Virus record (IMG/VR): IMGVR_UViG_643348564_000003 | Span: 798-64,797 of that record | Source: a virus | Reading direction: 5' to 3' (one strand) | DNA: 64,000 bases | Part shown: positions 1 through 64,000 of the stretch, one piece after another | Layout: every line of letters starts with the position of its first letter | How positions within the stretch are numbered: the stretch's first letter is position 1 | Notes under the pieces: generated by a model | The model's input: only the letters and a program-made list of their open reading frames with translations | What the model was told of the DNA's origin: nothing | Database searches by the model: none | Position numbers and translations under genes: made by a program

Positions 1-89
1 AGCCAGACCTCGGCCCAGCGGGTCTGGCCGTAGCGGACGGCTCTGCGGATGCGCTCGTTGATGATGGGGTCGGGGTCGTACTGGATCAT
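1..89 (-). CDS. Partial hypothetical protein downstream of holin (MIQYDPDPIINERIRRAVRYGQTRWAEVW...)
   Basis: ATG at 89 on minus strand, open to the window edge, co-oriented with lysis genes. Confidence 0.5.
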   Translation of the reverse strand, partial: MIQYDPDPIINERIRRAVRYGQTRWAEVW

Positions 90-174
90 GGCGGTTCCGT
101 GCCAAGGCGCAAGGTAAGCCAGCCAGCAGCGCCCTTTGGAGATCCGCATGGCCGCCTCCGGGCTGCCGGTTGCA

Positions 175-738
175 TCAGCGCTTGACCACGCTCGGCAGGA
201 TGGCACTGATCTGCGCATCCTTCTGCTGGCTGGAGCGCGACGAGCCGAGCCAGAAGGCGATGGCGGTGCCCAGCGCGAGGTTGGCCGCGCCATAGGCTTG
301 GCTCAAGAGCTGGTAGACGCGCTCGGGGATCTCGCCCTGGATGAAGTAGAGCGCGCTGGTCAGCAGCGCCCAGGCGGTGAGGATCGCCAGCGTGACGATC
401 GCCGGCATCGCGGCGGTCCAGTGACTGGCCTGCGCCAGCCCGAGCTGCATCTGGCGAGCGTTGGCGAGGTCTTCCAGCTCGGCCATCTGCAGCTTTGCGG
501 CCGCCTCGATCTCGGCGAGCTTCACTTGGGCGCCGGAGGGATCGGCCTGCAGTGCCTGGCTGATTGCCTGCGGGGTTGCGGGCACGCCAAGGGCCGCGCC
601 GATGGCGGCGGCCGCGCCCTTGCCCACTGCGGCCCCGATGCCGCCGCCGATCGGCCCGCCCAGCGTGGTGCCGAGGAGTGCGCCAAGAGAGGGCAGCCCG
701 ACCTGCGCGAGCTGCCCGGCGAGTTGAAGCCAATCCAT
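175..738 (-). CDS. Holin-like membrane protein (3-TM/GTA-holin type)
   Basis: Gly/Ala-rich N-terminus, C-terminal hydrophobic helices ending AIAFWLGSSRSS; directly after endolysin. Confidence 0.72.
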   Translation of the reverse strand: MDWLQLAGQLAQVGLPSLGALLGTTLGGPIGGGIGAAVGKGAAAAIGAALGVPATPQAISQALQADPSGAQVKLAEIEAAAKLQMAELEDLANARQMQLGLAQASHWTAAMPAIVTLAILTAWALLTSALYFIQGEIPERVYQLLSQAYGAANLALGTAIAFWLGSSRSSQQKDAQISAILPSVVKR

Positions 739-839
739 GGGAGGAGGTCTCCACCCCTCTGCTGTTCCAGAGAGGGGGCGTGCGCGCGGCGGGCCCGGCC
801 GGCTCGGGGGGAACTACCGCAGATTTTGCGGCGGTTCGG

Positions 840-1481
840 TTAGGCGACCTTGCCGCGCCACAGGCGCTTGAGCGCCGCGAGCAGGCCGCCGGTCTGCATC
901 ATGCCCGCCTTCGGCGCACCGCCTTCAGGCCGCGCCATGGTGGTCGCGGTCCCGACGACCGGTGCCGTGACCAGGGCGAGCGCTTCCGTCCGGACGCCGG
1001 CCACCCGCGTGGTCCAGCCCTTCCCGAAGGTGGGCCAGCTCTTCGTCAGCGACTGCAGGAAGGCCAGGCGGCTGTCGCAAAGCGCCTTGACGAGCCAGCG
1101 CTGATCCGTCCGCGCGACCGCCGCCAGGGTCACCGAGCCGATCACGCCGTCGTCCGCCACGCCGACCAGGCGCTGCAGCGCGATGGCCGCCCGGGCCGGC
1201 CCGCTGTTCACCGCAAAGTCGAACACGGCGTAGTCGACGCCGGCCGGCAGCTCGTCGCCGCGCACCGCATCCCAGAAGCGGGTGCGGTAGATCGGAGCGA
1301 CCTTGGCGGGCGTCAGCGCCTTCACCTCTGCCCGGGTGGCGGGCCGCCCGAGCACCGCCGAGAGCGTGCCGATGGTCACCCCGAGGTTGGTGGGCCCGCC
1401 AGGGTCGTCGGGGTGATCGACGTAGCCGCCCTCGTGCGCCAGGACGAGCGTCAGCGCCCGGTCGAAAGTCGACGCGGCCAT
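840..1481 (-). CDS. Endolysin, glycoside hydrolase family 108 with PG-binding domain
   Basis: HEGGYVDHPDDPGGPTNLGVT and VFDFAVNSG motifs; ATG at 1481. Confidence 0.92.
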   Translation of the reverse strand: MAASTFDRALTLVLAHEGGYVDHPDDPGGPTNLGVTIGTLSAVLGRPATRAEVKALTPAKVAPIYRTRFWDAVRGDELPAGVDYAVFDFAVNSGPARAAIALQRLVGVADDGVIGSVTLAAVARTDQRWLVKALCDSRLAFLQSLTKSWPTFGKGWTTRVAGVRTEALALVTAPVVGTATTMARPEGGAPKAGMMQTGGLLAALKRLWRGKVA

Positions 1482-1512
1482 GGGGGATCTCCAATGTGGG
1501 GAATGGATGGGG

Positions 1513-4035
1513 TCAGCCCAGGCGGACTTCGAGCGCGGCGAGGCGGGCCTCCTGGCCGCGGGCAATGAAGAGGGCGAGTTGATCCGGCCGGAAGCCGTAG
1601 CAGTCGCCGGCCGGCCGGGCGGGCGACAGCACGCGGGTCTCGCCGGTCGGCTCACCATCCTCGCCGATGATCGGCTCGGAGACCTCGGGCTCGGCGTCCC
1701 ACTTGTCGTAGCAGATGAAGCCGTAGCGGAAGGGATCGAGGCCGCGGGCCTGCCCCAATTCGATCGCCCGCTGCACCGTCAGGCCGATGTGGTGCCGCGC
1801 CCCGTCCTCGCCCTTCTCGGCAACCGCGGAGAGGAACTGGAAGGCGCCGATTTCCCGGGCCAGATCCTGCGCCCATGCGAGTTCCGCCTCGGTCAGCGGC
1901 GCGACCCCGGTCTTCTTGCGGGCGTCCGAGGTGTTGATTGAGCCCGACGCGGCGTAGACCATGCTCCACTTCGCGGTTGGCTGACCGAGCGCCATCCCGC
2001 CGTCATTGCCGGGAGCGAAGTAGGGGGTATTGAAGGTGAAGAGGTCGCCGCTATCGCTCCGAAACAGTCTCAGCGGACCACCGTACTGGTAAATGGTCCA
2101 CTGTGTAGATCCAGCCGCTCTGTCAGAGAGCACGAAGCCTGAGCCGGTGCCGAGCGACTGCACCAAACCGCTCACGTTGGCGGCGGTGGCGGCGACGGTG
2201 CCGAAGGTGACGTCGGTTCCGGCCCGGACGATCTCCTCCCACGCCGACCAATTGCCGGCATCGCGGGTGCGCTGGTAGGTCTTCCGACCGGCCGATAGCT
2301 GGGTGATGGTCTGCTTGCAGTAGAGCGGGCTGTTCGAGTGGGTTTGGACCTCGATATGATACCAGTCGGCTGTCGGGGCGTTGACCATGCCAGCCCCATC
2401 GTAGAAGCCGGCTTCCGTGAGAGTATTGAGGTCGAACGAGCCGGCTATCGTAAAATTCTTCCCGTGTTTCAGTCCGACCGAGGTTAGAACACCAGACACA
2501 GCTGCGCTGCCGGCTAGGCTCATACCGCCGGCATCGCCGAGATTGAAGATCTCTGCTCCGTTATAGTAGTACCGAAGAGCGCCGCTCGTATGCTTGAGTT
2601 GACTTTTTGCATCGCTCGTGAAGACAACCGGGTTCGACTCTTGTAGATAAATTGCGCCGCCGATGTTAAACTCGCCAGTATCCTTGATGTTAAATAGTTC
2701 AGTTCCGTTGTAGTAGTAGCGAAGAGCCCCGACGTCATGCCGTAACATGGGCCGGTTTTCGGCGTCGAAGGAGATCGACATGCCTTCAGCCATTCTGAAG
2801 GCCGGTGCCTGAGCAATTGAAAAGCCCTGGGACGCATCGAAGCCGGCGCCGTTAAAGGCGATCTGTAAGCCGTAGCCAACCCCGACATAGGATTGGTCGG
2901 GCCAAGCGTAGCCAAGACCGCCATCCTTATTCGAGATGACGCTGCCCCAACCGAAATACGCCTTGGGTCCGGTCGGGTTTTGACGCCCTAAGACCATGTG
3001 GTGATTGATGCGGTTAGCCCCGGTGAAGTGGTCCTCACCGTTAGCAAACATGTCGTGTTCAAACCCGACCATGCTGCCCGTAGCGTCCGGGGGTTGGTTG
3101 GTCTGGTCGTTGGTCTCCACGTACAGACCCCAAATAGGGGAACGCTGCCCTTGCCCGTCACTCAGAGCATCCGCCGGACGTGTTGCAAGTGAAGCAAGGG
3201 CTACGTGCTCTCCCGCTCCGCGGCCTGACGAAGTCAGAATAGTAGAGTTCGCCCAACCGAAGTTATTCAGCCCACCTACGTTAGTGATTGTTTGATTCAC
3301 ACGAAACGCAGGAATGACGTTAGCAAGCGTCCCCCCGGAATGGTTGATGGTCTGGTCAATACGTACAACCGGGCCGTCATTGGGGCGGCTGTTCGCCTTG
3401 GCGAAGTATTTCCCACCTTCGACCATCGTTTCAACGACATCGGTGCCGATACCAATGACCGGCCACCCCTCCGGGGTTGTATTGCCTGACAACCGCCAGA
3501 GAATCGGAGTGGATGGTCCTCCGGCAGGGGTACCGCTCACCTTCCACGTACCCGGGGGGACTTCTACGGTGCCGTTGTTCGGGGTTGCGGCGCGGGCTGC
3601 GCTGAAGGCCGAAAGGTCTTCCTTCGTACCGTCAAGCTGGGCACCGAAGTCCTTGACGTTCGGGATGTCGGCCGCAGGGCGCTGCGCCAATGCGAGCTTG
3701 CCGTCCGAACCGAGTGTCGCGACCCCATTGGCTGCGCCCTTCTCGGTATCCGCGATGCGGGCGGCGATGGCGTCGCCGACGGGATTCCCGGCCCCTGCGA
3801 GGGCTGTGAGGCTGCCGAGGGTGCTCAGGGCGCTCAGCACCTCCGTCGCGGGCTGCCGGCCGGCGATGGTGCTTGAGAGCCCGTTGAGGGCCGCGACCAC
3901 ATCGGTCGTGCCGAGCGCCTCGGCGAGATCAGCATAGGCCCGCAGGAACAAGTTGACCTTCAGGAAGGCCGTGCGCAGGTCGTCGCCGGTGCCGTCATTG
4001 GGCACCCGCCCGATGTTGATCAGTTCGAAGGCCAT
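1513..4035 (-). CDS. Tail fibre/spike with knob-like domain and C-terminal peptidase S74 chaperone
   Basis: N-terminal NIGRVPNDGTGDDLR motif; DLNTLTEAGFY...WSAWEEI knob-like segment; SGSINTSDARKKT...HHIGL S74-type C-terminus. Confidence 0.85.
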   Translation of the reverse strand: MAFELINIGRVPNDGTGDDLRTAFLKVNLFLRAYADLAEALGTTDVVAALNGLSSTIAGRQPATEVLSALSTLGSLTALAGAGNPVGDAIAARIADTEKGAANGVATLGSDGKLALAQRPAADIPNVKDFGAQLDGTKEDLSAFSAARAATPNNGTVEVPPGTWKVSGTPAGGPSTPILWRLSGNTTPEGWPVIGIGTDVVETMVEGGKYFAKANSRPNDGPVVRIDQTINHSGGTLANVIPAFRVNQTITNVGGLNNFGWANSTILTSSGRGAGEHVALASLATRPADALSDGQGQRSPIWGLYVETNDQTNQPPDATGSMVGFEHDMFANGEDHFTGANRINHHMVLGRQNPTGPKAYFGWGSVISNKDGGLGYAWPDQSYVGVGYGLQIAFNGAGFDASQGFSIAQAPAFRMAEGMSISFDAENRPMLRHDVGALRYYYNGTELFNIKDTGEFNIGGAIYLQESNPVVFTSDAKSQLKHTSGALRYYYNGAEIFNLGDAGGMSLAGSAAVSGVLTSVGLKHGKNFTIAGSFDLNTLTEAGFYDGAGMVNAPTADWYHIEVQTHSNSPLYCKQTITQLSAGRKTYQRTRDAGNWSAWEEIVRAGTDVTFGTVAATAANVSGLVQSLGTGSGFVLSDRAAGSTQWTIYQYGGPLRLFRSDSGDLFTFNTPYFAPGNDGGMALGQPTAKWSMVYAASGSINTSDARKKTGVAPLTEAELAWAQDLAREIGAFQFLSAVAEKGEDGARHHIGLTVQRAIELGQARGLDPFRYGFICYDKWDAEPEVSEPIIGEDGEPTGETRVLSPARPAGDCYGFRPDQLALFIARGQEARLAALEVRLG

Positions 4036-4050
4036 GGCGCTCCGCGCTCA

Positions 4051-4077
4051 CGAAAGAGCCGCCCGGGTGGGGCGGCT
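4051..4077 (-). terminator. Intrinsic terminator-like hairpin
   Basis: Minus strand AGCCGCCC-CACCC-GGGCGGCT followed by CTTTCGT. Confidence 0.6.
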
Positions 4078-4138
4078 GCGATGGGGCGAGGGATGAGGGA
4101 CGGGATCGGCAGCCGTCGGGCGGCCGCACCGGGCGGTG

Positions 4139-5536
4139 TCAGCGCATCTTCCAGGACGTCCCGTCGCAGAATACGGGGGTCTTCAAGTTGCCGCCGCCGA
4201 CAGGCACGGCATTGTACGTCACCGCCGTGGCGTCGGTGACGTAGGCCATCGTGCCCTCCGACCCGGACACGCATGGATACAGCGTAGAGACCGTATAGGG
4301 GGCCAACTTGAGGCCGCCCGTCATCACAATGCCCGAGGCCGTGATGACGCCCATTGGGTTGACGTTCCATCCCTGACCGTTGATTTGGAAATTGGCGTAG
4401 GTGCCCGCGAAGGTCAGACCGACACCTTGAGCACCCGTCGAGATCAGGGAGTGGTGGGTGATGTCGCCGAACGGATTGACGTTCCAGCCGGGCCCTTGGA
4501 TCTGAAATCCGGAGAAGCTGCCGCTCAACGCGAGACCGACACCATAAGTCCCGCCTAATCGAATGGCCGTTCCAGCGTGTGTCAGGTCGTAGTAGCCATT
4601 ATCCGAGACGAGCTTGTCGCAGCACAGCGTGATGCCGTTGACGACGTGCGCGGGATCGCTCACGTCGTCGAGGCCCGCGATGGACAGCCCGGACGAGGAG
4701 CGCCGCGGCCCGTTCATGAAAATCTGAAGAGCCGTTGCGACACCGCCGGGTGTTGCCACTCCGTAGTCCGTCCGGTAGTTGACGAGGTCGATTTCCTGCG
4801 AATAGACGTTGATCCGTCTTCCGTCACCCTGCGAAATCTGCGTATCGACCGCGACCCCCCAAGTCGCCCCGGCATTATCTTCGGCATAGGTGAAGACGCC
4901 AAGATTGGTCTTACCGCCGTTAGCTGGGGACTTATTTGGTTCATAGCGCCACGTCACCGTGCCATCCGGGATATCGACGCCCGGCGTGGTGCCGGTCGGG
5001 CCGCCCGAGTTGCCGGACGTACCGCCGTAGGTGCCGTCCTTAACGACATACATATTGCCGCCATGCACGACGGTCGAGCGGTGCTTATAGACCGTGTTTG
5101 GCGTCCAGTTGCCGGGATAACCGTTGGTCACGTTCATATTGAACAGGTTAGCGTACTCGCCCTTATCGCTGTTCTGCGAGGCAGTATAGTAGCGCGCCAA
5201 TCCAGCCCGGGTCAGATCCTGCGCCACAAGGGCCGGCGAGATGTTGCCGGATCCGTCGCGCGACCAGAACGGCCCCAGGATCGGCTCGGCCATGAGCGAG
5301 CCCTGCGTGACCCAGGTCCCGCTGGTGGGCATGCCGCCGGAGATGAGGTCGAGCGGTGCATCGCCGCCCGTGACCGCCAGGCGCCCGCCCGAGATAGCGC
5401 CCGGGGCCGTCACGGTGATCGCCTCCAGGCTCTTGCCGGCGAGCGGCGGGCGCTTGGCGAGGGCGGCGGCGTCGAGGGCGCGCGCCGGCGCGGCGCTCGC
5501 GAGGACGAGCGCGAGAATCGCGAGGAAGAGGCGCAT
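4139..5536 (-). CDS. Signal-peptide-bearing, tail-fibre-like protein
   Basis: ATG at 5536 overlaps upstream stop (TGATG); MRLFLAILALVLASAAPARA signal peptide; CBM-like WTPNTVY...TWRYE segment. Confidence 0.75.
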   Translation of the reverse strand: MRLFLAILALVLASAAPARALDAAALAKRPPLAGKSLEAITVTAPGAISGGRLAVTGGDAPLDLISGGMPTSGTWVTQGSLMAEPILGPFWSRDGSGNISPALVAQDLTRAGLARYYTASQNSDKGEYANLFNMNVTNGYPGNWTPNTVYKHRSTVVHGGNMYVVKDGTYGGTSGNSGGPTGTTPGVDIPDGTVTWRYEPNKSPANGGKTNLGVFTYAEDNAGATWGVAVDTQISQGDGRRINVYSQEIDLVNYRTDYGVATPGGVATALQIFMNGPRRSSSGLSIAGLDDVSDPAHVVNGITLCCDKLVSDNGYYDLTHAGTAIRLGGTYGVGLALSGSFSGFQIQGPGWNVNPFGDITHHSLISTGAQGVGLTFAGTYANFQINGQGWNVNPMGVITASGIVMTGGLKLAPYTVSTLYPCVSGSEGTMAYVTDATAVTYNAVPVGGGNLKTPVFCDGTSWKMR

Positions 5537-5889
5537 CAGGTGTTGGTCCCCGTCACGAAGAGGGTGTAGCCGCCCGACGCGTCGCCCTGGCGGTACACCT
5601 TGTTGGTCCCGAGCCCGTCCGGCGCGGTCGGGCGGCTCAACAGCCACGCAACAAACAGCGCCTCGAAGGCGGCGTTGAAGGCGGCCTGCTCTTTGCTGAG
5701 CGCTTGGTCGGCCGAAGCGGTGGCCGCCGCAGCGGCGGCGACCGCCGCCCCGATGGCGCTCTGGACGTCCGAGAGGGCGGCCACGAGCGCTGCCATGTTG
5801 CGGTTGACCTTGGCGAAGGACACCCGCGGGGTGTCGCCCTGCCCGTCGTTGGGCACCCGCCCGATGTTGACGTGCTCGATCTCGACCAT
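5536..5889 (-). CDS. Short protein with tail-fibre attachment-type N-terminus
   Basis: MVEIEHVNIGRVPNDGQGDTPR shares its motif with the 840-aa fibre; Ala-rich helical middle. Confidence 0.7.
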   Translation of the reverse strand: MVEIEHVNIGRVPNDGQGDTPRVSFAKVNRNMAALVAALSDVQSAIGAAVAAAAAATASADQALSKEQAAFNAAFEALFVAWLLSRPTAPDGLGTNKVYRQGDASGGYTLFVTGTNT

Positions 5890-5902
5890 CGGCGGCCTCT
5901 CC

Positions 5903-6412
5903 TCAGGCCGCGAAGGCGGCGTCGATCTGGGCCAGAGTCGTGACGGTCGGTGGCTCGGCGCGGATCCCGGCCACGAGGGCGGCCTCCGTGGCAAAGCAGC
6001 TCTGGACATGGGCGCCGACCGCCAGGGCGATGGCGGTGACCTGCGCCGCCGTCAGCATCACGAAGCCGCCAAGCCCCTTGAACGCGACGCTCGGCGCGCC
6101 GGAGGACTGGAGGTAGGCGACCGCAGCCGTGAGCATGGCCTGGGAGGTGCGGTCGCTCGCGACCGCGACGCCGTCGACCGTGATCCCTCGGGTCTCGGCA
6201 ATGTAGCGCTGGGCAGCGGCGTGCTGGAGGAGGTCCGTGACCGTGGGCGGCGGCGCGACAGGCGGGGCAAACTCCGCCCCATCGTAGCGCCAGCTGATCC
6301 CGACCTCCGCCGGAGCCGGCACGCAGAGCTCGATAAGGGCCTCCGGGTAGCGGCCCGGCGTCGGGTCAAGCAACTCGACCACGACGCCATTGACAAGGCG
6401 GGCAACGGCCAC
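5903..6412 (-). CDS. Tail fibre assembly-like protein (DUF4376-like)
   Basis: RYIAETRGITVDG...SDRTSQAML...AVGAHVQSCFATEAAL pattern; follows a fibre gene. Confidence 0.72.
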   Translation of the reverse strand: MAVARLVNGVVVELLDPTPGRYPEALIELCVPAPAEVGISWRYDGAEFAPPVAPPPTVTDLLQHAAAQRYIAETRGITVDGVAVASDRTSQAMLTAAVAYLQSSGAPSVAFKGLGGFVMLTAAQVTAIALAVGAHVQSCFATEAALVAGIRAEPPTVTTLAQIDAAFAA

Positions 6413-6424
6413 GGGCGCGTCTCC

Positions 6425-7567
6425 TCAGAATGTGAGCTTGATCAGGCCGTCGGCGCCGCGGCCCCCGACGGCGTTCGAGGACGCCCCGGAGCCGCCACAC
6501 CCCGGCGCGCTGGCATCGGCGCCGGGATAGGGGCCATAGCCGCCTGCCGGGGCGGTGCCCAGGTAGCTGGAGCCACCGGCACCGCCGAACAGCGCGCCTG
6601 CGAGGCTGTAGGGGAAGCTGCCGAACAGGCCCGGCACGTTGAACCCGTCAGAGCCGATGCCGTTGCCGCCGAAGGCGACAGTGTTGCCGAAGCCGGAGGC
6701 GCGGCCCTCGCCGCCTGCGCCACCCGTCGCCGCGGCGAGCGTCCCGACCGAGGTGGTGCCGCCCGCCCCGCCGTTGCCGCCCCCCTGCGCCCCCGGGGCG
6801 CCCCCCGTGCCCACGGTGAGCGCGATGGTGGTGCCGGGCACGACCTTGATCGCCGTCAGCTCCTTGTAGCCGCCGCCGCCGCCGCCCGTGCCCGCGGACG
6901 ACCAGTTGCCGTTGCCGTCCGCCGCGCCCCCGGCGCCGCCGCCGCCGCCGCCTGCCCCCCAGATCTGCAGCGTCTTGATTTCGAATACGCCGGCCGGGAC
7001 GACCCAGTTCTGGCTCGTGCGCACAATGAGCGTGCCCGACGCCGCGAAGCGCGCCGGGTTGAAGTTCACAAGCCCCAGCCTGCCGTCCGCACGCACCGCG
7101 ACCAGGAAGGCCCCCGCGAGCACGTCGTTGTCCTTGAGGTCCGAGCCATCGGCCCGGCAGACGCTGCGCGTGATGTCCGGCTCGAACCCGGTGAACGTCA
7201 CGGTGGTCGCGCCAACGTTCGGGGTGGGGAAGATCAGTTCGATCAGCATCCCCTCTTCGAGGGCCTCGACGGCCGGGTAGAGGCTCGCGACGGCAAACGC
7301 GCCGCCGGACCCTGTCGCGGTGCCGATGTGCAGGAGCGCCTTTGGCGGCGCCGCGCCGCCGATCAGCGCCTTGACGGCCTTGAGCACCTGCTGAAGGTCA
7401 GACCCGCTGGGGATGAGCCCGGCGCCCTCGATCAGCGCCTTCAGCTCCCGCATCGGATGCTCGATGGCCTTCGGCGGCACCTTCGAGCCCTGGGTGCCGG
7501 CAGCCGTGTTCTTGCTTACATAAGGCGCGTTCGGGTCGAGCGACCCGGTCGGGGGCACGTAGTCCAT
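6425..7567 (-). CDS. Tail fibre protein with glycine-rich C-terminal domain
   Basis: N-terminal baseplate-anchor region; WGAGGGGGG Gly-rich domain; position after gp48-like gene. Confidence 0.8.
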   Translation of the reverse strand: MDYVPPTGSLDPNAPYVSKNTAAGTQGSKVPPKAIEHPMRELKALIEGAGLIPSGSDLQQVLKAVKALIGGAAPPKALLHIGTATGSGGAFAVASLYPAVEALEEGMLIELIFPTPNVGATTVTFTGFEPDITRSVCRADGSDLKDNDVLAGAFLVAVRADGRLGLVNFNPARFAASGTLIVRTSQNWVVPAGVFEIKTLQIWGAGGGGGGAGGAADGNGNWSSAGTGGGGGGYKELTAIKVVPGTTIALTVGTGGAPGAQGGGNGGAGGTTSVGTLAAATGGAGGEGRASGFGNTVAFGGNGIGSDGFNVPGLFGSFPYSLAGALFGGAGGSSYLGTAPAGGYGPYPGADASAPGCGGSGASSNAVGGRGADGLIKLTF

Positions 7568-7643
7568 GGGGGCTCCGGCAGGCAGGCGCGCGCACCCGGC
7601 CGCGGAGGGGCGGCCGATCAGCGGCGCAGGCGAATGAGGATGG

Positions 7644-8606
7644 TCAGGCGGCGAGGCTGTAGGCGAAGATCAGCCTTGTGTGCTGGGGCGCGTAGCGGTG
7701 GAGCAGGCACTCCAGATCCTGCGCGGTGGTGAACCCTTCGAGGGGGTCCGTGTCGCACTCGCCCTCGTCCGGGTAGAACCACGTTTCGCCGTAGCCGCGC
7801 ACGTGCACGACCCAGTATTTCCACTGGGTCTCGTCGGAGACTTGGTCGGTGTCCTCGATGTCGGGCTTGAGGATGTAGCCTTCGAGCGGGGTGCTGTCGC
7901 ACTCGCCCTCATCACAGGTGAACCACGTCTCTTCGAGCGAGTCGTTCGAGCACTCCGACACGTCGCACAGGAACTGAGTCGGCTCCTCGATGGTGATGTC
8001 GTAGCCGATCGAGGCGGCGAGACAGATGAAATAGGCGGGCGACGCGCCGCCCTGCGCGGCGAAGCGGGCGCGGACCGCCGCAACCCGCGCCTCCCGTCCC
8101 GTCGGGCCGGTGCCGCAGGGGTCCGGCAGCCCGAGCTCGGCCTCCCAATCAGGCAGAGCCCAGGAGACGGCGGACGGCAGGGCCTGGGTCGCGAGGTCGA
8201 ACTCGACCCGGTTGACCTCCGCGACCCAGGCCGCGAGCGCGCTCCAGACCTGGCGCATGACGGGCGAGGCGCCCCGCCCGTCGCCGGCCTCGTCCGTGCC
8301 CCAGGCGGGACCCCGCGGCGTGAGCGCGAGGAGCTGCGGCAGGATTCGCTCGGCTGTCGGCTCGGCCTGGATGTCGTAGACGGAGGGCGGCTCCGCCCCG
8401 AGGTGGGCGCAGGGCCAGCCGGGCGGCAGCTGGCCGGGATAGTCCAGGTCGACCGTGTAGCCCTCGCCGTCAACCGTCGGCAGCAGCCGGTCGGCGGTGG
8501 GCAGGGGGCGCGGCGGATCGATGAAGCCGAGCGCGGTCGCATCGGCGGTGAGGCCGGTGGCGTCGGCCGTAGGGCTGAGCCGGTCGACGGACAGGCGGCG
8601 CAGCAT
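7644..8606 (-). CDS. Mu gp48/YmfQ-like baseplate protein
   Basis: LLALTPRGPAW, LPDWEAELGLPD and LECLLHRYAPQHT motifs; follows baseplate J. Confidence 0.82.
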   Translation of the reverse strand: MLRRLSVDRLSPTADATGLTADATALGFIDPPRPLPTADRLLPTVDGEGYTVDLDYPGQLPPGWPCAHLGAEPPSVYDIQAEPTAERILPQLLALTPRGPAWGTDEAGDGRGASPVMRQVWSALAAWVAEVNRVEFDLATQALPSAVSWALPDWEAELGLPDPCGTGPTGREARVAAVRARFAAQGGASPAYFICLAASIGYDITIEEPTQFLCDVSECSNDSLEETWFTCDEGECDSTPLEGYILKPDIEDTDQVSDETQWKYWVVHVRGYGETWFYPDEGECDTDPLEGFTTAQDLECLLHRYAPQHTRLIFAYSLAA

Positions 8607-8611
8607 CGGCC

Positions 8612-9724
8612 CTAATCCGTGTAGGAGATGAGCCCCGGCACCGGGAGCTGACCCGGCCCGAAGACGAGGTCGTCGGCGGGCGTGACGAGGCGGTGGCGGT
8701 CTTCGCCCGTCGCGCGCGAGATGGCCTCGGTGAGCCAGGAGCGCGAGAGGGCGAAGGCGCCCTTGGTCGGCTTGCCCGGCTCGGCGCGATCGACGAACAC
8801 GGCCTCGACCTCGGCGGCGATCGCGTCGCGGATGTCGGGTGTGTCGGGGGAGAGGCCCGCGATCAGGAGGTTGATGTGGTGCGCGATGGGGGCTGACACG
8901 AACACCCGGGCGGTCACGGGACGGCGCACGCCGTCGTCGATGTGGGCCTGAACCGTCGCAACCTGGGCCGCGGTCGGGATGCCGTTCGGCTGGTCGGCGA
9001 CGGTGAACATCACCCAAACCGAGCGCGCGTCGTTCGAGAAGCTGTCGACCCAGACCGCGCGCACGACGCCCGGTAGCGCCTCCGTCACCCAGGCGATGTA
9101 GTCGCCCTCCGCCCCGCCATGGGGCGGGTTGCGCTTGCGGGCGAGCACCCGGGCGCGCAGGGACTCCAGGTCCTCGGCGTCGATCCCGCCCGAGAGGCCC
9201 GACCCGTCCTCAGCCGCGACGACGGTGGCAACGGTGCCCAGCGCCTCGGGCGCGTCGCTGTCGGGCGAGAGCGTCAGTTCGGTCCCGGCTGCGACGTTCC
9301 CGACCTCGCCCACGAGGTCGGCTTCGACGTAGAGGGTGACCGAGTTGCCGGCCGCGATGGCCTGCGCCAGCGTCGTATAGGTGAGCCCGTCCTCGCGGAC
9401 CCACGTGAGACCCGCGGGCACGACGAGGCCGGGCGTCGCCGCGACTGTGACCCGTCCGAAGGCGGTCTGACCCGCGCCCTGCGCCAGCCCCAGCTCGAAG
9501 GCGTGGCGGACGAGCCAGATCTCGTCCGCCGTCGAGGCGAACATCTGCTTGAACAGCCACGCGCGGCGCTGCTCGTGCTCGAAGTCGAGGAGGGCGAGGA
9601 CCTTGGCAAACACCGTGAAGGTGTTGGCCCAGACGAGCGCGACCGCCCCCTCGACGGCTTGCGTAAAATACTTGCGCGCCTGTGACCCAAGTTCGGCGAG
9701 CGAGCGGATGTTATAGCCCGCCAT
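8612..9724 (-). CDS. Baseplate J-like wedge protein (Mu gp47)
   Basis: GGIDAEDLESLRARVLARKRNPPHGGAEGDYIAW motif. Confidence 0.92.
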   Translation of the reverse strand: MAGYNIRSLAELGSQARKYFTQAVEGAVALVWANTFTVFAKVLALLDFEHEQRRAWLFKQMFASTADEIWLVRHAFELGLAQGAGQTAFGRVTVAATPGLVVPAGLTWVREDGLTYTTLAQAIAAGNSVTLYVEADLVGEVGNVAAGTELTLSPDSDAPEALGTVATVVAAEDGSGLSGGIDAEDLESLRARVLARKRNPPHGGAEGDYIAWVTEALPGVVRAVWVDSFSNDARSVWVMFTVADQPNGIPTAAQVATVQAHIDDGVRRPVTARVFVSAPIAHHINLLIAGLSPDTPDIRDAIAAEVEAVFVDRAEPGKPTKGAFALSRSWLTEAISRATGEDRHRLVTPADDLVFGPGQLPVPGLISYTD

Positions 9725-10283
9725 CGCTGCGCCCCCAAAACATGTCGAATCGATCGGAATAGACCTTGCGACCGTCACGGCCGTAGAGGTCGACGAACAG
9801 CATCAGGAGGTCGTTTTCCAGAATGAGGTCGTAGCCCGTATCAATGCGGGCGACCGCCCTCTGCATGAGGAGCGGATTGAGGGCACGCTTGGCCTCGGCC
9901 GCGACCTGCATCGCGATCTGCGCGGACAGCGTCTCGCGGCGGTAGAGCCAGACCTTCGAGCCGAGCGGCGCCTCGCCATTCGCCGTGTCGACGTCAAACC
10001 CATCCCCGACCCAGCCGCGCCGATCGCCGCGGTGCTCGGGCCGAAGCTCATGCACTTCGACGCGGCAGTCCGAGAACAGCAGCATGATGGTGGCGGTGCG
10101 CAGCGGGTTGGCTGCAACCAAGCCGCCGACCGGGCCGTCCGCGGCCCGCGTCGAGACCCTGAAGTCCCCGACCACGCCGCTTTCGCCCCGCCCGGCCGGG
10201 GCGCCGTCGATACGCAGCCAGACGATGTCCGGCGGCAGCACGACGACGCGCGCGTCCGCGAGCGGCGTGATGGTGAGCTGCAT
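9711..10283 (-). CDS. Mu gp46-like baseplate protein
   Basis: LRTATIMLLFSD...RRGWVGD...GSKVWLYRRE pattern. Confidence 0.85.
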   Translation of the reverse strand: MQLTITPLADARVVVLPPDIVWLRIDGAPAGRGESGVVGDFRVSTRAADGPVGGLVAANPLRTATIMLLFSDCRVEVHELRPEHRGDRRGWVGDGFDVDTANGEAPLGSKVWLYRRETLSAQIAMQVAAEAKRALNPLLMQRAVARIDTGYDLILENDLLMLFVDLYGRDGRKVYSDRFDMFWGRSDGGL

Positions 10284-10301
10284 CGAGCCGGTATCCCTGG
10301 T

Positions 10302-10787
10302 TCAGACCGCATAGACCTTGGACGCGCTTCCCACGGCGATGTCGCCGTCGCTGTCGAGGTCGTCCTTGCGGTGGACGAGCTTCGCGCCCGACTTGCCGCC
10401 GAGGTAGACCGTGCCCTCCAGCACGATCTCCGGGGCGACGATGTGGACCGCCTTCGAGTGCACGACCCGGATGTTCTGCTGGACCAGCGAGACGATCGAG
10501 CCGTTCGCGTCATAGAGCGCGGTCGAGCCGACCTCCCGGTTCTTCGGGCGGTGGTCGGGGTGCTCCAGCCCAAGCACCATGTTGAGGCGGCGGCCCCCTT
10601 CGGGACCGCCGCCGAACTGCACCCCGAGCCCGTGCGCTCCTTTCGGCACGCTCGAATGGAAACCGAAAGGCTGAAGGCGGTGGACCCGTTTCAGCTCCTC
10701 GCCCGCGGGCCCCAGGAGCGTCGTGGTCTGCAGGTCGCCCTTGTCATCGGTCTCGACATGTTCGACCCGGAAGAGACGTCCGCTCAC
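10302..10787 (-). CDS. Mu gp45-like baseplate spike/assembly protein
   Basis: VHRLQPFGFHSSVP and HRPKNREVGSTALYD motifs. Confidence 0.85.
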   Translation of the reverse strand: MSGRLFRVEHVETDDKGDLQTTTLLGPAGEELKRVHRLQPFGFHSSVPKGAHGLGVQFGGGPEGGRRLNMVLGLEHPDHRPKNREVGSTALYDANGSIVSLVQQNIRVVHSKAVHIVAPEIVLEGTVYLGGKSGAKLVHRKDDLDSDGDIAVGSASKVYAV

Positions 10788-11944
10788 GGTTCCTCCTCGC
10801 CGCCCTGGTCCTCGCCGTCGGCGCCCAATTCGCTGCCGGTGTCGAGATCCCCGCTCGAGGAGCCGCCGCCCGACTTCGCGCCCCCAAGCGTGCGCGGCTC
10901 GACGAGGACGAGATCGGCATAGGTGCCGGCCCCCTCCCCCTCACCCATCACCTGCACGAAGCTGATGGTCTTGATCGCGAGGTCCTGGTCGAGGTCCTCG
11001 CTCGGCACCCGTGCCGCGACAAGGAAGCCGGGCTCCCACAGCTTGCCGCCGGCATCACGCCACGTCGCGACGCAAGGCGACGCGGTGACGCCGGATCCGG
11101 AGCGGCGCAGCTGCTGCCACTTCGCACGGCGCTTCAGTTCCTTGGCGGTGTCGGACCCCTCGTTGAACAGGATCTCGGGCCGGTAGCGCTCGACGCTCGG
11201 ATCCTCTTCCCGCTCCTCCTGGCGCAGGGCCTTGCCGCCTGTGCCCCGGGCGGTCTGACCGCGCACGATGATCGGCGAGCGCTTGTTCTGGATCGAGAAT
11301 CGCAGCTTCCACTTCGTGACCGGAGACTGCCCCTCGACGAGGGCGCCCGCGTGTCGGGTCTTGCCTGCGCGCGTGATCTTCACGGACCCGTCGGGCTGAC
11401 CAGTGAGAAGCGCGCCGATCCGGCGCGCCTCCCGCTCGACCGTCTTGAAGAAGCTCTCGCCCGGGACGGTCTGTACGTCGCGCAGCTTCTTCAGCGGAAT
11501 GTCGGCCTTGAAGCCGATGCCCCACTCGTCGAACTCGTCGCAGACCCCCTTGAGGTCCTTGTTCTCGACCCGGCCGGTCTTGTGCTTGGCGGGCGGACAG
11601 TCGATGGCATCGCCCGCCTTCGAGCGGCCCGAGACGCCGACCTCGCGGTGACCCTTCGCGCCGATCTCAACATCGTAATCGTCGACGTAACCGGTGCAGA
11701 GGAGATCGGCATCTCCGGGATTGAAGCTCCCGAAGCCTTGCCCCTCGGTATCGGGAGCGGTGTAGATCTGCACCAGCTTGCCGCGGCGCAGAAGGCGGGC
11801 CTGTTGCGACCAGGCCGGGTTCGTGGCCACGAGGCTGAAGGAGATCGCGGCTGCCTCGGCCGAGCGGGTTACGCTGACCTGCTGCCAGCCCTGCAGGGCC
11901 TGTCCGTCGACCACAAGGGTGACGATCTCCCACGTCGCGGACAC
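10784..11944 (-). CDS. Mu gpP/gp44-like baseplate hub
   Basis: GWQQVSVTRSAE, GRSKAGDAIDC and VQTVPGES pattern; position in tail operon. Confidence 0.87.
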   Translation of the reverse strand: MSATWEIVTLVVDGQALQGWQQVSVTRSAEAAAISFSLVATNPAWSQQARLLRRGKLVQIYTAPDTEGQGFGSFNPGDADLLCTGYVDDYDVEIGAKGHREVGVSGRSKAGDAIDCPPAKHKTGRVENKDLKGVCDEFDEWGIGFKADIPLKKLRDVQTVPGESFFKTVEREARRIGALLTGQPDGSVKITRAGKTRHAGALVEGQSPVTKWKLRFSIQNKRSPIIVRGQTARGTGGKALRQEEREEDPSVERYRPEILFNEGSDTAKELKRRAKWQQLRRSGSGVTASPCVATWRDAGGKLWEPGFLVAARVPSEDLDQDLAIKTISFVQVMGEGEGAGTYADLVLVEPRTLGGAKSGGGSSSGDLDTGSELGADGEDQGGEEEP

Positions 11945-11954
11945 GCGTCAGGCC

Positions 11955-12695
11955 TCACGGGTTCGGGGACAGCGCCTCGATCACGGGCCCCAGAAAAAGC
12001 GGGGTCCCAGAATTGTTGCGGGCGACCAGCTCGGCGCCGCGCGCCGGGTCGCCGTAGAGCGCCCAGGCGAGCGCCGTCGACGGCAGCGCGCGGGCGGCCT
12101 GGACGCGCACCACCGGCCGCAGGCTCGCGAGCTGCTGGGCCAGATAGGTGCCCGTCTCCAGCGCCACCGCGTTCAGCGCGCCGTAGACCTCCTGCCCGAG
12201 CAGCCCGGCGATGCGGTCGCCGGAGGCGTCCATCGCGGCCGCGATGCGCGCCCGTGCCCTCTCGCCGGAGGGACGGTCCGCAAAGGCGGACCGCGACTCG
12301 GCCAGGAAGGCCTCACCCAGGCAGGCGACCTCCATGCCGGTCGCGAGCGCCTGTGCAGCGCGGTAGGCGCGCGTCAGGACCGGCGAGGCCGTGCGGGGAT
12401 AGGCGTCCCTCGCGCGCGCCGCAGCCGCGTACAGGCCGGTCGCCGCGTCGGAGGGGTTCGCCGCCCTGGCGAGATCCTGGACGCCCTGCGCCAGCATCCG
12501 GCCGATGGCGCCGACGTCGGCCATGCCGCGCACCCGGGGCGCCAGAACCCGGATGATCTGGCGAGCGCGGCGCCCAACCGGATCCGCTGTGGCCGCCGGG
12601 GCCGAGAGCGCTGTGGCGAGGTCGAGCAGGATCCGGGCGAGCGCCTGCGCGCTGACCGCGCAGGCGGCAAGCGCGCTCGATGGAATGTCGGCCAT
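11955..12695 (-). CDS. Tail protein resembling the C-terminal part of Mu gpN (DNA circularization protein)
   Basis: Ends LPSTALAWALYGDPARGAELVARN...PLF, typical of the gpN C-terminus. Confidence 0.7.
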   Translation of the reverse strand: MADIPSSALAACAVSAQALARILLDLATALSAPAATADPVGRRARQIIRVLAPRVRGMADVGAIGRMLAQGVQDLARAANPSDAATGLYAAAARARDAYPRTASPVLTRAYRAAQALATGMEVACLGEAFLAESRSAFADRPSGERARARIAAAMDASGDRIAGLLGQEVYGALNAVALETGTYLAQQLASLRPVVRVQAARALPSTALAWALYGDPARGAELVARNNSGTPLFLGPVIEALSPNP

Positions 12696-13174
12696 CAGCG
12701 GACCCCGAAGGCGGAGAGGGCGGAGCCGATCAGCCTCGGCAGTGTGTTGAGCACCCCCTCGGCAATGCGGTCGCCGAGGGGGATCGCCGGGAACCCGCCC
12801 CCCTGCGCGCCGGCCTCGCCGAACTCAAGATCGAACTGCACATAGCCCTGACTGTTCTTCTCGGCGGCACGGGAGCAGTTAAGGCAGCGGACCATGATCC
12901 CGGGCAGCATCGGCAGGATGAGCATGCCTGCGCCCGGCGTCGAGCAGACCTCCAGAAAGGCCATCGCGTCGGCGTCCACCGTATCGCCGGTGAGATACGC
13001 CTGGACCCGGAACTTCCAGGCCTTGCGGCCCATATCCTCGGTGCCGTGCGTCTCCGCCTTCGCGAAGGGATGGAACGCGACGTAGCGCCCGGCGTCGTCC
13101 ACGGTCTCGCGGGACACATGGAAGGGCGTCCCGCGAAAGCTGGCTCCCGGAACGGTCTTCGGCCAATTGCGCAT
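12695..13174 (-). CDS. DNA circularization N-terminal domain protein (Mu gpN N-terminus)
   Basis: GASFRGTPFHV...HPFAKAETHGTEDMGRKA motif. Confidence 0.85.
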   Translation of the reverse strand: MRNWPKTVPGASFRGTPFHVSRETVDDAGRYVAFHPFAKAETHGTEDMGRKAWKFRVQAYLTGDTVDADAMAFLEVCSTPGAGMLILPMLPGIMVRCLNCSRAAEKNSQGYVQFDLEFGEAGAQGGGFPAIPLGDRIAEGVLNTLPRLIGSALSAFGVR

Positions 13175-13181
13175 GCGATCC

Positions 13182-13748
13182 TCAGGGCAGGATCTTTGCG
13201 AGTTCCTTGGCGATCTCCGCCGGCAACTCGCGGTGCACCACCTCGTCGAAAGCCGCTCGCGTCTTGCCCCGGATCATCTCGGCCGGGATCAGCACGCCCG
13301 ACTTGACCTTGCGGATGTGGCCGCGCCAGCGACCGCCATCCGTGTTCACGTAGACATGGCCGTTGAGCTTCTTGACCATCCGGCGGTTCGGGTCGCGGCC
13401 AGAGCGGCGGAAGCCGCCCGCGATCACGACCTTGTCGCCATAGACCCGCGCCACAACGCTTCCCCCCTCCTCCCGGGGATGGAAGTACTTCAGTGAAATA
13501 TCCCCGCCGCGAGTCCAGATGTCGACGCGCAGCTTGTTCGGCGACGCCCGGTTCATCTTGACGGCCTTGACGATGATCCGCCGCGGCAATCCAGTTTGCT
13601 CGGGAAGCGTGGCGACGACGACGGCCTTCGTGCGGGTGCCGACGCGGTTGAGGACGAGGGCCTGGGCGCTGGGGAGGCGCTTGCCCATCACCTCCAGTGC
13701 CCGCGCCATGTCCATGACGCCGGTGGTACTGAGATGGATGGAGAGCAT
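13182..13748 (-). CDS. Minor tail protein, lambda gpZ-like
   Basis: Basic, ALVLNRVG...IIVKAV pattern typical of tail-completion Z-like proteins. Confidence 0.55.
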   Translation of the reverse strand: MLSIHLSTTGVMDMARALEVMGKRLPSAQALVLNRVGTRTKAVVVATLPEQTGLPRRIIVKAVKMNRASPNKLRVDIWTRGGDISLKYFHPREEGGSVVARVYGDKVVIAGGFRRSGRDPNRRMVKKLNGHVYVNTDGGRWRGHIRKVKSGVLIPAEMIRGKTRAAFDEVVHRELPAEIAKELAKILP

Positions 13749-16700
13749 TAGATCCAGTCCCCCTCCGAGCGCGCCTGAGGCATCGACACGCCGACATCGG
13801 CCTTGATCGGACCCGACGTCGTCGCGCGCATGCCGCGGGTGCGCGCCTGCAGCCCCGGTGAGGCCGAGACCTCGACGAGGTGATGCGTGCGCAAGGACAT
13901 GTCCCGCAGCGTGGCGGCCACGTTCTGGAGCGAGGCCGAAGCGTCGTCCTGCGCGGGCTTGGGCGGCAGCGCGCGCTGCATCGTCTTGGCGCGCTCGTCG
14001 TCCTCGCGCTGGAACCGGTTGTACCAGTCCCGCCCGAAGCCGCCGCGGCGCCGACTCGCCCCCGGAATGTCGGCCGGGATCTCGAACCGCCGCACGCCAA
14101 GCGCCGCCGCTTCCTCGGGCGTCGTGGTCTGGCGCAAGCGCCCCCAGAAGCCCTTGTGGCGGCCCTGGGTCATCTCCCAGTAGGCCGCCTCGAGCTGCTG
14201 CTGGTGGGTCGCACCGTGGACGTTAATGCCTGTCCCCGCGAGGATCTCGCGGCGCCGATCCATCTTCCACATGAACGACCCGTAGGACGTACCCCGGTCG
14301 CCGTAGCCGTGCGGCTTGAAGTTGTTCTCGCCCTGCTCCATGCCGACGAGGCCGGCGGCCTGGGCGGGCGTCGCGCCCTTCCCGATCCAGAAGTCGTAGG
14401 ACTCCCGAGCTCCGGCCGCGAGCCAGTTCGGGGCGCCGGTGTAGCGATCCCGGCCGCCTCCTCTGCCACTCGGGAGGGAGGCATAGCGCCCGCTGCCGGA
14501 ACCGACGGCACCGCCGCCCTTGCCGCCCGGCGCAGCCGAGGAGATCGAGGCGAGAGCGCCAGCGGCACCGCCCGCCGTGCCGCCGCCGAAGGAGGCGCGC
14601 TGGATCAACGAGCCGCCCCCGCCGAAGCCCTCGCCGGGCGCGAGGTTGATCGGCATGTTGATGCCCTGCGCGAACAGGGCCTTCATCCGATCGTAGATCG
14701 TCTGGCCTTGGCTCTGAACCTCGGACGCCTTCTCCTTGACGCCATCTGCGATACCCTGCCCGGCGGCGCGGCCGGCCTCCTTGGCCGGCTCACCGCCGAA
14801 CCACGTCGGGGCATGGCTCTTCCACCACTCCTTGATCGCTGGGCCGAACTCACCCATTGGGTTCTGGTCGATCACACCACCGGTCGCCGGATCAATCGCG
14901 GTCGGGCCCTTCTCCTTCAGAACCTTCGGCAACTGTTCCGCGGTCGCGACGCCGGCGACTGCCGCGCCGGCCGCCACACCTGCCGCCGCCACGCCGCCGG
15001 CAAGGCCTACACCGGCCGCAGCTGGGGCGGCCGTGCCTGCCACCCCAGCCGCGCCACCCGCGCCCAGCCGCACGGCTGCGGCATCGAGCATGGCCGCCGA
15101 GTGGGTCAGGGCCGTTGCCGACCCAGAGAGGCCGAACCCGGTGGCCAGCTTGTAGGAGAGATAGCCCGCCGCCCCGAAGCCCGCCCCCGCAACCCCAATG
15201 CCGCCCGCAACCGCAAGGTTCGGGTGGTCCTTGGCGACGAGCGCGAGGCTCTGCACGCCTTCGGCAACCGACTTCAGTCCGACCGAGGCCTGCGCCATCA
15301 GCGGAGACGAGGCCGTGGTGATCAGGTTCTCAAGCGAGGCCGTGACCGCCTTGAACGCCTGTGTCGGATCCTCCGAGAGGTTCCGGGCATAGATCTGGTC
15401 GAGAGTTCCGGCCTTGTTGATGTTGACCTCGTCCTTGAGCAGACGTTGCACGGACAGCTTCTGCGTCAGCGCCTCGGCGAACAGGTTCGAGTTCGAGTTG
15501 CGGAACATCGTGCCGAGAGCTTTCGTCAGCTCCAGCTTGTCGTCGACGTTGACGCCCTTCTTGCGCAGGGCCGGCAGCAGCACGGTCTGGGCCCATTCCA
15601 GCGGGTCGGACAGGGCGAGGTTGGTGTTCTTGACCGCCCCGCCGGACCACGAGACGGCGTGACCGCCCTTCGTAATCGTCTTCTTCGGGTCGAGCAGCCC
15701 GAGATTGAGCCAGGCCTCGGCCTGCTTCTTGTCGTTTGCCTTGCCGAGGATGACGTTCCTGAAGGCGTTGGCCGCCGTGCCGGCGCGGTCGCCGCCGTAT
15801 TCCGTCACCAGGGACGGCGCGATCTTGGTCAGGAATCGCTCGCTGTAGAGCGGCAGCGACGCCTTCGCTTGCTGGGCGAAGTTGACCGCCTCGCGCGGGT
15901 TGAAGTTGCCGCGCGTGAAGGCCATCGCGCGGATCAACTCGCCGGCCTCCCGCTGGAACACGGGCGTGTTGCCGGCCGTGCCGCGCATCTCGAAGAACCG
16001 GGCGAGCTTGTTGCCGAGCTCGCCCGCGCCCTCATGGATCTTGTCGCCGGCCGAGGCGTGCAGCACCGAAGCCGACTTCTGCATGAAGGTCAGGTTCTCG
16101 ATCGCGTGGTGCAGATCACCGAACGCGCCGGTCGTCTCGTTGATGACCTTCAGGTTCTCCTCGAAGGTCGCGGTCGGCACCGCGCGGGTCGTCGCGCGCG
16201 AGGCCGCCTCGATCTCCTCCATCTCGTGGGCGGTGCGGCCCGCGTTCTTGAGCGCCACGACCTCGTGCTGGTAGCGAGCGCCGGCTCGCACAGTCTCTGA
16301 CACGCCGTGCGCCACGGTGTGGGCGCCGACATAGCCCGAGGCCGCGGCGGCGGCCGTGCCGAGAGCGCCGTGCCGACGCATGTGCCGGGCGTATTCCTGC
16401 ATCTCCCGGCGGTGGTGCGCCGCGGCCTGGGCCGCGCGCTCCTCGGCCGAGATCTGCTGGCGCAGCGCCTGTGTCGTGCTCTCGGTCGCAGCCTTCAATT
16501 GCCGCTGCCTGCCGGCAAGGTTCGAGAGATCCGCCCCAAGCGCGGTCGCAGCCCGCTCGGCGTGCTGCAGCGTCGCGGTCTGGGCGGCCACTGCCGCGGT
16601 CGCGACCCGGACCGACCGCTCGGCCGTCCGGTACTCCTTCCCGAGCTCGCGCACCGCCGTGCGGGCAGCCGCGGCGGTGCGGGCCTGCTCCGAGCCCTTG

Positions 16701-17014
16701 GTGAGACGCACCCCGTTGAAGGCAGCCGCCGCGGCGCGCGCCTTGTCGTACTCGCCCGCGAGCCGCGCCGCCTCGGCGCTGGCTGCCTTGAGGGTCGCCT
16801 GCGCCTGCTGCAGGCCATTGCGCGCGTTCATCGCCGCCGTGACGGCCTTCTGCGCCTTTTCGGTCTCCAGGAGCGAGCGGGCGAGCTTGTCGACCGAGGC
16901 CGAGACCTTCGATGCGTCCTCGATCTGCTTAAGCGCCTTGACGACATTGTCGACGGCAGCCGTAGCCCGATCCTCGCCAGAGAGGACCAGTTTGGCCTCG
17001 ATGATGCTGCTCAT
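13748..17014 (-). CDS. Tape measure protein with C-terminal phage tail lysozyme-like domain
   Basis: 1088 aa, Ala-rich helical; C-terminal QAAGLVGMEQGEN...EAAALGVRRFEIP segment; follows tail chaperone. Confidence 0.9.
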   Translation of the reverse strand: MSSIIEAKLVLSGEDRATAAVDNVVKALKQIEDASKVSASVDKLARSLLETEKAQKAVTAAMNARNGLQQAQATLKAASAEAARLAGEYDKARAAAAAFNGVRLTKGSEQARTAAAARTAVRELGKEYRTAERSVRVATAAVAAQTATLQHAERAATALGADLSNLAGRQRQLKAATESTTQALRQQISAEERAAQAAAHHRREMQEYARHMRRHGALGTAAAAASGYVGAHTVAHGVSETVRAGARYQHEVVALKNAGRTAHEMEEIEAASRATTRAVPTATFEENLKVINETTGAFGDLHHAIENLTFMQKSASVLHASAGDKIHEGAGELGNKLARFFEMRGTAGNTPVFQREAGELIRAMAFTRGNFNPREAVNFAQQAKASLPLYSERFLTKIAPSLVTEYGGDRAGTAANAFRNVILGKANDKKQAEAWLNLGLLDPKKTITKGGHAVSWSGGAVKNTNLALSDPLEWAQTVLLPALRKKGVNVDDKLELTKALGTMFRNSNSNLFAEALTQKLSVQRLLKDEVNINKAGTLDQIYARNLSEDPTQAFKAVTASLENLITTASSPLMAQASVGLKSVAEGVQSLALVAKDHPNLAVAGGIGVAGAGFGAAGYLSYKLATGFGLSGSATALTHSAAMLDAAAVRLGAGGAAGVAGTAAPAAAGVGLAGGVAAAGVAAGAAVAGVATAEQLPKVLKEKGPTAIDPATGGVIDQNPMGEFGPAIKEWWKSHAPTWFGGEPAKEAGRAAGQGIADGVKEKASEVQSQGQTIYDRMKALFAQGINMPINLAPGEGFGGGGSLIQRASFGGGTAGGAAGALASISSAAPGGKGGGAVGSGSGRYASLPSGRGGGRDRYTGAPNWLAAGARESYDFWIGKGATPAQAAGLVGMEQGENNFKPHGYGDRGTSYGSFMWKMDRRREILAGTGINVHGATHQQQLEAAYWEMTQGRHKGFWGRLRQTTTPEEAAALGVRRFEIPADIPGASRRRGGFGRDWYNRFQREDDERAKTMQRALPPKPAQDDASASLQNVAATLRDMSLRTHHLVEVSASPGLQARTRGMRATTSGPIKADVGVSMPQARSEGDWI

Positions 17015-17187
17015 CTCTTGCCCTGCGCCTTGCGCTCAGCCCTATCGACTGCGCGACTCCACCACCACAGCAACTGGCTGATGGTCATTCGGCCGATGGT
17101 GTCGGGCTGGATTCCGACGTCGAAGAAGAGTCGCTCGACGATGACGTCGAGCCACGGATCACCTGCGGATCGACGTCGAGGAAAAAA
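17011..17187 (-). other. -1 frameshift extension of tail chaperone (GT-like)
   Basis: Slippery site at 17187-17181; the -1 frame is open (...WLDVIVERLFFDVGIQPDTIGRMTISQLLWWWSRAVDRAERKAQGKR*) and its stop overlaps the tape measure ATG. Confidence 0.8.
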
Positions 17188-17468
17188 TCCATGATCACGT
17201 CCCGCACCTTGCGGGTGTCGGACGCGCCGAGCAGCGAGAGGGTGATCGGGTCGCCCGGCTTTTCGCCTTCCGCGATCAGGCGCTCGGCATAGGCCTTGAT
17301 GTTCCCGTACATGGGGACCGGGATCATCCGGTCATCGCCCCGCGGTGTCCAGACATAGACGTCACCAATCTCCATGATGTCGTTCCAGACCGGCTCCCGG
17401 AACTCGAGCTGGTGGATGACCTTGTGACCGGTAATCGAACGGTCGAGAATGACGATCTTATTTGCCAC
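17085..17468 (-). CDS. Tail assembly chaperone (G-like)
   Basis: Between tube and tape measure genes; contains in-frame slippery heptamer T TTT TTC. Confidence 0.8.
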   Translation of the reverse strand: MANKIVILDRSITGHKVIHQLEFREPVWNDIMEIGDVYVWTPRGDDRMIPVPMYGNIKAYAERLIAEGEKPGDPITLSLLGASDTRKVRDVIMDFFLDVDPQVIRGSTSSSSDSSSTSESSPTPSAE

Positions 17469-17520
17469 GGGAAGAGCCTGTGTTGAGGCGAGCCATATCG
17501 GCAGGAATCGACGGGGCAGG

Positions 17521-17892
17521 TCAGCGCGTGCGCGCCCAACGGTACTGGTCGCTTTCGAGCTTCAGGCCCGTGACCTCACCGTCCTTCGTGTTGATCTCCG
17601 GCTCACCATCCCAGCCAGCCGCAGTGAGGTAATGGACGACACCCGCGTCCGTCTCCTCGAAGGTGACGTCCGGCTTCTGGAGCAGCATCGTCTCGTCCCA
17701 CGGGATGCCCTGCCCGCGGTCGAAGCTCAACTCGATCGAGGCGAGCTTCGGGGCAACCGACGAATAGGCCGACCCGTCCCAGTTCACGCCGTTCGCGTTG
17801 ACGGCTCGCGCTGGTCTCACCTTCCCTTCGCTTCGGCCGGAGAACCGGCGGCCGCCGATGTCAATGGTGTAGCGCCCACCCTTGGTGTCCAT
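17521..17892 (-). CDS. Tail tube protein (Mu gpM-like)
   Basis: 123 aa directly after sheath; GEPEINTKDGEVTGLKLE C-terminus. Confidence 0.85.
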   Translation of the reverse strand: MDTKGGRYTIDIGGRRFSGRSEGKVRPARAVNANGVNWDGSAYSSVAPKLASIELSFDRGQGIPWDETMLLQKPDVTFEETDAGVVHYLTAAGWDGEPEINTKDGEVTGLKLESDQYRWARTR

Positions 17893-17957
17893 ATCCCGTG
17901 CTCCGGCAAGAGATCAGCAACGTCCAGGCGCGCGAGAGCGCGCGCCCGGATCGGCCG

Positions 17958-19514
17958 TCAGAGGCCCGACGCGTTCGCGGCGGTGAGGTTGGTGAAGATC
18001 GTCTCGTTGACCGCGAACACGCGCAGCGCCGCAGCAGCCGAGGCCGGCAAGTAGAAGTTGACCCGGTCGTTATCGTAATCGGGGTCGACCACGAGGTTCG
18101 CGGCGAAGAGATCTGGTTGGCGCACGACCCCGGCAATGTTGCTGAGTTCCACGTAGCCGTGGATCACCGTTGCCCGAAGCTGCGGAGGCGTCGCCACCCC
18201 CTGAATGCTGTTCGGATTGTCCTCACGGAGAACGTGCCGCGGGTAGGTCCCGAGCAGCTTCGCCTTCATGTGGCGCTTCACATAGACCGAGATCATTACC
18301 TTCTCGATGTCGAGGAAGGTGGTGTCCGGCAGACCCGCGGCATTAGTCCGGTAAGTGGTGACGACCCGGTCAAGCGCGGCATCGCCGGACGCCGTGAAGA
18401 CCAGCGCGCTGATCCCGTTCCGGTAGAGAGAATCACGGTCCGCAATGCCGAAGACTGCCGCCGGATCCTTGGGGGGGCGAACGCCGACAAGCACGATGGT
18501 CTGCATCGGCCGGGCGATCTCGATCGCCGTCTTCAACTCGCGGCCGAGGTTTTTGTAGAAGGCGATCGCGCCGCCGAGAGCGCCCGCGATGCACCAGGGC
18601 GCGGTCGGCACCTGGTTGATGCCGAGCACCGTGGCGTGGCGGTCGTTGCGGGTCACACCGAAGGCAGTCAGCGTCGACAGCGTGCCGTTCTTGACGGTGA
18701 TGTAGTGCCCGTCGAGGCCGACGAGGGGGGCAGCGCGGCCGGTACCGGTGTCCGAGAGGAAGTCACCGGCCGCATTCAGATCGGACACGCTGCTGTATGG
18801 TGTCGTGATGAAGTCGGCCGGGCGATTACCGAGGCAGGCGAGCACGCTCGCCATATCAGGCAGGCCAGAGCCGCCGGTCATCGCCGTGATGGTCACGGTG
18901 AGCCCGGCCGGGTCGACCTCGTCGCCGTCGAGGCCTGCCTCAATGCGTAGGTCGTTCGCTTCCGCGCCGGTGTGGCGAGCTGTGAGGATGATCTTGCCGG
19001 TGTCGGTGCCGTCAATGGTCGCGACGACCGGGGCGCCGAGGCGGCGACCGAACTTCACGTAACCCGCGTTGATCTTGGCCGCCAGGGCAGCGGCGATCGT
19101 CGTCTTGGTGTCGTTGACCCCGACGCCGACCTGATATCGCTCACCACCGATGTAGCGCACGAGCGCGCCTGCTGCGGTGGCCGTGCCGTTGATGGTGATG
19201 GCGCCCGCCGCTTTCTGACCGCCGGAGGGATCGCCGACGTCAACGTACCACATCTCGCCGAGCGGGTTCATCGCCCGGGCATAGGCGATCATCTCCGCCC
19301 CGATCGATCCGACGCCGCAGAGTGCGTTCGGATCGGTAGAGCCGATATTCACGGGGGTCAGCGGCTGCGAGGCGCTCCCCGTGAGCGAGCGCCCGAGGAC
19401 GTATTGCTGCGAGGGTCCGCGCGCGGTCGGCGGCCCCGCATTGATCTCGGCGGCGAAGATCGGAACCCGGATGTCGCCCGGGACCTGGTTGAACGCGACC
19501 TGGGAGGCGGCCAT
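17958..19514 (-). CDS. Tail sheath protein (Mu gpL-like)
   Basis: FNQVPGDIRVPIFAAEI N-terminus; RDSLYRNGISAL; RVVTTYRTN. Confidence 0.93.
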   Translation of the reverse strand: MAASQVAFNQVPGDIRVPIFAAEINAGPPTARGPSQQYVLGRSLTGSASQPLTPVNIGSTDPNALCGVGSIGAEMIAYARAMNPLGEMWYVDVGDPSGGQKAAGAITINGTATAAGALVRYIGGERYQVGVGVNDTKTTIAAALAAKINAGYVKFGRRLGAPVVATIDGTDTGKIILTARHTGAEANDLRIEAGLDGDEVDPAGLTVTITAMTGGSGLPDMASVLACLGNRPADFITTPYSSVSDLNAAGDFLSDTGTGRAAPLVGLDGHYITVKNGTLSTLTAFGVTRNDRHATVLGINQVPTAPWCIAGALGGAIAFYKNLGRELKTAIEIARPMQTIVLVGVRPPKDPAAVFGIADRDSLYRNGISALVFTASGDAALDRVVTTYRTNAAGLPDTTFLDIEKVMISVYVKRHMKAKLLGTYPRHVLREDNPNSIQGVATPPQLRATVIHGYVELSNIAGVVRQPDLFAANLVVDPDYDNDRVNFYLPASAAAALRVFAVNETIFTNLTAANASGL

Positions 19515-19530
19515 CGGGTTTCAGCTCCAA

Positions 19531-19560
19531 CGAAAAGGCCGCCCCGGGTGGGGCGGCCTT
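19531..19560 (-). terminator. Intrinsic terminator-like hairpin
   Basis: Perfect 11-bp stem AAGGCCGCCCC-ACCC-GGGGCGGCCTT followed by TTCG on minus strand. Confidence 0.65.
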
Positions 19561-19588
19561 GGGGTGGGGTCAGGGGTTGATGGCGCGG

Positions 19589-19849
19589 TCAGCGCCGGGG
19601 TCGAAGAGGGGCGCCTTCGAACGTCGGCGCTGTGGCTGCATCGCCCGTGGGCGCCGCGGTGCTTGCGGCCATGCCCGAGGCCTGAACTCCCTCGTTCGGC
19701 ACATCCTCGGCGACGATGTCGCCGCGGCGCTCCAGCAGCGCCCAATGGGGGGTCCAATCGAGGACAAGCCCCTCGGGTGGGAGATCGCGTCCGCGTTCGA
19801 TGTCGGGGATCACCGCGCCCGGTACGGCCGGCTTGATAAGCTTCTTCAT
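19589..19849 (-). CDS. DUF2635 / Mu gp38-like small protein
   Basis: IKPAVPGAVIPD...LPPEG...WALLERRGDIV; immediately before sheath. Confidence 0.8.
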   Translation of the reverse strand: MKKLIKPAVPGAVIPDIERGRDLPPEGLVLDWTPHWALLERRGDIVAEDVPNEGVQASGMAASTAAPTGDAATAPTFEGAPLRPRR

Positions 19850-19852
19850 GGG

Positions 19853-20623
19853 TCAGCCTTGGTCGAGCGGCACGATGATCGAGGTTGAGGGGGGATTCTG
19901 CTCGGGCGGAATCACCGGCTCGCCCTCAACGAGCGGCTGGGGCGCGATCGTCATCCCGACGGTCAACGGGCGCGGCGCAGGCTGACCTGCAACGGGCGGG
20001 TACTTCCCGGCGATCAGCGCGCAGGTCTGGTAGCCCGAGGAGCCGATGGGCATGGCTTCGCAGACGGTGCGCAGCGGATCCGGCAGGGCGCGGAACTCCC
20101 CAGGCCGGGCGTCCCACACCGACGCCGCCTCGTCTCCGATCAGTTCGACGTGTACGGTCAGCAACCGGATCGCGAGCTTCTCGCCGATGTCTTCGGTCGC
20201 GAAGCGCTCGCTCTCATAGCCGGTAACCCGACGGATGACCTTGCGCACGAGGCGGCCGGCGCTCGACCCAGCAAGCCAGAGGATGCGATCCTCCAGCACG
20301 TCGAGGATCGCCTCGGCCTCTCGGTCGGTGACAGGCGTCCCATAGCCCAGGAACTCGCCGGCCTCGTCGAACTCGACCGTACGCAGCGCGATCTCGAAGG
20401 TGAGGCCGGCGCTGTCGTCGAAGGGCGGTCCGCCGTTCTGGGGGTTCCACGCGCGCCCCCTCGAATCCTCGGTGGTCAGGATAACGACGGGATGGGGCTC
20501 GCGCGCGTTGAAGTTGCCGATGCGGCTGTCCCAGATGCAGTCCTGGCAAATCGTCTGGAATACAGGATCCGCGAGCATTCCCTGGTACATCGCGAGGCGG
20601 GCTGCCGTGCGCTTCAGGCTCAT
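19853..20623 (-). CDS. Tail completion/terminator-like protein
   Basis: Position between head-tail joining gene and sheath. Confidence 0.6.
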   Translation of the reverse strand: MSLKRTAARLAMYQGMLADPVFQTICQDCIWDSRIGNFNAREPHPVVILTTEDSRGRAWNPQNGGPPFDDSAGLTFEIALRTVEFDEAGEFLGYGTPVTDREAEAILDVLEDRILWLAGSSAGRLVRKVIRRVTGYESERFATEDIGEKLAIRLLTVHVELIGDEAASVWDARPGEFRALPDPLRTVCEAMPIGSSGYQTCALIAGKYPPVAGQPAPRPLTVGMTIAPQPLVEGEPVIPPEQNPPSTSIIVPLDQG

Positions 20624-21012
20624 CAGGCGGGCCTCAATTGCAAGACGGCGCGGTCGAAGCGGCCGTCGAGGACCTGACCGACAACGAAGCGCTCGCCGGT
20701 CTCCCGGCGCTCGAGGAGGTCACCCTCGCGCACCTCCTTGAGCAGGTTCGCCTTGGCAACCGTCACCCGGGGCATGGCGGAGACCATCGGGCGCGTCATG
20801 TTGAGGGACACGTTCCGGTCCCGCGCCCGGACGTCCTCGGCCGAACCGGAGAACCGGCCGAGGAAATCAAAGGCGAGGCGGGAGGGATCCGGGACGTGGC
20901 GCGCCGAGCGATCCCCAGCAGGCGCCATGCGGGGCGAGAGCCGGAAGCTCTCGCCCCACTGGCGATCGACCGCGGCCGCCACGCGGGCGCGGCGCTGCGC
21001 GGTCCTGGACAT
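20623..21012 (-). CDS. Head-tail joining/head closure protein
   Basis: 129 aa after capsid; VREGDLLERRETGERFVV C-terminal pattern. Confidence 0.65.
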   Translation of the reverse strand: MSRTAQRRARVAAAVDRQWGESFRLSPRMAPAGDRSARHVPDPSRLAFDFLGRFSGSAEDVRARDRNVSLNMTRPMVSAMPRVTVAKANLLKEVREGDLLERRETGERFVVGQVLDGRFDRAVLQLRPA

Positions 21013-21021
21013 GGCCGCCGA

Positions 21022-22047
21022 TCAGTTGTTGGTGCTGACGCCGGAGAGCAGCGCCTCTGGCCGGGTGCAGATGCTGATGGCGTTCATCTGCACCTCCATG
21101 TTCCGACCTTTACCGTTCTCCTTGCGCCACTGGCGCGCGTAGCGCGGCAGTCCGATCGTGTTAACCGTCTCCTCGTAGTCCGCCGGCGCGAAGCGGGTGA
21201 TGAAGAGGTCCTGGACGCCGACCGGGATGAAGCGCACCTCCTCCGACCCGAAGAACGGGCCGTTGGCCGAGGCGGTGGCCTGCGTTCCGGTCCGGTAGCG
21301 CTCGAAGGTGATGCCGCCGAACTCGAAGCGGAAGACGTGCGCGTTGCCGCGCAGCTCGGCTGCCTGGATCGTGTTAAGGTAAGTCTCACGCACCGTCTTG
21401 TGGGCGAGCAGCTTCTTCCAGAACCCGTTGCCGCAGAAGGCGTGCAGCCCCGACATCATCATGCCGTCGAGCGCCGCTTCGACCTGATCAATTACGTCGA
21501 AGCAGACCATGCGGACGTCGGTGGTGGCGATGTCGAGGTGGAACTCGATCGGGTCGGGACGCGTCAGCCCATACATCTGGTACAGGTCGAACATCGTGTT
21601 CCCGTACTTGTCGGTGATGAGTCCCTTGAGGCAACCGACCCGCTGGTGCTCGAGCGTGACGTCGAGAGCGCGCGTGTGCTTGCCCATCTTGCTCTCGACG
21701 AGACGCTCGACGGTCTCGACCTGAGAAGCCTGCCCCTCGGCACCGAACGCGCGGACGCCCTGCACCTCGTCCGCCATCACGCTGTCGTCGCGCTGATAGT
21801 GCGGCACCGGGAAGGCGCGCACCTTGCGCTTCTCATTATCTGTCGTTTCGCCGACTCCGCCACGCGGCGTCGGTGCGACAAGGGCGAGGGTGCCGTTCAT
21901 CTCCTCGACCATGACGGTCGTGGTGGTGACGCCCTCTTCCTGGAAGATGCCCGTCGCGCCGATCTGGCCGGGCACGAAGGGCTGCTTGTTCACCTTGGCG
22001 GTCATCGAAACGACCGAGAAGGCGTCATTCTCGAAGATGTTCAACAT
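21022..22047 (-). CDS. Major capsid protein, lambda gpE family
   Basis: PTPRGG, VPHYQRDDSVMADEVQGVRAFG and SICTRPEAL motifs. Confidence 0.92.
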   Translation of the reverse strand: MLNIFENDAFSVVSMTAKVNKQPFVPGQIGATGIFQEEGVTTTTVMVEEMNGTLALVAPTPRGGVGETTDNEKRKVRAFPVPHYQRDDSVMADEVQGVRAFGAEGQASQVETVERLVESKMGKHTRALDVTLEHQRVGCLKGLITDKYGNTMFDLYQMYGLTRPDPIEFHLDIATTDVRMVCFDVIDQVEAALDGMMMSGLHAFCGNGFWKKLLAHKTVRETYLNTIQAAELRGNAHVFRFEFGGITFERYRTGTQATASANGPFFGSEEVRFIPVGVQDLFITRFAPADYEETVNTIGLPRYARQWRKENGKGRNMEVQMNAISICTRPEALLSGVSTNN

Positions 22048-22069
22048 GGACGGGGGTCCTCTGAAACGC

Positions 22070-22092
22070 AGAAGGCCGCCCGTCAGGCGGCC
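22070..22092 (-). terminator. Terminator-like hairpin between decoration and capsid genes
   Basis: GGCCGCC-TGACG-GGCGGCC followed by TTCTGCGTTTC on minus strand. Confidence 0.4.
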
Positions 22093-22123
22093 GGATAGAG
22101 GGGACTGGCGAGCGGGATGCGCG

Positions 22124-22771
22124 TCAGCGGACGATGATGCCGAGGGCTTTTAGCTCGGCGACCTTGGCGGCCACCTCGCCCGGCTGATCGACCGAAGCGT
22201 GGTAGACGAGGCGGGCGCCGTAGACCTCGGCGTCGCGCGCAATGGCGGCCGCCAGGACATCGACGGAGGTGGCATCCACGCGGTGGTAGAGGACCGCCGC
22301 GGCCTGGGCGCTGCCGTTCACGGCCGCGAGATCGGTGGGCACGTACTTGCCCGATCCGGCCGCGATCGTGATGTCAAAACCATCACCGCTGGCGAACGGG
22401 GTCCCGCCCGCCGTGATGGTGAAGCCGAGCGGCCCCGCGAAAGCGACACCCGTGCTGCCCTGCCCGACCTCCTCGCCATCAGGGTCGACGACGACGAACT
22501 TCGTCGCCGCCGTGAACTCGACCCGGTAGACGCCCGGCTGGACGTTGGTGCCGGTGGTCACGGCCGAGATGGTGCCGTTGCCGGCATTCCCCGCCTTCGC
22601 CGCAGCCGTTGCGGCACCCGAGGTGATCCGTCCCAGCACGGTGCCAGGCATCAGGACGCCAGAGCCGGACGCGACGGTAATGTTCTCGCGCGAGCGGTAG
22701 CCTTCGGCCTCGGACTTGAGGAATTCGGCGGTGTGCCGACCCTCGGTGAACGTCGGATAGGTGGGGAACAT
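22124..22771 (-). CDS. Head decoration protein (lambda gpD-like)
   Basis: YRSRENITVASG...GTVLGRI; DGFDITIA; IARDAEV. Confidence 0.88.
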   Translation of the reverse strand: MFPTYPTFTEGRHTAEFLKSEAEGYRSRENITVASGSGVLMPGTVLGRITSGAATAAAKAGNAGNGTISAVTTGTNVQPGVYRVEFTAATKFVVVDPDGEEVGQGSTGVAFAGPLGFTITAGGTPFASGDGFDITIAAGSGKYVPTDLAAVNGSAQAAAVLYHRVDATSVDVLAAAIARDAEVYGARLVYHASVDQPGEVAAKVAELKALGIIVR

Positions 22772-22821
22772 CGCTGGACCTCAAGATCAGGGGTGGCGGG
22801 CAGCAGGCGCGCGGAAGCGAT

Positions 22822-23217
22822 TCAGACGTCCTTCGGACGGCGGGCGGCGTAGATCGCATCGGTGTCGATCACGGCCTTCTTCGGCTCGGGCGAGGTGGTG
22901 GCCTCGGGGTCGAGCACCAGCGGCTCGCGGGCGGACATCCGATCGGCGAGGCTGCCGCTCTTGGTGAGGCCGGCGAGCGCGCCCTTCGCGGCGTCGGGCG
23001 TCATGTCGGTGGTGAGCGCGAGGTGGCGGGCACTCGCCTCGCGGCCCTTCGCCTCGTCGCAGCCAAGGATCGCCGAGATGCGCTCGCGTTCGGCGGTGGC
23101 GCCGGCCCTGGTGCCTTCGGCGAGGCCTGCGGCGTGACCTTCGGTTCGCGCCTTGTCGAGGTCGGCCTGGGTGAAGCCCGAAGCGGTGGCGCCGGGCACG
23201 GTCTTGTCGTCGCTCAT
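22822..23217 (-). CDS. Putative in-frame scaffolding protein (Nu3-like)
   Basis: Internal ATG preceded by GGAG; MSDDK...ERERISAIL scaffold-like helix; analogy to lambda C/Nu3. Confidence 0.5.
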   Translation of the reverse strand: MSDDKTVPGATASGFTQADLDKARTEGHAAGLAEGTRAGATAERERISAILGCDEAKGREASARHLALTTDMTPDAAKGALAGLTKSGSLADRMSAREPLVLDPEATTSPEPKKAVIDTDAIYAARRPKDV

Positions 23218-24207
23218 GGAAGCTCCATTCGATCGCGACTGGGTGGAGCGCCCGGCGGGCGCGGCGGAGAGATCGGCGAGCACCTCCTCTAAGGTGCCGA
23301 CCGCGTCGACGAGGCCGGCTGCGACCGCCTCCTCGCCCATGAAGCAGCGGGCCTGTGTGCCCCGGATCTTCGTCTCGTCGAGATTGGTGCGCCCCTTGGC
23401 GACCGTCTCGACGAACTTCCCGTAGAAGCCCTCGACCTCGGCCTGCAGGTTGGCGCGGACGTCGTCGGGGAGTGGCTCGTAGGGGTTGGCGTCGACCTTG
23501 TGGTCGCCGGCGAAGATCAGGGTCGGCTTCAGACCCTCCGCCTTCAGCCACTCCGAGAAGTCGAGGTGGCAGAGCACGACTCCGATCGAACCCGAGATCC
23601 CGGTCGGGATGGTCACGATGCGGTTTGCCGCCGAGGCAATGGCGTAGGCGGCCGAGGCCGCCATGCCATTCACCAGCGCCGTGACAGGCTTCTGGGCCGC
23701 GACCTGGCGCACGACCTCGGCCGCCTCGAAGGCGCCGACCGCCTCCCCGCCCGGGCTCTCCAGGTCGAGCAGGATGCTCTTCGTCCGCAGGTCCGCCGCG
23801 GCCATCCGCATCTGGTAGGCGAACCCCTCGTAGGAGATCAGGCCCGACGAGGCGCCGACCCAGGCGCCGCGATTCACGAGCTCGCCGACCATGGTGATGA
23901 TCGCGACGCCGTCGGCTGTGCGCCGGAACGGCAGAGGCCGGCGGGTGCCGTCCTCTGCCATCGGGTACTCGCCGTAGAAGCGGCTCGCCCGCGGCGTGTG
24001 GGCCTCGATCGAGCCGTCCGCCCGCTCCTGGCTGCGGAAGAGCTGCACGCTCTCGCCGGCATCGTGCTCGACGCCGCCCACGTTGCCGAGGGCGGCCGGG
24101 CCAGCGGCCATGCGCGAGAGCAGGAAGACCGAGATCGTCTCGGCCGCGGAGGGCGCGAGCAGGAGCGCCCGGTTGTAGAACCGGCCGGCGACGCGATGGT
24201 ACTGCAT
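22822..24207 (-). CDS. Capsid maturation protease, S49 family (lambda gpC-like)
   Basis: LDLESPGGEA, GMAASAAYAIAS and GSIGV motifs. Confidence 0.92.
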   Translation of the reverse strand: MQYHRVAGRFYNRALLLAPSAAETISVFLLSRMAAGPAALGNVGGVEHDAGESVQLFRSQERADGSIEAHTPRASRFYGEYPMAEDGTRRPLPFRRTADGVAIITMVGELVNRGAWVGASSGLISYEGFAYQMRMAAADLRTKSILLDLESPGGEAVGAFEAAEVVRQVAAQKPVTALVNGMAASAAYAIASAANRIVTIPTGISGSIGVVLCHLDFSEWLKAEGLKPTLIFAGDHKVDANPYEPLPDDVRANLQAEVEGFYGKFVETVAKGRTNLDETKIRGTQARCFMGEEAVAAGLVDAVGTLEEVLADLSAAPAGRSTQSRSNGASMSDDKTVPGATASGFTQADLDKARTEGHAAGLAEGTRAGATAERERISAILGCDEAKGREASARHLALTTDMTPDAAKGALAGLTKSGSLADRMSAREPLVLDPEATTSPEPKKAVIDTDAIYAARRPKDV

Positions 24208-24228
24208 GGGGCCTCTCGGTCGGGCCGA

Positions 24229-24474
24229 TCAGCCCGCGGTGAACGCGAACCGCCGGGGCTTGCCCAGCGACCTCGCGGCGCACTGCGCCTCCGCATCCGC
24301 GAGTTCGGTGCGCAGAAGGTCGATCTTGGGAGCGGTGAACCAGACGTCCTCGTCGACGTCGCCGTTGCGGAAGCGGATGCGCTGCTCGTGCTGACCGCTG
24401 AGGAGGCCAAAGTAGGCCGTGCGCAGCGCGGTCGCGCGGGCGCACGGATCGGTCCAGTCGACCGCGTCGGCCAT
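24229..24474 (-). CDS. Head-tail joining protein, gpW-like
   Basis: Small gene between portal and protease; LRTAYFGLLSG...LRTELADAE. Confidence 0.75.
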   Translation of the reverse strand: MADAVDWTDPCARATALRTAYFGLLSGQHEQRIRFRNGDVDEDVWFTAPKIDLLRTELADAEAQCAARSLGKPRRFAFTAG

Positions 24475-24476
24475 GC

Positions 24477-26096
24477 TCAATCGTCCTTTTGCGTGACGAG
24501 CTTGTCGGAGACGGTGTCGGGCACGGTACCGGCGCCATTCTCGGGCAGGCCGTACTCCTCCCGCATGTCTCGCTCGCGGGCGCGCTGCCGGTAGACGTCC
24601 TCGATGTCGACGCCGAGGTCGTTGGCGATCATCTCGTCGGTCATAACGCCCATGTTGCGGTAGGTCTCATGGGCCTTGGCGGTCTTGAGATCGTCGGCCT
24701 GGGGCTTCGGCGAGCCACGCCACTCAGCGCGGCAGGCGGCGGTGCGGTTGGCCATGAAGCCGTCGATCCCACCTGGGAACGGGATCGCGCCGCTCTCGAT
24801 CTCCTCCTCGAGCCAGCCCTCGTAATGGGGCTGGCAGAAGGGCGCGACGATGTTCCGGCGGCGGTAGAGAGTGATCTGGAAGATCTCACCCGTCGCCATT
24901 CTGACCGACGAGTAGGTCGCGTTCGTGTAGTCGCCGGTCCCGCTCTCGTAGGTCAGGCCAAGGCAGCGGAGGAGTTCGCGAAGCAGAAACAGCGCTTGGT
25001 CCTTGTAGTCGGACGCGGATCCTTGCGCTGAATGGAACGTGAGCTCTTGGCCGGGAAAGAGGTGCGCGAAGCGACCCTTCTCCCCAAGGTCGATCGTCGT
25101 GCCCTTGTACCAGCCATCCTGCATCGACGCCCAGCAATCGAAGGCCGTCAGGCCTTCGCTGTGCATCCGCGCCTGTTCCTGGGGGGTGAGGAGCCCTTTG
25201 AGCACCTCCTCGGTCGGCTCGTTCGACTTCACGGTCGCCGCGAAGACTGCGCGGATCAGCGCGGCGGTCAGCGTTGCGTCCGCGAGCTGGTCGAACTGGC
25301 GAGCGACCTGGAGCGCCGGCACCAGGGGCGAGATACCCCGGTACTGACCCGCGACGCCGTCGAAGACATGACCGATGCGCACCCGCCCGCCGGCCTCGCG
25401 CGCCCTGACCTCGATCTCGACGTCGGAGAGGCCCTGGCGGCGCCAGAAGATGTAGGATTGGGGCGCCCAGTCCTGATCCATGCGCACGCCTTGGACGAGG
25501 CGAGGGTACTCCGACCGCTGTGATAGGCGGTGGGGCGGAATGAGCCGCACCTTGGTGCCGTACTGTCCTCCAGGTCGGGTCTTCCACGCTGTTTCGGAGA
25601 CGATCTCACCGGGCGCGAACCAGCCGCGGAACGCGGCCGCCTGCAACTGCCCGAAGCTGCGACGGCACTCGATATCGCACTCGTAGGGGTTCCGTGCCCA
25701 TAGTTCGAAGCGCTGCTCGATCAGCCGACCAAGCTTGCTGGCCTCGCCCTCGGTGAGACCGAGGGCGACGGCGTCGGGCAGCGCCGAGAGGCGCAGGCCG
25801 GTGCCGACGGTGTTGGCCACTGCCTGGTCAACGGCGCCAGCGACCCACCCGCTGTTGTGGATGATGTCGTTGGCGCGGCCCGCTGCCCGCCACCACGCCT
25901 GCTGGACCTCATCGGAGGCGTCGCGCACTGGCGGGTTCCAGCCGCGAAACAAGGGTCCATGGCCGCCTCGCATGTAGCCGGACGCCCACGACGGTACGGA
26001 TGCTCGCGGCTGTGGCCGGCTGCCGGAGACGGCCGGCACGCCGCTCGGCATCGAGCCCTGCCGGATCCGAGGCACAACCGACACCATCCGCATCAC
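24477..26096 (-). CDS. Portal protein, lambda gpB family
   Basis: RANDIIHNSGWVAGAV, QYRGISPL and DYTNATYSSVR motifs. Confidence 0.93.
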   Translation of the reverse strand: MMRMVSVVPRIRQGSMPSGVPAVSGSRPQPRASVPSWASGYMRGGHGPLFRGWNPPVRDASDEVQQAWWRAAGRANDIIHNSGWVAGAVDQAVANTVGTGLRLSALPDAVALGLTEGEASKLGRLIEQRFELWARNPYECDIECRRSFGQLQAAAFRGWFAPGEIVSETAWKTRPGGQYGTKVRLIPPHRLSQRSEYPRLVQGVRMDQDWAPQSYIFWRRQGLSDVEIEVRAREAGGRVRIGHVFDGVAGQYRGISPLVPALQVARQFDQLADATLTAALIRAVFAATVKSNEPTEEVLKGLLTPQEQARMHSEGLTAFDCWASMQDGWYKGTTIDLGEKGRFAHLFPGQELTFHSAQGSASDYKDQALFLLRELLRCLGLTYESGTGDYTNATYSSVRMATGEIFQITLYRRRNIVAPFCQPHYEGWLEEEIESGAIPFPGGIDGFMANRTAACRAEWRGSPKPQADDLKTAKAHETYRNMGVMTDEMIANDLGVDIEDVYRQRARERDMREEYGLPENGAGTVPDTVSDKLVTQKDD

Positions 26097-28165
26097 CTGC
26101 CGTTGAGGCGCGCCGCGCGGGCTGCCATGCGAGCCGCGAGCGTCTCGCGGAGGGACTTCTGGGCCACCACGGCCTGGGGCGGTCCGGCGGGCGCTGGAAC
26201 CTCCGGAACCGGCTTCGGGGGCTCCTCGAAGGGCACCTGTGGTGCGCTCCCCGCCGCCGGCAGCGGCGGGGGCGCAGTGTCGTCCCAGTCCCGCATGACG
26301 CCTTCCGGGATGCGCTGCACGTTCAGCAGGTAGCCGGCCGCAGCCGCGAGTGCCTCGCAGTCGAGGAAGTGGTTCTCGGCCGAGATCGGCGTCCAGACTG
26401 GCTTGCCGGCGACGATCTCCCGGACCTCCGAGACGAGCTGCTGACAGTACCGGGCCGGCACGTCGGAGGGCACGTGGAGCGAGCCCGGCCGGCCGATCGG
26501 CGTCAGGAGCCGCGAGGTGACGAGGCTCTTGAAGAAGTCCGAGTCGAGGGTCGCCAGGTCCACGCTGAAGCGCGCCGCCCTGCCCTTTGCGTCGACCTCA
26601 TGCTTCTTCACCGTCAGCGGCTGCGTCCGGGTCGCCCTGCCCTTCGTCGGGCTGACCAGCCAGTCGTAGCGCCGGCAGAACTCGTAGACCTTGTGGACGT
26701 CGCCGGCGTCGGGCTTGTCAGGCCTGAAGCCGGAATCGATCAGCGCCTTCTCGATGTGGAGGCCCCCGTAGGCACTCGTGAGTGCGTCCGCGAGGTCGTC
26801 CCAGATCTCCTCGCCATCGGTCGGGCCAAGCAGCTCCTCGGCCTCAATCAGCCAGGAGGCGCCGCGGGCGCCGAAGCCGCGCACCACGTAGTAGATCGAG
26901 CGCCTCTGGACGTCGATGCCGGCGACGAGGCGCATCACCTCACGCGGCACCTCGCCCAGCCGGTAGGGCACGATCTTCGCCCGCACCGATTCCGCCTTCG
27001 GCGCGTTCATCGGCGCTTCGGCGTAGACCTCGCCAGCCTTGTTGACAGAGCCCTGGATCGCCTCGTGGTCGCTGGTCAGGCGGGCGAGCATCAACTCCTC
27101 GACCCGCTCGCCCCAAGTCACGAAGGGCGAGGCGAGGCCCGAGACCCACAGCGACAGGACCGTGGAATCGGGAGCCTCACCCTCGACCGCACCGTCCGGC
27201 CGGATTGTCTGCCCGGGCGCGACGAACACGCCACGCGCATTCATCTCGGGCTTCAACTCCTCGGTGATGACGCAGCCGTGCACCGGGCAGCAGAGGAACG
27301 TCTCGCGGCGCGCTTGCGCGGGCGTCGCGTCCTTGGGGGCCTTCAGGTCCTTGAGCCGCGGGATGAACCATTCCGAGCAGGACGGGCAGCGCCACGCCCA
27401 ATGGTGGCGGGTGCCGCTCTGCCACTTCACCCAGATCGGGCTGTCGAGGACGGAGGGGTCCGCCACCTTCCAGAATTCGAGGCCCGAGCGCTCGCAGCGC
27501 TCGGTCTCGACCCGACCACGCTTCGGGGTCGAGGTGACCGCAATCTTGCGGTCCGCATAGGTGTCCGCGCGCGCCTTGGCGAGGGTGAAGGGATCTCCCT
27601 CGCCCCGCACGCCGCGGAGCATCTTGTCGTACTCGTCGATGTAGACGTCGCCGGCCTGATCCGAGGCCAGCGAGGTCGCCGAGCCGGCCCAGGCCAGGCG
27701 CACCGACACGCCGTTGACCGTCTTCCGGGTCTTCTTGTTCCGCTTGCCGCGAGCGACGAGGCCAGCGAGCCGCTCGGCCTCGTCGAACAGCTTCATGAGC
27801 CGGGGCTCGAACTGCTCGGAGACGAAATCCTTCGAGGGGCCCACGTAGAGCTGCGGGCGCGGCCGAGTGTCGAGCCGCCAGCCGATGACGTCGAGGATCC
27901 CGTCCGTTTTGCTCGACTGAGTGCCCGTGATGAGCGCGCAGACCTCGTAGCGCGGATCCTCGAAGAACCGCTCGAACGGGATGATGTAAGGGGTTAGCCC
28001 AGGGTCACGAGAACCGGGTACGCCGGCGCTGAGGGGATACACGCGGTTTGCGCGTGCCCACGCGTCGGGGCTTGTCTGCGGCCTTGGCTCCCACAGCTTC
28101 GCCAGCCGGGCCAGCGCCGCCGGCCGTGTCTGCAGCTCGCTTCGCAGCCGCTCCGAAAGCGTCAT
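26093..28165 (-). CDS. Terminase large subunit, lambda gpA family
   Basis: GTQSSKT Walker A; DEYD Walker B; VTSTPK; AGIDVQ nuclease motif; NHFLDCE. Confidence 0.95.
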   Translation of the reverse strand: MTLSERLRSELQTRPAALARLAKLWEPRPQTSPDAWARANRVYPLSAGVPGSRDPGLTPYIIPFERFFEDPRYEVCALITGTQSSKTDGILDVIGWRLDTRPRPQLYVGPSKDFVSEQFEPRLMKLFDEAERLAGLVARGKRNKKTRKTVNGVSVRLAWAGSATSLASDQAGDVYIDEYDKMLRGVRGEGDPFTLAKARADTYADRKIAVTSTPKRGRVETERCERSGLEFWKVADPSVLDSPIWVKWQSGTRHHWAWRCPSCSEWFIPRLKDLKAPKDATPAQARRETFLCCPVHGCVITEELKPEMNARGVFVAPGQTIRPDGAVEGEAPDSTVLSLWVSGLASPFVTWGERVEELMLARLTSDHEAIQGSVNKAGEVYAEAPMNAPKAESVRAKIVPYRLGEVPREVMRLVAGIDVQRRSIYYVVRGFGARGASWLIEAEELLGPTDGEEIWDDLADALTSAYGGLHIEKALIDSGFRPDKPDAGDVHKVYEFCRRYDWLVSPTKGRATRTQPLTVKKHEVDAKGRAARFSVDLATLDSDFFKSLVTSRLLTPIGRPGSLHVPSDVPARYCQQLVSEVREIVAGKPVWTPISAENHFLDCEALAAAAGYLLNVQRIPEGVMRDWDDTAPPPLPAAGSAPQVPFEEPPKPVPEVPAPAGPPQAVVAQKSLRETLAARMAARAARLNGR

Positions 28166-28610
28166 CGATGTGCGTCTCGATCTGCCGGCGAAGCGCGAGG
28201 TCCTTCGTCACCCGCGCGGGGATGCTCATGAGGTCCGCCCGGAGTGGCCCGGCGAATTCGTCCACGATGGCGAGCGCCTCGGCTCGCGCCTCGTTGATGA
28301 GCGCGCCGGAGCGCTCCTCGAGGCGCATGTCGATCTCCTCGGCCCGCTTGTCCTTCAACCGGCTCTCGCCGGCCGACTTCGTGGCCCGCCGCTGCTCGTC
28401 CTGCAGGTACCGCAGTCGCGCCACCAGGGCCTCGCGCAGTCGGTACCGGCCCTTGCCGTATCGCTTGATCACGCTGGCGCGGGCGAGCTTCAGGATCGTC
28501 TCGTCGGAGCAGTCCGCCCAGAGGCAGAGGGTCGTGAGCCCGACCTCGAAATCCATCCGCCCGTCATCGCCGACGACGGGGGTGAAGGGCTGCTCGGGGG
28601 TATCGGCCAT
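28005..28610 (-). CDS. Terminase small subunit (Nu1-like)
   Basis: N-terminal wHTH-like region (GKGRYRLREALVARLRYL), coiled coil; directly upstream of and overlapping TerL. Confidence 0.85.
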   Translation of the reverse strand: MADTPEQPFTPVVGDDGRMDFEVGLTTLCLWADCSDETILKLARASVIKRYGKGRYRLREALVARLRYLQDEQRRATKSAGESRLKDKRAEEIDMRLEERSGALINEARAEALAIVDEFAGPLRADLMSIPARVTKDLALRRQIETHIDDAFGAAAKRAADTAGGAGPAGEAVGAKAADKPRRVGTRKPRVSPQRRRTRFS

Positions 28611-29424
28611 CCACTCCAACCTGAAACTGCGGGAGCGCAGAAACGGGCGGGAGGCGCGCCCTTTTCGGCCGCAACCCCCTCTCTACTTGCTACGGTCCCT
28701 TAAGTTCTTAAAGTCAACCCCTCGACATCGATAAATCGCACTTTTATCTATCTTTTTTCATGAGGCTTGACTTCGATTGACCGACACCATCATGGTCTTG
28801 TCTTCAATCGTCTTGCGTCCAGCCCGGGCCAGTCTGATAACCCTTGCCATATCCTCGACGGCGGTGCGGGTGATGACGCCAGCCTCTCTGCGGGCGGCCT
28901 GCATGTCGCCTTGCAGGACGGCGTGAGCGGCGGCGGTGACAGCCGCCCGCCGCTCGGCACACCGGCATCCCATGCGCGTGATCCCAGCTGATGAAGGCCG
29001 CGAGGGGTGGAGGGATCAGGCTCGCGCGGACGGGGCCTTCGGAAGCCGGGTGGAGAAGCGGCCGGTGAGATTCTCGAATCGGTCATCGCGCGCGGAGTGC
29101 TCGACTGGGATTCGGGGTTTGACACGCTCACCAGCCGGGAGGGTCATCGGCCCGCGTTCGCTCACACGCTGGTTCAGCGGGTTGATCTTCATCAGGGGCA
29201 CCGAGGGGAGAGGAGGCGCACCGGCTGATGTCGCGGGTGATCGCCTCGCTCGCTCGCGCCCCTTGAGGGGGTCGCGATCGAGGCGATCCGGCAGCCGTGC
29301 ATCTCGTCGGGGCTGGAGGGGAGGCGTTGGCGTCTCCGCGCAAGGCGAGCCGTACCTCGGGCGGGACAGAGCCCGATTTCGTGTCGGGCGGCAAGTGCCG
29401 TGCGCTGAAAAACGGGCCAAAACC

Positions 29425-29444
29425 CGTTACAAAATTTTGTAACG
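29425..29444. promoter_or_regulatory. Perfect 20-bp palindrome, candidate protein-binding site near the packaging region
   Basis: CGTTACAAAATTTTGTAACG; half site CCAAAACCCGTTACA recurs at about 29525. Confidence 0.45.
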
Positions 29445-29688
29445 CCCGTGAACGTTGTTTTCGTGTGTGGGATCAGAGGGTTGTGCCCTATTCGTGACCC
29501 CACGCTCTCGAAGGGAGAAATGCACCAAAACCCGTTACACCGATTTGGAACGCGGATCGGCCCGTGAACAGTGTTCTTTGCTTGACAGGTTTTCGGGGTG
29601 GGTCGGGATTCGGGGCTACGACGCGCTGCGATTCGCCCCGTGACGGGGCGTGACAGGCGGCGTGACGCGGATGCCAGGGGGCGTGACG

Positions 29689-29970
29689 ATGGCGGATCCT
29701 GCGGGCATTCCGGAGCTGCTGCGGCGGCTCGCTCTCGACGCAGCGGAGATCGGGGCCGATCGCAATATGGACGTGGGCCTGGCGCTCACCGTGCTGGGCA
29801 TCGACGTGACGGTGACCGGCGTGTCGCCCCGTACAGGCCAGAGCTACAGCGACCTGCGGCGGGTGAAGTGGTCGGAGCTCGAGTCGGCCGAGGAGTTGTC
29901 CGCGCCGATCTGCGAGGCGGTGCAGGCCGGCGTGGAGACCGTGACGGAGCGACTGAAGAGCCGGCGGTGA
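29689..29970 (+). CDS. Hypothetical protein
   Basis: Host-like codon usage, 93 aa. Confidence 0.6.
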   Translation: MADPAGIPELLRRLALDAAEIGADRNMDVGLALTVLGIDVTVTGVSPRTGQSYSDLRRVKWSELESAEELSAPICEAVQAGVETVTERLKSRR

Positions 29971-30039
29971 GGCACTTGATTCGGATTGCGGCTTACGTAA
30001 GTATTTGAGGCGCTGTTGTCCTTTTGAACATCTAGGTCG

Positions 30040-30246
30040 GTGAACATGGTATATCGCGTCATATATTATGAAGGCGAGGAAAAAGGGTCAACTCCACACG
30101 CTGGCCCTCTGCAGGATACAGTGGAGTTCGCAAAGGCCGGATTGATCCGTCACTCGGCCGACATGGCACGCATCATTGATGTCGACGGGAGCGGAGCAGA
30201 AGTCGAATCCGTTCGCCGCGACAACGAAGTCAGCAATACGAAATAA
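30040..30246 (+). CDS. Small hypothetical protein (low GC)
   Basis: 68-aa ORF with protein-like composition. Confidence 0.55.
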   Translation: MNMVYRVIYYEGEEKGSTPHAGPLQDTVEFAKAGLIRHSADMARIIDVDGSGAEVESVRRDNEVSNTK

Positions 30247-30484
30247 CAAAGCACAGGCGCGCGGAACGCGCCTGTGCTACGCTCCTCCGGTTAGCGAGCG
30301 GCATCGTGAGATGTGGAGGCGCACCAGCCCGCCGGGGCAGGATGCTTTGCGGTGCGGCATGCGCGGCTGATGCCACACCTGGCCGAAGTCGTGCTGCAAC
30401 TGCTTGGCAGCATGCTGGATCTGGTTAAGCCGATCGACCGCCAGCTTGGTGCGCTGTTCGTCTATTCTCATCTCCCTGCGCCGG

Positions 30485-30619
30485 TCAGTCCCATTCGATC
30501 CAGTCGCGCCCGCAGCGCCTGCAGTGACACTGCCAGCCGTGGTTGAGAGGCCACTCCTGGCGATCGGCGCCGTGCGCGAGGGTGCACCACACCGTTTTCA
30601 GCCACCTGCGCATCGACAT
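30485..30619 (-). CDS. Small Cys/His-rich hypothetical protein
   Basis: GGAG RBS; WCTLAHG...CHCRRCGR. Confidence 0.45.
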   Translation of the reverse strand: MSMRRWLKTVWCTLAHGADRQEWPLNHGWQCHCRRCGRDWIEWD

Positions 30620-30953
30620 CTCCAGGTGTGCCGGATCATGCCTCCGCCAAACTGCGGTCGCCAACTTCAGCAGCGCAGATCCGGAATGCCCCCTCATACA
30701 GACACTTGCCGTGATAGTAGCCCGGATGATGAATGCCTTCCCGCGCCACAACTGTGCTGCGGCGCACGTCGGCCTGACCCGCTGAATACGCGCGATAACA
30801 ATCGAACGCAGCGACGGCGATCGGGCGCTTCGGAGTTTCTCATATTGCTGTCAGGATCGTTCCGTCTGCAAATCTCCTGTGAGTCCGTATCTACGGTATT
30901 GACAGGGCAACCTATCAGGATCAGGGGGGAACTGTTCGCATAGGAACAACAAG

Positions 30954-31451
30954 ATGACAGACTCCGTCTCCACCAACTCCGTAGAACTCGCCAGTGACAT
31001 CATCTCGGCTTACGTCTCGAACAACCCGGTGCCAGCCGCGAGCCTGCCGGAGCTGATCAAGGCCGTCTATGAGACGCTCAGCAACCTCACGAACCCGCCC
31101 GCGCCGGCCGTAGAGGAGACCCCCAAGGCGAGCCCGGCCCAGATCAGGAAGTCGATCACGCCGGACCACCTGATCAGCTTCATCGACGGCAAGCCGTACA
31201 AGAGCCTGAAGCGGCACCTCACCAAGCACGGCATGACGCCGGAGGACTACCGCACGAAGTTCGGGCTCCCGGTGACGTACCCGATGGTGGCCGAGACCTA
31301 CGCGACCCAGCGTTCGGAGCTCGCAAAGAGCATTGGGCTTGGCCAGAAGCGTCAGGAGGCGGCGAAGGCGGCCGCCAAGGCCGCCACGCCTGATGCCATC
31401 GTGAAGGCGCCTGCGAAGACCAAGCGGCCGCGTAAGCCCGCCGCGGAGTAG
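30954..31451 (+). CDS. mucR: Ros/MucR family transcriptional regulator with Lys/Ala-rich tail
   Basis: DIISAYVSNN, QIRKSITPDHLISFIDGKPYKSLKRHL and GLPVTYPMVA motifs. Confidence 0.93.
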   Translation: MTDSVSTNSVELASDIISAYVSNNPVPAASLPELIKAVYETLSNLTNPPAPAVEETPKASPAQIRKSITPDHLISFIDGKPYKSLKRHLTKHGMTPEDYRTKFGLPVTYPMVAETYATQRSELAKSIGLGQKRQEAAKAAAKAATPDAIVKAPAKTKRPRKPAAE

Positions 31452-31633
31452 CGTGAAGAGCCCCTTCTCACGAAGGCGACAAGTTGCGCCCACTCGTAGC
31501 CTGTCGCTCGCCTCGGCGCTCCTCGTGCTGCTCGGCGCGGTGATTGCTGTGATCGGCATCGTCTTCGCTGCGCAGGACTTTTTCGGCGGAGGGCTGCCGG
31601 TCCCGCGATAAGCCATGCTCTTGGCGGCAGAGT

Positions 31634-31852
31634 GTGGCATGCAAACAGCAGCTCAAGACACGGCGGGGCGCTACAGCGGCGCGAACCAGGACGCCGCCCT
31701 TGCACACCCTTCGTTTTGCTGTCGTTAGCTTCATCATCAGCACCCTCGTCGCCGCGGCCGCGATGGTGGCGATGGACCGGGATGCGCGTTACCGGCTGGC
31801 AGGAGCGCTGCAGGTCGCGCCGGCGACGCGGGTTGAGGCTCAGGCGAAGTAG
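31634..31852 (+). CDS. Small membrane protein
   Basis: Single hydrophobic helix FAVVSFIISTLVAAAAMVAM. Confidence 0.4.
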   Translation: MACKQQLKTRRGATAARTRTPPLHTLRFAVVSFIISTLVAAAAMVAMDRDARYRLAGALQVAPATRVEAQAK

Positions 31853-31902
31853 CGGGCGGCTGCCTGCGAGCATTGCGCGCCTGAGCTCTATGCTTCTAGG
31901 CG

Positions 31903-32277
31903 TCATTTCGCGGGCGTCGGTATCAGGATCACCTTGCCGATCTGCGCCGTCGGGCTCGCGAGCCCCCTCTCGATCGCGGGCCACGCATCGTCCGGCGGAT
32001 CGCAAGGATGACTATTGTGGGTTGATACGGGCCGCTCAACGAGGCGCCCCAGCTCTTCCGCCCAATCCTGCCACGCGGTCTGCACCTGTACGAAGTCGGA
32101 GATCAGGCTCCCGTCGCTGCCGTCGAGATTGGACCAGATGATATAGACATCGACGTCACTCAGCGGACCGAGGTCGGCCCGGGCGGTGCTGCCGAAGACA
32201 GCGATGCGCTCGATGGAGGCGTGCGAAGCAACGCGCTCGGCGAGAAACGACAGGATGGTGTGCTGGTCCGGCGTCAT
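31903..32277 (-). CDS. Minimal nucleotidyltransferase (Pol beta superfamily)
   Basis: IAVFGSTARADLGPLSDVDV = GS...DxD motif. Confidence 0.85.
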   Translation of the reverse strand: MTPDQHTILSFLAERVASHASIERIAVFGSTARADLGPLSDVDVYIIWSNLDGSDGSLISDFVQVQTAWQDWAEELGRLVERPVSTHNSHPCDPPDDAWPAIERGLASPTAQIGKVILIPTPAK

Positions 32278-32323
32278 GCTCTCCTCGTCCCTCCTGATTT
32301 CGCGTCGAAGCCAACGCCGCTTC

Positions 32324-32526
32324 TCGGGCTGCCTGTGACGTATCCGATGGTGGCTGAGAGCTACGCGAAGGCCCGCTCCGAGCTCCCACAGGCCCGCTGG
32401 TCTTGGTCAGCGCCGCCGGAAGCTGCCGAGGCCCGCAAGGCCGCTGCCAGGGCGGGTGCTCCTGATCCAACGGTGAAGGCATCGGCCAAGCGGACCCGCA
32501 AGCCCAAGGCCGCCGCGTCCGAGTAA
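32324..32526 (+). pseudogene. mucR: 3' fragment of a mucR paralog with frameshift
   Basis: GLPVTYPMVAESYAKARSEL, then shifted frame; tail KASAKRTRKPKAAASE*; 5' part absent. Confidence 0.8.
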
Positions 32527-32754
32527 GTGCACAGCTCCTTCCGATCGCGACAGGCCGCGCGCAAGCGCAGCCTGACGCTCGGCTCGGCGGCCCTCGTGCA
32601 GATGAGGGCGCTGATCGCGGCCGCAATTGGCGGCAATTGGCTCTGAGAGAAGGCGCCGGGAGACGACCTGCTTCCGACGCGCCGCGGAACCCTAGCAGCG
32701 ACTTGCTCTTGATGTAAGAGTGGCTCGCCCTGCCATAGCGACCGGAGCCTTCAC

Positions 32755-32916
32755 ATGGCAGACCTGGTTCTGGGCTTCCTGAAGACAGCAGCACTCGTCG
32801 CGTTCATCAGCCTGGCCGTGCTGCACGTTCATCTCGAGCGTAAGAGCGTTCAGCTACCTTCCAAGGCCGAAGCAACGCCCGCGCTCTCTCAAGCCGCCTA
32901 CATCCCGCGCCAGTAG
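32755..32916 (+). CDS. Small single-pass membrane protein
   Basis: MADLVLGFLKTAALVAFISLAVLH..., GGAG upstream. Confidence 0.45.
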   Translation: MADLVLGFLKTAALVAFISLAVLHVHLERKSVQLPSKAEATPALSQAAYIPRQ

Positions 32917-32945
32917 TTGTTTCTCTCCGGCCGGCGAGGTGATCC

Positions 32946-33155
32946 CTACCGGTGCACCGGCCCTTCCGCCTTGGCGGTGCCGAGGATGCACAGCGCGACG
33001 CCGATAACGCCCACGACCGTTCCGGCTGTCGAGTGGTGCATGTAGGACCAGTAGTAGCCCGGACCGCCGACCACCACGCCGGCCAGGGTGAGGACCAAGC
33101 CCTTCAGCGAGACTGACGGCTGCGTCGGTACCTGCAGGTTCCCGCTCACGTCCAT
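32946..33155 (-). CDS. Small two-helix membrane protein
   Basis: Two hydrophobic segments; GAGG upstream. Confidence 0.5.
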   Translation of the reverse strand: MDVSGNLQVPTQPSVSLKGLVLTLAGVVVGGPGYYWSYMHHSTAGTVVGVIGVALCILGTAKAEGPVHR

Positions 33156-33425
33156 CACGGACCTCCCTCGAGCAGTCCTTAAGCAAGCCAAAACCCAGAA
33201 GATGTCGGATGTGTGGAAGTTGACCGCGCGTTGTGGCCGCTCGCGCTCGGCGCACAAGCGGGCGCCGAGAGGATGAGCGCCCGCCAGCCGAGACGCGGCC
33301 GCTCCCGTCCGCGCGCATGCCGCGCGTCCGGCCTGCGGGCCGGAGCTGGCGGACACCTCGACCGTGTAGTGAGAGCGCCAGCTGATGCTTTCCAGCCGGT
33401 CCACCGCTGTGCATCCGCTCGGCCG

Positions 33426-33641
33426 CTACCGACCGTCGTCGCGGATCGTGATCAGACCAATTTCGCCACGCACCACATACCGAGGCGCATAGCCGGCACG
33501 CTCCAGCGCGCATATGGCGATGTCCTTTGGATTGGTAAAACCGTGATGCACTGCATCCTGGATTTGAACCAAGATGGTGGCCCTCTCTGCTGGGCTCAAC
33601 TCGCGATACGCGTCGCGGAAGGCAACATTGACGATCGCCAT
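33426..33641 (-). CDS. Small hypothetical protein
   Basis: 71-aa ORF; start codon uncertain. Confidence 0.45.
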   Translation of the reverse strand: MAIVNVAFRDAYRELSPAERATILVQIQDAVHHGFTNPKDIAICALERAGYAPRYVVRGEIGLITIRDDGR

Positions 33642-34043
33642 GGCGACGATGTCAGGGCCCCGCGGACTGGCCGTGACCGTCACGAGAGGACACGCGCCCT
33701 CGCACCGGCCGCCCTCGCCAACTCCAACATGTTTGCCGTCCCCGTGCCGCCCGGGTAGGCCAAAACTAGATCAGGCTGCTCCTCCATCAACATCCTGATG
33801 CCGTCGGGCATCTGATTTGCAAGGCCCAGGGACGATGCCACTCACGGCCGTCCTCAGGGTCGCAGTGGGGTATCCTCGAAACTCAGGAGACCTCGTTTCC
33901 GGATGGTTTCGTGAGCATCGCGCGAAATGTCTGGTGCATACTCAAGGGTATCCGCTCACAAATCGCGTGTGATTCCGCGATCGTGGTGTTGACAGGCTGG
34001 TTCATCAAGCTCAGGGGGAAGCTGGTCGCATAGGAGCAACAAA

Positions 34044-34550
34044 ATGACCGACTCCGTCTCCACCAACTCCGTAGAACTCGCCACCGACATCGTTTCGGCC
34101 TACATCTCGAACAACAACGTACCTGCATCCGAACTGCCGGCCCTGATCCAGAGCGTCCATGCAGCGCTCGGCGCTCTGGGGAAGCCGGCCGCTCCGGCCG
34201 TAGAGGAGGCACCTAAGGCGACCCCGGCCCAGATCAGGAAGTCTATCACGCCGGACCACATGATCAGCTTCATCGACGGCAAGCCGTACAAGAGCCTGAA
34301 GCGGCACCTCACCAAGCACGGCATGACGCCGGAGGACTACCGGGCGAAGTTCGGCCTACCCGTCACGTACCCGATGGTGGCCGAAAGCTACGCGGCCCAG
34401 CGTTCGGAGCTCGCCAAGAGCATCGGGCTTGGTCAGAAGCGCCAGGAGGCAGTGAAGGCGGCCGCCAAGGCCGCCGCGCCTGATGCCATCGTGACGGCGC
34501 CTGCGAAGGCCAAGCGGGCCCGCAAGGTCAAACCTGCAGCTGCCAAGTAA
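34044..34550 (+). CDS. mucR: Ros/MucR family transcriptional regulator with Lys/Ala-rich tail
   Basis: Near-copy of 30954-31451, including the upstream TTGACAGG...TCAGGGGGAA...CGCATAGGA leader. Confidence 0.93.
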   Translation: MTDSVSTNSVELATDIVSAYISNNNVPASELPALIQSVHAALGALGKPAAPAVEEAPKATPAQIRKSITPDHMISFIDGKPYKSLKRHLTKHGMTPEDYRAKFGLPVTYPMVAESYAAQRSELAKSIGLGQKRQEAVKAAAKAAAPDAIVTAPAKAKRARKVKPAAAK

Positions 34551-34759
34551 GGCGCAACAGATCGGCGCTGGCATTTTAGAATTCCAGCGCCGACGTTCCG
34601 AAGAGCCATCGTCCTTCGGCATGCCGCTTCGGAAGAGCTTGAGTTTGGCGCTGTTCAGATTAGCCCATCTGTCCAGCGCCATTCTGATGAATAGTAGCGG
34701 AACCTTGCCTGATAAGAGTACAGAAGATCTCAATGTATTAAGCTGAATCCTGGGTTCGA

Positions 34760-35737
34760 CTAAGCGGCATCTGATCTTAGAGGTACGGTCTCGGCAATTC
34801 CATGAGGCGGCGCGACTGTCACCTCGACAGGACCCGGAGCGGCAGCCCGCCGGAGTTGGTTCAACGCATCAATCACGATGGGCAGTTCGGCCAGCACCGC
34901 TTCGAGCGGCATGCTCATAATGCGGGGCCCCTCGTCGTCCAAGTCTGCCGTTTTGGCAGCCTGTCGCCCAGCTTGCATATCGGCGACGATGCCGGCGGCC
35001 TTCGACCCGGCGATCGGCTGTACGGCTTGCACGCGTCCGAAGATCGCCAGCCCGCCGCCCACGACCGGGCCGATGATCTGGATCGCCTTCAATACGAAGT
35101 CCGCTGCCGAATTCGGATCAACGAGTTTGAGGGCCGGAAAGGCGGCGCTAAGCAGGGGGAGCGCGATAGCCATGATGCCGCCGATGACAGCCTTAGACTG
35201 GTACCAGGGCTTTGCCGCTGTATCGGGGAGCGACGGATTCGGCATGGCAGGTGTCTCCTTGGCAAGGTCGGACGCATGGCTTGCGGAGTAGAGCGCGATT
35301 GCCCGCTGGGCGAAGTTGAGTCGGGCCTCAATCCTTTTGATGCCGGCTTTCTCGTAATGCGCTTCGAATGTTTCTACGGCAGCTCGGACCGTCGTCGTCT
35401 TCTTGAGCTGCGTGATGGCGTGGCTGAATTTAAGATCCGGGATTGCGTCGGTCAGCTCGGCTCTCATGTAGCCGTAGTTCGCCTCGTAACTGGTGAGATC
35501 GAAGCCGCGGGCACGAGCCCAGCGCTCGAAGGCTACACGGCGCGCGCCCGTCCATTGCGCCCAGCCAAAACCGCCACGGCTGCCACGAATGGCTGGGCGC
35601 AGCTCCTGGATGGCTCGCAGGCCACTTTCCGCTCCCAGGTTGCCGAGGATTCCGGCTGCTTGCTCGACCGTCAGGTCGAAGTCGGAGATCAGCTCTCGCA
35701 TGACTCTCGGCGCGAGATTATCGAATGCAGTCGCCAT
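34760..35737 (-). CDS. Phage tail lysozyme-family muramidase fused to holin-like membrane domain
   Basis: QAAGILGNLGAESG, GFGWAQWTG, FEAHYEKAG; then KPWYQSKAVIGG...GGGLAIFGRVQA hydrophobic hairpin. Confidence 0.8.
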   Translation of the reverse strand: MATAFDNLAPRVMRELISDFDLTVEQAAGILGNLGAESGLRAIQELRPAIRGSRGGFGWAQWTGARRVAFERWARARGFDLTSYEANYGYMRAELTDAIPDLKFSHAITQLKKTTTVRAAVETFEAHYEKAGIKRIEARLNFAQRAIALYSASHASDLAKETPAMPNPSLPDTAAKPWYQSKAVIGGIMAIALPLLSAAFPALKLVDPNSAADFVLKAIQIIGPVVGGGLAIFGRVQAVQPIAGSKAAGIVADMQAGRQAAKTADLDDEGPRIMSMPLEAVLAELPIVIDALNQLRRAAAPGPVEVTVAPPHGIAETVPLRSDAA

Positions 35738-36122
35738 GGAGCACCTCGACATCAGCAACTAGCGATAAGGGTCTCACAGGTTGCTCTGTATGGCTAGAAA
35801 TCGCTGCACGTGGGTGCGGTTGAATGCACCATGGCGTGCGTTTTCGCACGTACAATCATAGAATCAGTCCTGATTGGCTCAGCCCATGCGCTGGGCGTGC
35901 AGGGAATTCGCGCTTTGATGAAGCTTGGGTATTCGCCCGGCTGGACAGATTTGTGAGCGCAAAATCATGTTTTAGAGTTGATCGGGCGTTCGACGGCGCG
36001 GCGCGGCAGAGTTGCACCGAGGCCGGAGCAGTGGCAGCGCTATTCTTCTGTGCGCGCTCGGAGCAGGCTCTTGTCCCGGGGGCCTCCCTCAAGCCAGGAG
36101 AGCGTGGGGCCGGAGGAACGCC

Positions 36123-36305
36123 ATGCCGCACCGCGGGTACACCGTGCGGAGGGCACGTGAGGGCTGGGGCGTCTATGTCGTCGGCACGGGTGAGCCCGTC
36201 CGCGTGGACGGGCGGGAGCAGACAGGGCTGTCGAGCGAGAGCGCCATCGAACTTCTCGCGGCACTGAGGGTCCTCGCCTTCATCAGATCTGAGTTCGGCG
36301 AGTGA
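36123..36305 (+). CDS. Small hypothetical protein
   Basis: GGAGG RBS; 60 aa. Confidence 0.6.
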   Translation: MPHRGYTVRRAREGWGVYVVGTGEPVRVDGREQTGLSSESAIELLAALRVLAFIRSEFGE

Positions 36306-36342
36306 CCGGCTACTAATCCCGACAGGATCTTGTCAGCACTCG

Positions 36343-36972
36343 TCAGACGGACCTCCAGTGAGGCAGCTCGGCCTCGCCCATCTCGGCGAGGTGGCGACGC
36401 ACCTGAGCGTCGAGCACGGCCACCAGAGAGCGAGAATCGACCTTGCCTGTCCGCGGATCGACTTGGATCTCGTCCGCGGCCTCGATCGCGATGCGAGCCG
36501 GCCAAGCCAGCCACGCATCGCGGTTCTCGCGCGCCGCGTCGAAAAACGCGGCCTCGGCCGCGGTCCGCTCGATGAGGCGGCCCTGCTGCTCGGCCTGGTC
36601 AAGGCTGCGCTGGCGGGCCTTCAGGATCAGCTCGGCGGTGCGGGCCTTGCCGAAGTCGATGCCGCCGTCCGCATCCTCCACCCCCTCCTCGGCCAGCACC
36701 CGGGCGATCAGGCTGACCGCCTCGCGAGCCTCGGCCGGGGTGCGCACCTCCGCGCGGGGGTGCGTACCGCGGGTGCGCACCGTCTGCGGCTCGGTACGCA
36801 CCTTGGTACGCGCCGGATCGGTTGAGCCCTGCCACGCCTCGCGGACTGCCTCGGGATCAATCAGGCCATTCGGCAAGCGCTTGATCCGGTTGGCCTTGAG
36901 CGCCTTCCGCACCGCGCCCTCGGTCACGCCGAGGACCTTCGCCAGCTGCCTTGCCGAGACGCCGTCGGCCAT
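36343..36972 (-). CDS. Orphan Nu1-like small terminase homolog
   Basis: N-terminal HTH (SARQLAKVLGVTEGAVRKAL), ARTAELILKARQRSLD...GRLIER, RENRDAWLAWPARIA. Confidence 0.72.
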   Translation of the reverse strand: MADGVSARQLAKVLGVTEGAVRKALKANRIKRLPNGLIDPEAVREAWQGSTDPARTKVRTEPQTVRTRGTHPRAEVRTPAEAREAVSLIARVLAEEGVEDADGGIDFGKARTAELILKARQRSLDQAEQQGRLIERTAAEAAFFDAARENRDAWLAWPARIAIEAADEIQVDPRTGKVDSRSLVAVLDAQVRRHLAEMGEAELPHWRSV

Positions 36973-37094
36973 GGGTGCGTACCTCGAATTTCGGGGTCAG
37001 CGCTAGGAACAGGCGGGGCCCCGCCCACCCGTATCGATTTCGACCCTCCAGGGGCCCTGACGCTTCGTCAGGAAGAGGCGGGACAGGGCGTCAG

Positions 37095-37367
37095 TCAGGG
37101 CTCTCCCTTGCCTCGTTCCTCCAGCAACGCCACAGCGCGCGACACCTCTGACGCTAGCTGCTGAAGGAGACTGGTCATGCCCTCCCCTGCGATGGCCGCC
37201 TCCAGCAGGTGCTCGACCTCTTCGCTGAGCGAGTGCGCATTCGCCTGCGCGCGAGCCTCGACAGCCTCTCGAATGGTGGGACGCAGGCGGACCGTCAGCG
37301 TCGGCCTTTTCGCTACGCCTTCCGCCTTGCGTGGCCTGCCTCTCGGCCTCTTTTCAGAACAGGGCAT
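37095..37367 (-). CDS. Arc/TraY-like ribbon-helix-helix DNA-binding protein
   Basis: RGRPRK hook plus LTVRLRPTIREAVEARAQANAHSLSEEVEHLLE. Confidence 0.75.
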   Translation of the reverse strand: MPCSEKRPRGRPRKAEGVAKRPTLTVRLRPTIREAVEARAQANAHSLSEEVEHLLEAAIAGEGMTSLLQQLASEVSRAVALLEERGKGEP

Positions 37368-37830
37368 CGAGATTTTCCGGCCCGTCCGCAACCGGTGCAT
37401 ACCGGATCGCCGCACGGTTCCTGGCGCGGACTGCCTCCATGCGCTCCAAGCCACGGTGGAACTCGTGCTGCCCATGGCGCTCCTGGGTCAGCTGACCGAG
37501 TAGGCGAGAAGCGATGATCTGCATTGCGCCGCGGACCGACTGATCCCGAGCGCGATCAAATTCATCAGCACCGCTCTCACTGCGCCAGATATTCAGCGCC
37601 GCATCAACGACATCACGACCCGGCCGACCGCCGGTCAAGTCGAGATAAGCGTCGAACGCCTGGGCACATTCGACAACCGTGTTGCCCAGCTCCTCGGGCT
37701 TCCCGGCACCCCTCTGAATGCGGAGCAGGTTGGCGAGCATCTCGCGTAGGCAGCCACCAAGGCGCTCAGTCGCATGGCGCAGAGCGATATCGCGCTCCGA
37801 CTGCTCGGCCACCAGTCGCAATTCAGTCAT
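37354..37830 (-). CDS. Hypothetical protein
   Basis: 158-aa helical ORF overlapping the Arc-like gene start. Confidence 0.65.
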   Translation of the reverse strand: MTELRLVAEQSERDIALRHATERLGGCLREMLANLLRIQRGAGKPEELGNTVVECAQAFDAYLDLTGGRPGRDVVDAALNIWRSESGADEFDRARDQSVRGAMQIIASRLLGQLTQERHGQHEFHRGLERMEAVRARNRAAIRYAPVADGPENLDALF

Positions 37831-38857
37831 GCATGCTTCTCAATCATTGCCTGGCTAGCATTGGTCAAGGTGCTGCTTCCGGAGGATCAGCCACAGTGCA
37901 GCTCGGGTGGGATCCGTGGTCGACCCTTCGACCAACCGTCCAGGGTACCCCGGAAGATTGATTGCTCGGATCCGATGCCCCGCGTAGTCTCACGGACATG
38001 CGGGTGAAGTAGGCGACGGTCAGGGTTCTCACTGATCGGCGGCGGGGCAGCACCGGCCCACCCGCACCAATCTCTTCTCACCCCTACTGCCGTTCGCGGC
38101 ACGGGCCCTGGCCGCAGATCGCGCAGGCGGTGAGGCTGGCAGGCCCGCTGAGCGGGCAGCTTTGGCACTGCGGGGTGTCGAAGTTCTCAACCCTCGGGTC
38201 GATCGCGCCCGCGGCAGTGACGACATCACGGGCGAAGCGCAGGGCTTCTCGCGTCGCGGTGTCAGATCGCTTCGGAGCATGGCGGCGCGTCCCTGAGCCG
38301 CCACGACGGGACCTGGACAAAGGATGCATTCCCCCTGTCGCGGCGCACGGGTCTTCCGGGCCAGGGCCACACCGGAGATGCACGCGAAGCTCGCGGATCA
38401 CGCACAGCGTGGTCGTCCAACAGCCGAGGTAGCATGCTACCGCCATTCGAGCAAGAGGAGGAGCTCGGTCGGCACCCTTGAGGGGTTGAACACAGACGAC
38501 TGTTTGATGAACCAGCGCTCCTGACCCGCGCGGGGAACTTCGCCGCCCCCGCGGCGAGCAACTGCTTTCGAGCGTCGTCCAGACGTTCGATACACGGCCA
38601 GCGCATGGGATCGGCACGGACAGCGCCAGATCGGAACGTGGGCACAAGGACTTGCGCTGCCCTCGTTGCAGGCCAGAGCGATGCCAGAGTGAACCAACGT
38701 CTCTGGACCCGGGCCGAGGCGAGCAAAGAATGAAGCTATGCTGATGCAGCCCCGCAATCTCTCTCCGAGTTTGCAGTACGCTCCCTTCAGCCTTTATACT
38801 AAAACAGTTACCCGTGTCGCGAAGTTGCGACAGGTACTATAGTCGCAGGGTGAAGCC

Positions 38858-41800
38858 ATGCGCAAAACACATGCATTGCTGCTTGCCTTGGGGCTCATTG
38901 GCCAATCGAGCTCGACAGCTCTTGCGTTAGATGCGGCCGGCTACAATACTCGCGGGTACAGCTTTCAGAACAAGGGTGAGTACGATCGGGCGATCGCCGA
39001 CTACAATCAAGCCTTACGGCTCGACCCCAAATTGACCGCCGCTTACGTCAATCGTGGGTTCACCTTCCGAAGCAAGGGTGAGTACGATCGGGCGATCGCC
39101 GACTACAATCAAGCCTTACGGCTCGACCCCAGGTCTGTAATCGCTTACAATAATCGCGGCGACGCCTTCTACCACAAAGGCGACTATGAGCGAGCGATCG
39201 CAGATTATAACCGAGCTTTACAGTTGGACCCCAAGCATCCGATCGTCTACAACAATCGCGGGTTCGCCTTTCACGGCAAAGGAGAGTACGACAGAGCAAT
39301 TGCAGACTACAATCAAGCCCTGCAGCTTGATCCTAATTACACATTTGCATACAATAATCGCGGATTTGCATTTCAGGGCAAGGGTGAATACGATCGAGCT
39401 ATTGCAGACTACAGCCAAGCCCTGCGTCTCGACCCCAAATACGCAATCGCCTACACCAATCGTGGGGACGTTTTTCGGAGCAAAGGTGAGTACAACCGGG
39501 CGATCGCCGACTATAATCAAGCCCTACAGTTCGATCCTAAGCCCATAATCGCTTACAACAATCGCGGTCTCGCCTTTCAGAATATGGGCGAATACGATCG
39601 AGCAATTTCGGATTACACTGAAGCCTTACGGCTCGAACCTAAATACGTGATTGCCGTTGTCAATCGTGCAGATGCCTTTCGGATCAAGGGTGAGTACGAT
39701 CGCGCAATAGTTGACTACGACCAAGCCCTCCATCTTAACCCAAATTACGCTATAGCCTACAACAATCGAGGATTGGCCTTTCAGAACAAGGGTGAATACG
39801 ATCGAGCTATTGCAGACTACAGCCAAGCCCTGCGTCTCGATCCCAAATACGTAATCGCCTTTGTCAATCGCGGGGACGCCTTTCGAAACAAAGGTGAAAA
39901 TGACGTCGCGATCGCTGACTACAATCAAGCCCTCCGTCTAAATCCAAGTTACAGTACTGCCTACAACACTCGCGGGCTGGCTTTTCAGAACAAGGGCGAG
40001 TACGATCGAGCGATTGCAGATTATGAACAGGCCATCCGGCTCGATCCCAAGTCGGCGATCGCCTACAACAATCGTGGGTTCGCCCTCCAAAGCAAAGGTG
40101 AGTACGATAGAGCAATCACAGACTACAATCAAGCCTTACAGCTCAATCCCAAGTCCGCGATAACCTACACCAATCGCGGGTTCGTCTTCCAGAGCAAGGG
40201 TGAATACGATCGAGCAATTGCAGACTATGATCTCGCCTTGCAGTTCGATCCAAAGTACGCGATCGCCTACACCAATCGTGGGGATGTTTTTCGGAGCAAA
40301 GGTGAGTACGATCGAGCAATTGCAAACTATGATCAAGCCATCCAGCTCAATCCAAAATACGTAGTAGCTTACAACAATCGTGGGCTAGCCCTCCAAAATA
40401 AGGGTGAGCCCGACCGGGCGATTGCAAATTACGACCAAGCCCTTCAGCTTAATCCCAGATACATAGTCGCCTACATCAATCGTGGGGATGCCTTTCGCAG
40501 CAAAGGTGAGTGCGATCGGGCGGTCTCCGATTATAATCAAGGTCTCGAACTTGACCACAATAACGTGCTTGCCTACAACAATCGTGGACTATGCTTCCAA
40601 AACAGAGGGGAGTACGACCTGGCAATCGCAGATTACGATCATGCCCTGCAGATTGACCCCAAGTACGCAACCGCCTTTGTCAATCGGGGATTTGCGTTCC
40701 AGAAGAAGAGTGAATACGATCGGGCAATCGCAGATTATGATCGCGCCTTGCAACTCGATCCCAAATCTGCAGTCGCCTACAACAATCGCGGGTTCGCCTT
40801 CCAAAGCAAGGGTGCGTATGACCTCGCAATTGCGGATTACGATCATGCGTTGCTGCTTAAACCTGGGTTAGCAAACGCATATTATCATCGTGGAACGGTT
40901 TTCAGCTTTAAAGGCAACCTTGATCACAGTATCTCTGATTTGAGTGAGGCCATACGGCTTAATCCCAAGTACGCCGAGGCTTATCAAGATCGGGGCATCA
41001 CGTACCAGGCCAGAGGGGAACCGGACCGGGCTCTTGCAGATTTCGCTGAGGCTGCACGGCTGAAGCCTGAGCTTGAGGACGATGCAGCCTTTCTCACGGC
41101 CCGCCGCGAGGCGCAGGCAGCTCAAACTAGCCGGACCGCAGCCGCCGTAGTTGTTACAGCCGTCCAGACCTCGCCGGTCGTGTCTCCGCCCACGATGTCG
41201 GTCATCACACCACTTTCCGAGAGGCGGGTCGCGCTGGTGATTGGCAACGGTGCGTATACCTCCGTCGCCGCACTCGACAATCCGACGCGAGACGCCAGCG
41301 CTATCGCGCGCTCTTTGCGTCAAGCTGGCTTCAAGAGCGTTCGTTTGGAAAATGACCTCCGCTATGATGATCTGCGGCGAGCTCTGAACAGCTTCTCGGC
41401 CGAGGCTGACCAGGCTGATTGGGCCGTGGTCTATTACGCTGGGCACGGCATTGAAGTCGGGGGCACTAACTACCTTGTGCCTGTCGATGCCCAGCTGAAG
41501 ACGGACCGGGCCGTGCAGTTCGAAGCGGTTCCACTTGATCAAGTGCTGGGCAGCATCGAAGGCGCACGTAAGCTCCGTCTTGTGATCTTGGATGCCTGTC
41601 GTGACAATCCGTTCCTGCAGCAGATGACGCGCACAGTTTCGTCACGATCAGTGGGGCGCGGCTTGGCGAAGATCGAGCCAGAGACAAGTGGCACACTGGT
41701 GGCTTTTGCAGCCAAGCACGGCCAAGTTGCACTAGATGTGCAGGATGGTCAGGCAAATAGCCCTTTCGCAACGGCCTTGATCAAGAACATTGCAAAACCT

Positions 41801-41926
41801 GACACTGAGATCCGAAAGATGTTTGGGTTAGTACACGATGATGTCATGGCAAGCACAGGTCGCAAGCAGGAGCCTTTCGTTTATGGTGCCCTCGGAGGTG
41901 AGGATTACTTTTTCAGTATGCGCTAA
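38858..41926 (+). CDS. Exported TPR-repeat protein with C-terminal caspase-like (peptidase C14) domain
   Basis: Signal peptide, 21 TPRs, RRVALVIGNGAY, YYAGHG (His) and ILDACRDNPF (Cys). Confidence 0.93.
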   Translation: MRKTHALLLALGLIGQSSSTALALDAAGYNTRGYSFQNKGEYDRAIADYNQALRLDPKLTAAYVNRGFTFRSKGEYDRAIADYNQALRLDPRSVIAYNNRGDAFYHKGDYERAIADYNRALQLDPKHPIVYNNRGFAFHGKGEYDRAIADYNQALQLDPNYTFAYNNRGFAFQGKGEYDRAIADYSQALRLDPKYAIAYTNRGDVFRSKGEYNRAIADYNQALQFDPKPIIAYNNRGLAFQNMGEYDRAISDYTEALRLEPKYVIAVVNRADAFRIKGEYDRAIVDYDQALHLNPNYAIAYNNRGLAFQNKGEYDRAIADYSQALRLDPKYVIAFVNRGDAFRNKGENDVAIADYNQALRLNPSYSTAYNTRGLAFQNKGEYDRAIADYEQAIRLDPKSAIAYNNRGFALQSKGEYDRAITDYNQALQLNPKSAITYTNRGFVFQSKGEYDRAIADYDLALQFDPKYAIAYTNRGDVFRSKGEYDRAIANYDQAIQLNPKYVVAYNNRGLALQNKGEPDRAIANYDQALQLNPRYIVAYINRGDAFRSKGECDRAVSDYNQGLELDHNNVLAYNNRGLCFQNRGEYDLAIADYDHALQIDPKYATAFVNRGFAFQKKSEYDRAIADYDRALQLDPKSAVAYNNRGFAFQSKGAYDLAIADYDHALLLKPGLANAYYHRGTVFSFKGNLDHSISDLSEAIRLNPKYAEAYQDRGITYQARGEPDRALADFAEAARLKPELEDDAAFLTARREAQAAQTSRTAAAVVVTAVQTSPVVSPPTMSVITPLSERRVALVIGNGAYTSVAALDNPTRDASAIARSLRQAGFKSVRLENDLRYDDLRRALNSFSAEADQADWAVVYYAGHGIEVGGTNYLVPVDAQLKTDRAVQFEAVPLDQVLGSIEGARKLRLVILDACRDNPFLQQMTRTVSSRSVGRGLAKIEPETSGTLVAFAAKHGQVALDVQDGQANSPFATALIKNIAKPDTEIRKMFGLVHDDVMASTGRKQEPFVYGALGGEDYFFSMR
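38933..41074 (+). repeat. 21 tandem 102-bp TPR coding units
   Basis: 34-aa period counted by eye; identical DNA runs of 53-59 nt between units. Confidence 0.9.
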
Positions 41927-41996
41927 CGTATGTGACGGCTGCCTCTGCCCGACCGCCGTCAGTTGATCTGCCGCTGTGGGCGCGGATCAGGTGCCG

Positions 41997-42380
41997 TCAT
42001 CTCCATGCGCAAATTTTTGCGGTTGAGTTGACCCAGCATGCGCTTCCTTCTCGCCTTAAGGTTCCGAGGCTATCATGAGCATGACTCCCTCCGTGTACTC
42101 CATTCCAGCTGCCTTCAGCTGTGCCGTCCTCGTTTTTGTTTATATATGCAAAGAAGCGCGAAGCGCGGCGGCGATCTCCGGTTCCGATTGAAAAACTTCC
42201 ATCTGAGCTAATCTCGATGTTGCACCTGCCGTTAAGATACTTCTTTCCCCCGATTTCAATTAAGCATCGGCCCTCTTCGGATTCGCTGAGGCAATGTCCC
42301 TCGGAGCGCAACGTACAGGTCGCCTCCGCTGGCGAGATTGCGATTAGCGAGAGGACGGAAGAAATAAGCATTACACGCAT
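41997..42380 (-). CDS. Secreted Cys-containing hypothetical protein
   Basis: Signal peptide ending PAEA; six Cys; GSWNG...SHAH...LGTL motif. Confidence 0.75.
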   Translation of the reverse strand: MRVMLISSVLSLIAISPAEATCTLRSEGHCLSESEEGRCLIEIGGKKYLNGRCNIEISSDGSFSIGTGDRRRASRFFAYINKNEDGTAEGSWNGVHGGSHAHDSLGTLRREGSACWVNSTAKICAWR

Positions 42381-42581
42381 TTGTAATTCTCCTCAGTCTG
42401 AGCAAATTGCCCACCCAGGACAATGTTATGTTCAAAGGGCACCCGCTCGTAATCATGCTGTCTTGTCCCGAATACAACTACTCGACTATATCAAGAACAG
42501 ACAAGAACAGCAAAAATCCACATGAAAACATTCGCCGGTTCAAATCTACCGTAACCGCTTTGCCCTAAGCAAACAGCACAA

Positions 42582-43073
42582 TTAGTCTCTCAAGCCTAGC
42601 ATACGGCGGAGTCCCTGCGCTTGGTTGGATGTGACATCGTAAATGCGCCAGCCATCTGGAGCGCGCTTCAGACGGTATGTGACATGCGTGGGTTTGCTGA
42701 AGTTGCGGAGATTCGCTTGGACGACTGCGTATTCGCCCATCATTTTGCTCCGTTCGATCGACAGCTTTGAAACGTTTGCGTCCTGGGCGCCGATGAACGG
42801 ATCAACATCAATGACATTGTCGCCGTTTGATGCACTGGCGAGATCTTTGAGCCATGCCCTTGCAAGCTCTGGCTCGAAGAAATGGTTCGCAGCCGCGCTG
42901 TCCAAGCGAAGTGAAAGCAAATTTGGCCTTTTGCTTGAACCCTGATATTGGGCGTAGACCGCTTGAACGGCAGCTTCCGGCGTCGCAAACTGAGCCTGTA
43001 CGGCAGTCGATACTTCGAACGATATGATACCTGTTGCGAATACGAATAGCAGCAGTCGCATGAGGGCAGCCAT
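42582..43073 (-). CDS. Exported DUF3828/YbjP-like protein
   Basis: Signal peptide; TPEAAVQAVYAQY, DVDPFIGAQD and GWRIYDV motifs. Confidence 0.72.
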   Translation of the reverse strand: MAALMRLLLFVFATGIISFEVSTAVQAQFATPEAAVQAVYAQYQGSSKRPNLLSLRLDSAAANHFFEPELARAWLKDLASASNGDNVIDVDPFIGAQDANVSKLSIERSKMMGEYAVVQANLRNFSKPTHVTYRLKRAPDGWRIYDVTSNQAQGLRRMLGLRD

Positions 43074-43290
43074 ATTAAGCTCCTCAAATTTTTGCTCCGT
43101 CGGCAGGACGGCAGCCTCGCTAAACAAGCAGCGGGCTCTCAGGACCAGTTTAGCAAAAAGCCCCGGCGGAAGACATAGCTCCGCAATCCCTGACATCATT
43201 TACCGCAAAAGCGTTCAATATCAATAGGTTATAAATCTTTATGACACGGTAGTACCGGAAAGCAGTGTGGTGATCCGCGCAGCGCGTGCG

Positions 43291-43359
43291 GAATCCCCCG
43301 TTGAGGGTGCACCGAGTCGTTCTCCGTGCAGGATCCCCCATCGAGGGTGCACCGAGTCG
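43291..43359. repeat. Two-copy tandem repeat, 40-bp period
   Basis: G(A/G)ATCCCCC(G/A)T(T/C)GAGGGTGCACCGAGTCG at 43291 and 43331. Confidence 0.8.
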
Positions 43360-43493
43360 GTCCAAATCATTGACACCGGAGAGATCTTCGCCATACTTGG
43401 AGCAATAGTCTTTCCTGACGCCTTGATTTGCCACCCCCGAGCGAGGCTGGCGGTCGAGATCGCCCGGAGATTGAGTCTGGTCAGGAGGTATTC

Positions 43494-43769
43494 ATGGCGC
43501 ATCATGGCCAATGGATGCTTGCAGCGGCTGTGACTGGCTTCGTGCTGTGCAGCCCGTCCAGCGGATGGAGCGCGCCGGTCCAGGGCGCGGCGATCCTCGG
43601 CTCTCTGCAGGAGAACCCGCTGGTGCAGGATGCGCGGGTCTTCTGCTACAACCGACGAACCGGACGCTTCCTCCACTGGGGGTATTGCCGCCGCGTGTCG
43701 CGGCCGCGGGTCTACTGCATGAACCGGCGGACGGGCCGCTTCCTCCATTGGGGAAGCTGCTGGCGCTAA
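43494..43769 (+). CDS. Small secreted protein with duplicated Cys motif
   Basis: AGGAGG RBS; signal peptide; CYNRRTGRFLHWGYC / CMNRRTGRFLHWGSC. Confidence 0.8.
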   Translation: MAHHGQWMLAAAVTGFVLCSPSSGWSAPVQGAAILGSLQENPLVQDARVFCYNRRTGRFLHWGYCRRVSRPRVYCMNRRTGRFLHWGSCWR

Positions 43770-43946
43770 CCCTCCTCAGCCCTCTACCACCAGCTCAAGC
43801 CGGCGGTTCACCGAGGTGAAGCGCAAACGCCAAGCTAACTACACGGCTTTCAACAGGGGCAGCTATATGAGCAGGAGTGGTCGTTCTCGCTGTGTTGGTC
43901 GAACTTCCGCTCCTGCCGGATGTTGTTGAAAAACTCACTTCGGCGC

Positions 43947-44633
43947 TCATTGGCGGATCTCAGCATACAAAGGGTTAGGTCTGCGCGTCGCGCCAGCTGT
44001 TACATATAGAGGCCCCGAAGGCCCTCTGCGTACCAAGTCGCCAACCTCGCAGAAGTCCAGGCGCTGCCCCTCCAGAATGCGCGCGGCCGCAGCCGGGAAC
44101 TGCCCGACCGGCTCCGTGCCCGCATAGAGCACCGCCACGAGCTCGGCGCCGACCTTGTCCGAGAACCGCTGCAGCTGCTCAGGCCCGAACGGCCCCATCA
44201 CGCGGTAGAAGGGGCGTTCCGCCTCGCCCTGCTGCCGGACCCGGACGAGGCGGCCCTCGTCCTCTAGCGCGAACACGCGGGGCGGCAGGCTCGCCATGAC
44301 GCGGTCGTGGTAGGCCCAGAGCGCCGCGCGCCCGTCCATGCCACGATCCGCCCCGACGAACAGATAGCCCGGGACGGCGCGGCGGCGCGTCTCCCGGTAC
44401 CGACCGCGATGCTCGATTACGGCGCTGCTGGCGGGCACGCAGGTCGCAAAGCCTGCCGTCTCCAGCCCCTCGCGGATCTTCCGCTCGCGGGTGGGGTCGA
44501 TCCGAACGACGTACCAGCGGCGGTCTCCATCGACCACGACCCGCAGCCGATGCAGCCGCACGTGGTGTGTCGGGGTGACCTTCGCGTCGAAGATCTTGGT
44601 GCGGTTGCGGCGGCGGTTCCGCTTCCGGGCCAT
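43947..44633 (-). CDS. NusG-family paralog, putative late antiterminator
   Basis: WYVVRIDPTRERKI and AVPGYLFVG NGN-domain motifs; last gene of the replication operon. Confidence 0.82.
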   Translation of the reverse strand: MARKRNRRRNRTKIFDAKVTPTHHVRLHRLRVVVDGDRRWYVVRIDPTRERKIREGLETAGFATCVPASSAVIEHRGRYRETRRRAVPGYLFVGADRGMDGRAALWAYHDRVMASLPPRVFALEDEGRLVRVRQQGEAERPFYRVMGPFGPEQLQRFSDKVGAELVAVLYAGTEPVGQFPAAAARILEGQRLDFCEVGDLVRRGPSGPLYVTAGATRRPNPLYAEIRQ

Positions 44634-44720
44634 GCTCGCTGGGCTCCTCGGTAGGCGACAGGGAGACGATCGCCGGCGGCCGGAACAGGCCCGGCCGCCG
44701 GCAGGATCAAGCGCCGGTCT

Positions 44721-45125
44721 TCAGGCCCGCAACCGGCCCAGCCCGGTCTTCTTCGCCAGCTCGGAGCGCTGCGCAGCGTAGTTTGCCGCCGTCATCGGGT
44801 AGTCGGGCGGCAGGCCCCACTTCGCCCGGTACTGCTCGGGCGTCAGCCCGCGCCCGGCAAGGTGCCGCTTGAGCGTCTTGTAGGGCTTGCCATCCTCCAG
44901 CGAGATGATCGCGTCCGGCGTCACGGTCTTGCGGATCGGCACGGGCGGGACGAGGGCCGGCACTTCGGGCTCGGCCGGCTGGCCCAGGCCTGCAAGGGCA
45001 CCGTGCAACGACGCGATGAGCACGGGCAGTTCCGCGGCAGGGACGGCGTTGTGGGCGACGTAGGCGCTGACGATGCGGCCGGTGAGGCCGGCGAGGTCGG
45101 GGGACTGGGTGTCGATCTCGGGCAT
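44721..45125 (-). CDS. mucR: Ros/MucR family transcriptional regulator (divergent third copy)
   Basis: IVSAYVAHN; PIRKTVTPDAIISLEDGKPYKTLKRHL; WGLPPDYPMTA. Confidence 0.93.
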   Translation of the reverse strand: MPEIDTQSPDLAGLTGRIVSAYVAHNAVPAAELPVLIASLHGALAGLGQPAEPEVPALVPPVPIRKTVTPDAIISLEDGKPYKTLKRHLAGRGLTPEQYRAKWGLPPDYPMTAANYAAQRSELAKKTGLGRLRA

Positions 45126-45194
45126 CGGGATCTCCTCTATGTCTCTGAACTACCAACTGTTCTTCATCTGGAACGGCGGTGGCGCACCAGTCCG

Positions 45195-45480
45195 GTCCTG
45201 GGGTTTCGGTGGGGTTTTGGGGGGTTAGGGTGGGGTTTTTTTTCGAGAAACCCCACACCAAAATCTGCTGATCTGTCAGAGACTTAGAGGTGTTTTGGGG
45301 GTTATTGGGGTTTTTTCTCATTCTTACGCGTGCGCAGGAAAGGTCGCGCGTGAAGATTGGCGAAAAAACCCCGAAAACCCCCAAATCGGCCATAAACCCC
45401 TGTCCCACCGTCAGATTTTCCGTGGGGTTTCCGGTGGGGTTACATTTTTCGAAACCCCACAAACCCCAGCAGAAACCCCA
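45195..45480. repeat. Putative replication origin with GGGGTT/AACCCC iterons
   Basis: About 14 copies in both orientations, non-coding, directly downstream of primase-like gene. Confidence 0.7.
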
Positions 45481-45491
45481 TTCGCGCGTGC

Positions 45492-47120
45492 TCACCTCCC
45501 TTCCTCCGGCGCCTTGCAGAGCGCGTAGCGGTTGCCCCGCTTCTCGTCGGCGACCATCTCGATGCGCATGCCGGCCACGACGCGACCGCGGACGCCCGTA
45601 AGCCAGCGGCCGAGGCTGCGGGTCGAGATCGCGGACCCCTTGCCGGCCTGGCGCATCAGCACCTCGCGCAAGGACGGCCGCAGCGGGTGCCCGTCGGTGC
45701 CGGTCTCCTGCGCGGCCGCGGCGATGTCGCCGGTGGCGTAGTAGGCGCCCTCGATGAGGTGCTCGCCCCAGGCCGTGATGAGCTCCGACAGCGCGGCGCG
45801 CTCGGGATCCTCGCCCCGCGCGATGTCCATGCTCGCGACCGGGTCGGCCTCGCCGAGCCACACCAGCGCGGAGCGGACCGTGTCCGACCACGCCCCGTAG
45901 GAGCCGATCGGGCCGCAGACCCGCGGCGCGCCGGCGGCGCGGTAGGCCCGGGCGATGGTGAGGGCGGCGGCCACGTAGGCGCCGCGGTCGGCCATCACGG
46001 CCTGCATCGGGTTCGACGCGAACTCGCGCTGCTCCGGCCGCTCCACGCCGGCGTCGAGCCGGCACAGCACGGCCCGCCGCGTCATGTCGCCGATCAAGGT
46101 CAAGTTGTTGCCGGTGGCGAACACCGCGGCCCGGCACTCGATCTCCGGCACCTCGGATCGGCCCAGGATGCGCACCCTGACCACCGGCCGTTCCGTCACT
46201 TGGCAGAGCGCGTCTCCGCCGAGTTCGCCGTTGACGTTGTCGAGCGAGATCAGGGGCGTACCGCTGAGAAGGAGTGCGCCGAGACGCTTCTCGGTCTCCT
46301 CCTCGGTGCGCCCGACCGCCATGACGGCACAGGGGCGCCCGGTGACGATGGCGGCGATCAGATCGACGAGATACGACTTGCCGGTGCCCGCGGAGGAGGC
46401 CCGGATCCCGTGACAGGGCGCCGAGGGCAGCGTGGGCCGCAGCACCGCGGTCAGGATGCCGGACAGTGCCACGGCGCGATCCACGGGCCCGACGAAGGGA
46501 AATTCCTGCAGGGGCCCCAGCAGAAGCGCGAGCGCGGCCTGCGCCTCGGCGCGACTCGGCCGCTCCGGGATCGCCGGCATGACCACGGCCTCGTCCGGCA
46601 TCAGGAAGAGCCGGGTCGCGGGGTCGTAGCCGGGCTCGTCGAGGAGCGAGCCGTCGGGCCGCAGGGTCGGAATCGTGGTGATGCCGGAGATCGGCGGAAG
46701 CCGCCACCGGCCCTCGCGCGACAGCAGGATCGCCACGGCCTTGTCGGGCGGATCGATGTTCACCCAGCGCTGGGCGCGCCCGTCGAAGCGCTGGAACTTG
46801 GCGACCTGGGCCAGGATGTCGGCCAGGGAATCTGCGGTCAGGGATTTCAGCTTGGCGACGAGGGCGAGGCCGCCGTTGGCGGTCGGGGTCGGCTCCACGA
46901 CCGGCCGCACCAGCGCGCCGGCGCGGGCGAACACCGCGGCCCCGCTCTCGATCAGGGCGTCCTCGGCCTCGTCGACGACCCGCGGCAGCTCGGAGGCCAC
47001 CACCTTGATCACCGGCAGGAGACCCGACGATCCCGACGCGCCGCCGGCACCCTGGGCACCGGCATCACGAAGCCGTTTAGCCCGGCGGGCCTGATCGAGG
47101 TCGATCGGCGCCGTCATCAT
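45492..47120 (-). CDS. Replication protein with P-loop (primase-associated helicase-like)
   Basis: SSAGTGKS Walker A, ISLDNV Walker B, ATGNN sensor. Confidence 0.8.
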   Translation of the reverse strand: MMTAPIDLDQARRAKRLRDAGAQGAGGASGSSGLLPVIKVVASELPRVVDEAEDALIESGAAVFARAGALVRPVVEPTPTANGGLALVAKLKSLTADSLADILAQVAKFQRFDGRAQRWVNIDPPDKAVAILLSREGRWRLPPISGITTIPTLRPDGSLLDEPGYDPATRLFLMPDEAVVMPAIPERPSRAEAQAALALLLGPLQEFPFVGPVDRAVALSGILTAVLRPTLPSAPCHGIRASSAGTGKSYLVDLIAAIVTGRPCAVMAVGRTEEETEKRLGALLLSGTPLISLDNVNGELGGDALCQVTERPVVRVRILGRSEVPEIECRAAVFATGNNLTLIGDMTRRAVLCRLDAGVERPEQREFASNPMQAVMADRGAYVAAALTIARAYRAAGAPRVCGPIGSYGAWSDTVRSALVWLGEADPVASMDIARGEDPERAALSELITAWGEHLIEGAYYATGDIAAAAQETGTDGHPLRPSLREVLMRQAGKGSAISTRSLGRWLTGVRGRVVAGMRIEMVADEKRGNRYALCKAPEEGR

Positions 47121-47686
47121 GGTGCCTCGACCAGGATGCGGGGCATCCTGACCTTCCTGAGCATCGCCTCCACGGCCTCGCCGTGGGCGATGTCCTGCGT
47201 CAGCAGCGTGCCGGCTCCCAGGAGCGCAGGCCGGGCAAGGGCGTCGTTGATCACCACCACGCCGCGCCAGCCCGCCGCCAGCCAGCCGACGGGGTCGCGG
47301 TGCACCACGAGCGGCTCCTTGTCCGCGAGCGGGCGCCACAGGCTGTCCTCGCCGAGCATGCCGACCGCGCCGAGCCACGTCGCGAGGCGGCCTGCGGCGG
47401 GATCCCAGGCCACGACGTCGACCAGCGCGCCGCCGGCGTCCCGGGCCGGGATCGTGTAGGCCTCGACCGCGCCCGGCCCTTCGCCGCCGTCGTGCCGCGC
47501 GAAGCCGAAGCGCTGTCGCTTCCCGAACACCACGAGGTCGCGCAGCACCAGGTCGACGCCATGCCGAGCGCAGGCGAGATGCCGGCCCTCGACGCCGCGG
47601 CGCCGGAACGCCGCGAAGTCGGCGCGCCCCAGCGGCAGCCCACGGGCCTGCTCCCGTTCCGGGTCGAGGGCGGGCCGCGCCCTCAT
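47117..47686 (-). CDS. Hypothetical replication protein (possible primase fragment)
   Basis: Coupled to helicase-like gene; LVVHRDPVGWLAAG motif. Confidence 0.6.
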   Translation of the reverse strand: MRARPALDPEREQARGLPLGRADFAAFRRRGVEGRHLACARHGVDLVLRDLVVFGKRQRFGFARHDGGEGPGAVEAYTIPARDAGGALVDVVAWDPAAGRLATWLGAVGMLGEDSLWRPLADKEPLVVHRDPVGWLAAGWRGVVVINDALARPALLGAGTLLTQDIAHGEAVEAMLRKVRMPRILVEAP

Positions 47687-48780
47687 GACAGCACCACCGT
47701 CACGGCATCGGCCGCGCGCGTGAGCCCGGTGTAGAGCCAGCGCCGCGCGGTCTCGCGAAAGGCGCAGCTCTCGTCGAACAGCACCACGCGATTCCACTGC
47801 GAGCCCTGCGCCTTGTGCACGGTGAGCGCGTAGCCGTACGTGAACTCGTCGAAGCCTCTGCGCTGCTTCGGGCTCAGCGCCTCTTCCTGGCCGTGGAAGA
47901 ACTCGCTGCGTACCTCCACCGGGACCGGCGCGGCGTCCGGGTCGTGGTCCGGCATGACCTCAAGTTCGACGATGGCGCCGTCGTTCTGCGCGACGTCGGC
48001 GACCTCCCAGAGCCCGCCGTTGAGCAGGCCCTTGTCCTTGTTGTTGCGCAGGCAAACGAGCCGGTCGCCGATCTCCGGGCCGGCCGGGTCGCGACCGTAG
48101 AGCCGTCGCACCTTCGCGTTCAGCCCGCGCCGGGTCTGGTTGCGACCGACCAGGATCTGGTCCGCGCGGAGCACGGCGCGCTGGCCGAGCGCCGCGCGCT
48201 GGATGACGCGGCTCTCGCCGTAGGCGCCGGCGGCGAGCCGCCCGCCCTGGCGCACGCGCATCGACAGCGCGATGATCGGGTTGTCCGCGGCCTGCCGATG
48301 CACCTCGGTGAGCATGAAATCGGGGTCGCCGCCCGTGAAGTAGCCAGCGCCGTCGACGGGCGGCAGCTGCGCGGGGTCGCCGAGCACGAGCACCTTGGTG
48401 CCGAAGCTCATCAGGTCTCGGCCAAGCTCAGGACCGACCATCGAGCACTCGTCGACGATGACGAGCGCGGCCGATGCGACGGGGCTGTCCTCGTTCAGCA
48501 CGAAGGTCACGCTGCCGTCGCGCCGCGGCTTCGGCCGGTAGATCAGCGAGTGGATCGTGGTGGCGCCGGTGCAGCCCTTCGCCCGCATGACGAGCGCAGC
48601 CTTGCCGGTGAAGGCGGCGAAGAGCACATCGCCTTTGACGCCCTCGGCAAGGTGCCGGGCGAGCGTGGTCTTGCCGGTCCCGGCGTAGCCGCCGAGGTAG
48701 AACGGCGCCCGGCCCGGGCTCTTGAGCCACGCCTTGACGGCGCGCAGGGCCTGATCCTGCTGGGGCGACCACGCCGTCAT
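47683..48780 (-). CDS. RecD-like SF1B helicase
   Basis: GGYAGTGKTT, VDECSM, GDPAQLPPV, EVHRQA, TVHKAQGSQW, YTGLTRA. Confidence 0.93.
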   Translation of the reverse strand: MTAWSPQQDQALRAVKAWLKSPGRAPFYLGGYAGTGKTTLARHLAEGVKGDVLFAAFTGKAALVMRAKGCTGATTIHSLIYRPKPRRDGSVTFVLNEDSPVASAALVIVDECSMVGPELGRDLMSFGTKVLVLGDPAQLPPVDGAGYFTGGDPDFMLTEVHRQAADNPIIALSMRVRQGGRLAAGAYGESRVIQRAALGQRAVLRADQILVGRNQTRRGLNAKVRRLYGRDPAGPEIGDRLVCLRNNKDKGLLNGGLWEVADVAQNDGAIVELEVMPDHDPDAAPVPVEVRSEFFHGQEEALSPKQRRGFDEFTYGYALTVHKAQGSQWNRVVLFDESCAFRETARRWLYTGLTRAADAVTVVLS

Positions 48781-49025
48781 GCGCGTTGCCCCGTTCGCTC
48801 GTAGGCCGCCAGGATCCGCTCCCGCTGGCGCGCCGGCAGCCCTTCCAGGATCCGCAGCGCGCGGGCGCGCCGCTCCGGGATGGATGGATCGCCCAGCGCC
48901 ACAGCGGCCGGATAGGCGTCCGGCACGCCGACGAGCGCTCCGGAGAGGCGCACCGCGTCCGCCCCGCGCGTGTGGACGCCGACGAGGCCAGGACGGAAGA
49001 CGGGCAGGGAGCGGAAGCCCGCCAT
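48777..49025 (-). CDS. Small hypothetical protein
   Basis: Overlapping start/stop coupling within operon. Confidence 0.55.
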   Translation of the reverse strand: MAGFRSLPVFRPGLVGVHTRGADAVRLSGALVGVPDAYPAAVALGDPSIPERRARALRILEGLPARQRERILAAYERTGQRA

Positions 49026-49029
49026 GGTG

Positions 49030-49596
49030 TCACTCCGCGGCCTGCAGGACGGGCGCGTCGAAGCGCCCGGCCTCGTCGCCCCAGGTGGCCCAGCCGGTGC
49101 GCGACTGGCGGCTGAAGAGCTCGCAACGGTACGCCGCCGGCACGAGCCGCTCGGCGATCGCGTAGGCCTCCTCCGGCTTGCGACTGTGCTGGCGCGCGCC
49201 GCCGCGGATGATGTTCGGGATGCTGCGCCCGTCGAACACGGGACGCCCCAGCGTGCCGATCAGGAACGGCTCGGCGACGGAGCGCATGATGTATCCCGTG
49301 CCCCAGCGCTGCTTGTCCCAGGTCCCGAAGGTCCGGTACCGGAAGCCCCAGGCCGCCATGACGCGCAGCGCGACGTCGAGCTTCGGGCCGGTGGCCCACA
49401 GCCACAGCACGGCGTCGCCGCGGGCGAGCTGGCCGACGGGCAGGGCGCAGATCGCCTCATCGGACATGCACGCGTACTGCGCCATGGCCGATTTCCTCAT
49501 GCCCTTCTCGGACCAGAGGTCGTAGGACCAGGGTGGATCTACCATCAGCATGCTGTAAGACAGCGGACGGAGATCTCCGAAAGGCCAGTCAAACAT
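49030..49596 (-). CDS. MT-A70 family N6-adenine methyltransferase
   Basis: VDPPW catalytic motif, LWLWAT, WGFRY, HSRKPEE, ELFSR. Confidence 0.92.
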   Translation of the reverse strand: MFDWPFGDLRPLSYSMLMVDPPWSYDLWSEKGMRKSAMAQYACMSDEAICALPVGQLARGDAVLWLWATGPKLDVALRVMAAWGFRYRTFGTWDKQRWGTGYIMRSVAEPFLIGTLGRPVFDGRSIPNIIRGGARQHSRKPEEAYAIAERLVPAAYRCELFSRQSRTGWATWGDEAGRFDAPVLQAAE

Positions 49597-50095
49597 TCTG
49601 GCCTCCCATTCGCTTGAGCGCATCCGCGAAAGGCAAGCCCGTAATAGGCACGATGCGACTGCGCTTGAACTTACCGGCGAATGCATGGCCAGGCGGCATA
49701 AGCTGACAGCACTGGCCAACTTCGCGCAGCGGCAGATAAGCGACGGCTTGAATGTCTAGAGCAACTAGCGCGACTAAATCGCAATGCTCCTCACTGAGAC
49801 GCCGTCCACGAGCAAGCTTTCCTCGTTTCCTCACATGGAACGTATAACCGATGCGCTCTGCACGCCCTCGAGCGTTCATGTTCGATGGAAAGCAGGTCGC
49901 CTTGACCTGCACTCTGATAAGGCGGACCTCAACATCGACGACGATGTCGTAGGAAAGCCCCTGATCGCTGAGATAACACCTGTAGCCGGACAAGATCAGG
50001 TCGGCACAAACCAGATGCTCAGCCGCCTTGCCGATGTCGAGCGCGTTGGCGCCACCCTTAGCGAGCCGCCGCAGAACGTCGTGGTCAACGTTCAT
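49589..50095 (-). CDS. PD-(D/E)XK endonuclease, homing-endonuclease-like
   Basis: GKAAEHLV...YDIVVD...IRVQVKA motif; lower GC than flanks. Confidence 0.85.
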   Translation of the reverse strand: MNVDHDVLRRLAKGGANALDIGKAAEHLVCADLILSGYRCYLSDQGLSYDIVVDVEVRLIRVQVKATCFPSNMNARGRAERIGYTFHVRKRGKLARGRRLSEEHCDLVALVALDIQAVAYLPLREVGQCCQLMPPGHAFAGKFKRSRIVPITGLPFADALKRMGGQNV

Positions 50096-50156
50096 GACGA
50101 CCCCCCATGATCAGCCCGAACGACAGAGGCGGCAGCGGGTCGAAGGGCCAGGTCAT
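50085..50156 (-). pseudogene. Stranded original 5' end of the MT-A70 gene
   Basis: MTWPFDPLPPLSFGLIM parallels the new start MFDWPFGDLRPLSYSMLM; ATG overlaps the upstream stop. Confidence 0.8.
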
Positions 50157-50578
50157 CGGCACCCCATCAGGGTCTTGATCCGCTCGAAGGCGCGCGGCGG
50201 ATCGCCGGGCACGCCGTCGTTGAAGGGCTCGAGCCCGTTCCGCTCGCGCATCAGGGCGATGCGGCGTCCGATCAGGCTGAGGAGATCGTGGCGGGCGTCG
50301 GCGTCCATCTCCTGGATCCACGCCGCGGCCTCGACGCGCGCGATCAGGGCTGGCCCGTCGGCGAGGCCCATCCGGCGCATGAACCGATCAAGGTCGCGGA
50401 TCTCCTCGCCGTGAGGACCGGCGAGCAGCGCCTCGAGCTTCTGCCGCTTCCAGGCGCGGTAGAGCTTCGAGAGCTGCTCGTCCTCGCGCAGCCGAATCTC
50501 GGCCTCCAGCCCCGAGAGGCGCATCTGCGCCGGGCCGCGGCTGCGGCGGCTCTCGGAATGGGACTGGAGCGCCGCCAC
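50153..50578 (-). CDS. Hypothetical protein
   Basis: Coupled ORF in operon; host-like codon usage. Confidence 0.65.
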   Translation of the reverse strand: MAALQSHSESRRSRGPAQMRLSGLEAEIRLREDEQLSKLYRAWKRQKLEALLAGPHGEEIRDLDRFMRRMGLADGPALIARVEAAAWIQEMDADARHDLLSLIGRRIALMRERNGLEPFNDGVPGDPPRAFERIKTLMGCR

Positions 50579-50580
50579 GC

Positions 50581-50970
50581 TCAGAACTCCGTCGCCGGCT
50601 CGGGCGCCGGACGCGGCCGCGCCGCGGCTGGCGGCAGCCCAAATGCCGCGCCGGCCGCGAGCGCGTCCTCGACGCAGTCCACCACGTGCACCGGAAAGCC
50701 GCGCTCCCGCAGGCCAGGGAGGAAGGCGCGCTGACTCGCGCTGAGGCTCCCGCCGGGCGCCTTGACCTCGATGAGAAAGCACCGACCGCCCCGGCCGTAC
50801 ACGATCAGGTCGGGGTGCCCCGCCTCGACGCCCATCTCCTTGAACGCCACGCCCTCGAGCTTGCCGCGGCGGCCGCCGTTCGGCACGTGCACGCACCGGC
50901 AGTCGAACCGCCGGTGCATGGCCACGACGATCTTGGTCTGGATCACCTGCTCGGGGCGGGCGCGGGTCAT
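50581..50970 (-). CDS. VRR-NUC domain nuclease
   Basis: HVPNGG...GVEAGHPDL...FLIEVKAPGGSLSASQ. Confidence 0.88.
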   Translation of the reverse strand: MTRARPEQVIQTKIVVAMHRRFDCRCVHVPNGGRRGKLEGVAFKEMGVEAGHPDLIVYGRGGRCFLIEVKAPGGSLSASQRAFLPGLRERGFPVHVVDCVEDALAAGAAFGLPPAAARPRPAPEPATEF

Positions 50971-51068
50971 CGCTGGCCTCCCGCGCGGCCATCGGTCGGT
51001 GCCGGCCGGCCCGTCTCCGGCGGCGTGAACTCGGAGGGACTGAAATCGACGAAGCCAGTCATCGCCGG

Positions 51069-51527
51069 TCACGCTCCGCGCGCTTCCGAAGCAAGACGGC
51101 GAAGCGTACGCGCCGCCTTCCACGCCTCATCTGCCGTAGACCGGAGCTGCTCCAGATCTTCGCCGCTTGAAGCAGGAGATGCTTGGGCAACCAGGCGCTC
51201 AAGGCGTTGAGCCAACGCCGCAGCTTTCTGAACTTCGGTCCGAAGCTCGCCGGCGCGGCGGGCATGCGCGGCCCGGATGGCGTCCATCTCGGCGGCGTCG
51301 ATCCGGCGAGCCTCGCGCCGCCAGATATCCTCGGCACGGCCATAGCTCATCGGCTCCTGAAGAACGGCAGAGACCGCGCGCGCGGCGCGCGTGATGGCAG
51401 CTTTCACGGTGTCGCCGACCGGCCGCGGTTCGGCGAGCTCTCGCAGAAGCTGAGAGGCTTGATCGACCGTCGTCATGCGACCGCCCTCGGAATACTTTTC
51501 CGAGCCCTCGGTATGTTTTCCCGGCAC
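51069..51527 (-). CDS. Phage regulatory protein (HTH, CII-position)
   Basis: KAAITRAARA...MSYGRAEDIWRREARRIDAAEMD. Confidence 0.6.
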   Translation of the reverse strand: MPGKHTEGSEKYSEGGRMTTVDQASQLLRELAEPRPVGDTVKAAITRAARAVSAVLQEPMSYGRAEDIWRREARRIDAAEMDAIRAAHARRAGELRTEVQKAAALAQRLERLVAQASPASSGEDLEQLRSTADEAWKAARTLRRLASEARGA

Positions 51528-52030
51528 GTCGGAAGGCTCCTGTGGTTCAACAGCGTCGAACCGAAAGGAACTTCGAGATGCAGGAGGTGGACAGGGATAC
51601 GCAGGACAACACGCGCGCGACCGACGATGCTTGCCGGCGAGCGGTCACGCGAAACCAGGAAAAGGAGAGCGCCCGCGCGGTCAGCGATGCGAGAGACCTT
51701 GATGGCGCGGGCGCACGCGCCGCCGAGCGCGGCACGTCGGAATTGAGGCCCCAAGAAGCCCCCCTCTCCGCACAGGGAGAGGGGGCCAGTCAGGGAGGAA
51801 TCGCCCACGACGGGCAGTGCTCCGACCGGCGACGCCACCGCCGGCCGGGGCCTCGGAGCGCGGGCCGGGCGGCCGGCGCGAACAGAATTGCTGGGCTGAG
51901 CTCCGCGAAGAGGGTTGCGCCCGGCCCGGAACGGACAGGGGCCGGTCGTTGCCGGACCGGGCGCGCCGCCGGCTGGGCCAGGCTTGCTGGACCGGCGGGT
52001 CTCGGGGGCGGAGGCGGAGCGCATGACGGC

Positions 52031-52363
52031 TCACGCCTCCCCGCGACTGGACGAGTGAAGACGCTGGGCTGGTGCGGGGCTGGTGCCGCCGCTGAGCGCA
52101 TCGCCGGCCTTCTCGAACACGGGCGGGTCGCCGTCGGCAGAGAGGCCGCGGACGAGGCGCGGACCGCTCTGGTGCGGGCCACCGCTCGCCATTACGGCGT
52201 CGCCGTCCAGAAAGCGGTCGAGCCACGCCCGCAGCTGAACGGCCTCGGTGCGCGTGAGCTGAAAATCGGCAGATGGGCCGGCCTCAGGAATTTGCCCGCG
52301 CACGAGATTGCCGATCGGAGCGACGCGGAGCGGGCCGATCTTCTGCGAAGCGGGCCGGATCAC
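52031..52363 (-). CDS. Hypothetical protein
   Basis: 110-aa ORF co-oriented with the operon. Confidence 0.45.
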   Translation of the reverse strand: MIRPASQKIGPLRVAPIGNLVRGQIPEAGPSADFQLTRTEAVQLRAWLDRFLDGDAVMASGGPHQSGPRLVRGLSADGDPPVFEKAGDALSGGTSPAPAQRLHSSSRGEA

Positions 52364-52470
52364 GCGGCGGCTCCCTTGCGGAAGGTGTAGGATGACGACA
52401 GCATGGATCGGTGAGAGGCCGGGTAGCGGCCCGGCCTCTCGCGCCGAAGATCACGGACAGGGAGATAACC

Positions 52471-52764
52471 GTGACCCGCGACGAGCTCGAAGATCGTGTG
52501 GCCGTGCTGGAGCGGCTCGTGCTGAGCCTGATCCAGCACATGGGCAAAGACGGGATGCTGACCGACGATCTCCGCAGCGAGATCGTGGATTCCCTCATCG
52601 AGGGTGCGACAGGCAACAAGGGCGAGGAGTTCCACGCCGATCTGTTGCGGCAGGCGATCGAGGGCGGATCGTCGGTGAGCGCCGGCGAGGGCGTGGCCGC
52701 GCTCCAGCGAAGATGGCGTCGTCAAGCCGACGCCTATGGCGGCAAGGTGCCCGAGATCGATTAG
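52471..52764 (+). CDS. Hypothetical protein, antisense to surrounding operon
   Basis: GGAG RBS, GTG start, helical acidic protein. Confidence 0.65.
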   Translation: MTRDELEDRVAVLERLVLSLIQHMGKDGMLTDDLRSEIVDSLIEGATGNKGEEFHADLLRQAIEGGSSVSAGEGVAALQRRWRRQADAYGGKVPEID

Positions 52765-52988
52765 GCGGCGCGCATCCGCCGCTCGAATTCGCGCGCGGCG
52801 CGGATGCGGGCGACCTCCGCGCGCCGCTCGGCATGATATGCGGCCCGCTCCAGTCCGCGCGTGACGAACCCGAAGTACCCCGTGCGCTTCTCCGGCCGCG
52901 CCGGCAGCTTCTTGCCGGCGCGCTTGGCCGGCTTGGACGGCGCATGCATGCGGCCCTTGAAATCGAGCCTGATGGAGCGACTGCGCAT
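52761..52988 (-). CDS. Small basic hypothetical protein
   Basis: AGGAG upstream; Arg/Lys rich. Confidence 0.55.
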   Translation of the reverse strand: MRSRSIRLDFKGRMHAPSKPAKRAGKKLPARPEKRTGYFGFVTRGLERAAYHAERRAEVARIRAAREFERRMRAA

Positions 52989-53018
52989 GGTGTGTCTCCT
53001 GATGTGTGAGGAGGCGGA

Positions 53019-53300
53019 TCATCGCGCCGCCTCCGCCATGGTGGGAGGAGTAGGGGTGTTGGGAGGGGTTGCCGCCGAGGCTGCTGCGGGCCCGTCTGAT
53101 TGAGCGCTCTCAAGAGCACCTCTGGTTGCAGGTCGCGCAATCACCACTGCGCGTGTCGCCACATTCTGCACGGCAAAAGCTGCAATATGCGCGGGCACCA
53201 TTCTATCGACCCCCAATCCGCACCAAGAATATTGCGCGCTCTCAACCACCGGCGTCGAACGTAGATTAGGTACATTCAAGCCTGTATTGAGTGTTCGCAC
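53019..53300 (-). CDS. Hypothetical protein
   Basis: ORF downstream of Cro-like gene; weak support. Confidence 0.35.
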   Translation of the reverse strand: MRTLNTGLNVPNLRSTPVVESAQYSWCGLGVDRMVPAHIAAFAVQNVATRAVVIARPATRGALESAQSDGPAAASAATPPNTPTPPTMAEAAR

Positions 53301-53377
53301 CTCTCTTCGGCTGGCCCAATCCGCTCTAGTAACGGTTGTGATAAGATGATCACCGGCAAGCTACATTTTGAAATACA

Positions 53378-53692
53378 TCACAATGTTGCTACAGCGTCTG
53401 GCGCAGCAGCTACGCATACCGAGAGAGACTCGTTATTATGGACGGGAAGGAAATCTTCAGCGGTCATAGGCACATTCAGCCGACGAGCCATATTGAGCAG
53501 CCGGACGTGGTGGCGCTGCGGTACGTTCCCGCCCGTCGCAGCTCTGTGCCGCTCGCGGGGCTGCGCCCACGCCCAGACACGGCTCCGGTGCACGTCGCAC
53601 TCCTCGGCTACGGGATCTATCCCCCCGAGCTTCAGGATGATGGATCGGGCCGGCTCACAGCGGAGCGAGGCGGGGCGGGTGCGGCTCGTCAT
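53378..53692 (-). CDS. Cro-like HTH regulator
   Basis: IILKLGGIDPVAEECDVHRSRVWAW...GNVPQRH; divergent from repressor. Confidence 0.78.
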   Translation of the reverse strand: MTSRTRPASLRCEPARSIILKLGGIDPVAEECDVHRSRVWAWAQPRERHRAATGGNVPQRHHVRLLNMARRLNVPMTAEDFLPVHNNESLSVCVAAAPDAVATL

Positions 53693-53699
53693 GCCTTCA

Positions 53700-53745
53700 G
53701 AAATCGCGATATTCACAAGCCATGTCAAGCCATATCGCGATTTTG
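53700..53745 (-). promoter_or_regulatory. PR-like promoter with two operators
   Basis: AAATCGCGATAT (53701) and ATATCGCGATTT (53732) flank TTGACA on the minus strand (53723-53728). Confidence 0.7.
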
Positions 53746-53783
53746 TCTACGGCCCTCGCCCACCCCCGTTGGGAAATAGTCGA

Positions 53784-54482
53784 ATGACATCCGTGCCTAG
53801 GGTGCCAAAAAGGCGCCGGAGAGCAGCATCCAACGGGGATCGGGAATTGTTGCGAGAATGGATCGCTGGGCAATTGCGCGATCGACGGATCCCGCAGAAA
53901 GCCCTCTCGTCCGCGATCGGCCTCAGCGAGGACGCGGTCAGTCGGATGCTGTCTGGCAAGCGCACGATCAAAGCCGACGAACTCAAGCGCATTTGCGCGT
54001 TCTTAGGTGTTAGCCCACCATTGACAGCACAACTCCCCGCGCGCGATGTGTCTTACGTTAAGGTCGTGGGAGAGGTCGCGGCAGGCGCCTTTGTAGACAT
54101 GCAGTATGTCGATTTCGTAGACTACGACATCCCCTACGTCGCTGATCCGCGTTGGCCTAAAGAAGCCATAACCGCGTACATAGTACGCGGGGAGAGCATT
54201 AACCGTCAGGCCCGTGACGGGGATCACATCATCGTACTTGACGCAAATGCAGCGCCGCGCCCGTACCAGTTGGGCGACTGGGTTGTCGTTGAGCAGCGGT
54301 GCGGCGACCTCGTCGAGACAACCGTAAAACAGGTGCGGGGCAGTGAGGGCGCATGGGAGTTGTGGCCTGACAGCAACGACGGCCGTTTTCAGCGACCACT
54401 CGTCGTTGCAGGTGACGGCGGAGACAACGTCCGCGTGATCGGCTTTGTCCTGGATTTCATCCGATCGGGGACCCGCTTCTGA
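53784..54482 (+). CDS. CI-like repressor (HTH + S24 peptidase)
   Basis: QKALSSAIGLSEDAVSRMLSGKR HTH; VAAG cleavage site; VRGESI (Ser) and TVKQ (Lys). Confidence 0.9.
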   Translation: MTSVPRVPKRRRRAASNGDRELLREWIAGQLRDRRIPQKALSSAIGLSEDAVSRMLSGKRTIKADELKRICAFLGVSPPLTAQLPARDVSYVKVVGEVAAGAFVDMQYVDFVDYDIPYVADPRWPKEAITAYIVRGESINRQARDGDHIIVLDANAAPRPYQLGDWVVVEQRCGDLVETTVKQVRGSEGAWELWPDSNDGRFQRPLVVAGDGGDNVRVIGFVLDFIRSGTRF

Positions 54483-54493
54483 GATAATCGACA

Positions 54494-54537
54494 AAATCGC
54501 GATTTCCTTGTTGACCAAATCGCGAAAACCGCGATTA
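54494..54537 (+). promoter_or_regulatory. PL-like promoter with operators
   Basis: Perfect AAATCGCGATTT at 54494-54505, TTGACC at 54511, further ATCGCG half-sites. Confidence 0.7.
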
Positions 54538-54565
54538 TGGGGTCATCCACCACGGATGCCCCCAC

Positions 54566-54823
54566 ATGCTCACCCGCCCCCAACCCGACCCGTTCGCCTC
54601 TGCGCCGCCCCCGCGGGCGCCGCACTTCCCCACTGAGATCTTCCCTGCCTTCGAGCCGCCGCTGTTCCTGCGGGAGCCGCTCCCTGAAGATGAGCCTCAG
54701 CGCGAGCCCGCGGACCGCGATTGGCTCGCGACGGGCCTCGTCATCTTCGCGGCGGCGATCCTCATCGCGCTGGCCCTGAGCGGCGGCGCGCTGGTCAACG
54801 CGGTGCGTGGGGGTGTGCTGTGA
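54566..54823 (+). CDS. Small membrane protein
   Basis: C-terminal hydrophobic helix; first gene of early operon. Confidence 0.6.
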   Translation: MLTRPQPDPFASAPPPRAPHFPTEIFPAFEPPLFLREPLPEDEPQREPADRDWLATGLVIFAAAILIALALSGGALVNAVRGGVL

Positions 54824-55071
54824 TGGCAACCCCGGCCTCCCGGCGCGACCCGCGCACCATCCGCTACGGCGAGCTGAAGGACTTCACGAGCGAGAAGGGC
54901 ACCATCCGCGCGGTCACCCGCGCCGAGGCCGCCGAGGTCCTGAAGACCCACATCCGCGGCCCGAAGTTCACGCCATCGCTCCGCAACGAGCCGTGCAACC
55001 CGGTACCCGGCGTCGACTACCTCGGTACGCGCGCCGTCGTGCGGCAGATGAATCGGGGAGGCGCGCAATGA
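54823..55071 (+). CDS. Hypothetical protein
   Basis: TGATG coupling. Confidence 0.6.
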   Translation: MATPASRRDPRTIRYGELKDFTSEKGTIRAVTRAEAAEVLKTHIRGPKFTPSLRNEPCNPVPGVDYLGTRAVVRQMNRGGAQ

Positions 55072-55475
55072 GCCGCCGCGAGCCGCCCCGCACGTATCTC
55101 GCCCACTTCGTCGATGCCTCGGGCCGGAAGTGGATCGAGGAAACCACCGTCGAAAACGGCCTCACCGCGATCACGGCATTCCTTGCCGCCGACGAGCGCC
55201 AGGGCTCGACGCTGAAGGAGGTCTACGAGCTCGACATCACCGACCCGCTGACGCCGGTCGCCCGCAACGTCACTGCGATGGCGCTCGGCAAGGTCGTCGA
55301 CCTGATCGATCACGACGACGATCGCGATGCGCTGCCGGCGAGCCTGGAGGATGCGGCCCGGCGCCATGGCGTCACCGGGCCGGCCGAGAAGGCGCCGCGC
55401 GTGCCGGATGGGCTCGATTTCATTGAGGTCGGCCGCCGCGAATACGTCTTCCAGGTGCACGGGCGGGGGCTGTGA
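55068..55475 (+). CDS. Hypothetical protein
   Basis: ATGA coupling, GGAGG RBS. Confidence 0.65.
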   Translation: MSRREPPRTYLAHFVDASGRKWIEETTVENGLTAITAFLAADERQGSTLKEVYELDITDPLTPVARNVTAMALGKVVDLIDHDDDRDALPASLEDAARRHGVTGPAEKAPRVPDGLDFIEVGRREYVFQVHGRGL

Positions 55476-55759
55476 TGATGTCGCCCGTCATCAGCCTCGT
55501 CACCGGCCGCCCGGTGGATCCCGTCACTCTGCCGGCCTTCGCGGATTTCCGGGCCCAACAGCGCGCTACCCTCGCTGCCGAGCAAGCTGGTGCCCTTCTC
55601 GTCGTGGCGGACGACCTCCTGCGCATCAAGAGCCTGCTCGCCATCGCCGACCCAGTCACGAGTGCGCAGGTCGATGCTCTCCTGAGCCACGCCGGCGGCG
55701 TGATCATCGCGGAGCTGCGGGCCGCAGCCGCGGTGCAGGCGGGGAGGGTGCGTCCGTGA
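55472..55759 (+). CDS. Hypothetical protein
   Basis: Coupled ORF in operon. Confidence 0.6.
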   Translation: MMMSPVISLVTGRPVDPVTLPAFADFRAQQRATLAAEQAGALLVVADDLLRIKSLLAIADPVTSAQVDALLSHAGGVIIAELRAAAAVQAGRVRP

Positions 55760-56070
55760 GCCCCGCCGAAGCCTCCCAGACCTTCCGCGCCTACCTCGAC
55801 GCGCTCGGCTGCCCGGCCCCGTGGGCAGTCGTTGAGCGGTCCGGCCGCATGATCGTGGACGCCGAGGGCAAGCCCTGCGCTTCGGCGATGCCGGTCGCCT
55901 CGGTGGCCATCGTGCATGAGCGGGCCGAGCTGATCTGCTCGGCGGTCAACGCGATGGCCGGTGTCCTGCCGGCGGGCGCCATGGCGCCGCTCGACCCGGC
56001 CCACCTCGACGCGCTGTCGGCCGAGACGGCGCATTTCCTCCGGCGCGTTGGCGCTGCGGCGGGGGAGTGA
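55756..56070 (+). CDS. Hypothetical protein
   Basis: GTGA coupling. Confidence 0.6.
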   Translation: MSPAEASQTFRAYLDALGCPAPWAVVERSGRMIVDAEGKPCASAMPVASVAIVHERAELICSAVNAMAGVLPAGAMAPLDPAHLDALSAETAHFLRRVGAAAGE

Positions 56071-56303
56071 CGGCGATGAGTTACGAGCGCGACAAGCTTC
56101 TGGCTGGCGTCATTGAGACGTCGTGGCGCGAGATGGACCGCTTCGCCGGCCGCGTCGCTCGCTACTTCAACGACCATCCGAACAAGGATGCGTCCGCCAT
56201 GGCGTCATGCCTTGTCCGGGCCGCTGAGGACGAGCTGCACGAGGATTACGTCAAGAAGCAGCAGGCTGCCGAAGCGAAGCGTCTGGCGGAGTCTGCGTCA
56301 TGA
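56067..56303 (+). CDS. Hypothetical protein
   Basis: Coupled ORF in operon. Confidence 0.55.
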   Translation: MTAMSYERDKLLAGVIETSWREMDRFAGRVARYFNDHPNKDASAMASCLVRAAEDELHEDYVKKQQAAEAKRLAESAS

Positions 56304-57376
56304 AGATGATGGACGGCACCGACACGGCTGCCACCACTTTCGCAGACGGCATCTACTTCAGCCTGGACGAGGCGCTCTACCATGTCGACCCAGCGCTTGG
56401 CTCCTCCGACCTGAAGCGCCTCGCGGCCGAGCCGGCGGATTACTGGTTCGGCTCGGTGCTCAACCCGAACCGGCCGGCCGAGGACTCCACGCCTTCGCAG
56501 ATCATCGGCAAGGCGGTGCACAAGCTGGTGCTGGAGGGCGAGCAATCGTTCTCGGCAGCCTTCGAGCGCGAGGCGACTGGCGACGATGTGCTCCGGACGG
56601 ACGCAGATCTTGCCGATTACCTGTTCCGTGAATGCGGTGCGGTGAAGATCCCCCGCAGCAAGTCCGGCAAGATCGAAATGCTTCAGGAGCTTTGCGCTCC
56701 TCCGCTTACCATGCCTCCGGTTCTGGATCTGATCCAGGCCGAGGCCGCCCGCGCCGGCCGCCAGATCCTCAAGGCCGACGACTTCGACCGGATTCGCGGG
56801 GCTGCCGAGAGCATCCTGGCCAATCCGCACCTCGCCGCCTCCTTCACCGGCGGCATGTCCGAGGTGTCGCTCTTCTGGACCGACGAGGTGGACGGCGAGC
56901 CGGTGCGCCGCAAGGCACGGTTCGACTACCTGAAGCCGCGCGCGGTCATCGACCTCAAGAGCACGCGGCCGAGCCGCCCGACGTCGTTCAAGGCGAACTG
57001 CCTGCGCGCCATGGCCGAATACGGCTACCCGGTGCAGGCCGCCGCCTACCTGCAGGCCCGCGCGCAGCTGGCGCGGCTCGCGGGCGAGGGCCGGGTCTTC
57101 GGCGACCATGATCCGGCCTGGCTGGCCCGGGTCGCAGCAGCGCCGGCTTTCGCTTTCGTCTTCGTGTTCTGGAGCACGGGCGACGCGCCGCTGACGTGGG
57201 GCGTCGCGCTCTCGCCCGGCAACCAAGTGCTCGGCATCGCCGAGAAGACCATCGACCTCGCTCTCTGGAACTACGTCGCCGCTCGCCGGTCACACGGCCT
57301 CGACGCGCCGTGGGTCGAGCACGCCCCGCTCGAAGAGATCGAACTCTCCGACCTGCCCGTGTGGTTGTCCCGCTGA
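56300..57376 (+). CDS. RecE-like PD-(D/E)XK exonuclease
   Basis: LGSSDLK, IGKAVHKLVLE, RKARFDYL...IDLKST, YPVQAAAY; next to RecT. Confidence 0.87.
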   Translation: MKMMDGTDTAATTFADGIYFSLDEALYHVDPALGSSDLKRLAAEPADYWFGSVLNPNRPAEDSTPSQIIGKAVHKLVLEGEQSFSAAFEREATGDDVLRTDADLADYLFRECGAVKIPRSKSGKIEMLQELCAPPLTMPPVLDLIQAEAARAGRQILKADDFDRIRGAAESILANPHLAASFTGGMSEVSLFWTDEVDGEPVRRKARFDYLKPRAVIDLKSTRPSRPTSFKANCLRAMAEYGYPVQAAAYLQARAQLARLAGEGRVFGDHDPAWLARVAAAPAFAFVFVFWSTGDAPLTWGVALSPGNQVLGIAEKTIDLALWNYVAARRSHGLDAPWVEHAPLEEIELSDLPVWLSR

Positions 57377-57396
57377 ATCCCGACAGGAGAACTTCC

Positions 57397-58353
57397 ATGG
57401 CTGCATCCACGGCCGTCGCCGAGCGCAATCCGCCCGCCAATCCGCTCGTCCTGGTGCGCGAGCAGATCCAGAGCCGCGAGGCCGAGTTCGCCGCGGCGCT
57501 GCCCGCCCACATCCCGGTCGAGCGGTTCAAGCGGGTGCTTCTCACCGCGGTCCAGAACAATCCGGACCTCCTGAAGCTGGAGCGCCGCTCCTTCTTCAAC
57601 GCCGCGATGCGGGCGGCTCAGGACGGCTTGCTGCCGGACGGGCGCGAAGGCGCGATCGTCGAGTTCAACGGGCGCGCACAGTGGATGCCGATGATCGCCG
57701 GCATCCGGAAGAAGGTGCGCAACTCGGGCGAGGTCTCGACCTGGGAGGCGAACGTCGTCTTCGAGAACGACGAGTTCGAGTACCAGCTCGGCGACGATCC
57801 GAAGATCATCCATCGGCCCGTCCTCGTGAACCGCGGCAAGCCGATCGCCGCCTACTCCATCGCGGTGCTCAAGAGCGGCGAGCGCTCCCGCGAGGTCATG
57901 ACCGTCGAGGAAATCGAGAAGGTCCGGAAGGTCAGCCGGGCGCGGAACGGCGGCCCCTGGTCGCAGTGGTGGGAGGAGATGGCGCGCAAGACCGTCGCGC
58001 GCCGCCACAGCAAGGTGCTGCCGCTCTCGTCGGATCTCGATGACCTGATCCGGCGGGACGATGAGCTGTACGACTTCAGCCGCAAGCCGGGCCAAGACGG
58101 GCAGATCACGGGCCTGTTCCAGCCGGTTGCCAACCCGCTGTCCGACACGATCGAGCACCAGCCGGATCAGGCACCTGGCGCCGATGCACCGCTGGCGGAC
58201 GACGAGGCCGAGAGGGGCGCCCAGGCCGCCGACGATGGTGAGGCCGGCGAGGAGCACGACCCGGCCTTGGGTGGCGCCGCAGACGATTTCCCGGGCAACG
58301 ACGCCCTGAGCGACATGCGCACGGGCCGCCGCTCGTCCAGGCGGGAGGCCTGA
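57397..58353 (+). CDS. recT: RecT-family single-strand annealing protein
   Basis: AAQDGLLPDGRE, AQWMPMIAG, WEEMARKTVARR. Confidence 0.9.
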   Translation: MAASTAVAERNPPANPLVLVREQIQSREAEFAAALPAHIPVERFKRVLLTAVQNNPDLLKLERRSFFNAAMRAAQDGLLPDGREGAIVEFNGRAQWMPMIAGIRKKVRNSGEVSTWEANVVFENDEFEYQLGDDPKIIHRPVLVNRGKPIAAYSIAVLKSGERSREVMTVEEIEKVRKVSRARNGGPWSQWWEEMARKTVARRHSKVLPLSSDLDDLIRRDDELYDFSRKPGQDGQITGLFQPVANPLSDTIEHQPDQAPGADAPLADDEAERGAQAADDGEAGEEHDPALGGAADDFPGNDALSDMRTGRRSSRREA

Positions 58354-58356
58354 CCG

Positions 58357-58842
58357 ATGCGCGCCCTCCCCATCACGATCACGGCCGACGACTCGGGGCA
58401 CTTCAACCTCGCTATCGGGAACGGCGAGAACACCCAGCACGCGACCGGCCTCGCGTGGGACGAGCTCCTCGGCATGGTGGGTGTGCTCACCCACCCCGAG
58501 ATCCAGTCTGCGCCGTACGGCATCAGCAAGGTCCGCGCGGTGGCCGCTCCGGAGCGGGGCGAGGTCGCTCCCGATGTGGTTCCGTGCGTCCCACGGCGCG
58601 AGGAGCCGCCGGCGCCGGACATGGCGGAGATCCGCCTGCCAGCCGAGACGGCTTACCAGATCGCGGCCGGCCTCGCCGACCTGCTCTGGTGGGCGAAGGG
58701 TTTCAACGCCGCGCGTCCGACCGATGCCACGACCACCGACGATCGCGCACCGTGCCTCGAGCGACTGCGTGAGGTGCGCAGCCTTCTCCTCGGTGCCGCC
58801 AATGCGGCGCGCGGGGTGAAGGACGCCGAGATCCTGTTCTGA
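58357..58842 (+). CDS. Hypothetical protein
   Basis: 161-aa ORF in operon. Confidence 0.6.
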   Translation: MRALPITITADDSGHFNLAIGNGENTQHATGLAWDELLGMVGVLTHPEIQSAPYGISKVRAVAAPERGEVAPDVVPCVPRREEPPAPDMAEIRLPAETAYQIAAGLADLLWWAKGFNAARPTDATTTDDRAPCLERLREVRSLLLGAANAARGVKDAEILF

Positions 58843-58852
58843 GGGCGCTGCG

Positions 58853-59299
58853 ATGCTCAGCACCACCGCGCCCCAGGCCGTCCGCCACAACATCCGCTCG
58901 CGCCGCGCCCATGCGGCGCGCGAGGCGGCGGAGCGGCCTGTCCTGCCGCTGCCGACGATCATCATCGTGAAGGCCTGCGGCTACGACACCGCGCTCGCCA
59001 ACCCCGGCGCCGTGGTGCTGGACAAGGCTTATCGCTGCCTCCGGTGCGGCCGGCATCGCCTCGACCTCCGTCAGGTCGGCACGTTCGAGCTGCTCGCCTT
59101 CCTGTTCAGCGAGCGGGTCGGGCTCGCGGTGAGCCGCGCCGAGGCCATGGCTGCGGCCCGGCCCGGCAAGCCGATGAGCGACGCCCGGCAATCCCAGCTC
59201 GTGCGCCGCGCCAACGCGGTGCTCGCCCGTCTACACCTGCACATCGAGACCATCTGGGGCGGCTCCCTCCGCCTCGTCGCCATCCCGGGAGACGCCTGA
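58853..59299 (+). CDS. Winged-helix (OmpR C-terminal-like) DNA-binding protein
   Basis: ELLAFLFSERVGLAVSRAE...VRRANAVL...IETIWGGSLRL. Confidence 0.55.
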   Translation: MLSTTAPQAVRHNIRSRRAHAAREAAERPVLPLPTIIIVKACGYDTALANPGAVVLDKAYRCLRCGRHRLDLRQVGTFELLAFLFSERVGLAVSRAEAMAAARPGKPMSDARQSQLVRRANAVLARLHLHIETIWGGSLRLVAIPGDA

Positions 59300-59301
59300 C
59301 C

Positions 59302-59718
59302 ATGCGCGCTGCTGATCTCCGCGAATTCGACTTTCCGAGCCTCGCCGACGCCGCCCGCAAGGAAGCGGATAAGCACAGTGCCGAGCTCGCGCAGGCGTTC
59401 GAGTGGCAATCGACACTCATCGGTAATTGGCCGGGCCAGCATCGAGACCTGAAGCGGATGCGCGCGCACGCCACGGCGCAACGGGACGACCTGCGCCGGC
59501 TCCAGGACTTTGCCGAGTTCTATGGGCTCTACGCCGACCGGCTGCAGCCGATCATCGAGGCGCTGGAGGCGGGCCAGGAGGTCGTGATCCAGCAGAGCCG
59601 GGCGACCGAACTGGTGCGGCCGCGCAGCGCACCGGTGCGGGCCCACTGGCCGGTGATGCGGCGGCCCGGGACGGTGATGGGGCCGGTCGTGGTCGCGATG
59701 GCGGCGGAGGTGCGGTGA
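59302..59718 (+). CDS. Hypothetical coiled-coil protein
   Basis: ORF in operon. Confidence 0.6.
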   Translation: MRAADLREFDFPSLADAARKEADKHSAELAQAFEWQSTLIGNWPGQHRDLKRMRAHATAQRDDLRRLQDFAEFYGLYADRLQPIIEALEAGQEVVIQQSRATELVRPRSAPVRAHWPVMRRPGTVMGPVVVAMAAEVR

Positions 59719-59960
59719 TGCGCTACCGCTGGCCCCGCACTCTCCATGGCTGGAAGACGCTGTTCTGGCTCTCGCTCGGTCGGTGTCCGATCCATCACAC
59801 GCGGCTCTCGATCGACAACCCGCTCTACGACAACGGCCGGTCTGCCTACTGCTTTCGCTGCGAAGGGGTCGCGATCTGGCCGCAGCGCGCCCGTGAGGCG
59901 TTGCGGCAGAACACGCTCGCTGTCGAAGCGCGCGAGGCGCCTGCCGAGGAGGGCCGCTGA
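59718..59960 (+). CDS. Small Cys/His-containing protein
   Basis: TGATG coupling; CPIH...CFRC. Confidence 0.55.
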   Translation: MRYRWPRTLHGWKTLFWLSLGRCPIHHTRLSIDNPLYDNGRSAYCFRCEGVAIWPQRAREALRQNTLAVEAREAPAEEGR

Positions 59961-59961
59961 A

Positions 59962-60159
59962 ATGCGCTCCGACCTCGTCGACCTGACGGTGCGCCTGCAC
60001 CACGAGACCGCGCGCGCCGTCCTCGTCTCGATGGACGGCGACCGCGAGAAGGCGGTCTGGATCCCGAAATCCGCCTGCGAGATCGAGCCGGACGCGGGCA
60101 AGGCCACCCACACCCTGACGCTGCCCGAGCGGGTCGCAACCGAGAAGGGGCTTGTGTAG
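59962..60159 (+). CDS. Small phage protein
   Basis: HHETARAVLV...VWIPKS...LPERVATEKGLV, a pattern common in alphaproteobacterial phages. Confidence 0.7.
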   Translation: MRSDLVDLTVRLHHETARAVLVSMDGDREKAVWIPKSACEIEPDAGKATHTLTLPERVATEKGLV

Positions 60160-60161
60160 CC

Positions 60162-60719
60162 ATGCCCCTTCTCTACGGCGGGGTGCCGGTCCCCTACACC
60201 GCATCGTGGAGCGCCGAGGAGGCGTTCCGCGTCGACCGCTGCGCCTACACGGGCCGGCCCGCGATCTGCCAGGCCGTCGCGCCCGGCGAGGGCAAGCCCC
60301 GGTTCGGCAAGCCGCACAGCCAGCGGCAGCGCGAGGCCATCGCTCGGGACCTGTGCGACCTGTGCGGCCGGCCGCTGCGCAATCGCACGAAGGTGTCGCT
60401 GTCGCATGCTCGGCCCCGGATCGGCGCCGGCGGCCTCTGCATCATGCAGGTCGAGCCGTTGCTGCACCGGGAATGCGCCGCGGTCAGCCTGCAGCACTGC
60501 CCCTCGCTGAAGCGCGACGTTCGCAACGGCGCCGTGGCGATCCGGCAGGTGCGCCGGCATCGGCCGCAGTTCGCGATCATCGATCCCGCCCACGTCGGTG
60601 AGTACGTGCCCGGCTACGTCGCCCACCTGGACGAGCGGATCGTCGGGCACGGCAAGGTCGAACTGATCACGTGGACCGACCGGGATGAGGCGTGGCTGAT
60701 GCGCGCTGCCGCGGAGTGA
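60162..60719 (+). CDS. Cys-rich hypothetical phage protein
   Basis: LCDLCGRPL and HRECA...HCP. Confidence 0.7.
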   Translation: MPLLYGGVPVPYTASWSAEEAFRVDRCAYTGRPAICQAVAPGEGKPRFGKPHSQRQREAIARDLCDLCGRPLRNRTKVSLSHARPRIGAGGLCIMQVEPLLHRECAAVSLQHCPSLKRDVRNGAVAIRQVRRHRPQFAIIDPAHVGEYVPGYVAHLDERIVGHGKVELITWTDRDEAWLMRAAAE

Positions 60720-60763
60720 GAGCCATGCCGATCCGCCACTACAACTTACCAGATGTTCAACAT

Positions 60764-61015
60764 TTACTGAATTCGTGCTTCGGACACCTCATACATATTG
60801 TACAGTGTGACCATCATAATCTGAATAAATTCGACAATCTCTGTCGAATTGTCGGGCAGAGGGTCCTCCATGTAGACATTGAAGCCAGGAAACTCCTCGC
60901 CGAGGCCGCTGGTTACAATTTCAATACGTCGCACCAGATGGCCGTTAGGGAATTCGCGGATTCGGTTGAGAAGAATTGCCTCGACCTCACTGCGAGTTTT
61001 GACCTTGCAGTTCAT
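60764..61015 (-). CDS. Low-GC hypothetical protein, antisense to operon
   Basis: 83 aa in an AT-rich patch. Confidence 0.55.
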   Translation of the reverse strand: MNCKVKTRSEVEAILLNRIREFPNGHLVRRIEIVTSGLGEEFPGFNVYMEDPLPDNSTEIVEFIQIMMVTLYNMYEVSEARIQ

Positions 61016-61182
61016 GGGCTCACCCCCAGCCTATGCCATGCGTCGGACTTGCAGCACGCGGTGTCGGCGAAGCTCGCACAGGTTGCGGTCTGCCGCCGGA
61101 TTACCAGCAACGCTTTAGGCGGTTCCTCGGTTGCGAGGCGGCCGCGTCAGCTTCGCATCCTCCAGATCGCAGGGGTGGCTCC

Positions 61183-61452
61183 ATGACCTCCGCCGCCCTC
61201 GCCCTCACGCCCGGCACGCGCGTTCGGATCATCGGTGGGCCCCTTTGGTCAACGTGGAAGCGGCCGCTCATCGGCATCACCGGACGAATCGAGGAGCCGC
61301 CCGCGGTCCTCCTCAGCCATCCTGTCCACGGAACGCTTGCGGTCTCTCCCGGCCTTCTGTGGTTCCGTCCGGATCCGGACCGCGAAACTGCAGTCGTCGG
61401 CTGCACTTTCGTGCGCGCTGAGGAGCTTGAGGTCATCGAGGTGCCGGCATGA
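61183..61452 (+). CDS. Small SH3/KOW-like hypothetical protein
   Basis: LTPGTRVRIIGG...GITGRI. Confidence 0.55.
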   Translation: MTSAALALTPGTRVRIIGGPLWSTWKRPLIGITGRIEEPPAVLLSHPVHGTLAVSPGLLWFRPDPDRETAVVGCTFVRAEELEVIEVPA

Positions 61453-61534
61453 CCTCCGCCCGCCTCACCGACCCGTTCGCAGAGGGCGCAAGCCGACCAG
61501 CGACGTGCCGCTCGATGCCGTCTTTCCGGACAGC

Positions 61535-61954
61535 TCAATCCAATTGCTGCTGGTGTGAGGTGGCGATGCCGGCCTCATTTCTCACCCACATCAAGGCCAG
61601 TGACCACGCTTTTCTCAAGCGGATACCAAAGAACGCTCGGCGTTTTGTCAATTGCAGCGTGTTAGTTTCAGTTGATGCGCTGCGCGTAATCTGCCTTTCA
61701 TCTACAGCCAACCACAGATCTATAGGCGCGCAGGCTCCATCAAAGCTGATAAAGAAATGTTCGAATTTTCTCTGCGGCTCTCCTTCTGAATGTATGAGTG
61801 GAATATTCTTCTCAGAGGCAGTAACCCGACCGAAGAACGTAACACCGTTCATGATCAGAATTGCGCATGAGGCTTCGTCGTCGCGACCCATCATGGTCAT
61901 CCCCCCAGGATGTAGCCGCACCGACAACGTTTCCGGTTGCAGGCCGTGCCACAC
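61535..61954 (-). CDS. Low-GC hypothetical protein, antisense to operon
   Basis: ORF fills an AT-rich patch; start uncertain. Confidence 0.45.
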   Translation of the reverse strand: MWHGLQPETLSVRLHPGGMTMMGRDDEASCAILIMNGVTFFGRVTASEKNIPLIHSEGEPQRKFEHFFISFDGACAPIDLWLAVDERQITRSASTETNTLQLTKRRAFFGIRLRKAWSLALMWVRNEAGIATSHQQQLD

Positions 61955-62078
61955 AATCAGGGGTTTTGATTAACGTAGCCTTGCCCGGAGAAGAAACGTC
62001 GGCGGAAGCACTTAGCGGCCTCTCCCGCCTCACCCCGCCCTCAGGGCGCCCCCATCCCTCATCCGCAGGAGCATAACC

Positions 62079-62528
62079 GTGGCTGATACCCAATCCGCTC
62101 CCGCGCCCGTGGCCGTCGACGGCCCGGCGTTCCCACGCTTCAGCGGCGCTGAGGTGTGGGTGCAGCTGACCCAGGAGGAGAAAGCGCAGATCGGCGCCGT
62201 GGCGATCGAACTGGTTGCCTCCTGGCGGCTGCGCCAGCGGGTCTACGAGGACCAGCTGAGCGACATCGTCGGCCGGGCGGCCGAGGCCGCGCAGGTCCTG
62301 CTCACCCGGATGCTGGCCATGGAGGTCTCCGAGGCGCTGCCGGACGGCGCGCTCGAGGCGGAGGACGGCATCACACCGCGCGTCCCTTCGCTGCTCGGCG
62401 GGATCTGCAGGGACTGCGGCTGCACCCAGGAGGACGCCTGCCCTGGGGGCTGCGGCTGGGCCGGCAAGGACCAGTGCACCGCCTGCGCGGCCGAGAACGC
62501 CCCCGCGGCGGGCCGGCTCGAGCTCTGA
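62079..62528 (+). CDS. Hypothetical protein with C-terminal Cys cluster
   Basis: AGGAG RBS; CRDCGCTQEDACPGGCGW...CTAC. Confidence 0.75.
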   Translation: MADTQSAPAPVAVDGPAFPRFSGAEVWVQLTQEEKAQIGAVAIELVASWRLRQRVYEDQLSDIVGRAAEAAQVLLTRMLAMEVSEALPDGALEAEDGITPRVPSLLGGICRDCGCTQEDACPGGCGWAGKDQCTACAAENAPAAGRLEL

Positions 62529-62543
62529 CCCTGAGGCCGCCCC

Positions 62544-62777
62544 ATGGCTGAGTACTGGCGAGACATCGCGACCGCACCGCACGACCCGACCCGCCGCATC
62601 CTGGTGCGTGGCGGCACGTGGGTGCGCGGCAATCAGGAGGTCATCCGGCAGGCCTTCCCGGGTCTGGTGACCTGGGATGGCGAGTGGGTCGTCTGCGACA
62701 ACCTCGGACCGCGCTCGACCATCCGAGATCCCGTGGAGTGGGCGCCGCTACCGGAGGACGCGCGCCATGTCGATTGA
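62544..62777 (+). CDS. Small phage protein (WRDIATAP type)
   Basis: WRDIATAPHD...WAPLPE pattern. Confidence 0.7.
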   Translation: MAEYWRDIATAPHDPTRRILVRGGTWVRGNQEVIRQAFPGLVTWDGEWVVCDNLGPRSTIRDPVEWAPLPEDARHVD

Positions 62778-62899
62778 TCCCGCCCGCGCCGCCCTCTCCC
62801 CATCCGCCCCTGCGTCAGGAGCGGGAGGTCAGCAGAACAAAGGAGGACCAGCCCATGCGCAGGGCTGAGCGCATCCCCAGCCGAGAGGAGATTTGACCC

Positions 62900-63103
62900 A
62901 TGCCGCGCCGGCCTGCCGCCGTGACGCAAGCCGACATCGCCCGCGCCATCCGCGCGGTGCGTGACGCCGGGCTGCCGGTGACCCGTGTCGTGCTGCGGCC
63001 GGACGGCATCGCGGTCGAGACGACCGAGGGAGCTATCACGACAGAGCCGTTTGCCTTGCCGCCGGAGGAGCCGGAGGCTGAGCGTAGAGACGTCATCCTG
63101 TGA
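62900..63103 (+). CDS. Excisionase-like small protein
   Basis: MPRRPAAVTQADIARAIRA; immediately upstream of integrase. Confidence 0.7.
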   Translation: MPRRPAAVTQADIARAIRAVRDAGLPVTRVVLRPDGIAVETTEGAITTEPFALPPEEPEAERRDVIL

Positions 63104-63111
63104 GCAGCGAC

Positions 63112-64000
63112 ATGCCCCGCGAACGCCCGCCGCACCTCGTCCGCGAGATCACCCGCCACGGAAAGCCCGTCTGGTATGTGCGCGTCGGACAGGGCAAGCG
63201 GATCCGGATGCGGGAGACCTACGGCTCCCCGGAGTTCTGGCGGGACTACCGCCTCGCTGTCGAAAGCGGCCAGCTGCCGGCGAAGCAGGCCGGGCCGAAT
63301 CCGGGTACTCTGTCCTGGCTGATCGCCCGCTACGTCGCGAGCCCGGAATGGGCCGACCTCTCCCGGCGGACGCGGACTGGCCGGCATGCGATCCTTCGCG
63401 CGGTCGAGAAGACGGCCGGCAACGAGCTGCTGCGCCACATCGACCGCAAGGCGATTGTGACCGGCCGCGACCGGCGCCGGGACACGCCGAGCGCCGCCAA
63501 CAACTTCTTGTACGCGATGCGCGCCCTGTTCGCCTGGGCCGTCGAGCACGAGCACATCGACCAGAACCCGGCGGTTGGGGTGAAGCCGTTGGCGCGCAAG
63601 AATGCCGACGTGGGCTTTCATACCTGGACCGAGGAGGAGGTGCGCCAGTTCGAGGCCCGCTGGCCCGTGGGCACGCAGGAGCGGCTGGCGCTCGATCTGC
63701 TGCTCTACACGGGGCTGCGGCGCAGCGACGTGGTGGTGCTCGGCCGGCAGCACGTGAAGGGCGACACCTTCACCATCAGGACAAAGAAGACCGGCGCCGT
63801 GGTCGTGCGGCCGATCCTGCCACCGCTCGCCGCCTCGATCGCGGCCGCACCGACCGGCGACCTCGCCTTCCTGGTGACGAGCCGCGGGACGCCTTGGGTC
63901 GATGACAGCTTTGCCAAGTGGTTCCGGCGGGCCTGCGAGAAGGCCGGCGTGCCGGGCCGGTCGCACGGCCTGCGAAAGGCAGCGGCTCGCCGCGCAGCCG
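63112..64000 (+). CDS. Tyrosine integrase (3' end outside window)
   Basis: Translated from ATG 63112: LLYTGLRRSD (Arg), TKKTG (Lys), SHGLRK (HxxR). Confidence 0.93.
   Translation, partial: MPRERPPHLVREITRHGKPVWYVRVGQGKRIRMRETYGSPEFWRDYRLAVESGQLPAKQAGPNPGTLSWLIARYVASPEWADLSRRTRTGRHAILRAVEKTAGNELLRHIDRKAIVTGRDRRRDTPSAANNFLYAMRALFAWAVEHEHIDQNPAVGVKPLARKNADVGFHTWTEEEVRQFEARWPVGTQERLALDLLLYTGLRRSDVVVLGRQHVKGDTFTIRTKKTGAVVVRPILPPLAASIAAAPTGDLAFLVTSRGTPWVDDSFAKWFRRACEKAGVPGRSHGLRKAAARRAA

Follow-up and report, generated by a model that had tools for sequence, protein, structure and literature searches.

A prophage-borne gene for a predicted exported TPR-caspase and its two small neighbours

The window analysed here is a stretch of 64,000 nucleotides (positions 798 to 64,797 of the IMG/VR record IMGVR_UViG_643348564_000003), in which we took a closer look at three adjacent genes between positions 38,858 and 43,073. 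The first, on the plus strand, encodes a protein of 1022 residues, in which a signal peptide and 21 tetratricopeptide repeats (TPRs) are followed by a linker and, at the C-terminus, by a Peptidase_C14 domain. A sequence-only reading of this DNA had noted an open reading frame with a signal peptide, TPRs and a C14 protease domain, and the frame itself, Pfam and inspection of the N-terminus all bear this out; a lookup of the exact protein sequence returned no record. The same reading called the two smaller genes a convergent pair. They instead lie in tandem on the minus strand, and it is as a pair that they converge with the protease gene. Its assignment of the two as a Cys-rich secreted protein and a DUF3828-like protein stands, on the strength of a signal peptide and a Pfam match, respectively. 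The features of the locus are as follows:

38771..38800 (+), candidate promoter, TTGCAG / 18-nt spacer / TATACT, from alignment of paralog upstream regions
38858..41926 (+), protease gene, 1022 aa
38858..38929 (+), Sec-type signal peptide, residues 1-24, with ALA/LD-type cleavage, by sequence inspection
38930..41071 (+), 21 uninterrupted 34-residue TPRs, residues 25-738, from Pfam, Tandem Repeats Finder and the repeat register
41072..41221 (+), Ala/Thr/Val/Pro-rich linker, residues 739-788; the modelled piece starts with a helix of 24 residues, after which pLDDT is low
41222..41884 (+), Peptidase_C14 domain (caspase fold), from Pfam, a PDB match, an AF2 model and Foldseek
41997..42380 (-), Cys-rich protein, predicted secreted, 127 aa, with an AEA/T signal peptide
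42582..43073 (-), DUF3828 protein (NTF2-like, Tai3-family), predicted secreted, 163 aa, Pfam E 4.4e-7, above the cut-off

The start codon proposed for the DUF3828 gene, at 43073, has a GAGGAG Shine-Dalgarno box in its favour, and homologues share this initial Met. Three further open reading frames, 42121-42525 (+), 43239-43748 (-) and 43511-43819 (+), were set aside as non-gene-like, with low-complexity translations and no family matches.

By eye, all three proteins show n, h and c regions followed by an AxA-type site, and these signal-peptide calls were made by inspection, with a hydropathy heuristic used for the homologues. In the protease, a basic n-region precedes the hydrophobic core and the ALA/LD cleavage-type site.

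Around the locus lie a large and a small terminase, a portal, a primase-like gene and a helicase, with an integrase at the right end of the window, which supports the earlier view that the locus is borne by a prophage. The three genes sit in the accessory zone of the prophage, where MucR genes are also found. Third-position GC is 0.57 for the protease, 0.52 for the Cys-rich gene and 0.58 for the DUF3828 gene, compared with 0.83-0.93 in neighbouring prophage genes, and the GC of the chromosome is 0.689. The low GC of the three genes is real and goes beyond an effect of amino-acid composition; their earlier description as a low-GC, signal-peptide-bearing trio thus holds against the flanking genes and on inspection of the N-termini. 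A search of the prophage borders returned no convincing att repeat and no tRNA, and in an empty-site comparison the prophage-flanking genes had only paralog-level matches in relatives within the genus, so that no border was obtained.

The protease gene and the phage genes lie on opposite strands. About 150 bp upstream of it are common to one of its paralogs (paralog B, below), including the candidate promoter, which ends 57 nt before the start codon. Position, opposite strand and GC3 would suit a prophage moron, an independent transcription unit of foreign composition set between phage modules. A generic promoter scan did not flag the element, and the generic promoter and terminator scan gave no more sites than in shuffled sequence and found no terminator. 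Using ~12-18% of three raw-read RNA-seq runs with the same species label, and assuming strandedness (first mate antisense), we observed sense-strand coverage at very low depth: the protease gene was covered ~0.4-3.8x and the DUF3828/Cys-rich pair 2-8x. This depth is too low to place transcript ends or a start site at the candidate promoter.

Repeat array and catalytic domain of the protease

Pfam TPR_1 matches 21 stretches of the protease (E 1e-194), Tandem Repeats Finder reports DNA periods of 102 and 204 nt across the same region, and the repeats are in perfect register with a G8/A20/A27/P32 consensus; the count of 21 TPRs given earlier is thereby corroborated. Per-position entropy over the 92 repeats of five paralogs was highest at canonical positions 2, 5, 9, 12 and 13, which are the ligand-contact positions of TPRs. 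The canonical Asn6 is kept in 66 of these 92 repeats.

The Peptidase_C14 match (PF00656) covers residues 789-1009 and model positions 1-224 of 233, with an E-value of 4.4e-37 and 128.4 bits against a cut-off of 21.4. Two motifs carry the putative catalytic dyad, YYAGHG with His863 (codon 41444-41446) and LDACR with Cys914 (codon 41597-41599). Both residues are invariant in 48 homologues and align with the catalytic His and Cys of MALT1 in a PDB sequence match (E 4.8e-13), in agreement with the intact AGHG and DACR motifs recognised in the sequence-only reading. The AF2 model of the domain has a pLDDT of 90.9, and its best Foldseek match is again MALT1 (E 2.9e-16), followed by caspase-7, caspase-6 and CED-3; the TM score against MALT1 is 0.80 when normalised to the caspase-only chain. 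Profile, dyad and predicted fold together place the protease in the caspase-fold family C14 of clan CD.

Asp812 and Asp912 are likewise invariant in the 48 homologues and align with two pocket Asp residues of MALT1, presumably its S1 Asps. Orthocaspases generally have such an acidic pocket (PMC6426788). In the orthocaspase/metacaspase group (C14B), an acidic S1 pocket confers Arg/Lys specificity, and a p10 domain is present in metacaspases and absent from orthocaspases. A paracaspase is defined by having Ig-like (and death) domains next to its caspase domain (PMC6426788); no Ig or death domain appears among the 25 Pfam families listed of the 31 that the protease matched, these being TPR-type families, other matches inside the repeat region, and C14. 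On the families listed, the protease is not a paracaspase as the literature defines it.

Recent paralogs and a very large, predicted exported family

The genome carries five close genes for signal peptide-TPR-C14 proteins, the local copy included. Their C14 domains are 81-84% identical and form one clade in the tree (support 99/95), their TPR numbers are 21, 20, 14, 15 and 22, and homology between the copies ends ~150 bp upstream and ~36 bp downstream of the gene. These sequences indicate that the five paralogs diverged recently, with TPR number as their main difference. Of the five, the prophage copy has diverged furthest; its branch is the longest (0.17) and its GC the lowest. Paralogs B, C and D are located in islands close to integrases or next to this prophage.

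Beyond the genome, the C14 clade counts at least 7,932 homologues in the database at E <= 1e-20. The top matches are mostly TPR+C14 proteins, and other members are fused to PG_binding_1, Sel1, IalB, Ivy, PDZ/S41, a TRAP substrate-binding protein or PAN. Among the 120 best homologues, 105 have an N-terminal hydrophobic segment by the hydropathy heuristic and 118 have both dyad motifs. A search of 50,697 phage records returned no related caspase, nor did one of IMG/VR with a query that reaches close relatives only. The local protease is an ordinary representative of the predicted exported TPR-C14 proteins, which form a very large family in Hyphomicrobiales. TPR-caspase fusions of rhizobia and Methylobacterium have been described with no function assigned (PMC3501461), as the sequence-only reading had said of rhizobia.

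The protease probably acts alone in the cell envelope

We favour, as the probable reading of this locus, a stand-alone caspase-fold protease that is exported by the Sec pathway, receives its substrates through its TPRs and is carried as moron-like prophage cargo, with the two small neighbours being separate. The product of 38858-41926 would be a Sec-exported and most likely periplasmic cysteine protease of the MEROPS C14 orthocaspase/metacaspase type. Its superhelix of 21 TPRs would recruit a substrate or partner, which the C-terminal C14 domain would cleave, probably after Arg or Lys, with His863 and Cys914 as its catalytic residues. The gene itself would be moron-like cargo in the low-GC accessory zone of the prophage, possibly with its own promoter. 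We infer the periplasmic location, the P1 specificity, the capture of substrates inside the TPR lumen, and that the enzyme helps to turn over or process envelope proteins.

It is unlikely, in our view, that the protease alone serves as a lysogenic-conversion factor, either by periplasmic superinfection exclusion, in which it would cut ejected phage proteins, or by receptor remodelling. The moron-like position and orientation of the gene inside the prophage, its low-level transcription in the lysogen, the divergence and low GC of the prophage copy and the settings of paralogs B, C and D all fit such a role. However, the family is very large and overwhelmingly chromosomal, the searches of phage records and IMG/VR returned no related caspase, and no sequence feature indicates phage proteins as targets. 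The PADLOC matches also speak against it, being weak and partial: the caspase model PDLC02987 matched at E 1.6e-8 over 154 residues, the other matches were to generic TPR models, and neither small neighbour was matched. With such weak matches, and with no CRISPR, CBASS or gasdermin gene next to the protease gene, we rejected assignment to a known caspase-type anti-phage system (Craspase/TPR-CHAT or protease-gasdermin).

Two further readings of the protease strike us as rather improbable. The enzyme could be exported past the periplasm and act on proteins of a plant host or of competitors, as an effector in symbiosis or competition. Some proteases of clan CD are secreted, gingipains and clostripain among them. 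Methylobacterium sp. 4-46 is among those singled out for high copy numbers (PMC3501461). Yet we saw no secretion-system signal and no neighbouring secretion genes, and the fusions found in the C14 clade (PG_binding_1, Ivy, IalB, PDZ/S41 and substrate-binding protein) indicate the envelope rather than a host. With much the same low probability, the gene could be a functionless passenger, a piece of AT-rich foreign DNA that is decaying while silenced, for instance quieted by the MucR/Ros copies of the prophage. Its very low RNA coverage, its atypical composition and the MucR genes in the same accessory zone would be expected of such a passenger, but the 1022-codon frame is open, the 21 repeats are in register, the dyad and pocket residues are conserved and the sense strand is transcribed.

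The small neighbours appear to form a separate two-gene islet

The Cys-rich protein belongs to a family with four invariant Cys. Its model is all-beta (pLDDT 80.6), and it has no match in Pfam, NCBIfam, PADLOC or PDB folds; its matches in AlphaFold DB and the ESM Atlas are all unnamed. Because the model is all-beta, we dropped the idea that this protein is a Tae3-like amidase. The DUF3828 protein has an invariant QD motif. Both small genes are single-copy in the genome, and they are adjacent and co-oriented in three Methylobacterium sp. 4-46-type genomes.

The sequence-only reading had joined all three exported genes into one prophage-borne periplasmic sensor-protease system, in which the small proteins would be substrate, inhibitor or adaptor. 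We now regard such a system as very improbable. What speaks for it is that the genes are adjacent, alike in their atypical composition and all provided with signal peptides, that Tai3, a DUF3828 protein, inhibits a cysteine amidase and the local DUF3828 protein keeps the QD, and that on a metagenome contig (L051) a Cys-rich homologue lies two genes from a convergent, exported CHAT protease. From this contig, there may be a loose link between the Cys-rich family and clan CD proteases. Against it, none of the four other protease paralogs has either small neighbour, their own neighbours being unrelated to the local pair. No caspase lies within 8 kb of the pair in the three 4-46-type genomes, and in 10 further genomes the nearest C14 or CHAT gene is at least 36 kb from the Cys-rich homologue or on another contig. 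The DUF3828-like and Cys-rich matches are themselves far apart in three genomes that hold both, and the protease gene lies on the opposite strand, probably as a separate transcription unit. These arrangements suggest that the DUF3828 and Cys-rich genes are a separate two-gene islet that lies beside the protease gene by chance. The three-gene reading, though tempting, is unsupported at this locus.

The neighbourhood check called for in the earlier reading covered ~17 contexts, of which one (L051) placed a Cys-rich homologue near a CHAT protease. This result is near the point that the reading had itself set as its refutation, namely that the genes never co-occur elsewhere.

Least probable of all is a prophage exclusion or conversion factor in which the exported TPR-caspase is restrained by the adjacent Tai3-like DUF3828 protein; if true, it would be a phage-borne periplasmic protease-inhibitor pair built from a TPR-caspase and a DUF3828 protein, giving the secreted TPR-C14 family its first function and DUF3828 inhibitors a new class of target.

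Exported TPR-caspases are among the largest uncharacterised protease families in Alphaproteobacteria that live in soil or with plants; databases contain thousands of them, and single genomes encode up to a dozen or more. This locus indicates that the family is, by prediction, extracytoplasmic as a rule, that recent duplication with change in TPR number expands it, and that TPR-C14 copies travel on prophages and islands. A genome whose five paralogs differ mainly in repeat number is a reasonable entry point for finding substrates.

Comparison with known systems

MALT1 (PDB 3V4O, 8V4X) is the best match of the catalytic domain in both sequence and structure, and the local C14 domain aligns with it at the catalytic His and Cys as well as at two pocket Asp residues. 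Unlike MALT1, which is cytosolic, the local protease is predicted to be exported and lacks death and Ig domains.

In DdvA of Myxococcus xanthus, the TPR-CHAT domain of an anti-sigma factor is periplasmic (PMC11506125), so that to place all characterised caspase-like proteins of bacteria in the cytoplasm would be too strong; the earlier reading had said this of caspase defence systems. DdvA and the local protease both combine TPRs with a caspase-fold domain, which in DdvA lies in the Gram-negative periplasm and in the local protease is predicted to lie there. However, the DdvA domain is of the CHAT (separase/Craspase) type with an incomplete active site, and the protein is anchored in the membrane and has an ECF sigma factor as its partner, whereas the local protease is a predicted soluble C14 enzyme whose dyad is complete and whose neighbours include no sigma or anti-sigma gene.

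TPR scaffolds present polypeptides to a catalytic module in the NlpI-Prc adaptor-protease and in the TPR lumen of O-GlcNAc transferase. By analogy, the local Asn6 may form a comparable Asn ladder on the concave face of the TPR scaffold, but there is no homology to the local protease beyond the TPRs.

Tai3, the best-studied DUF3828 member, inhibits a cysteine amidase via a QDX loop (bioRxiv 10.1101/2025.03.19.644130). Like the type VI amidase effector and immunity pair Tae3-Tai3, the local pair combines a DUF3828 protein, predicted periplasmic and with its QD motif conserved, with a small gene next to it, but the local partner is a predicted exported, all-beta, Cys-rich protein rather than an NlpC/P60 amidase. 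It had no NlpC/P60 or other PDB match, and no T6SS context was seen around the local DUF3828 gene.

The closest known relatives are the TPR-metacaspase/orthocaspase fusions, which share the C14 p20-type domain, the His-Cys dyad and TPR_1/TPR_2 repeats (PMC3501461; PMC6426788). Such fusions are abundant in Alphaproteobacteria, Methylobacterium nodulans included, and earlier work already raised the suspicion that their N-terminal hydrophobic segments are signal peptides (Asplund-Samuelsson et al., 2012, PMC3501461; Klemencic et al., 2019, PMC6426788). Compared with these published fusions, the local protease has an unusually long and regular array of 21 perfect repeats, is borne by a prophage and belongs to a recent set of five paralogs with differing repeat numbers.

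Three low-GC genes in a prophage

The sequence-only reading had proposed that three prophage-borne, low-GC genes with signal peptides form one periplasmic sensor-protease system. The genes themselves were as described: the ORFs, the TPR-C14 domains and the motifs were all confirmed, and phage portal, terminase, primase-like and helicase genes and an integrase surround the protease gene. The two small genes are convergent with the protease gene as a pair, but lie in tandem with each other, where the reading had called them a convergent pair. Its DUF3828 start at 43073 held, being preceded by GAGGAG and shared with two homologues that begin at the same Met.

Features of the window
24477-26096 (-), portal
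26093-28165 (-), large terminase
28005-28619 (-), small terminase
36343-36972 (-), second small-terminase-like gene
38771-38800, candidate promoter (TTGCAG, 18-nt spacer, TATACT)
38858-41926 (+), protease, 1022 aa
41997-42380 (-), Cys-rich protein, 127 aa, with predicted signal peptide and six Cys
42582-43073 (-), DUF3828 protein, 163 aa (Pfam E 4.4e-7)
45492-47378 (-), primase-like gene
47683-48780 (-), helicase
~63.7 kb, tyrosine integrase

The low GC is real. GC3 is 0.57, 0.52 and 0.58 in the protease, Cys-rich and DUF3828 genes against 0.83-0.93 in the nearby MucR, NusG-like and helicase genes, so the Asn/Tyr/Lys-rich TPR sequence does not account for all of the low GC. The packaging module lies on one side of the protease gene and the replication module on the other. 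The gene runs against the phage genes, and MucR/Ros and a tail-lysozyme-type gene are found in the same zone; this placement fits a moron-like cargo gene. The candidate promoter falls within ~150 bp of upstream sequence common to one paralog of the protease, paralog B. A search of 50,697 phage genomes turned up no related caspase, which argues that the protease gene is of bacterial origin and was acquired by a phage, rather than belonging to a phage family. PADLOC gave only weak partial matches for the protease, and a search for the prophage ends did not find them.

In three RNA-seq runs under the same species label, coverage was low and strand-consistent, at ~0.4-3.8x over the protease gene and 2-8x over the pair, as estimated from 12-18% of each run and assuming the usual library type, with the first mate antisense to the RNA. 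Plus-strand reads also covered 43224-43825 (4-10x in one run), with a promoter-like site upstream of them at 43370-43397; the minus-strand 169-aa ORF and the plus-strand ORFs of this stretch do not resemble real genes, and the reads, which fall between the pair and the NusG-like gene, may mark a transcript that is non-coding or antisense. At 36000-36900, plus-strand RNA, up to ~15x deep and with numerous reads starting at 36348, overlaps the second small-terminase-like gene in antisense. Left of the prophage, a low-GC stretch (L043:3612-5030 and 8270-9520, within G000:C1:2508611-2514519 of the host chromosome) carries a Schlafen AlbA_2/HATPase_c_4 gene, an RTX-repeat protein and a secreted TPR-only protein, and may be a separate island or the prophage left arm.

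The protease is one of five paralogs

Within the length class covered, a C14-domain search gave at least 7,932 proteins with E <= 1e-20. The top matches mostly combine TPRs with C14, come from Methylobacterium, Bradyrhizobium, Xanthobacteraceae and other Hyphomicrobiales, and are annotated merely as 'caspase family protein' or 'tetratricopeptide repeat protein'. Elsewhere the same C14 clade is fused to PG_binding_1, Sel1, IalB, Ivy, PDZ/S41, a TRAP substrate-binding domain or PAN, all of them periplasmic or envelope domains, and the best 120 homologues mostly have an N-terminal hydrophobic segment (105/120) and both dyad motifs (118/120). Together these features argue that the clade is extracytoplasmic and catalytically competent as a rule. 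TPR-caspase fusions are, as the reading had noted, already known: TPR_1 ranks among the four commonest fusion partners of prokaryotic metacaspases, and a high copy number was singled out in Methylobacterium nodulans ORS 2060 (PMC3501461). The protease is a further member of this functionally uncharacterised kind.

Its host genome (8.84 Mb in 8 contigs; chromosome 7,772,460 bp, GC 0.689), in which the window occupies G000:C1:2522984-2586983, has 13 C14 matches. Five share the signal peptide-TPR-C14 architecture, with C14 domains 81-84% identical, and form a single clade (support 99/95) sister to other Methylobacterium proteins. They have 21, 20, 14, 15 and 22 TPRs, and homology between them stops just outside the gene.

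The other four paralogs on the host chromosome
G000:C1:2517421-2519907, 15 TPRs, ~3.1 kb left of the window start
G000:C1:3038773-3041157, 14 TPRs
G000:C1:6299486-6302656, 22 TPRs
G000:C1:7434437-7437403, 20 TPRs

All four are below genome GC (0.59-0.63); one lies just past the tail-fibre end of this prophage and two are 4-13 kb from tyrosine integrases. Paralogs C and D are 95% identical and have rearranged flanks in common.

The two small genes behave as a separate unit

The proposal of a single three-gene system fared less well. The genome has one copy each of the Cys-rich and DUF3828 genes, and the genes beside the other four paralogs bear no relation to them. The closest homologues of the Cys-rich protein (75% identity), from three Methylobacterium sp. 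4-46-type genomes, are each encoded immediately downstream of a gene for a DUF3828 protein (57% identity). That pair, too, is a lower-GC islet (GC3 0.64-0.68 vs ~0.95). A PHB depolymerase/AAA_28 pair flanks it on one side and an AI-2E transporter on the other, and only the two genes themselves match the window at the DNA level; no caspase was found within 8 kb in the three genomes. The pair occupies different genomic places in two Methylobacterium lineages, at 41997-43073 (-) of the window and at L048:7195-8381 (CP000943.1). More divergent Cys-rich homologues have varied contexts. Across 10 genomes of the same family with a Cys-rich homologue, the neighbourhood check proposed by the reading put the nearest C14/CHAT gene at a distance of 36 kb to several Mb or on another contig, or found none, and in all three genomes with both DUF3828-like and Cys-rich matches these lie far apart. 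The sole other juxtaposition is on a metagenome contig, L051, where the gene of a Cys-rich homologue and that of a convergent CHAT protease are two genes apart. At L051:5190-7623 these two proteins share their first ten residues (MRLSTFIVLA), perhaps because the signal-peptide segment was duplicated or because the contig is an assembly chimera.

This neighbourhood evidence argues that, in the Methylobacterium nodulans / 4-46 lineage, the two small genes behave as a unit of their own, and that the protease behaves as an independent gene; a three-part system is not supported by the comparisons. The likeliest reason for their adjacency is that foreign genes for exported proteins have accumulated in the accessory zone of the prophage.

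Four Cys are invariant in 17 homologues of the Cys-rich protein, whose model is a small all-beta domain (pLDDT 80.6) with no PDB match; the domain also occurs fused within larger unnamed proteins. The best-studied DUF3828 member, Tai3, is a periplasmic immunity protein to the Tae3 amidase and works via a QDX motif (bioRxiv 10.1101/2025.03.19.644130; PMC3924330). The QD is invariant and present in the local protein, and a binding pair with the Cys-rich protein is plausible. Unlike in Tae3-Tai3, the partner is not an NlpC/P60 enzyme; it is a novel all-beta, disulfide-type protein.

Architecture, probable specificity and a proposed mechanism

Domains of the protease
Residues 1-24, predicted signal peptide of typical Sec type (basic n-region, hydrophobic core, ALA|LD site)
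Residues 25-738, 21 uninterrupted TPRs of 34 residues, perfectly in register (TPR_1 in 21 stretches, Pfam)
Residues 739-788, linker rich in Ala/Thr/Val/Pro
Residues 789-1009, Peptidase_C14 (Pfam E 4.4e-37)

The protease is predicted to be exported, in line with the reading. DNA periods in the TPR array are 102 and 204 nt. The 204-nt super-period spans 38941-40515, and two TPR types (NNRG-F/L-AFQ-N/S-KG and TNRGD-A/V-FRSKG) tend to alternate, an alternation that suggests array growth by two-repeat units.

The active site is intact, as first read: His863 (AGHG) and Cys914 (DACR) align with the catalytic His-Cys pair of MALT1, which is the top match by sequence in the PDB (E 4.8e-13). With 48 homologues as input, AlphaFold2 gave a model of residues 740-1022 (pLDDT 90.9) whose best structural match was again MALT1 (E 2.9e-16), followed by caspase-7, caspase-6 and CED-3. 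Asp812 and Asp912 are invariant among homologues and align with MALT1 residues that we take to be its S1-pocket aspartates. Because of these aligned aspartates, and because an acidic pocket is general among orthocaspases (PMC6426788), the protease likely cleaves after Arg or Lys. Published definitions reject a paracaspase identity, as the protease has no Ig domains.

The five paralogs together have 92 repeats, in which variation is greatest at canonical TPR positions 2, 5, 9, 12 and 13, the ligand-contact positions of the concave face; canonical Asn6 is retained in 66/92 and position 7 is Arg in 92/92. The Asn ladder, variable contact residues and flexible linker suggest substrate capture by the TPR lumen. 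Extended segments of envelope proteins would be captured within the lumen of the long superhelix and then presented to the active site of the caspase domain, to which the flexible linker would join it, and differences in TPR number between paralogs would tune reach or partner range. Such an arrangement could be likened to NlpI-Prc, an adaptor-plus-protease, in self-contained form, and its TPR use to that of O-GlcNAc transferase, which employs TPRs. For periplasmic caspase-fold domains a characterised precedent already exists in DdvA (PMC11506125).

Follow-up and report, generated by a model that had tools for sequence, protein, structure and literature searches.

A prophage MT-A70 methylase gene in the 64,000-nucleotide stretch of viral DNA analysed here (the window) is interrupted by a cassette, which is probably a free-standing, intron-less homing element of the I-Ssp6803I family that carries a replacement gene terminus. 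The insertion polymorphism, the boundaries of the cassette, the family and fold of its nuclease and the recurrence of the architecture in other loci are all observed, in agreement with the original prediction of an invading endonuclease cassette that rebuilds the 5′ end of the methylase gene.

The coordinates of the locus are collected in Table 1. As predicted, the upstream prophage gene is coupled to the old methylase start by an ATGA overlap, its TGA lying at 50153 and the methylase ATG at 50156, and the old start breaks off just before the codons for the catalytic DPPW motif. The product of the upstream gene had no match in Pfam, PHROG or NCBIfam, and none of the three proteins of the locus was matched by NCBIfam. 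The mini-ORF that begins at the old start enters the cassette out of frame, and its TGA ends 8 nt past the nuclease ATG. The layout and the stop position are the same in a related locus, L008, and appear well suited to termination-reinitiation coupling. The predicted second methylase start, fused to the MT-A70 body and equipped with a GGAGG of its own, is likewise present: the rebuilt ORF begins MFDWPFGDLRPLSYSMLMVDPPW and reads GTA GAT CCA CCC TGG at 49542..49528. The GGGAGG 5 nt upstream of the new ATG probably serves as ribosome-binding site of the rebuilt methylase; a GGAGG is kept at the same place in L008. The cassette takes the place of 12 nt of the uninterrupted alleles, GCC GAC CCG CCG (GCCGACCCGCCG), resulting in a net gain of 563 nt.

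Table 1. Features of the interrupted MT-A70 locus in the window and the corresponding uninterrupted site.
Feature	Position	Strand	Remarks
3′ part of upstream prophage gene	50153..50560	-	start not fixed; conserved in L003 and L004, where it precedes the uninterrupted alleles
Relic of resident MT-A70 5′ end	50106..50156	-	17 codons, MTWPFDPLPPLSFGLIM
Relic mini-ORF	50156..50085	-	23 codons + stop; MTWPFDPLPPLSFGLIM followed by GGRHER and stop
Inserted cassette	50105..49531	-	575 nt; from DNA alignment with the uninterrupted alleles L003 and L004
Cassette content			10-nt leader GGGGGTCGTC, nuclease gene, new MT-A70 5′ end up to and including CCC of DPPW
PD-(D/E)XK nuclease gene	49589..50095	-	168 aa + stop; I-Ssp6803I family
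GGGAGG, putative ribosome-binding site of rebuilt methylase	49602..49607	-	within last nuclease codons
Replacement MT-A70 5′ end	49531..49596	-	22 codons, MFDWPFGDLRPLSYSMLMVDPP; ATG overlaps nuclease stop (ATGTTTGA)
Rebuilt site in window allele			AGCATGCTGATGGTAGATCCACCCTGGTCC
Resident MT-A70 body, TGG of DPPW to stop	49030..49530	-	in frame with new 5′ end
Full rebuilt MT-A70 ORF	49596..49030	-	188 aa; PF05063, E 1.2e-23, whole profile covered
Uninterrupted site in L003 and L004			around TTCGGGCTGATCATGGCCGACCCGCCGTGGTCC

Cassette-free alleles, which had been expected in related prophages, exist in the same genome. Two sister prophages, L003 and L004, contain an uninterrupted methylase reading MTWPFDPLPPLSFGLIMADPPW, and DNA alignment of the window with either of them shows one 563-nt gap between flanks that are about 93-95% identical. 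The 17 amino acids encoded by the relic are those with which the uninterrupted alleles begin, the DNA showing five synonymous and no non-synonymous differences to each, and the full rebuilt ORF is 91% identical to these paralogues at the amino acid level. Similarity between the old and the new start is above chance (local score 51, z about 6, a score reached by none of 300 shuffles), and the inserted start has diverged from the relic, only 9 of 15 residues being identical in the aligned core. The claim that the nuclease gene is of lower GC content is borne out as well. Across 49450..50050, GC drops from about 0.72 to 0.51-0.60 (0.58 for the insert), and GC3 is 0.63 in the nuclease gene and 0.59 in the new 5′ end versus 0.94 in the old start and 0.96 in the methylase body. 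Because of this foreign composition and the host-type GCC GAC CCG CCG of the uninterrupted alleles, a precise loss from an ancestral cassette-bearing gene is unlikely. By eye, a TGATCA pseudo-palindrome is seen at the uninterrupted site.

The distribution of the nuclease is patchy. At high similarity it occurs in one of 401 genomes of the order, the order sample yielding only two chance-level matches, and its own genome holds no other copy. Nor was it found upstream of the methylase in any of the 28 other methylase-bearing genomes of the family, whose methylase N-termini were collected by a phmmer-based pass. The cassette is foreign in composition, too (GC3 about 0.6 versus 0.95). Both uninterrupted alleles persist beside the nuclease in one chromosome, so that the enzyme is either silent in the lysogen, unable to cut these alleles or inactive. 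RNA depth at the locus is 0-5, possibly a sign of silence of the nuclease in the lysogen.

I-Ssp6803I (PDB 2OST), the PD-(D/E)XK homing endonuclease of the group I intron in the Synechocystis tRNA-fMet gene, is the nearest relative of the nuclease in both sequence and fold, in line with the predicted family. The protein scores 25.5 bits against Pfam PDDEXK_5 (PF11645), 0.6 below the curated cutoff of 26.1, and most of its homologues, which number in the hundreds and are named 'group I intron-associated' by NCBI, carry a precomputed PF11645 label. A profile built from 38 homologues matched a single PDB entry, 2OST (E 0.0056). With the AF2 model (pLDDT 89.8, pTM 0.87) as Foldseek query, the four chains of 2OST occupied ranks 1-4 (E 1.7e-7 to 3.2e-5, 130-168 aligned columns, TM 0.59/0.66), followed by Hjc resolvases as next fold neighbours. 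E26, D50, Q63 and K65 are invariant in the 38 homologues and are putative catalytic residues, their roles presumably being those seen in the I-Ssp6803I structure; the YD...VQVK segment aligns with the same segment of 2OST. PADLOC returned a weak match to its homing-endonuclease model and none to its restriction-enzyme models. Comparison with the nucleases of L008 and L205 gave dN values of 0.13-0.14 at saturated dS, and dN/dS between L008 and L205 was 0.07; judged from these coding sequences, the nuclease is under purifying selection. As dS is saturated, the nucleases of the window, L008 and L205 are old relatives and the actual donor is unsampled.

The architecture recurs. In 20 of 29 non-redundant loci in which the nuclease is followed by an MT-A70 gene, the nuclease is directly preceded by a significant relic of the methylase N-terminus, i.e. 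one whose score was reached by at most one in 300 shuffles, and two further relic loci were found (L207 and L208). Most of the 20 relics end no more than two codons from the D of DPPW; some share the reading frame of the nuclease, others do not. Overall, however, junctions vary, some falling inside DPPW and others as far as about 17 codons before it, indicating that the cut site is not sharply defined. The tree requires at least seven changes in the state of the relic across the starred branches. As to the question whether this nuclease clade always carries an MT-A70 5′ duplicate, it often does; the remaining nine of the 29 loci have none and resemble ordinary free-standing genes upstream of a methylase. 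Given these loci, the duplicate is probably not an obligatory element of the design but a by-product that arises when repair lacks upstream homology. Among cultured phages, there was one distant match, in Klebsiella phage KO-TP1, where the nuclease overlaps an MT-A70 gene and no clear relic is present.

A distant low-GC clade is an independent replicate of the terminus-rebuilding design. Here, the relic KKYQIIYAD is broken between GCTGAC and C and is followed by TTGACA-N17-TAnnnT, a ribosome-binding site, the nuclease and a new KKYxIILADPPW start. The TTGACA-N17-TAnnnT element is promoter-like, and the left end of this cassette may thus carry a promoter of its own. Nuclease-free relatives of the clade mostly show the relic-type sequence IIYADP[PA]W. 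Nearer to the window, the new 5′ end (23 residues through W) is 74-83% identical among the window, L008 and L205, similar to the nuclease (81-83%), whereas the methylase bodies share only 57-63%. The new 5′ end seems to co-segregate with the nuclease, consistent with co-conversion. All sampled nuclease clades adjoin genes for DNA methyltransferases, either MT-A70, ParB-fused or plain PF01555 or, once, also PF00145. Mirror-image 3′ duplicates were detected in L023, L170 and L179, loci in which a PF01555 methylase precedes the nuclease. A 3′ duplicate is not the rule in PF01555-linked clades, only 3 of 24 cases being significant.

These observations can be accommodated in a model in which the enzyme attacks methylase alleles that lack the nuclease gene and cuts them at or beside the DPPW-coding dodecamer, a site of cleavage suggested by the positions at which the relics end. 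The broken right end would pair with donor DNA at DPPW or beyond it, and copying would proceed leftward through the methylase 5′ end and the nuclease gene of the donor. If the upstream DNA of the recipient is not homologous to that of the donor, the left end would be joined illegitimately and the 5′ codons of the recipient would stay behind as the relic. The product would have the order found here, i.e. relic 5′ end, nuclease, donor-type 5′ end and resident methylase body. Both this repair route and the immunity of the rebuilt allele are inferred. The methylase would stay functional because the cassette brings a start codon, a ribosome-binding site and 22 replacement codons. In the occupied allele the DPPW site is split by the cassette, and the target would no longer exist, its two halves being set apart and the new left half differing in sequence. 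Once formed, the arrangement could home into related alleles with the relic as left homology arm. Break repair in the absence of upstream homology would also shuffle methylase 5′ ends between phages.

It had further been proposed that recoding of the DPPW site makes the rebuilt allele resistant. The atypical codons GTA GAT CCA CCC TGG are present as described, but the closest relatives read GTT GAC CCG CCG (L008) and ATT GAT CCG CCG (L205). Since these relatives retain GAC or GAT CCG CCG, the recoding argument is weak and recoded DPPW codons are discarded as a general determinant of immunity; the odd codons fit the overall foreign composition of the cassette. A conserved change is found in the codons just 5′ of DPPW, from Ala to Val or Ile here and from Tyr to Leu in the low-GC clade. 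A single clade-wide immunity residue was also rejected. The residue before D is V or I in the window, L008, L205, L017 and L013 and A, C or S in other nuclease-linked alleles, and with such variation there is no universal signature.

A wider reading, which we regard as rather unlikely, is that the sampled I-Ssp6803I-like branch as a whole forms a guild of homing elements for which DNA-methyltransferase genes of phages are the specific niche. Such elements would occupy MT-A70 genes at the DPPW codons and PF01555 genes at their ends, each member carrying a replacement terminus. The association with methylases may then be a functional one and no accident: the rebuilt methylase could act as an immunity factor by methylating the element's own target or other copies. 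If true, this would constitute a hybrid of a homing element and a restriction-modification unit.

A restriction-modification-like or addiction pair, in which the adjacent methyltransferase blocks cutting by the nuclease and the terminal duplicates are insertion scars, is an unlikely explanation. PD-(D/E)XK is the commonest fold of restriction enzymes. The constant company of a methyltransferase in all sampled clades would be expected of such a pair, as would two genes that overlap and look translationally coupled, and mobile restriction-modification units with long target duplications are on record (PMC2853133). However, the methylase is an orphan in the two sister prophages and in 28 nuclease-free genomes of the family, and the inserted unit comprises only the nuclease and a piece of a methylase, placed within the methylase reading frame. 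Moreover, relics of unrelated clades end at the same catalytic-motif codons, which a model of mere neighbouring genes does not predict. The closest relative of solved structure acts in homing and has a 23-bp site (PMC3384342), and the restriction-enzyme models of PADLOC were not matched.

A passive mosaic is likewise considered improbable. An ordinary phage nuclease, e.g. a junction-resolving or anti-competitor enzyme, would normally lie upstream of MT-A70 genes, and the duplicate would have arisen by illegitimate recombination between two phages at the DPPW codons as their sole conserved stretch, with neither cutting at this site nor self-spread. Relic-free, free-standing arrangements as in L011, L013, L017, L046, L050, L054, L205 and KO-TP1 are compatible with such a history, and so is the position of Hjc resolvases next to I-Ssp6803I in the fold search. 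In addition, diverged MT-A70 genes have no better-conserved DNA than the DPPW dodecamer, and recombination joints would therefore cluster there anyway. Against this stand relics in at least 20 non-redundant loci and at least seven state changes on the tree, too many for chance recombination. The relic always directly precedes the nuclease, the position it should have if both the break and the copied tract are tied to this gene, and the mirror-image duplicates at PF01555 methylases and the patchy, foreign nuclease likewise speak against a passive origin.

A group I intron or another splicing element with an intron-encoded endonuclease, in which splicing joins the relic to VDPPW, can practically be dismissed: although the family name and the prototype I-Ssp6803I are intron-borne and a fusion of LIM to VDPPW would restore a protein of normal length, only 10 of the 575 nt of the cassette are non-coding, an intron would have no use for a second full start with ribosome-binding site, ATG and 18 homologous codons, an Rfam scan of 48800..50400 at E up to 1 returned two chance-level matches and none below E = 0.5, and three RNA-seq runs contained no spliced reads, joints or indels, at a depth of only 0-5 that is too shallow to decide the matter. 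In all likelihood the element is intron-less, as had been proposed. An intein was also rejected, as the relic frame stops after 6 codons and nuclease and methylase are separate ORFs in different frames.

Compared with known systems, the proposed homing element with replacement terminus resembles Type II restriction-modification pairs in that a PD-(D/E)XK nuclease gene adjoins and overlaps an adenine methyltransferase gene. In contrast to such pairs, the methylase often occurs as an orphan, the nuclease sits within the methylase frame with duplicated termini and its kin is a homing enzyme. For genome annotation this means that nuclease-methylase pairs of this kind are easily mis-called as restriction-modification systems, and that the relics appear as short ORFs or as N-terminal extensions of the nuclease.

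I-Ssp6803I itself is similar in size (about 150 aa versus 168 aa here). Beyond the profile and fold matches given above, the D...QxK segment aligns, and the Glu upstream of it is invariant in the family of the window. The two proteins differ in that identity is only about 20%, there is no intron and no ribozyme here, and the target is a protein-coding methylase gene instead of a tRNA gene. With hundreds of I-Ssp6803I-like homologues whose likely targets can be read from relic junctions, the evolution of long-site specificity in this fold becomes accessible.

Free-standing homing endonucleases of phages include SegF and SegG of T4, MobE and F-CphI of cyanophage S-PM2 (PMC2988022, PMC2790892, PMC6083498). 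They share with the element described here a location beside or between phage genes, a patchy occurrence among related phages and the presumed mode of spread, i.e. cutting of the neighbour's nuclease-free allele, inheritance by break repair and co-conversion of the flanks. These enzymes are of the GIY-YIG, HNH or EndoVII-like type and not PD-(D/E)XK. They occupy intergenic positions or divide a gene so that two polypeptides result, as known from nrdA and mobE of Aeh1, and supply no replacement gene end. Many copies of the present element, unlike those, lie within the reading frame itself and are accompanied by a duplicated 5′ relic.

The closest known analogue is the mobile endonuclease ORF (mORF) of fungal mitochondria, which duplicates the 3′ end of its host gene. 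mORFs form hybrid genes with atp6 of Allomyces macrogynus, atp6, atp9, cox2 and nad3 of Glomus sp., atp9 of Rhizopus and cox2 of Mortierella (PMC3630166). In both cases a free-standing endonuclease ORF resides within a protein-coding gene without an intron, and a diverged, foreign copy of the gene terminus travels along, so that the gene remains complete. The native terminus, pushed aside, persists as a relic that matches the allele of close relatives, the inserted copy being the divergent one. Several differences are obvious. The phage element replaces the 5′ end, with mirror 3′ cases at PF01555 methylases in the same nuclease family, and it occupies a bacteriophage or prophage gene rather than a mitochondrial one. 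Its nuclease is PD-(D/E)XK, whereas the usual endonucleases of mitochondria are of the GIY-YIG and LAGLIDADG families (PMC7487136), and expression of the cassette would rely on bacterial translational coupling or, in the low-GC clade, on a putative promoter of its own. In the literature searched, the solution of a spare gene end was found for fungal mitochondria and not for bacteria, phages or the PD-(D/E)XK homing family. If our interpretation is correct, this solution represents, besides introns and inteins, a third way for a homing endonuclease to live within a coding sequence that is essential or useful and yet leave the host gene intact.

Our analysis supports the original prediction that an intron-less homing element entered a prophage MT-A70 methyltransferase gene and rebuilt its 5′ end, with the exception of the recoding proposed for the catalytic DPPW motif. 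The feature is real: open reading frames, overlaps, ribosome-binding site, GC drop and homologous starts were all found as described. An old methylase start of 17 codons (the relic) precedes the nuclease gene, whose stop overlaps the start of the MT-A70 frame (ATGTTTGA). This frame begins with the new N-terminus MFDWPFGDLRPLSYSMLMVDPPW and has GGGAGG 5 nt upstream of its ATG. GC content is down from ~0.72 to 0.51-0.60 in the nuclease gene and the new start, with GC3 values of 0.63 and 0.59, respectively, as against 0.94 in the old start and 0.96 in the methylase body. Homology between old and new start exceeds chance (z ~6; score reached in 0 of 300 shuffles).

Features of the interrupted locus (minus strand throughout), loci with the low-GC cassette, and methylases beside the nuclease; L-numbers denote retrieved nuclease loci
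Feature	Position	Strand	Description
Upstream prophage gene	end 50153	minus	TGA overlaps ATG at 50156 (ATGA)
Relic mini-ORF	ATG at 50156	minus	23 codons, MTWPFDPLPPLSFGLIM-GGRHER*
Nuclease ORF	start 50095	minus	168 aa; Pfam PDDEXK_5 (PF11645), 25.5 bits, cutoff 26.1
MT-A70 ORF	49596..49030	minus	188 aa; PF05063, E 1.2e-23
Low-GC cassette	L089, L194, L196, L197, L199, L201, L202, L137
MT-A70			neighbour of nuclease
ParB-fused PF01555 (N6_N4) methylase	L023:3004-3204, L170, L179, L018, L034, L144, L148		directly upstream of nuclease
Plain PF01555	L081, L186, L125		downstream of nuclease, directly adjoining
PF00145 C5 methylase	L021:2889-3950		downstream of nuclease, one case

The sole PDB match of a 38-homologue profile was I-Ssp6803I (2OST), across the YD...VQVK catalytic segment. 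Likewise, Foldseek with the AF2 model of the nuclease (pLDDT 89.8) placed four 2OST chains on top (E 1.7e-7, TM 0.59/0.66), followed by Hjc resolvases and SPARDA nucleases. Residues E26, D50, Q63 and K65 are invariant among the 38 homologues. Low dN (0.13-0.14) with saturated dS against the closest relatives and a dN/dS of 0.07 between L008 from Methylobacterium oxalidis and L205, the closest relic-free locus (83% amino acid identity), indicate purifying selection on the gene. The nuclease matched two PHROGs of unknown function and, weakly, a homing-endonuclease model of PADLOC, but none of its restriction-enzyme models. The main rival explanation, a restriction-modification-like dependence between nuclease and methylase, could account for the DNA methyltransferase genes that constantly adjoin the wider nuclease family in the sampled loci. 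However, methylases are common as orphans, the nuclease lies inside the methylase frame with duplicated termini, mirror-image 3′ duplicates occur at three PF01555-linked loci, and the nearest characterised relative, I-Ssp6803I, is a homing enzyme with a long site (PMC3384342). Conceivably, the element is a hybrid whose cutting activity is modulated by methylation. The neighbours include DPPY-type N6_N4 and one C5-cytosine methylase, so that the methyltransferase link spans at least three families. In three of 24 non-redundant PF01555-linked loci (L023, L170, L179), which belong to other clades of the nuclease family, a diverged second methylase C-terminus follows the nuclease.

Homing into a methylase gene presupposes cassette-free alleles in related prophages, and two are present in the same genome (8.8 Mb, 8 contigs), which contains two more copies of the prophage module. 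Their MT-A70 proteins are 91-92% identical to that of the window and read unbroken MTWPFDPLPPLSFGLIMADPPWSY. Three-way DNA alignment revealed one 563-nt gap with flanks ~93-95% identical: an insert of 575 nt (50105..49531) stands in place of the 12 nt GCC GAC CCG CCG, and from the TGG of DPPW on the window allele is of the resident type again. Against either uninterrupted allele, the relic shows five synonymous changes and no non-synonymous one. As the three alleles are about equally diverged pairwise (dS ~0.3), the relic would have been a working gene start for most of the divergence time, and the comparison suggests a fairly recent insertion. Precise loss of an ancestral cassette from the uninterrupted alleles is unlikely, because their codons opposite GTA GAT CCA CCC of the cassette are of host type and because the insert is foreign in composition. 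The replication module copies lie on C1 at 2.572 Mb (window), 3.933 Mb (L003) and 5.153 Mb (L004), share ~91-96% protein identity and the order VRR-NUC-like gene, unknown gene, MT-A70, small gene, RecD/PIF1-like helicase; one of the three has the nuclease.

The intron-less reading held and an intron or intein was rejected, as an Rfam scan of 48800..50400 returned no intron or other RNA family, the non-coding part of the cassette comprises 10 nt only, and three RNA-seq runs labelled as the same species gave no joints or indels over the cassette at a depth of just 0-5, weak evidence consistent with absence of splicing. In RNA run X14, four reads had a 53-nt loose end (CCCCTCTACGTGGTGCGCCTCGACCCCGAG...) before window position 48771, where the helicase and small genes meet; this may reflect a differing RNA strain or reads from a paralogous prophage.

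The design recurs elsewhere. In kin the nuclease is rare, found in one of 401 genomes of the order, and a large protein collection contains 471 homologues. In M. oxalidis (82% amino acid identity), Sinorhizobium meliloti and Bradyrhizobium, its gene lies directly upstream of MT-A70 and overlaps it. L008 has the architecture of the window. Its relic, MTWPFDPLPPLGFDLIM-EDCRER*, shares the stop position, and after it come a homologous leader of 10 nt, the nuclease, GGAGG and a new start, MSEWPFGDLTPLSYDVLMVDPPW. The gene upstream is unrelated and the methylase body just 61% identical. MT-A70 adjoins the nuclease in 50 of 197 loci retrieved from genome, viral and metagenome collections, and 29 non-redundant nuclease-then-MT-A70 loci had sufficient upstream sequence for a relic test. 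The expectation that this nuclease always comes with an MT-A70 5′ duplicate held in 20 of them, where a significant methylase N-terminal relic lies directly upstream of the nuclease core and mostly ends no more than two codons from the DPPW aspartate; it failed in nine, which lack a relic and have the appearance of plain free-standing genes. In L205, the cassette-type start MLNWPFGDLIPLSYDVLMIDPPW is the methylase's own. Some relics are fused in frame and give the nuclease its start (L016, L047-49, L051, L052, L126, L134, L207, L208); others, including that of the window, are out of frame. Relic-bearing and relic-free loci are interleaved in the nuclease tree, with at least seven changes forced by well-supported branches.

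A decayed copy at L045 (2450-2584) joins a methylase relic (GRFATILAD) to just ~18 nuclease residues (QAIELGKAAEHLVCADLI) and a stop; downstream lies a primase-like ORF and no methylase. It seems to represent degeneration in the life cycle of a homing element. In Bradyrhizobium sp. Ai1a-2 (L013/L015/L053), the adjacent MT-A70 reads VDVDPPTHF, with DPPT replacing the catalytic DPPW, and the nuclease has a Cys/His-rich C-terminal extension of ~55 aa, present also in L017 and L051. The sole cultured phage with a relative in the phage collection is Klebsiella phage KO-TP1 (L290; PQ571297.1, 23116-24281; 30% identity). The annotation of its nuclease is PDDEXK_5 domain protein. There is an overlap with an MT-A70-type 'DNA methyltransferase' gene, and a second methyltransferase comes after it; no clear relic was seen at this locus.

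A distant low-GC clade repeats the design independently, with its own version of the cassette. Its relic, ...KKYQIIYAD, breaks at GCTGAC/C, and directly after GCTGAC come a promoter-like element (TTGACA-N17-TAnnnT) and AGGAGG, then the nuclease and a new start (MKKYxIILAD) that leads into the resident PPW. The low-GC cassette thus seems to have its own promoter, whereas the window copy seems to depend on translational coupling. Among 53 nuclease-free relatives of the low-GC methylase, most carry the relic-type IIYADP[PA]W and few IILADPPW. Hence the relic carries the prevalent nuclease-free sequence in two unrelated clades. The variant supplied by the cassette differs in the codons immediately before DPPW, with Ala changed to Val/Ile in the subclade of the window and Tyr changed to Leu in the low-GC one.

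The junction pattern fits double-strand-break repair. The break would fall between the relic end and the TGG of DPPW, within or beside the replaced 12 nt. The right end would pair with donor sequence from DPPW onward, and copying would proceed leftward through the donor 5′ end and the nuclease gene. With non-homologous upstream genes, a frequent case in mosaic phages, the left end would undergo illegitimate joining, and the start of the recipient gene would stay behind as a relic. Such repair would account for relics ending at or before DPPW, a left junction close to the nuclease start, variable junctions and relic-free copies. The occupied allele is presumably immune, since its half-sites are apart and the new left half is different. 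Immunity through recoded DPPW codons, as originally proposed, is unsupported because GTA GAT CCA CCC matches the general cassette composition and is not conserved (L008, GTT GAC CCG CCG; L205, ATT GAT CCG CCG). As two uninterrupted alleles persist in the nuclease-bearing chromosome, the nuclease would be unexpressed in the lysogen, incapable of cutting these alleles, or inactive. Expression of the window genes appears to be chained by overlaps, the relic stop ending 8 nt past the start codon (ATG) of the nuclease and the last nuclease codons holding the putative methylase ribosome-binding site.

Full-text literature searches on MT-A70 with homing endonuclease, PF11645/PDDEXK_5 and related phrases yielded no account of the relic-nuclease-new-start arrangement. 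Phage intron-less homing by Seg, Mob and F-CphI has its repair logic in common with the cassette but, unlike it, brings no replacement terminus (PMC2988022, PMC2790892, PMC6083498). The closest analogue is the mitochondrial mobile endonuclease ORF. When it enters atp6, atp9, cox2 or nad3, it brings along a foreign version of the C-terminus, which takes the place of the native C-terminus (PMC3630166). The 3′ duplicates of L023, L170 and L179 mirror the window design and resemble these mitochondrial cases.
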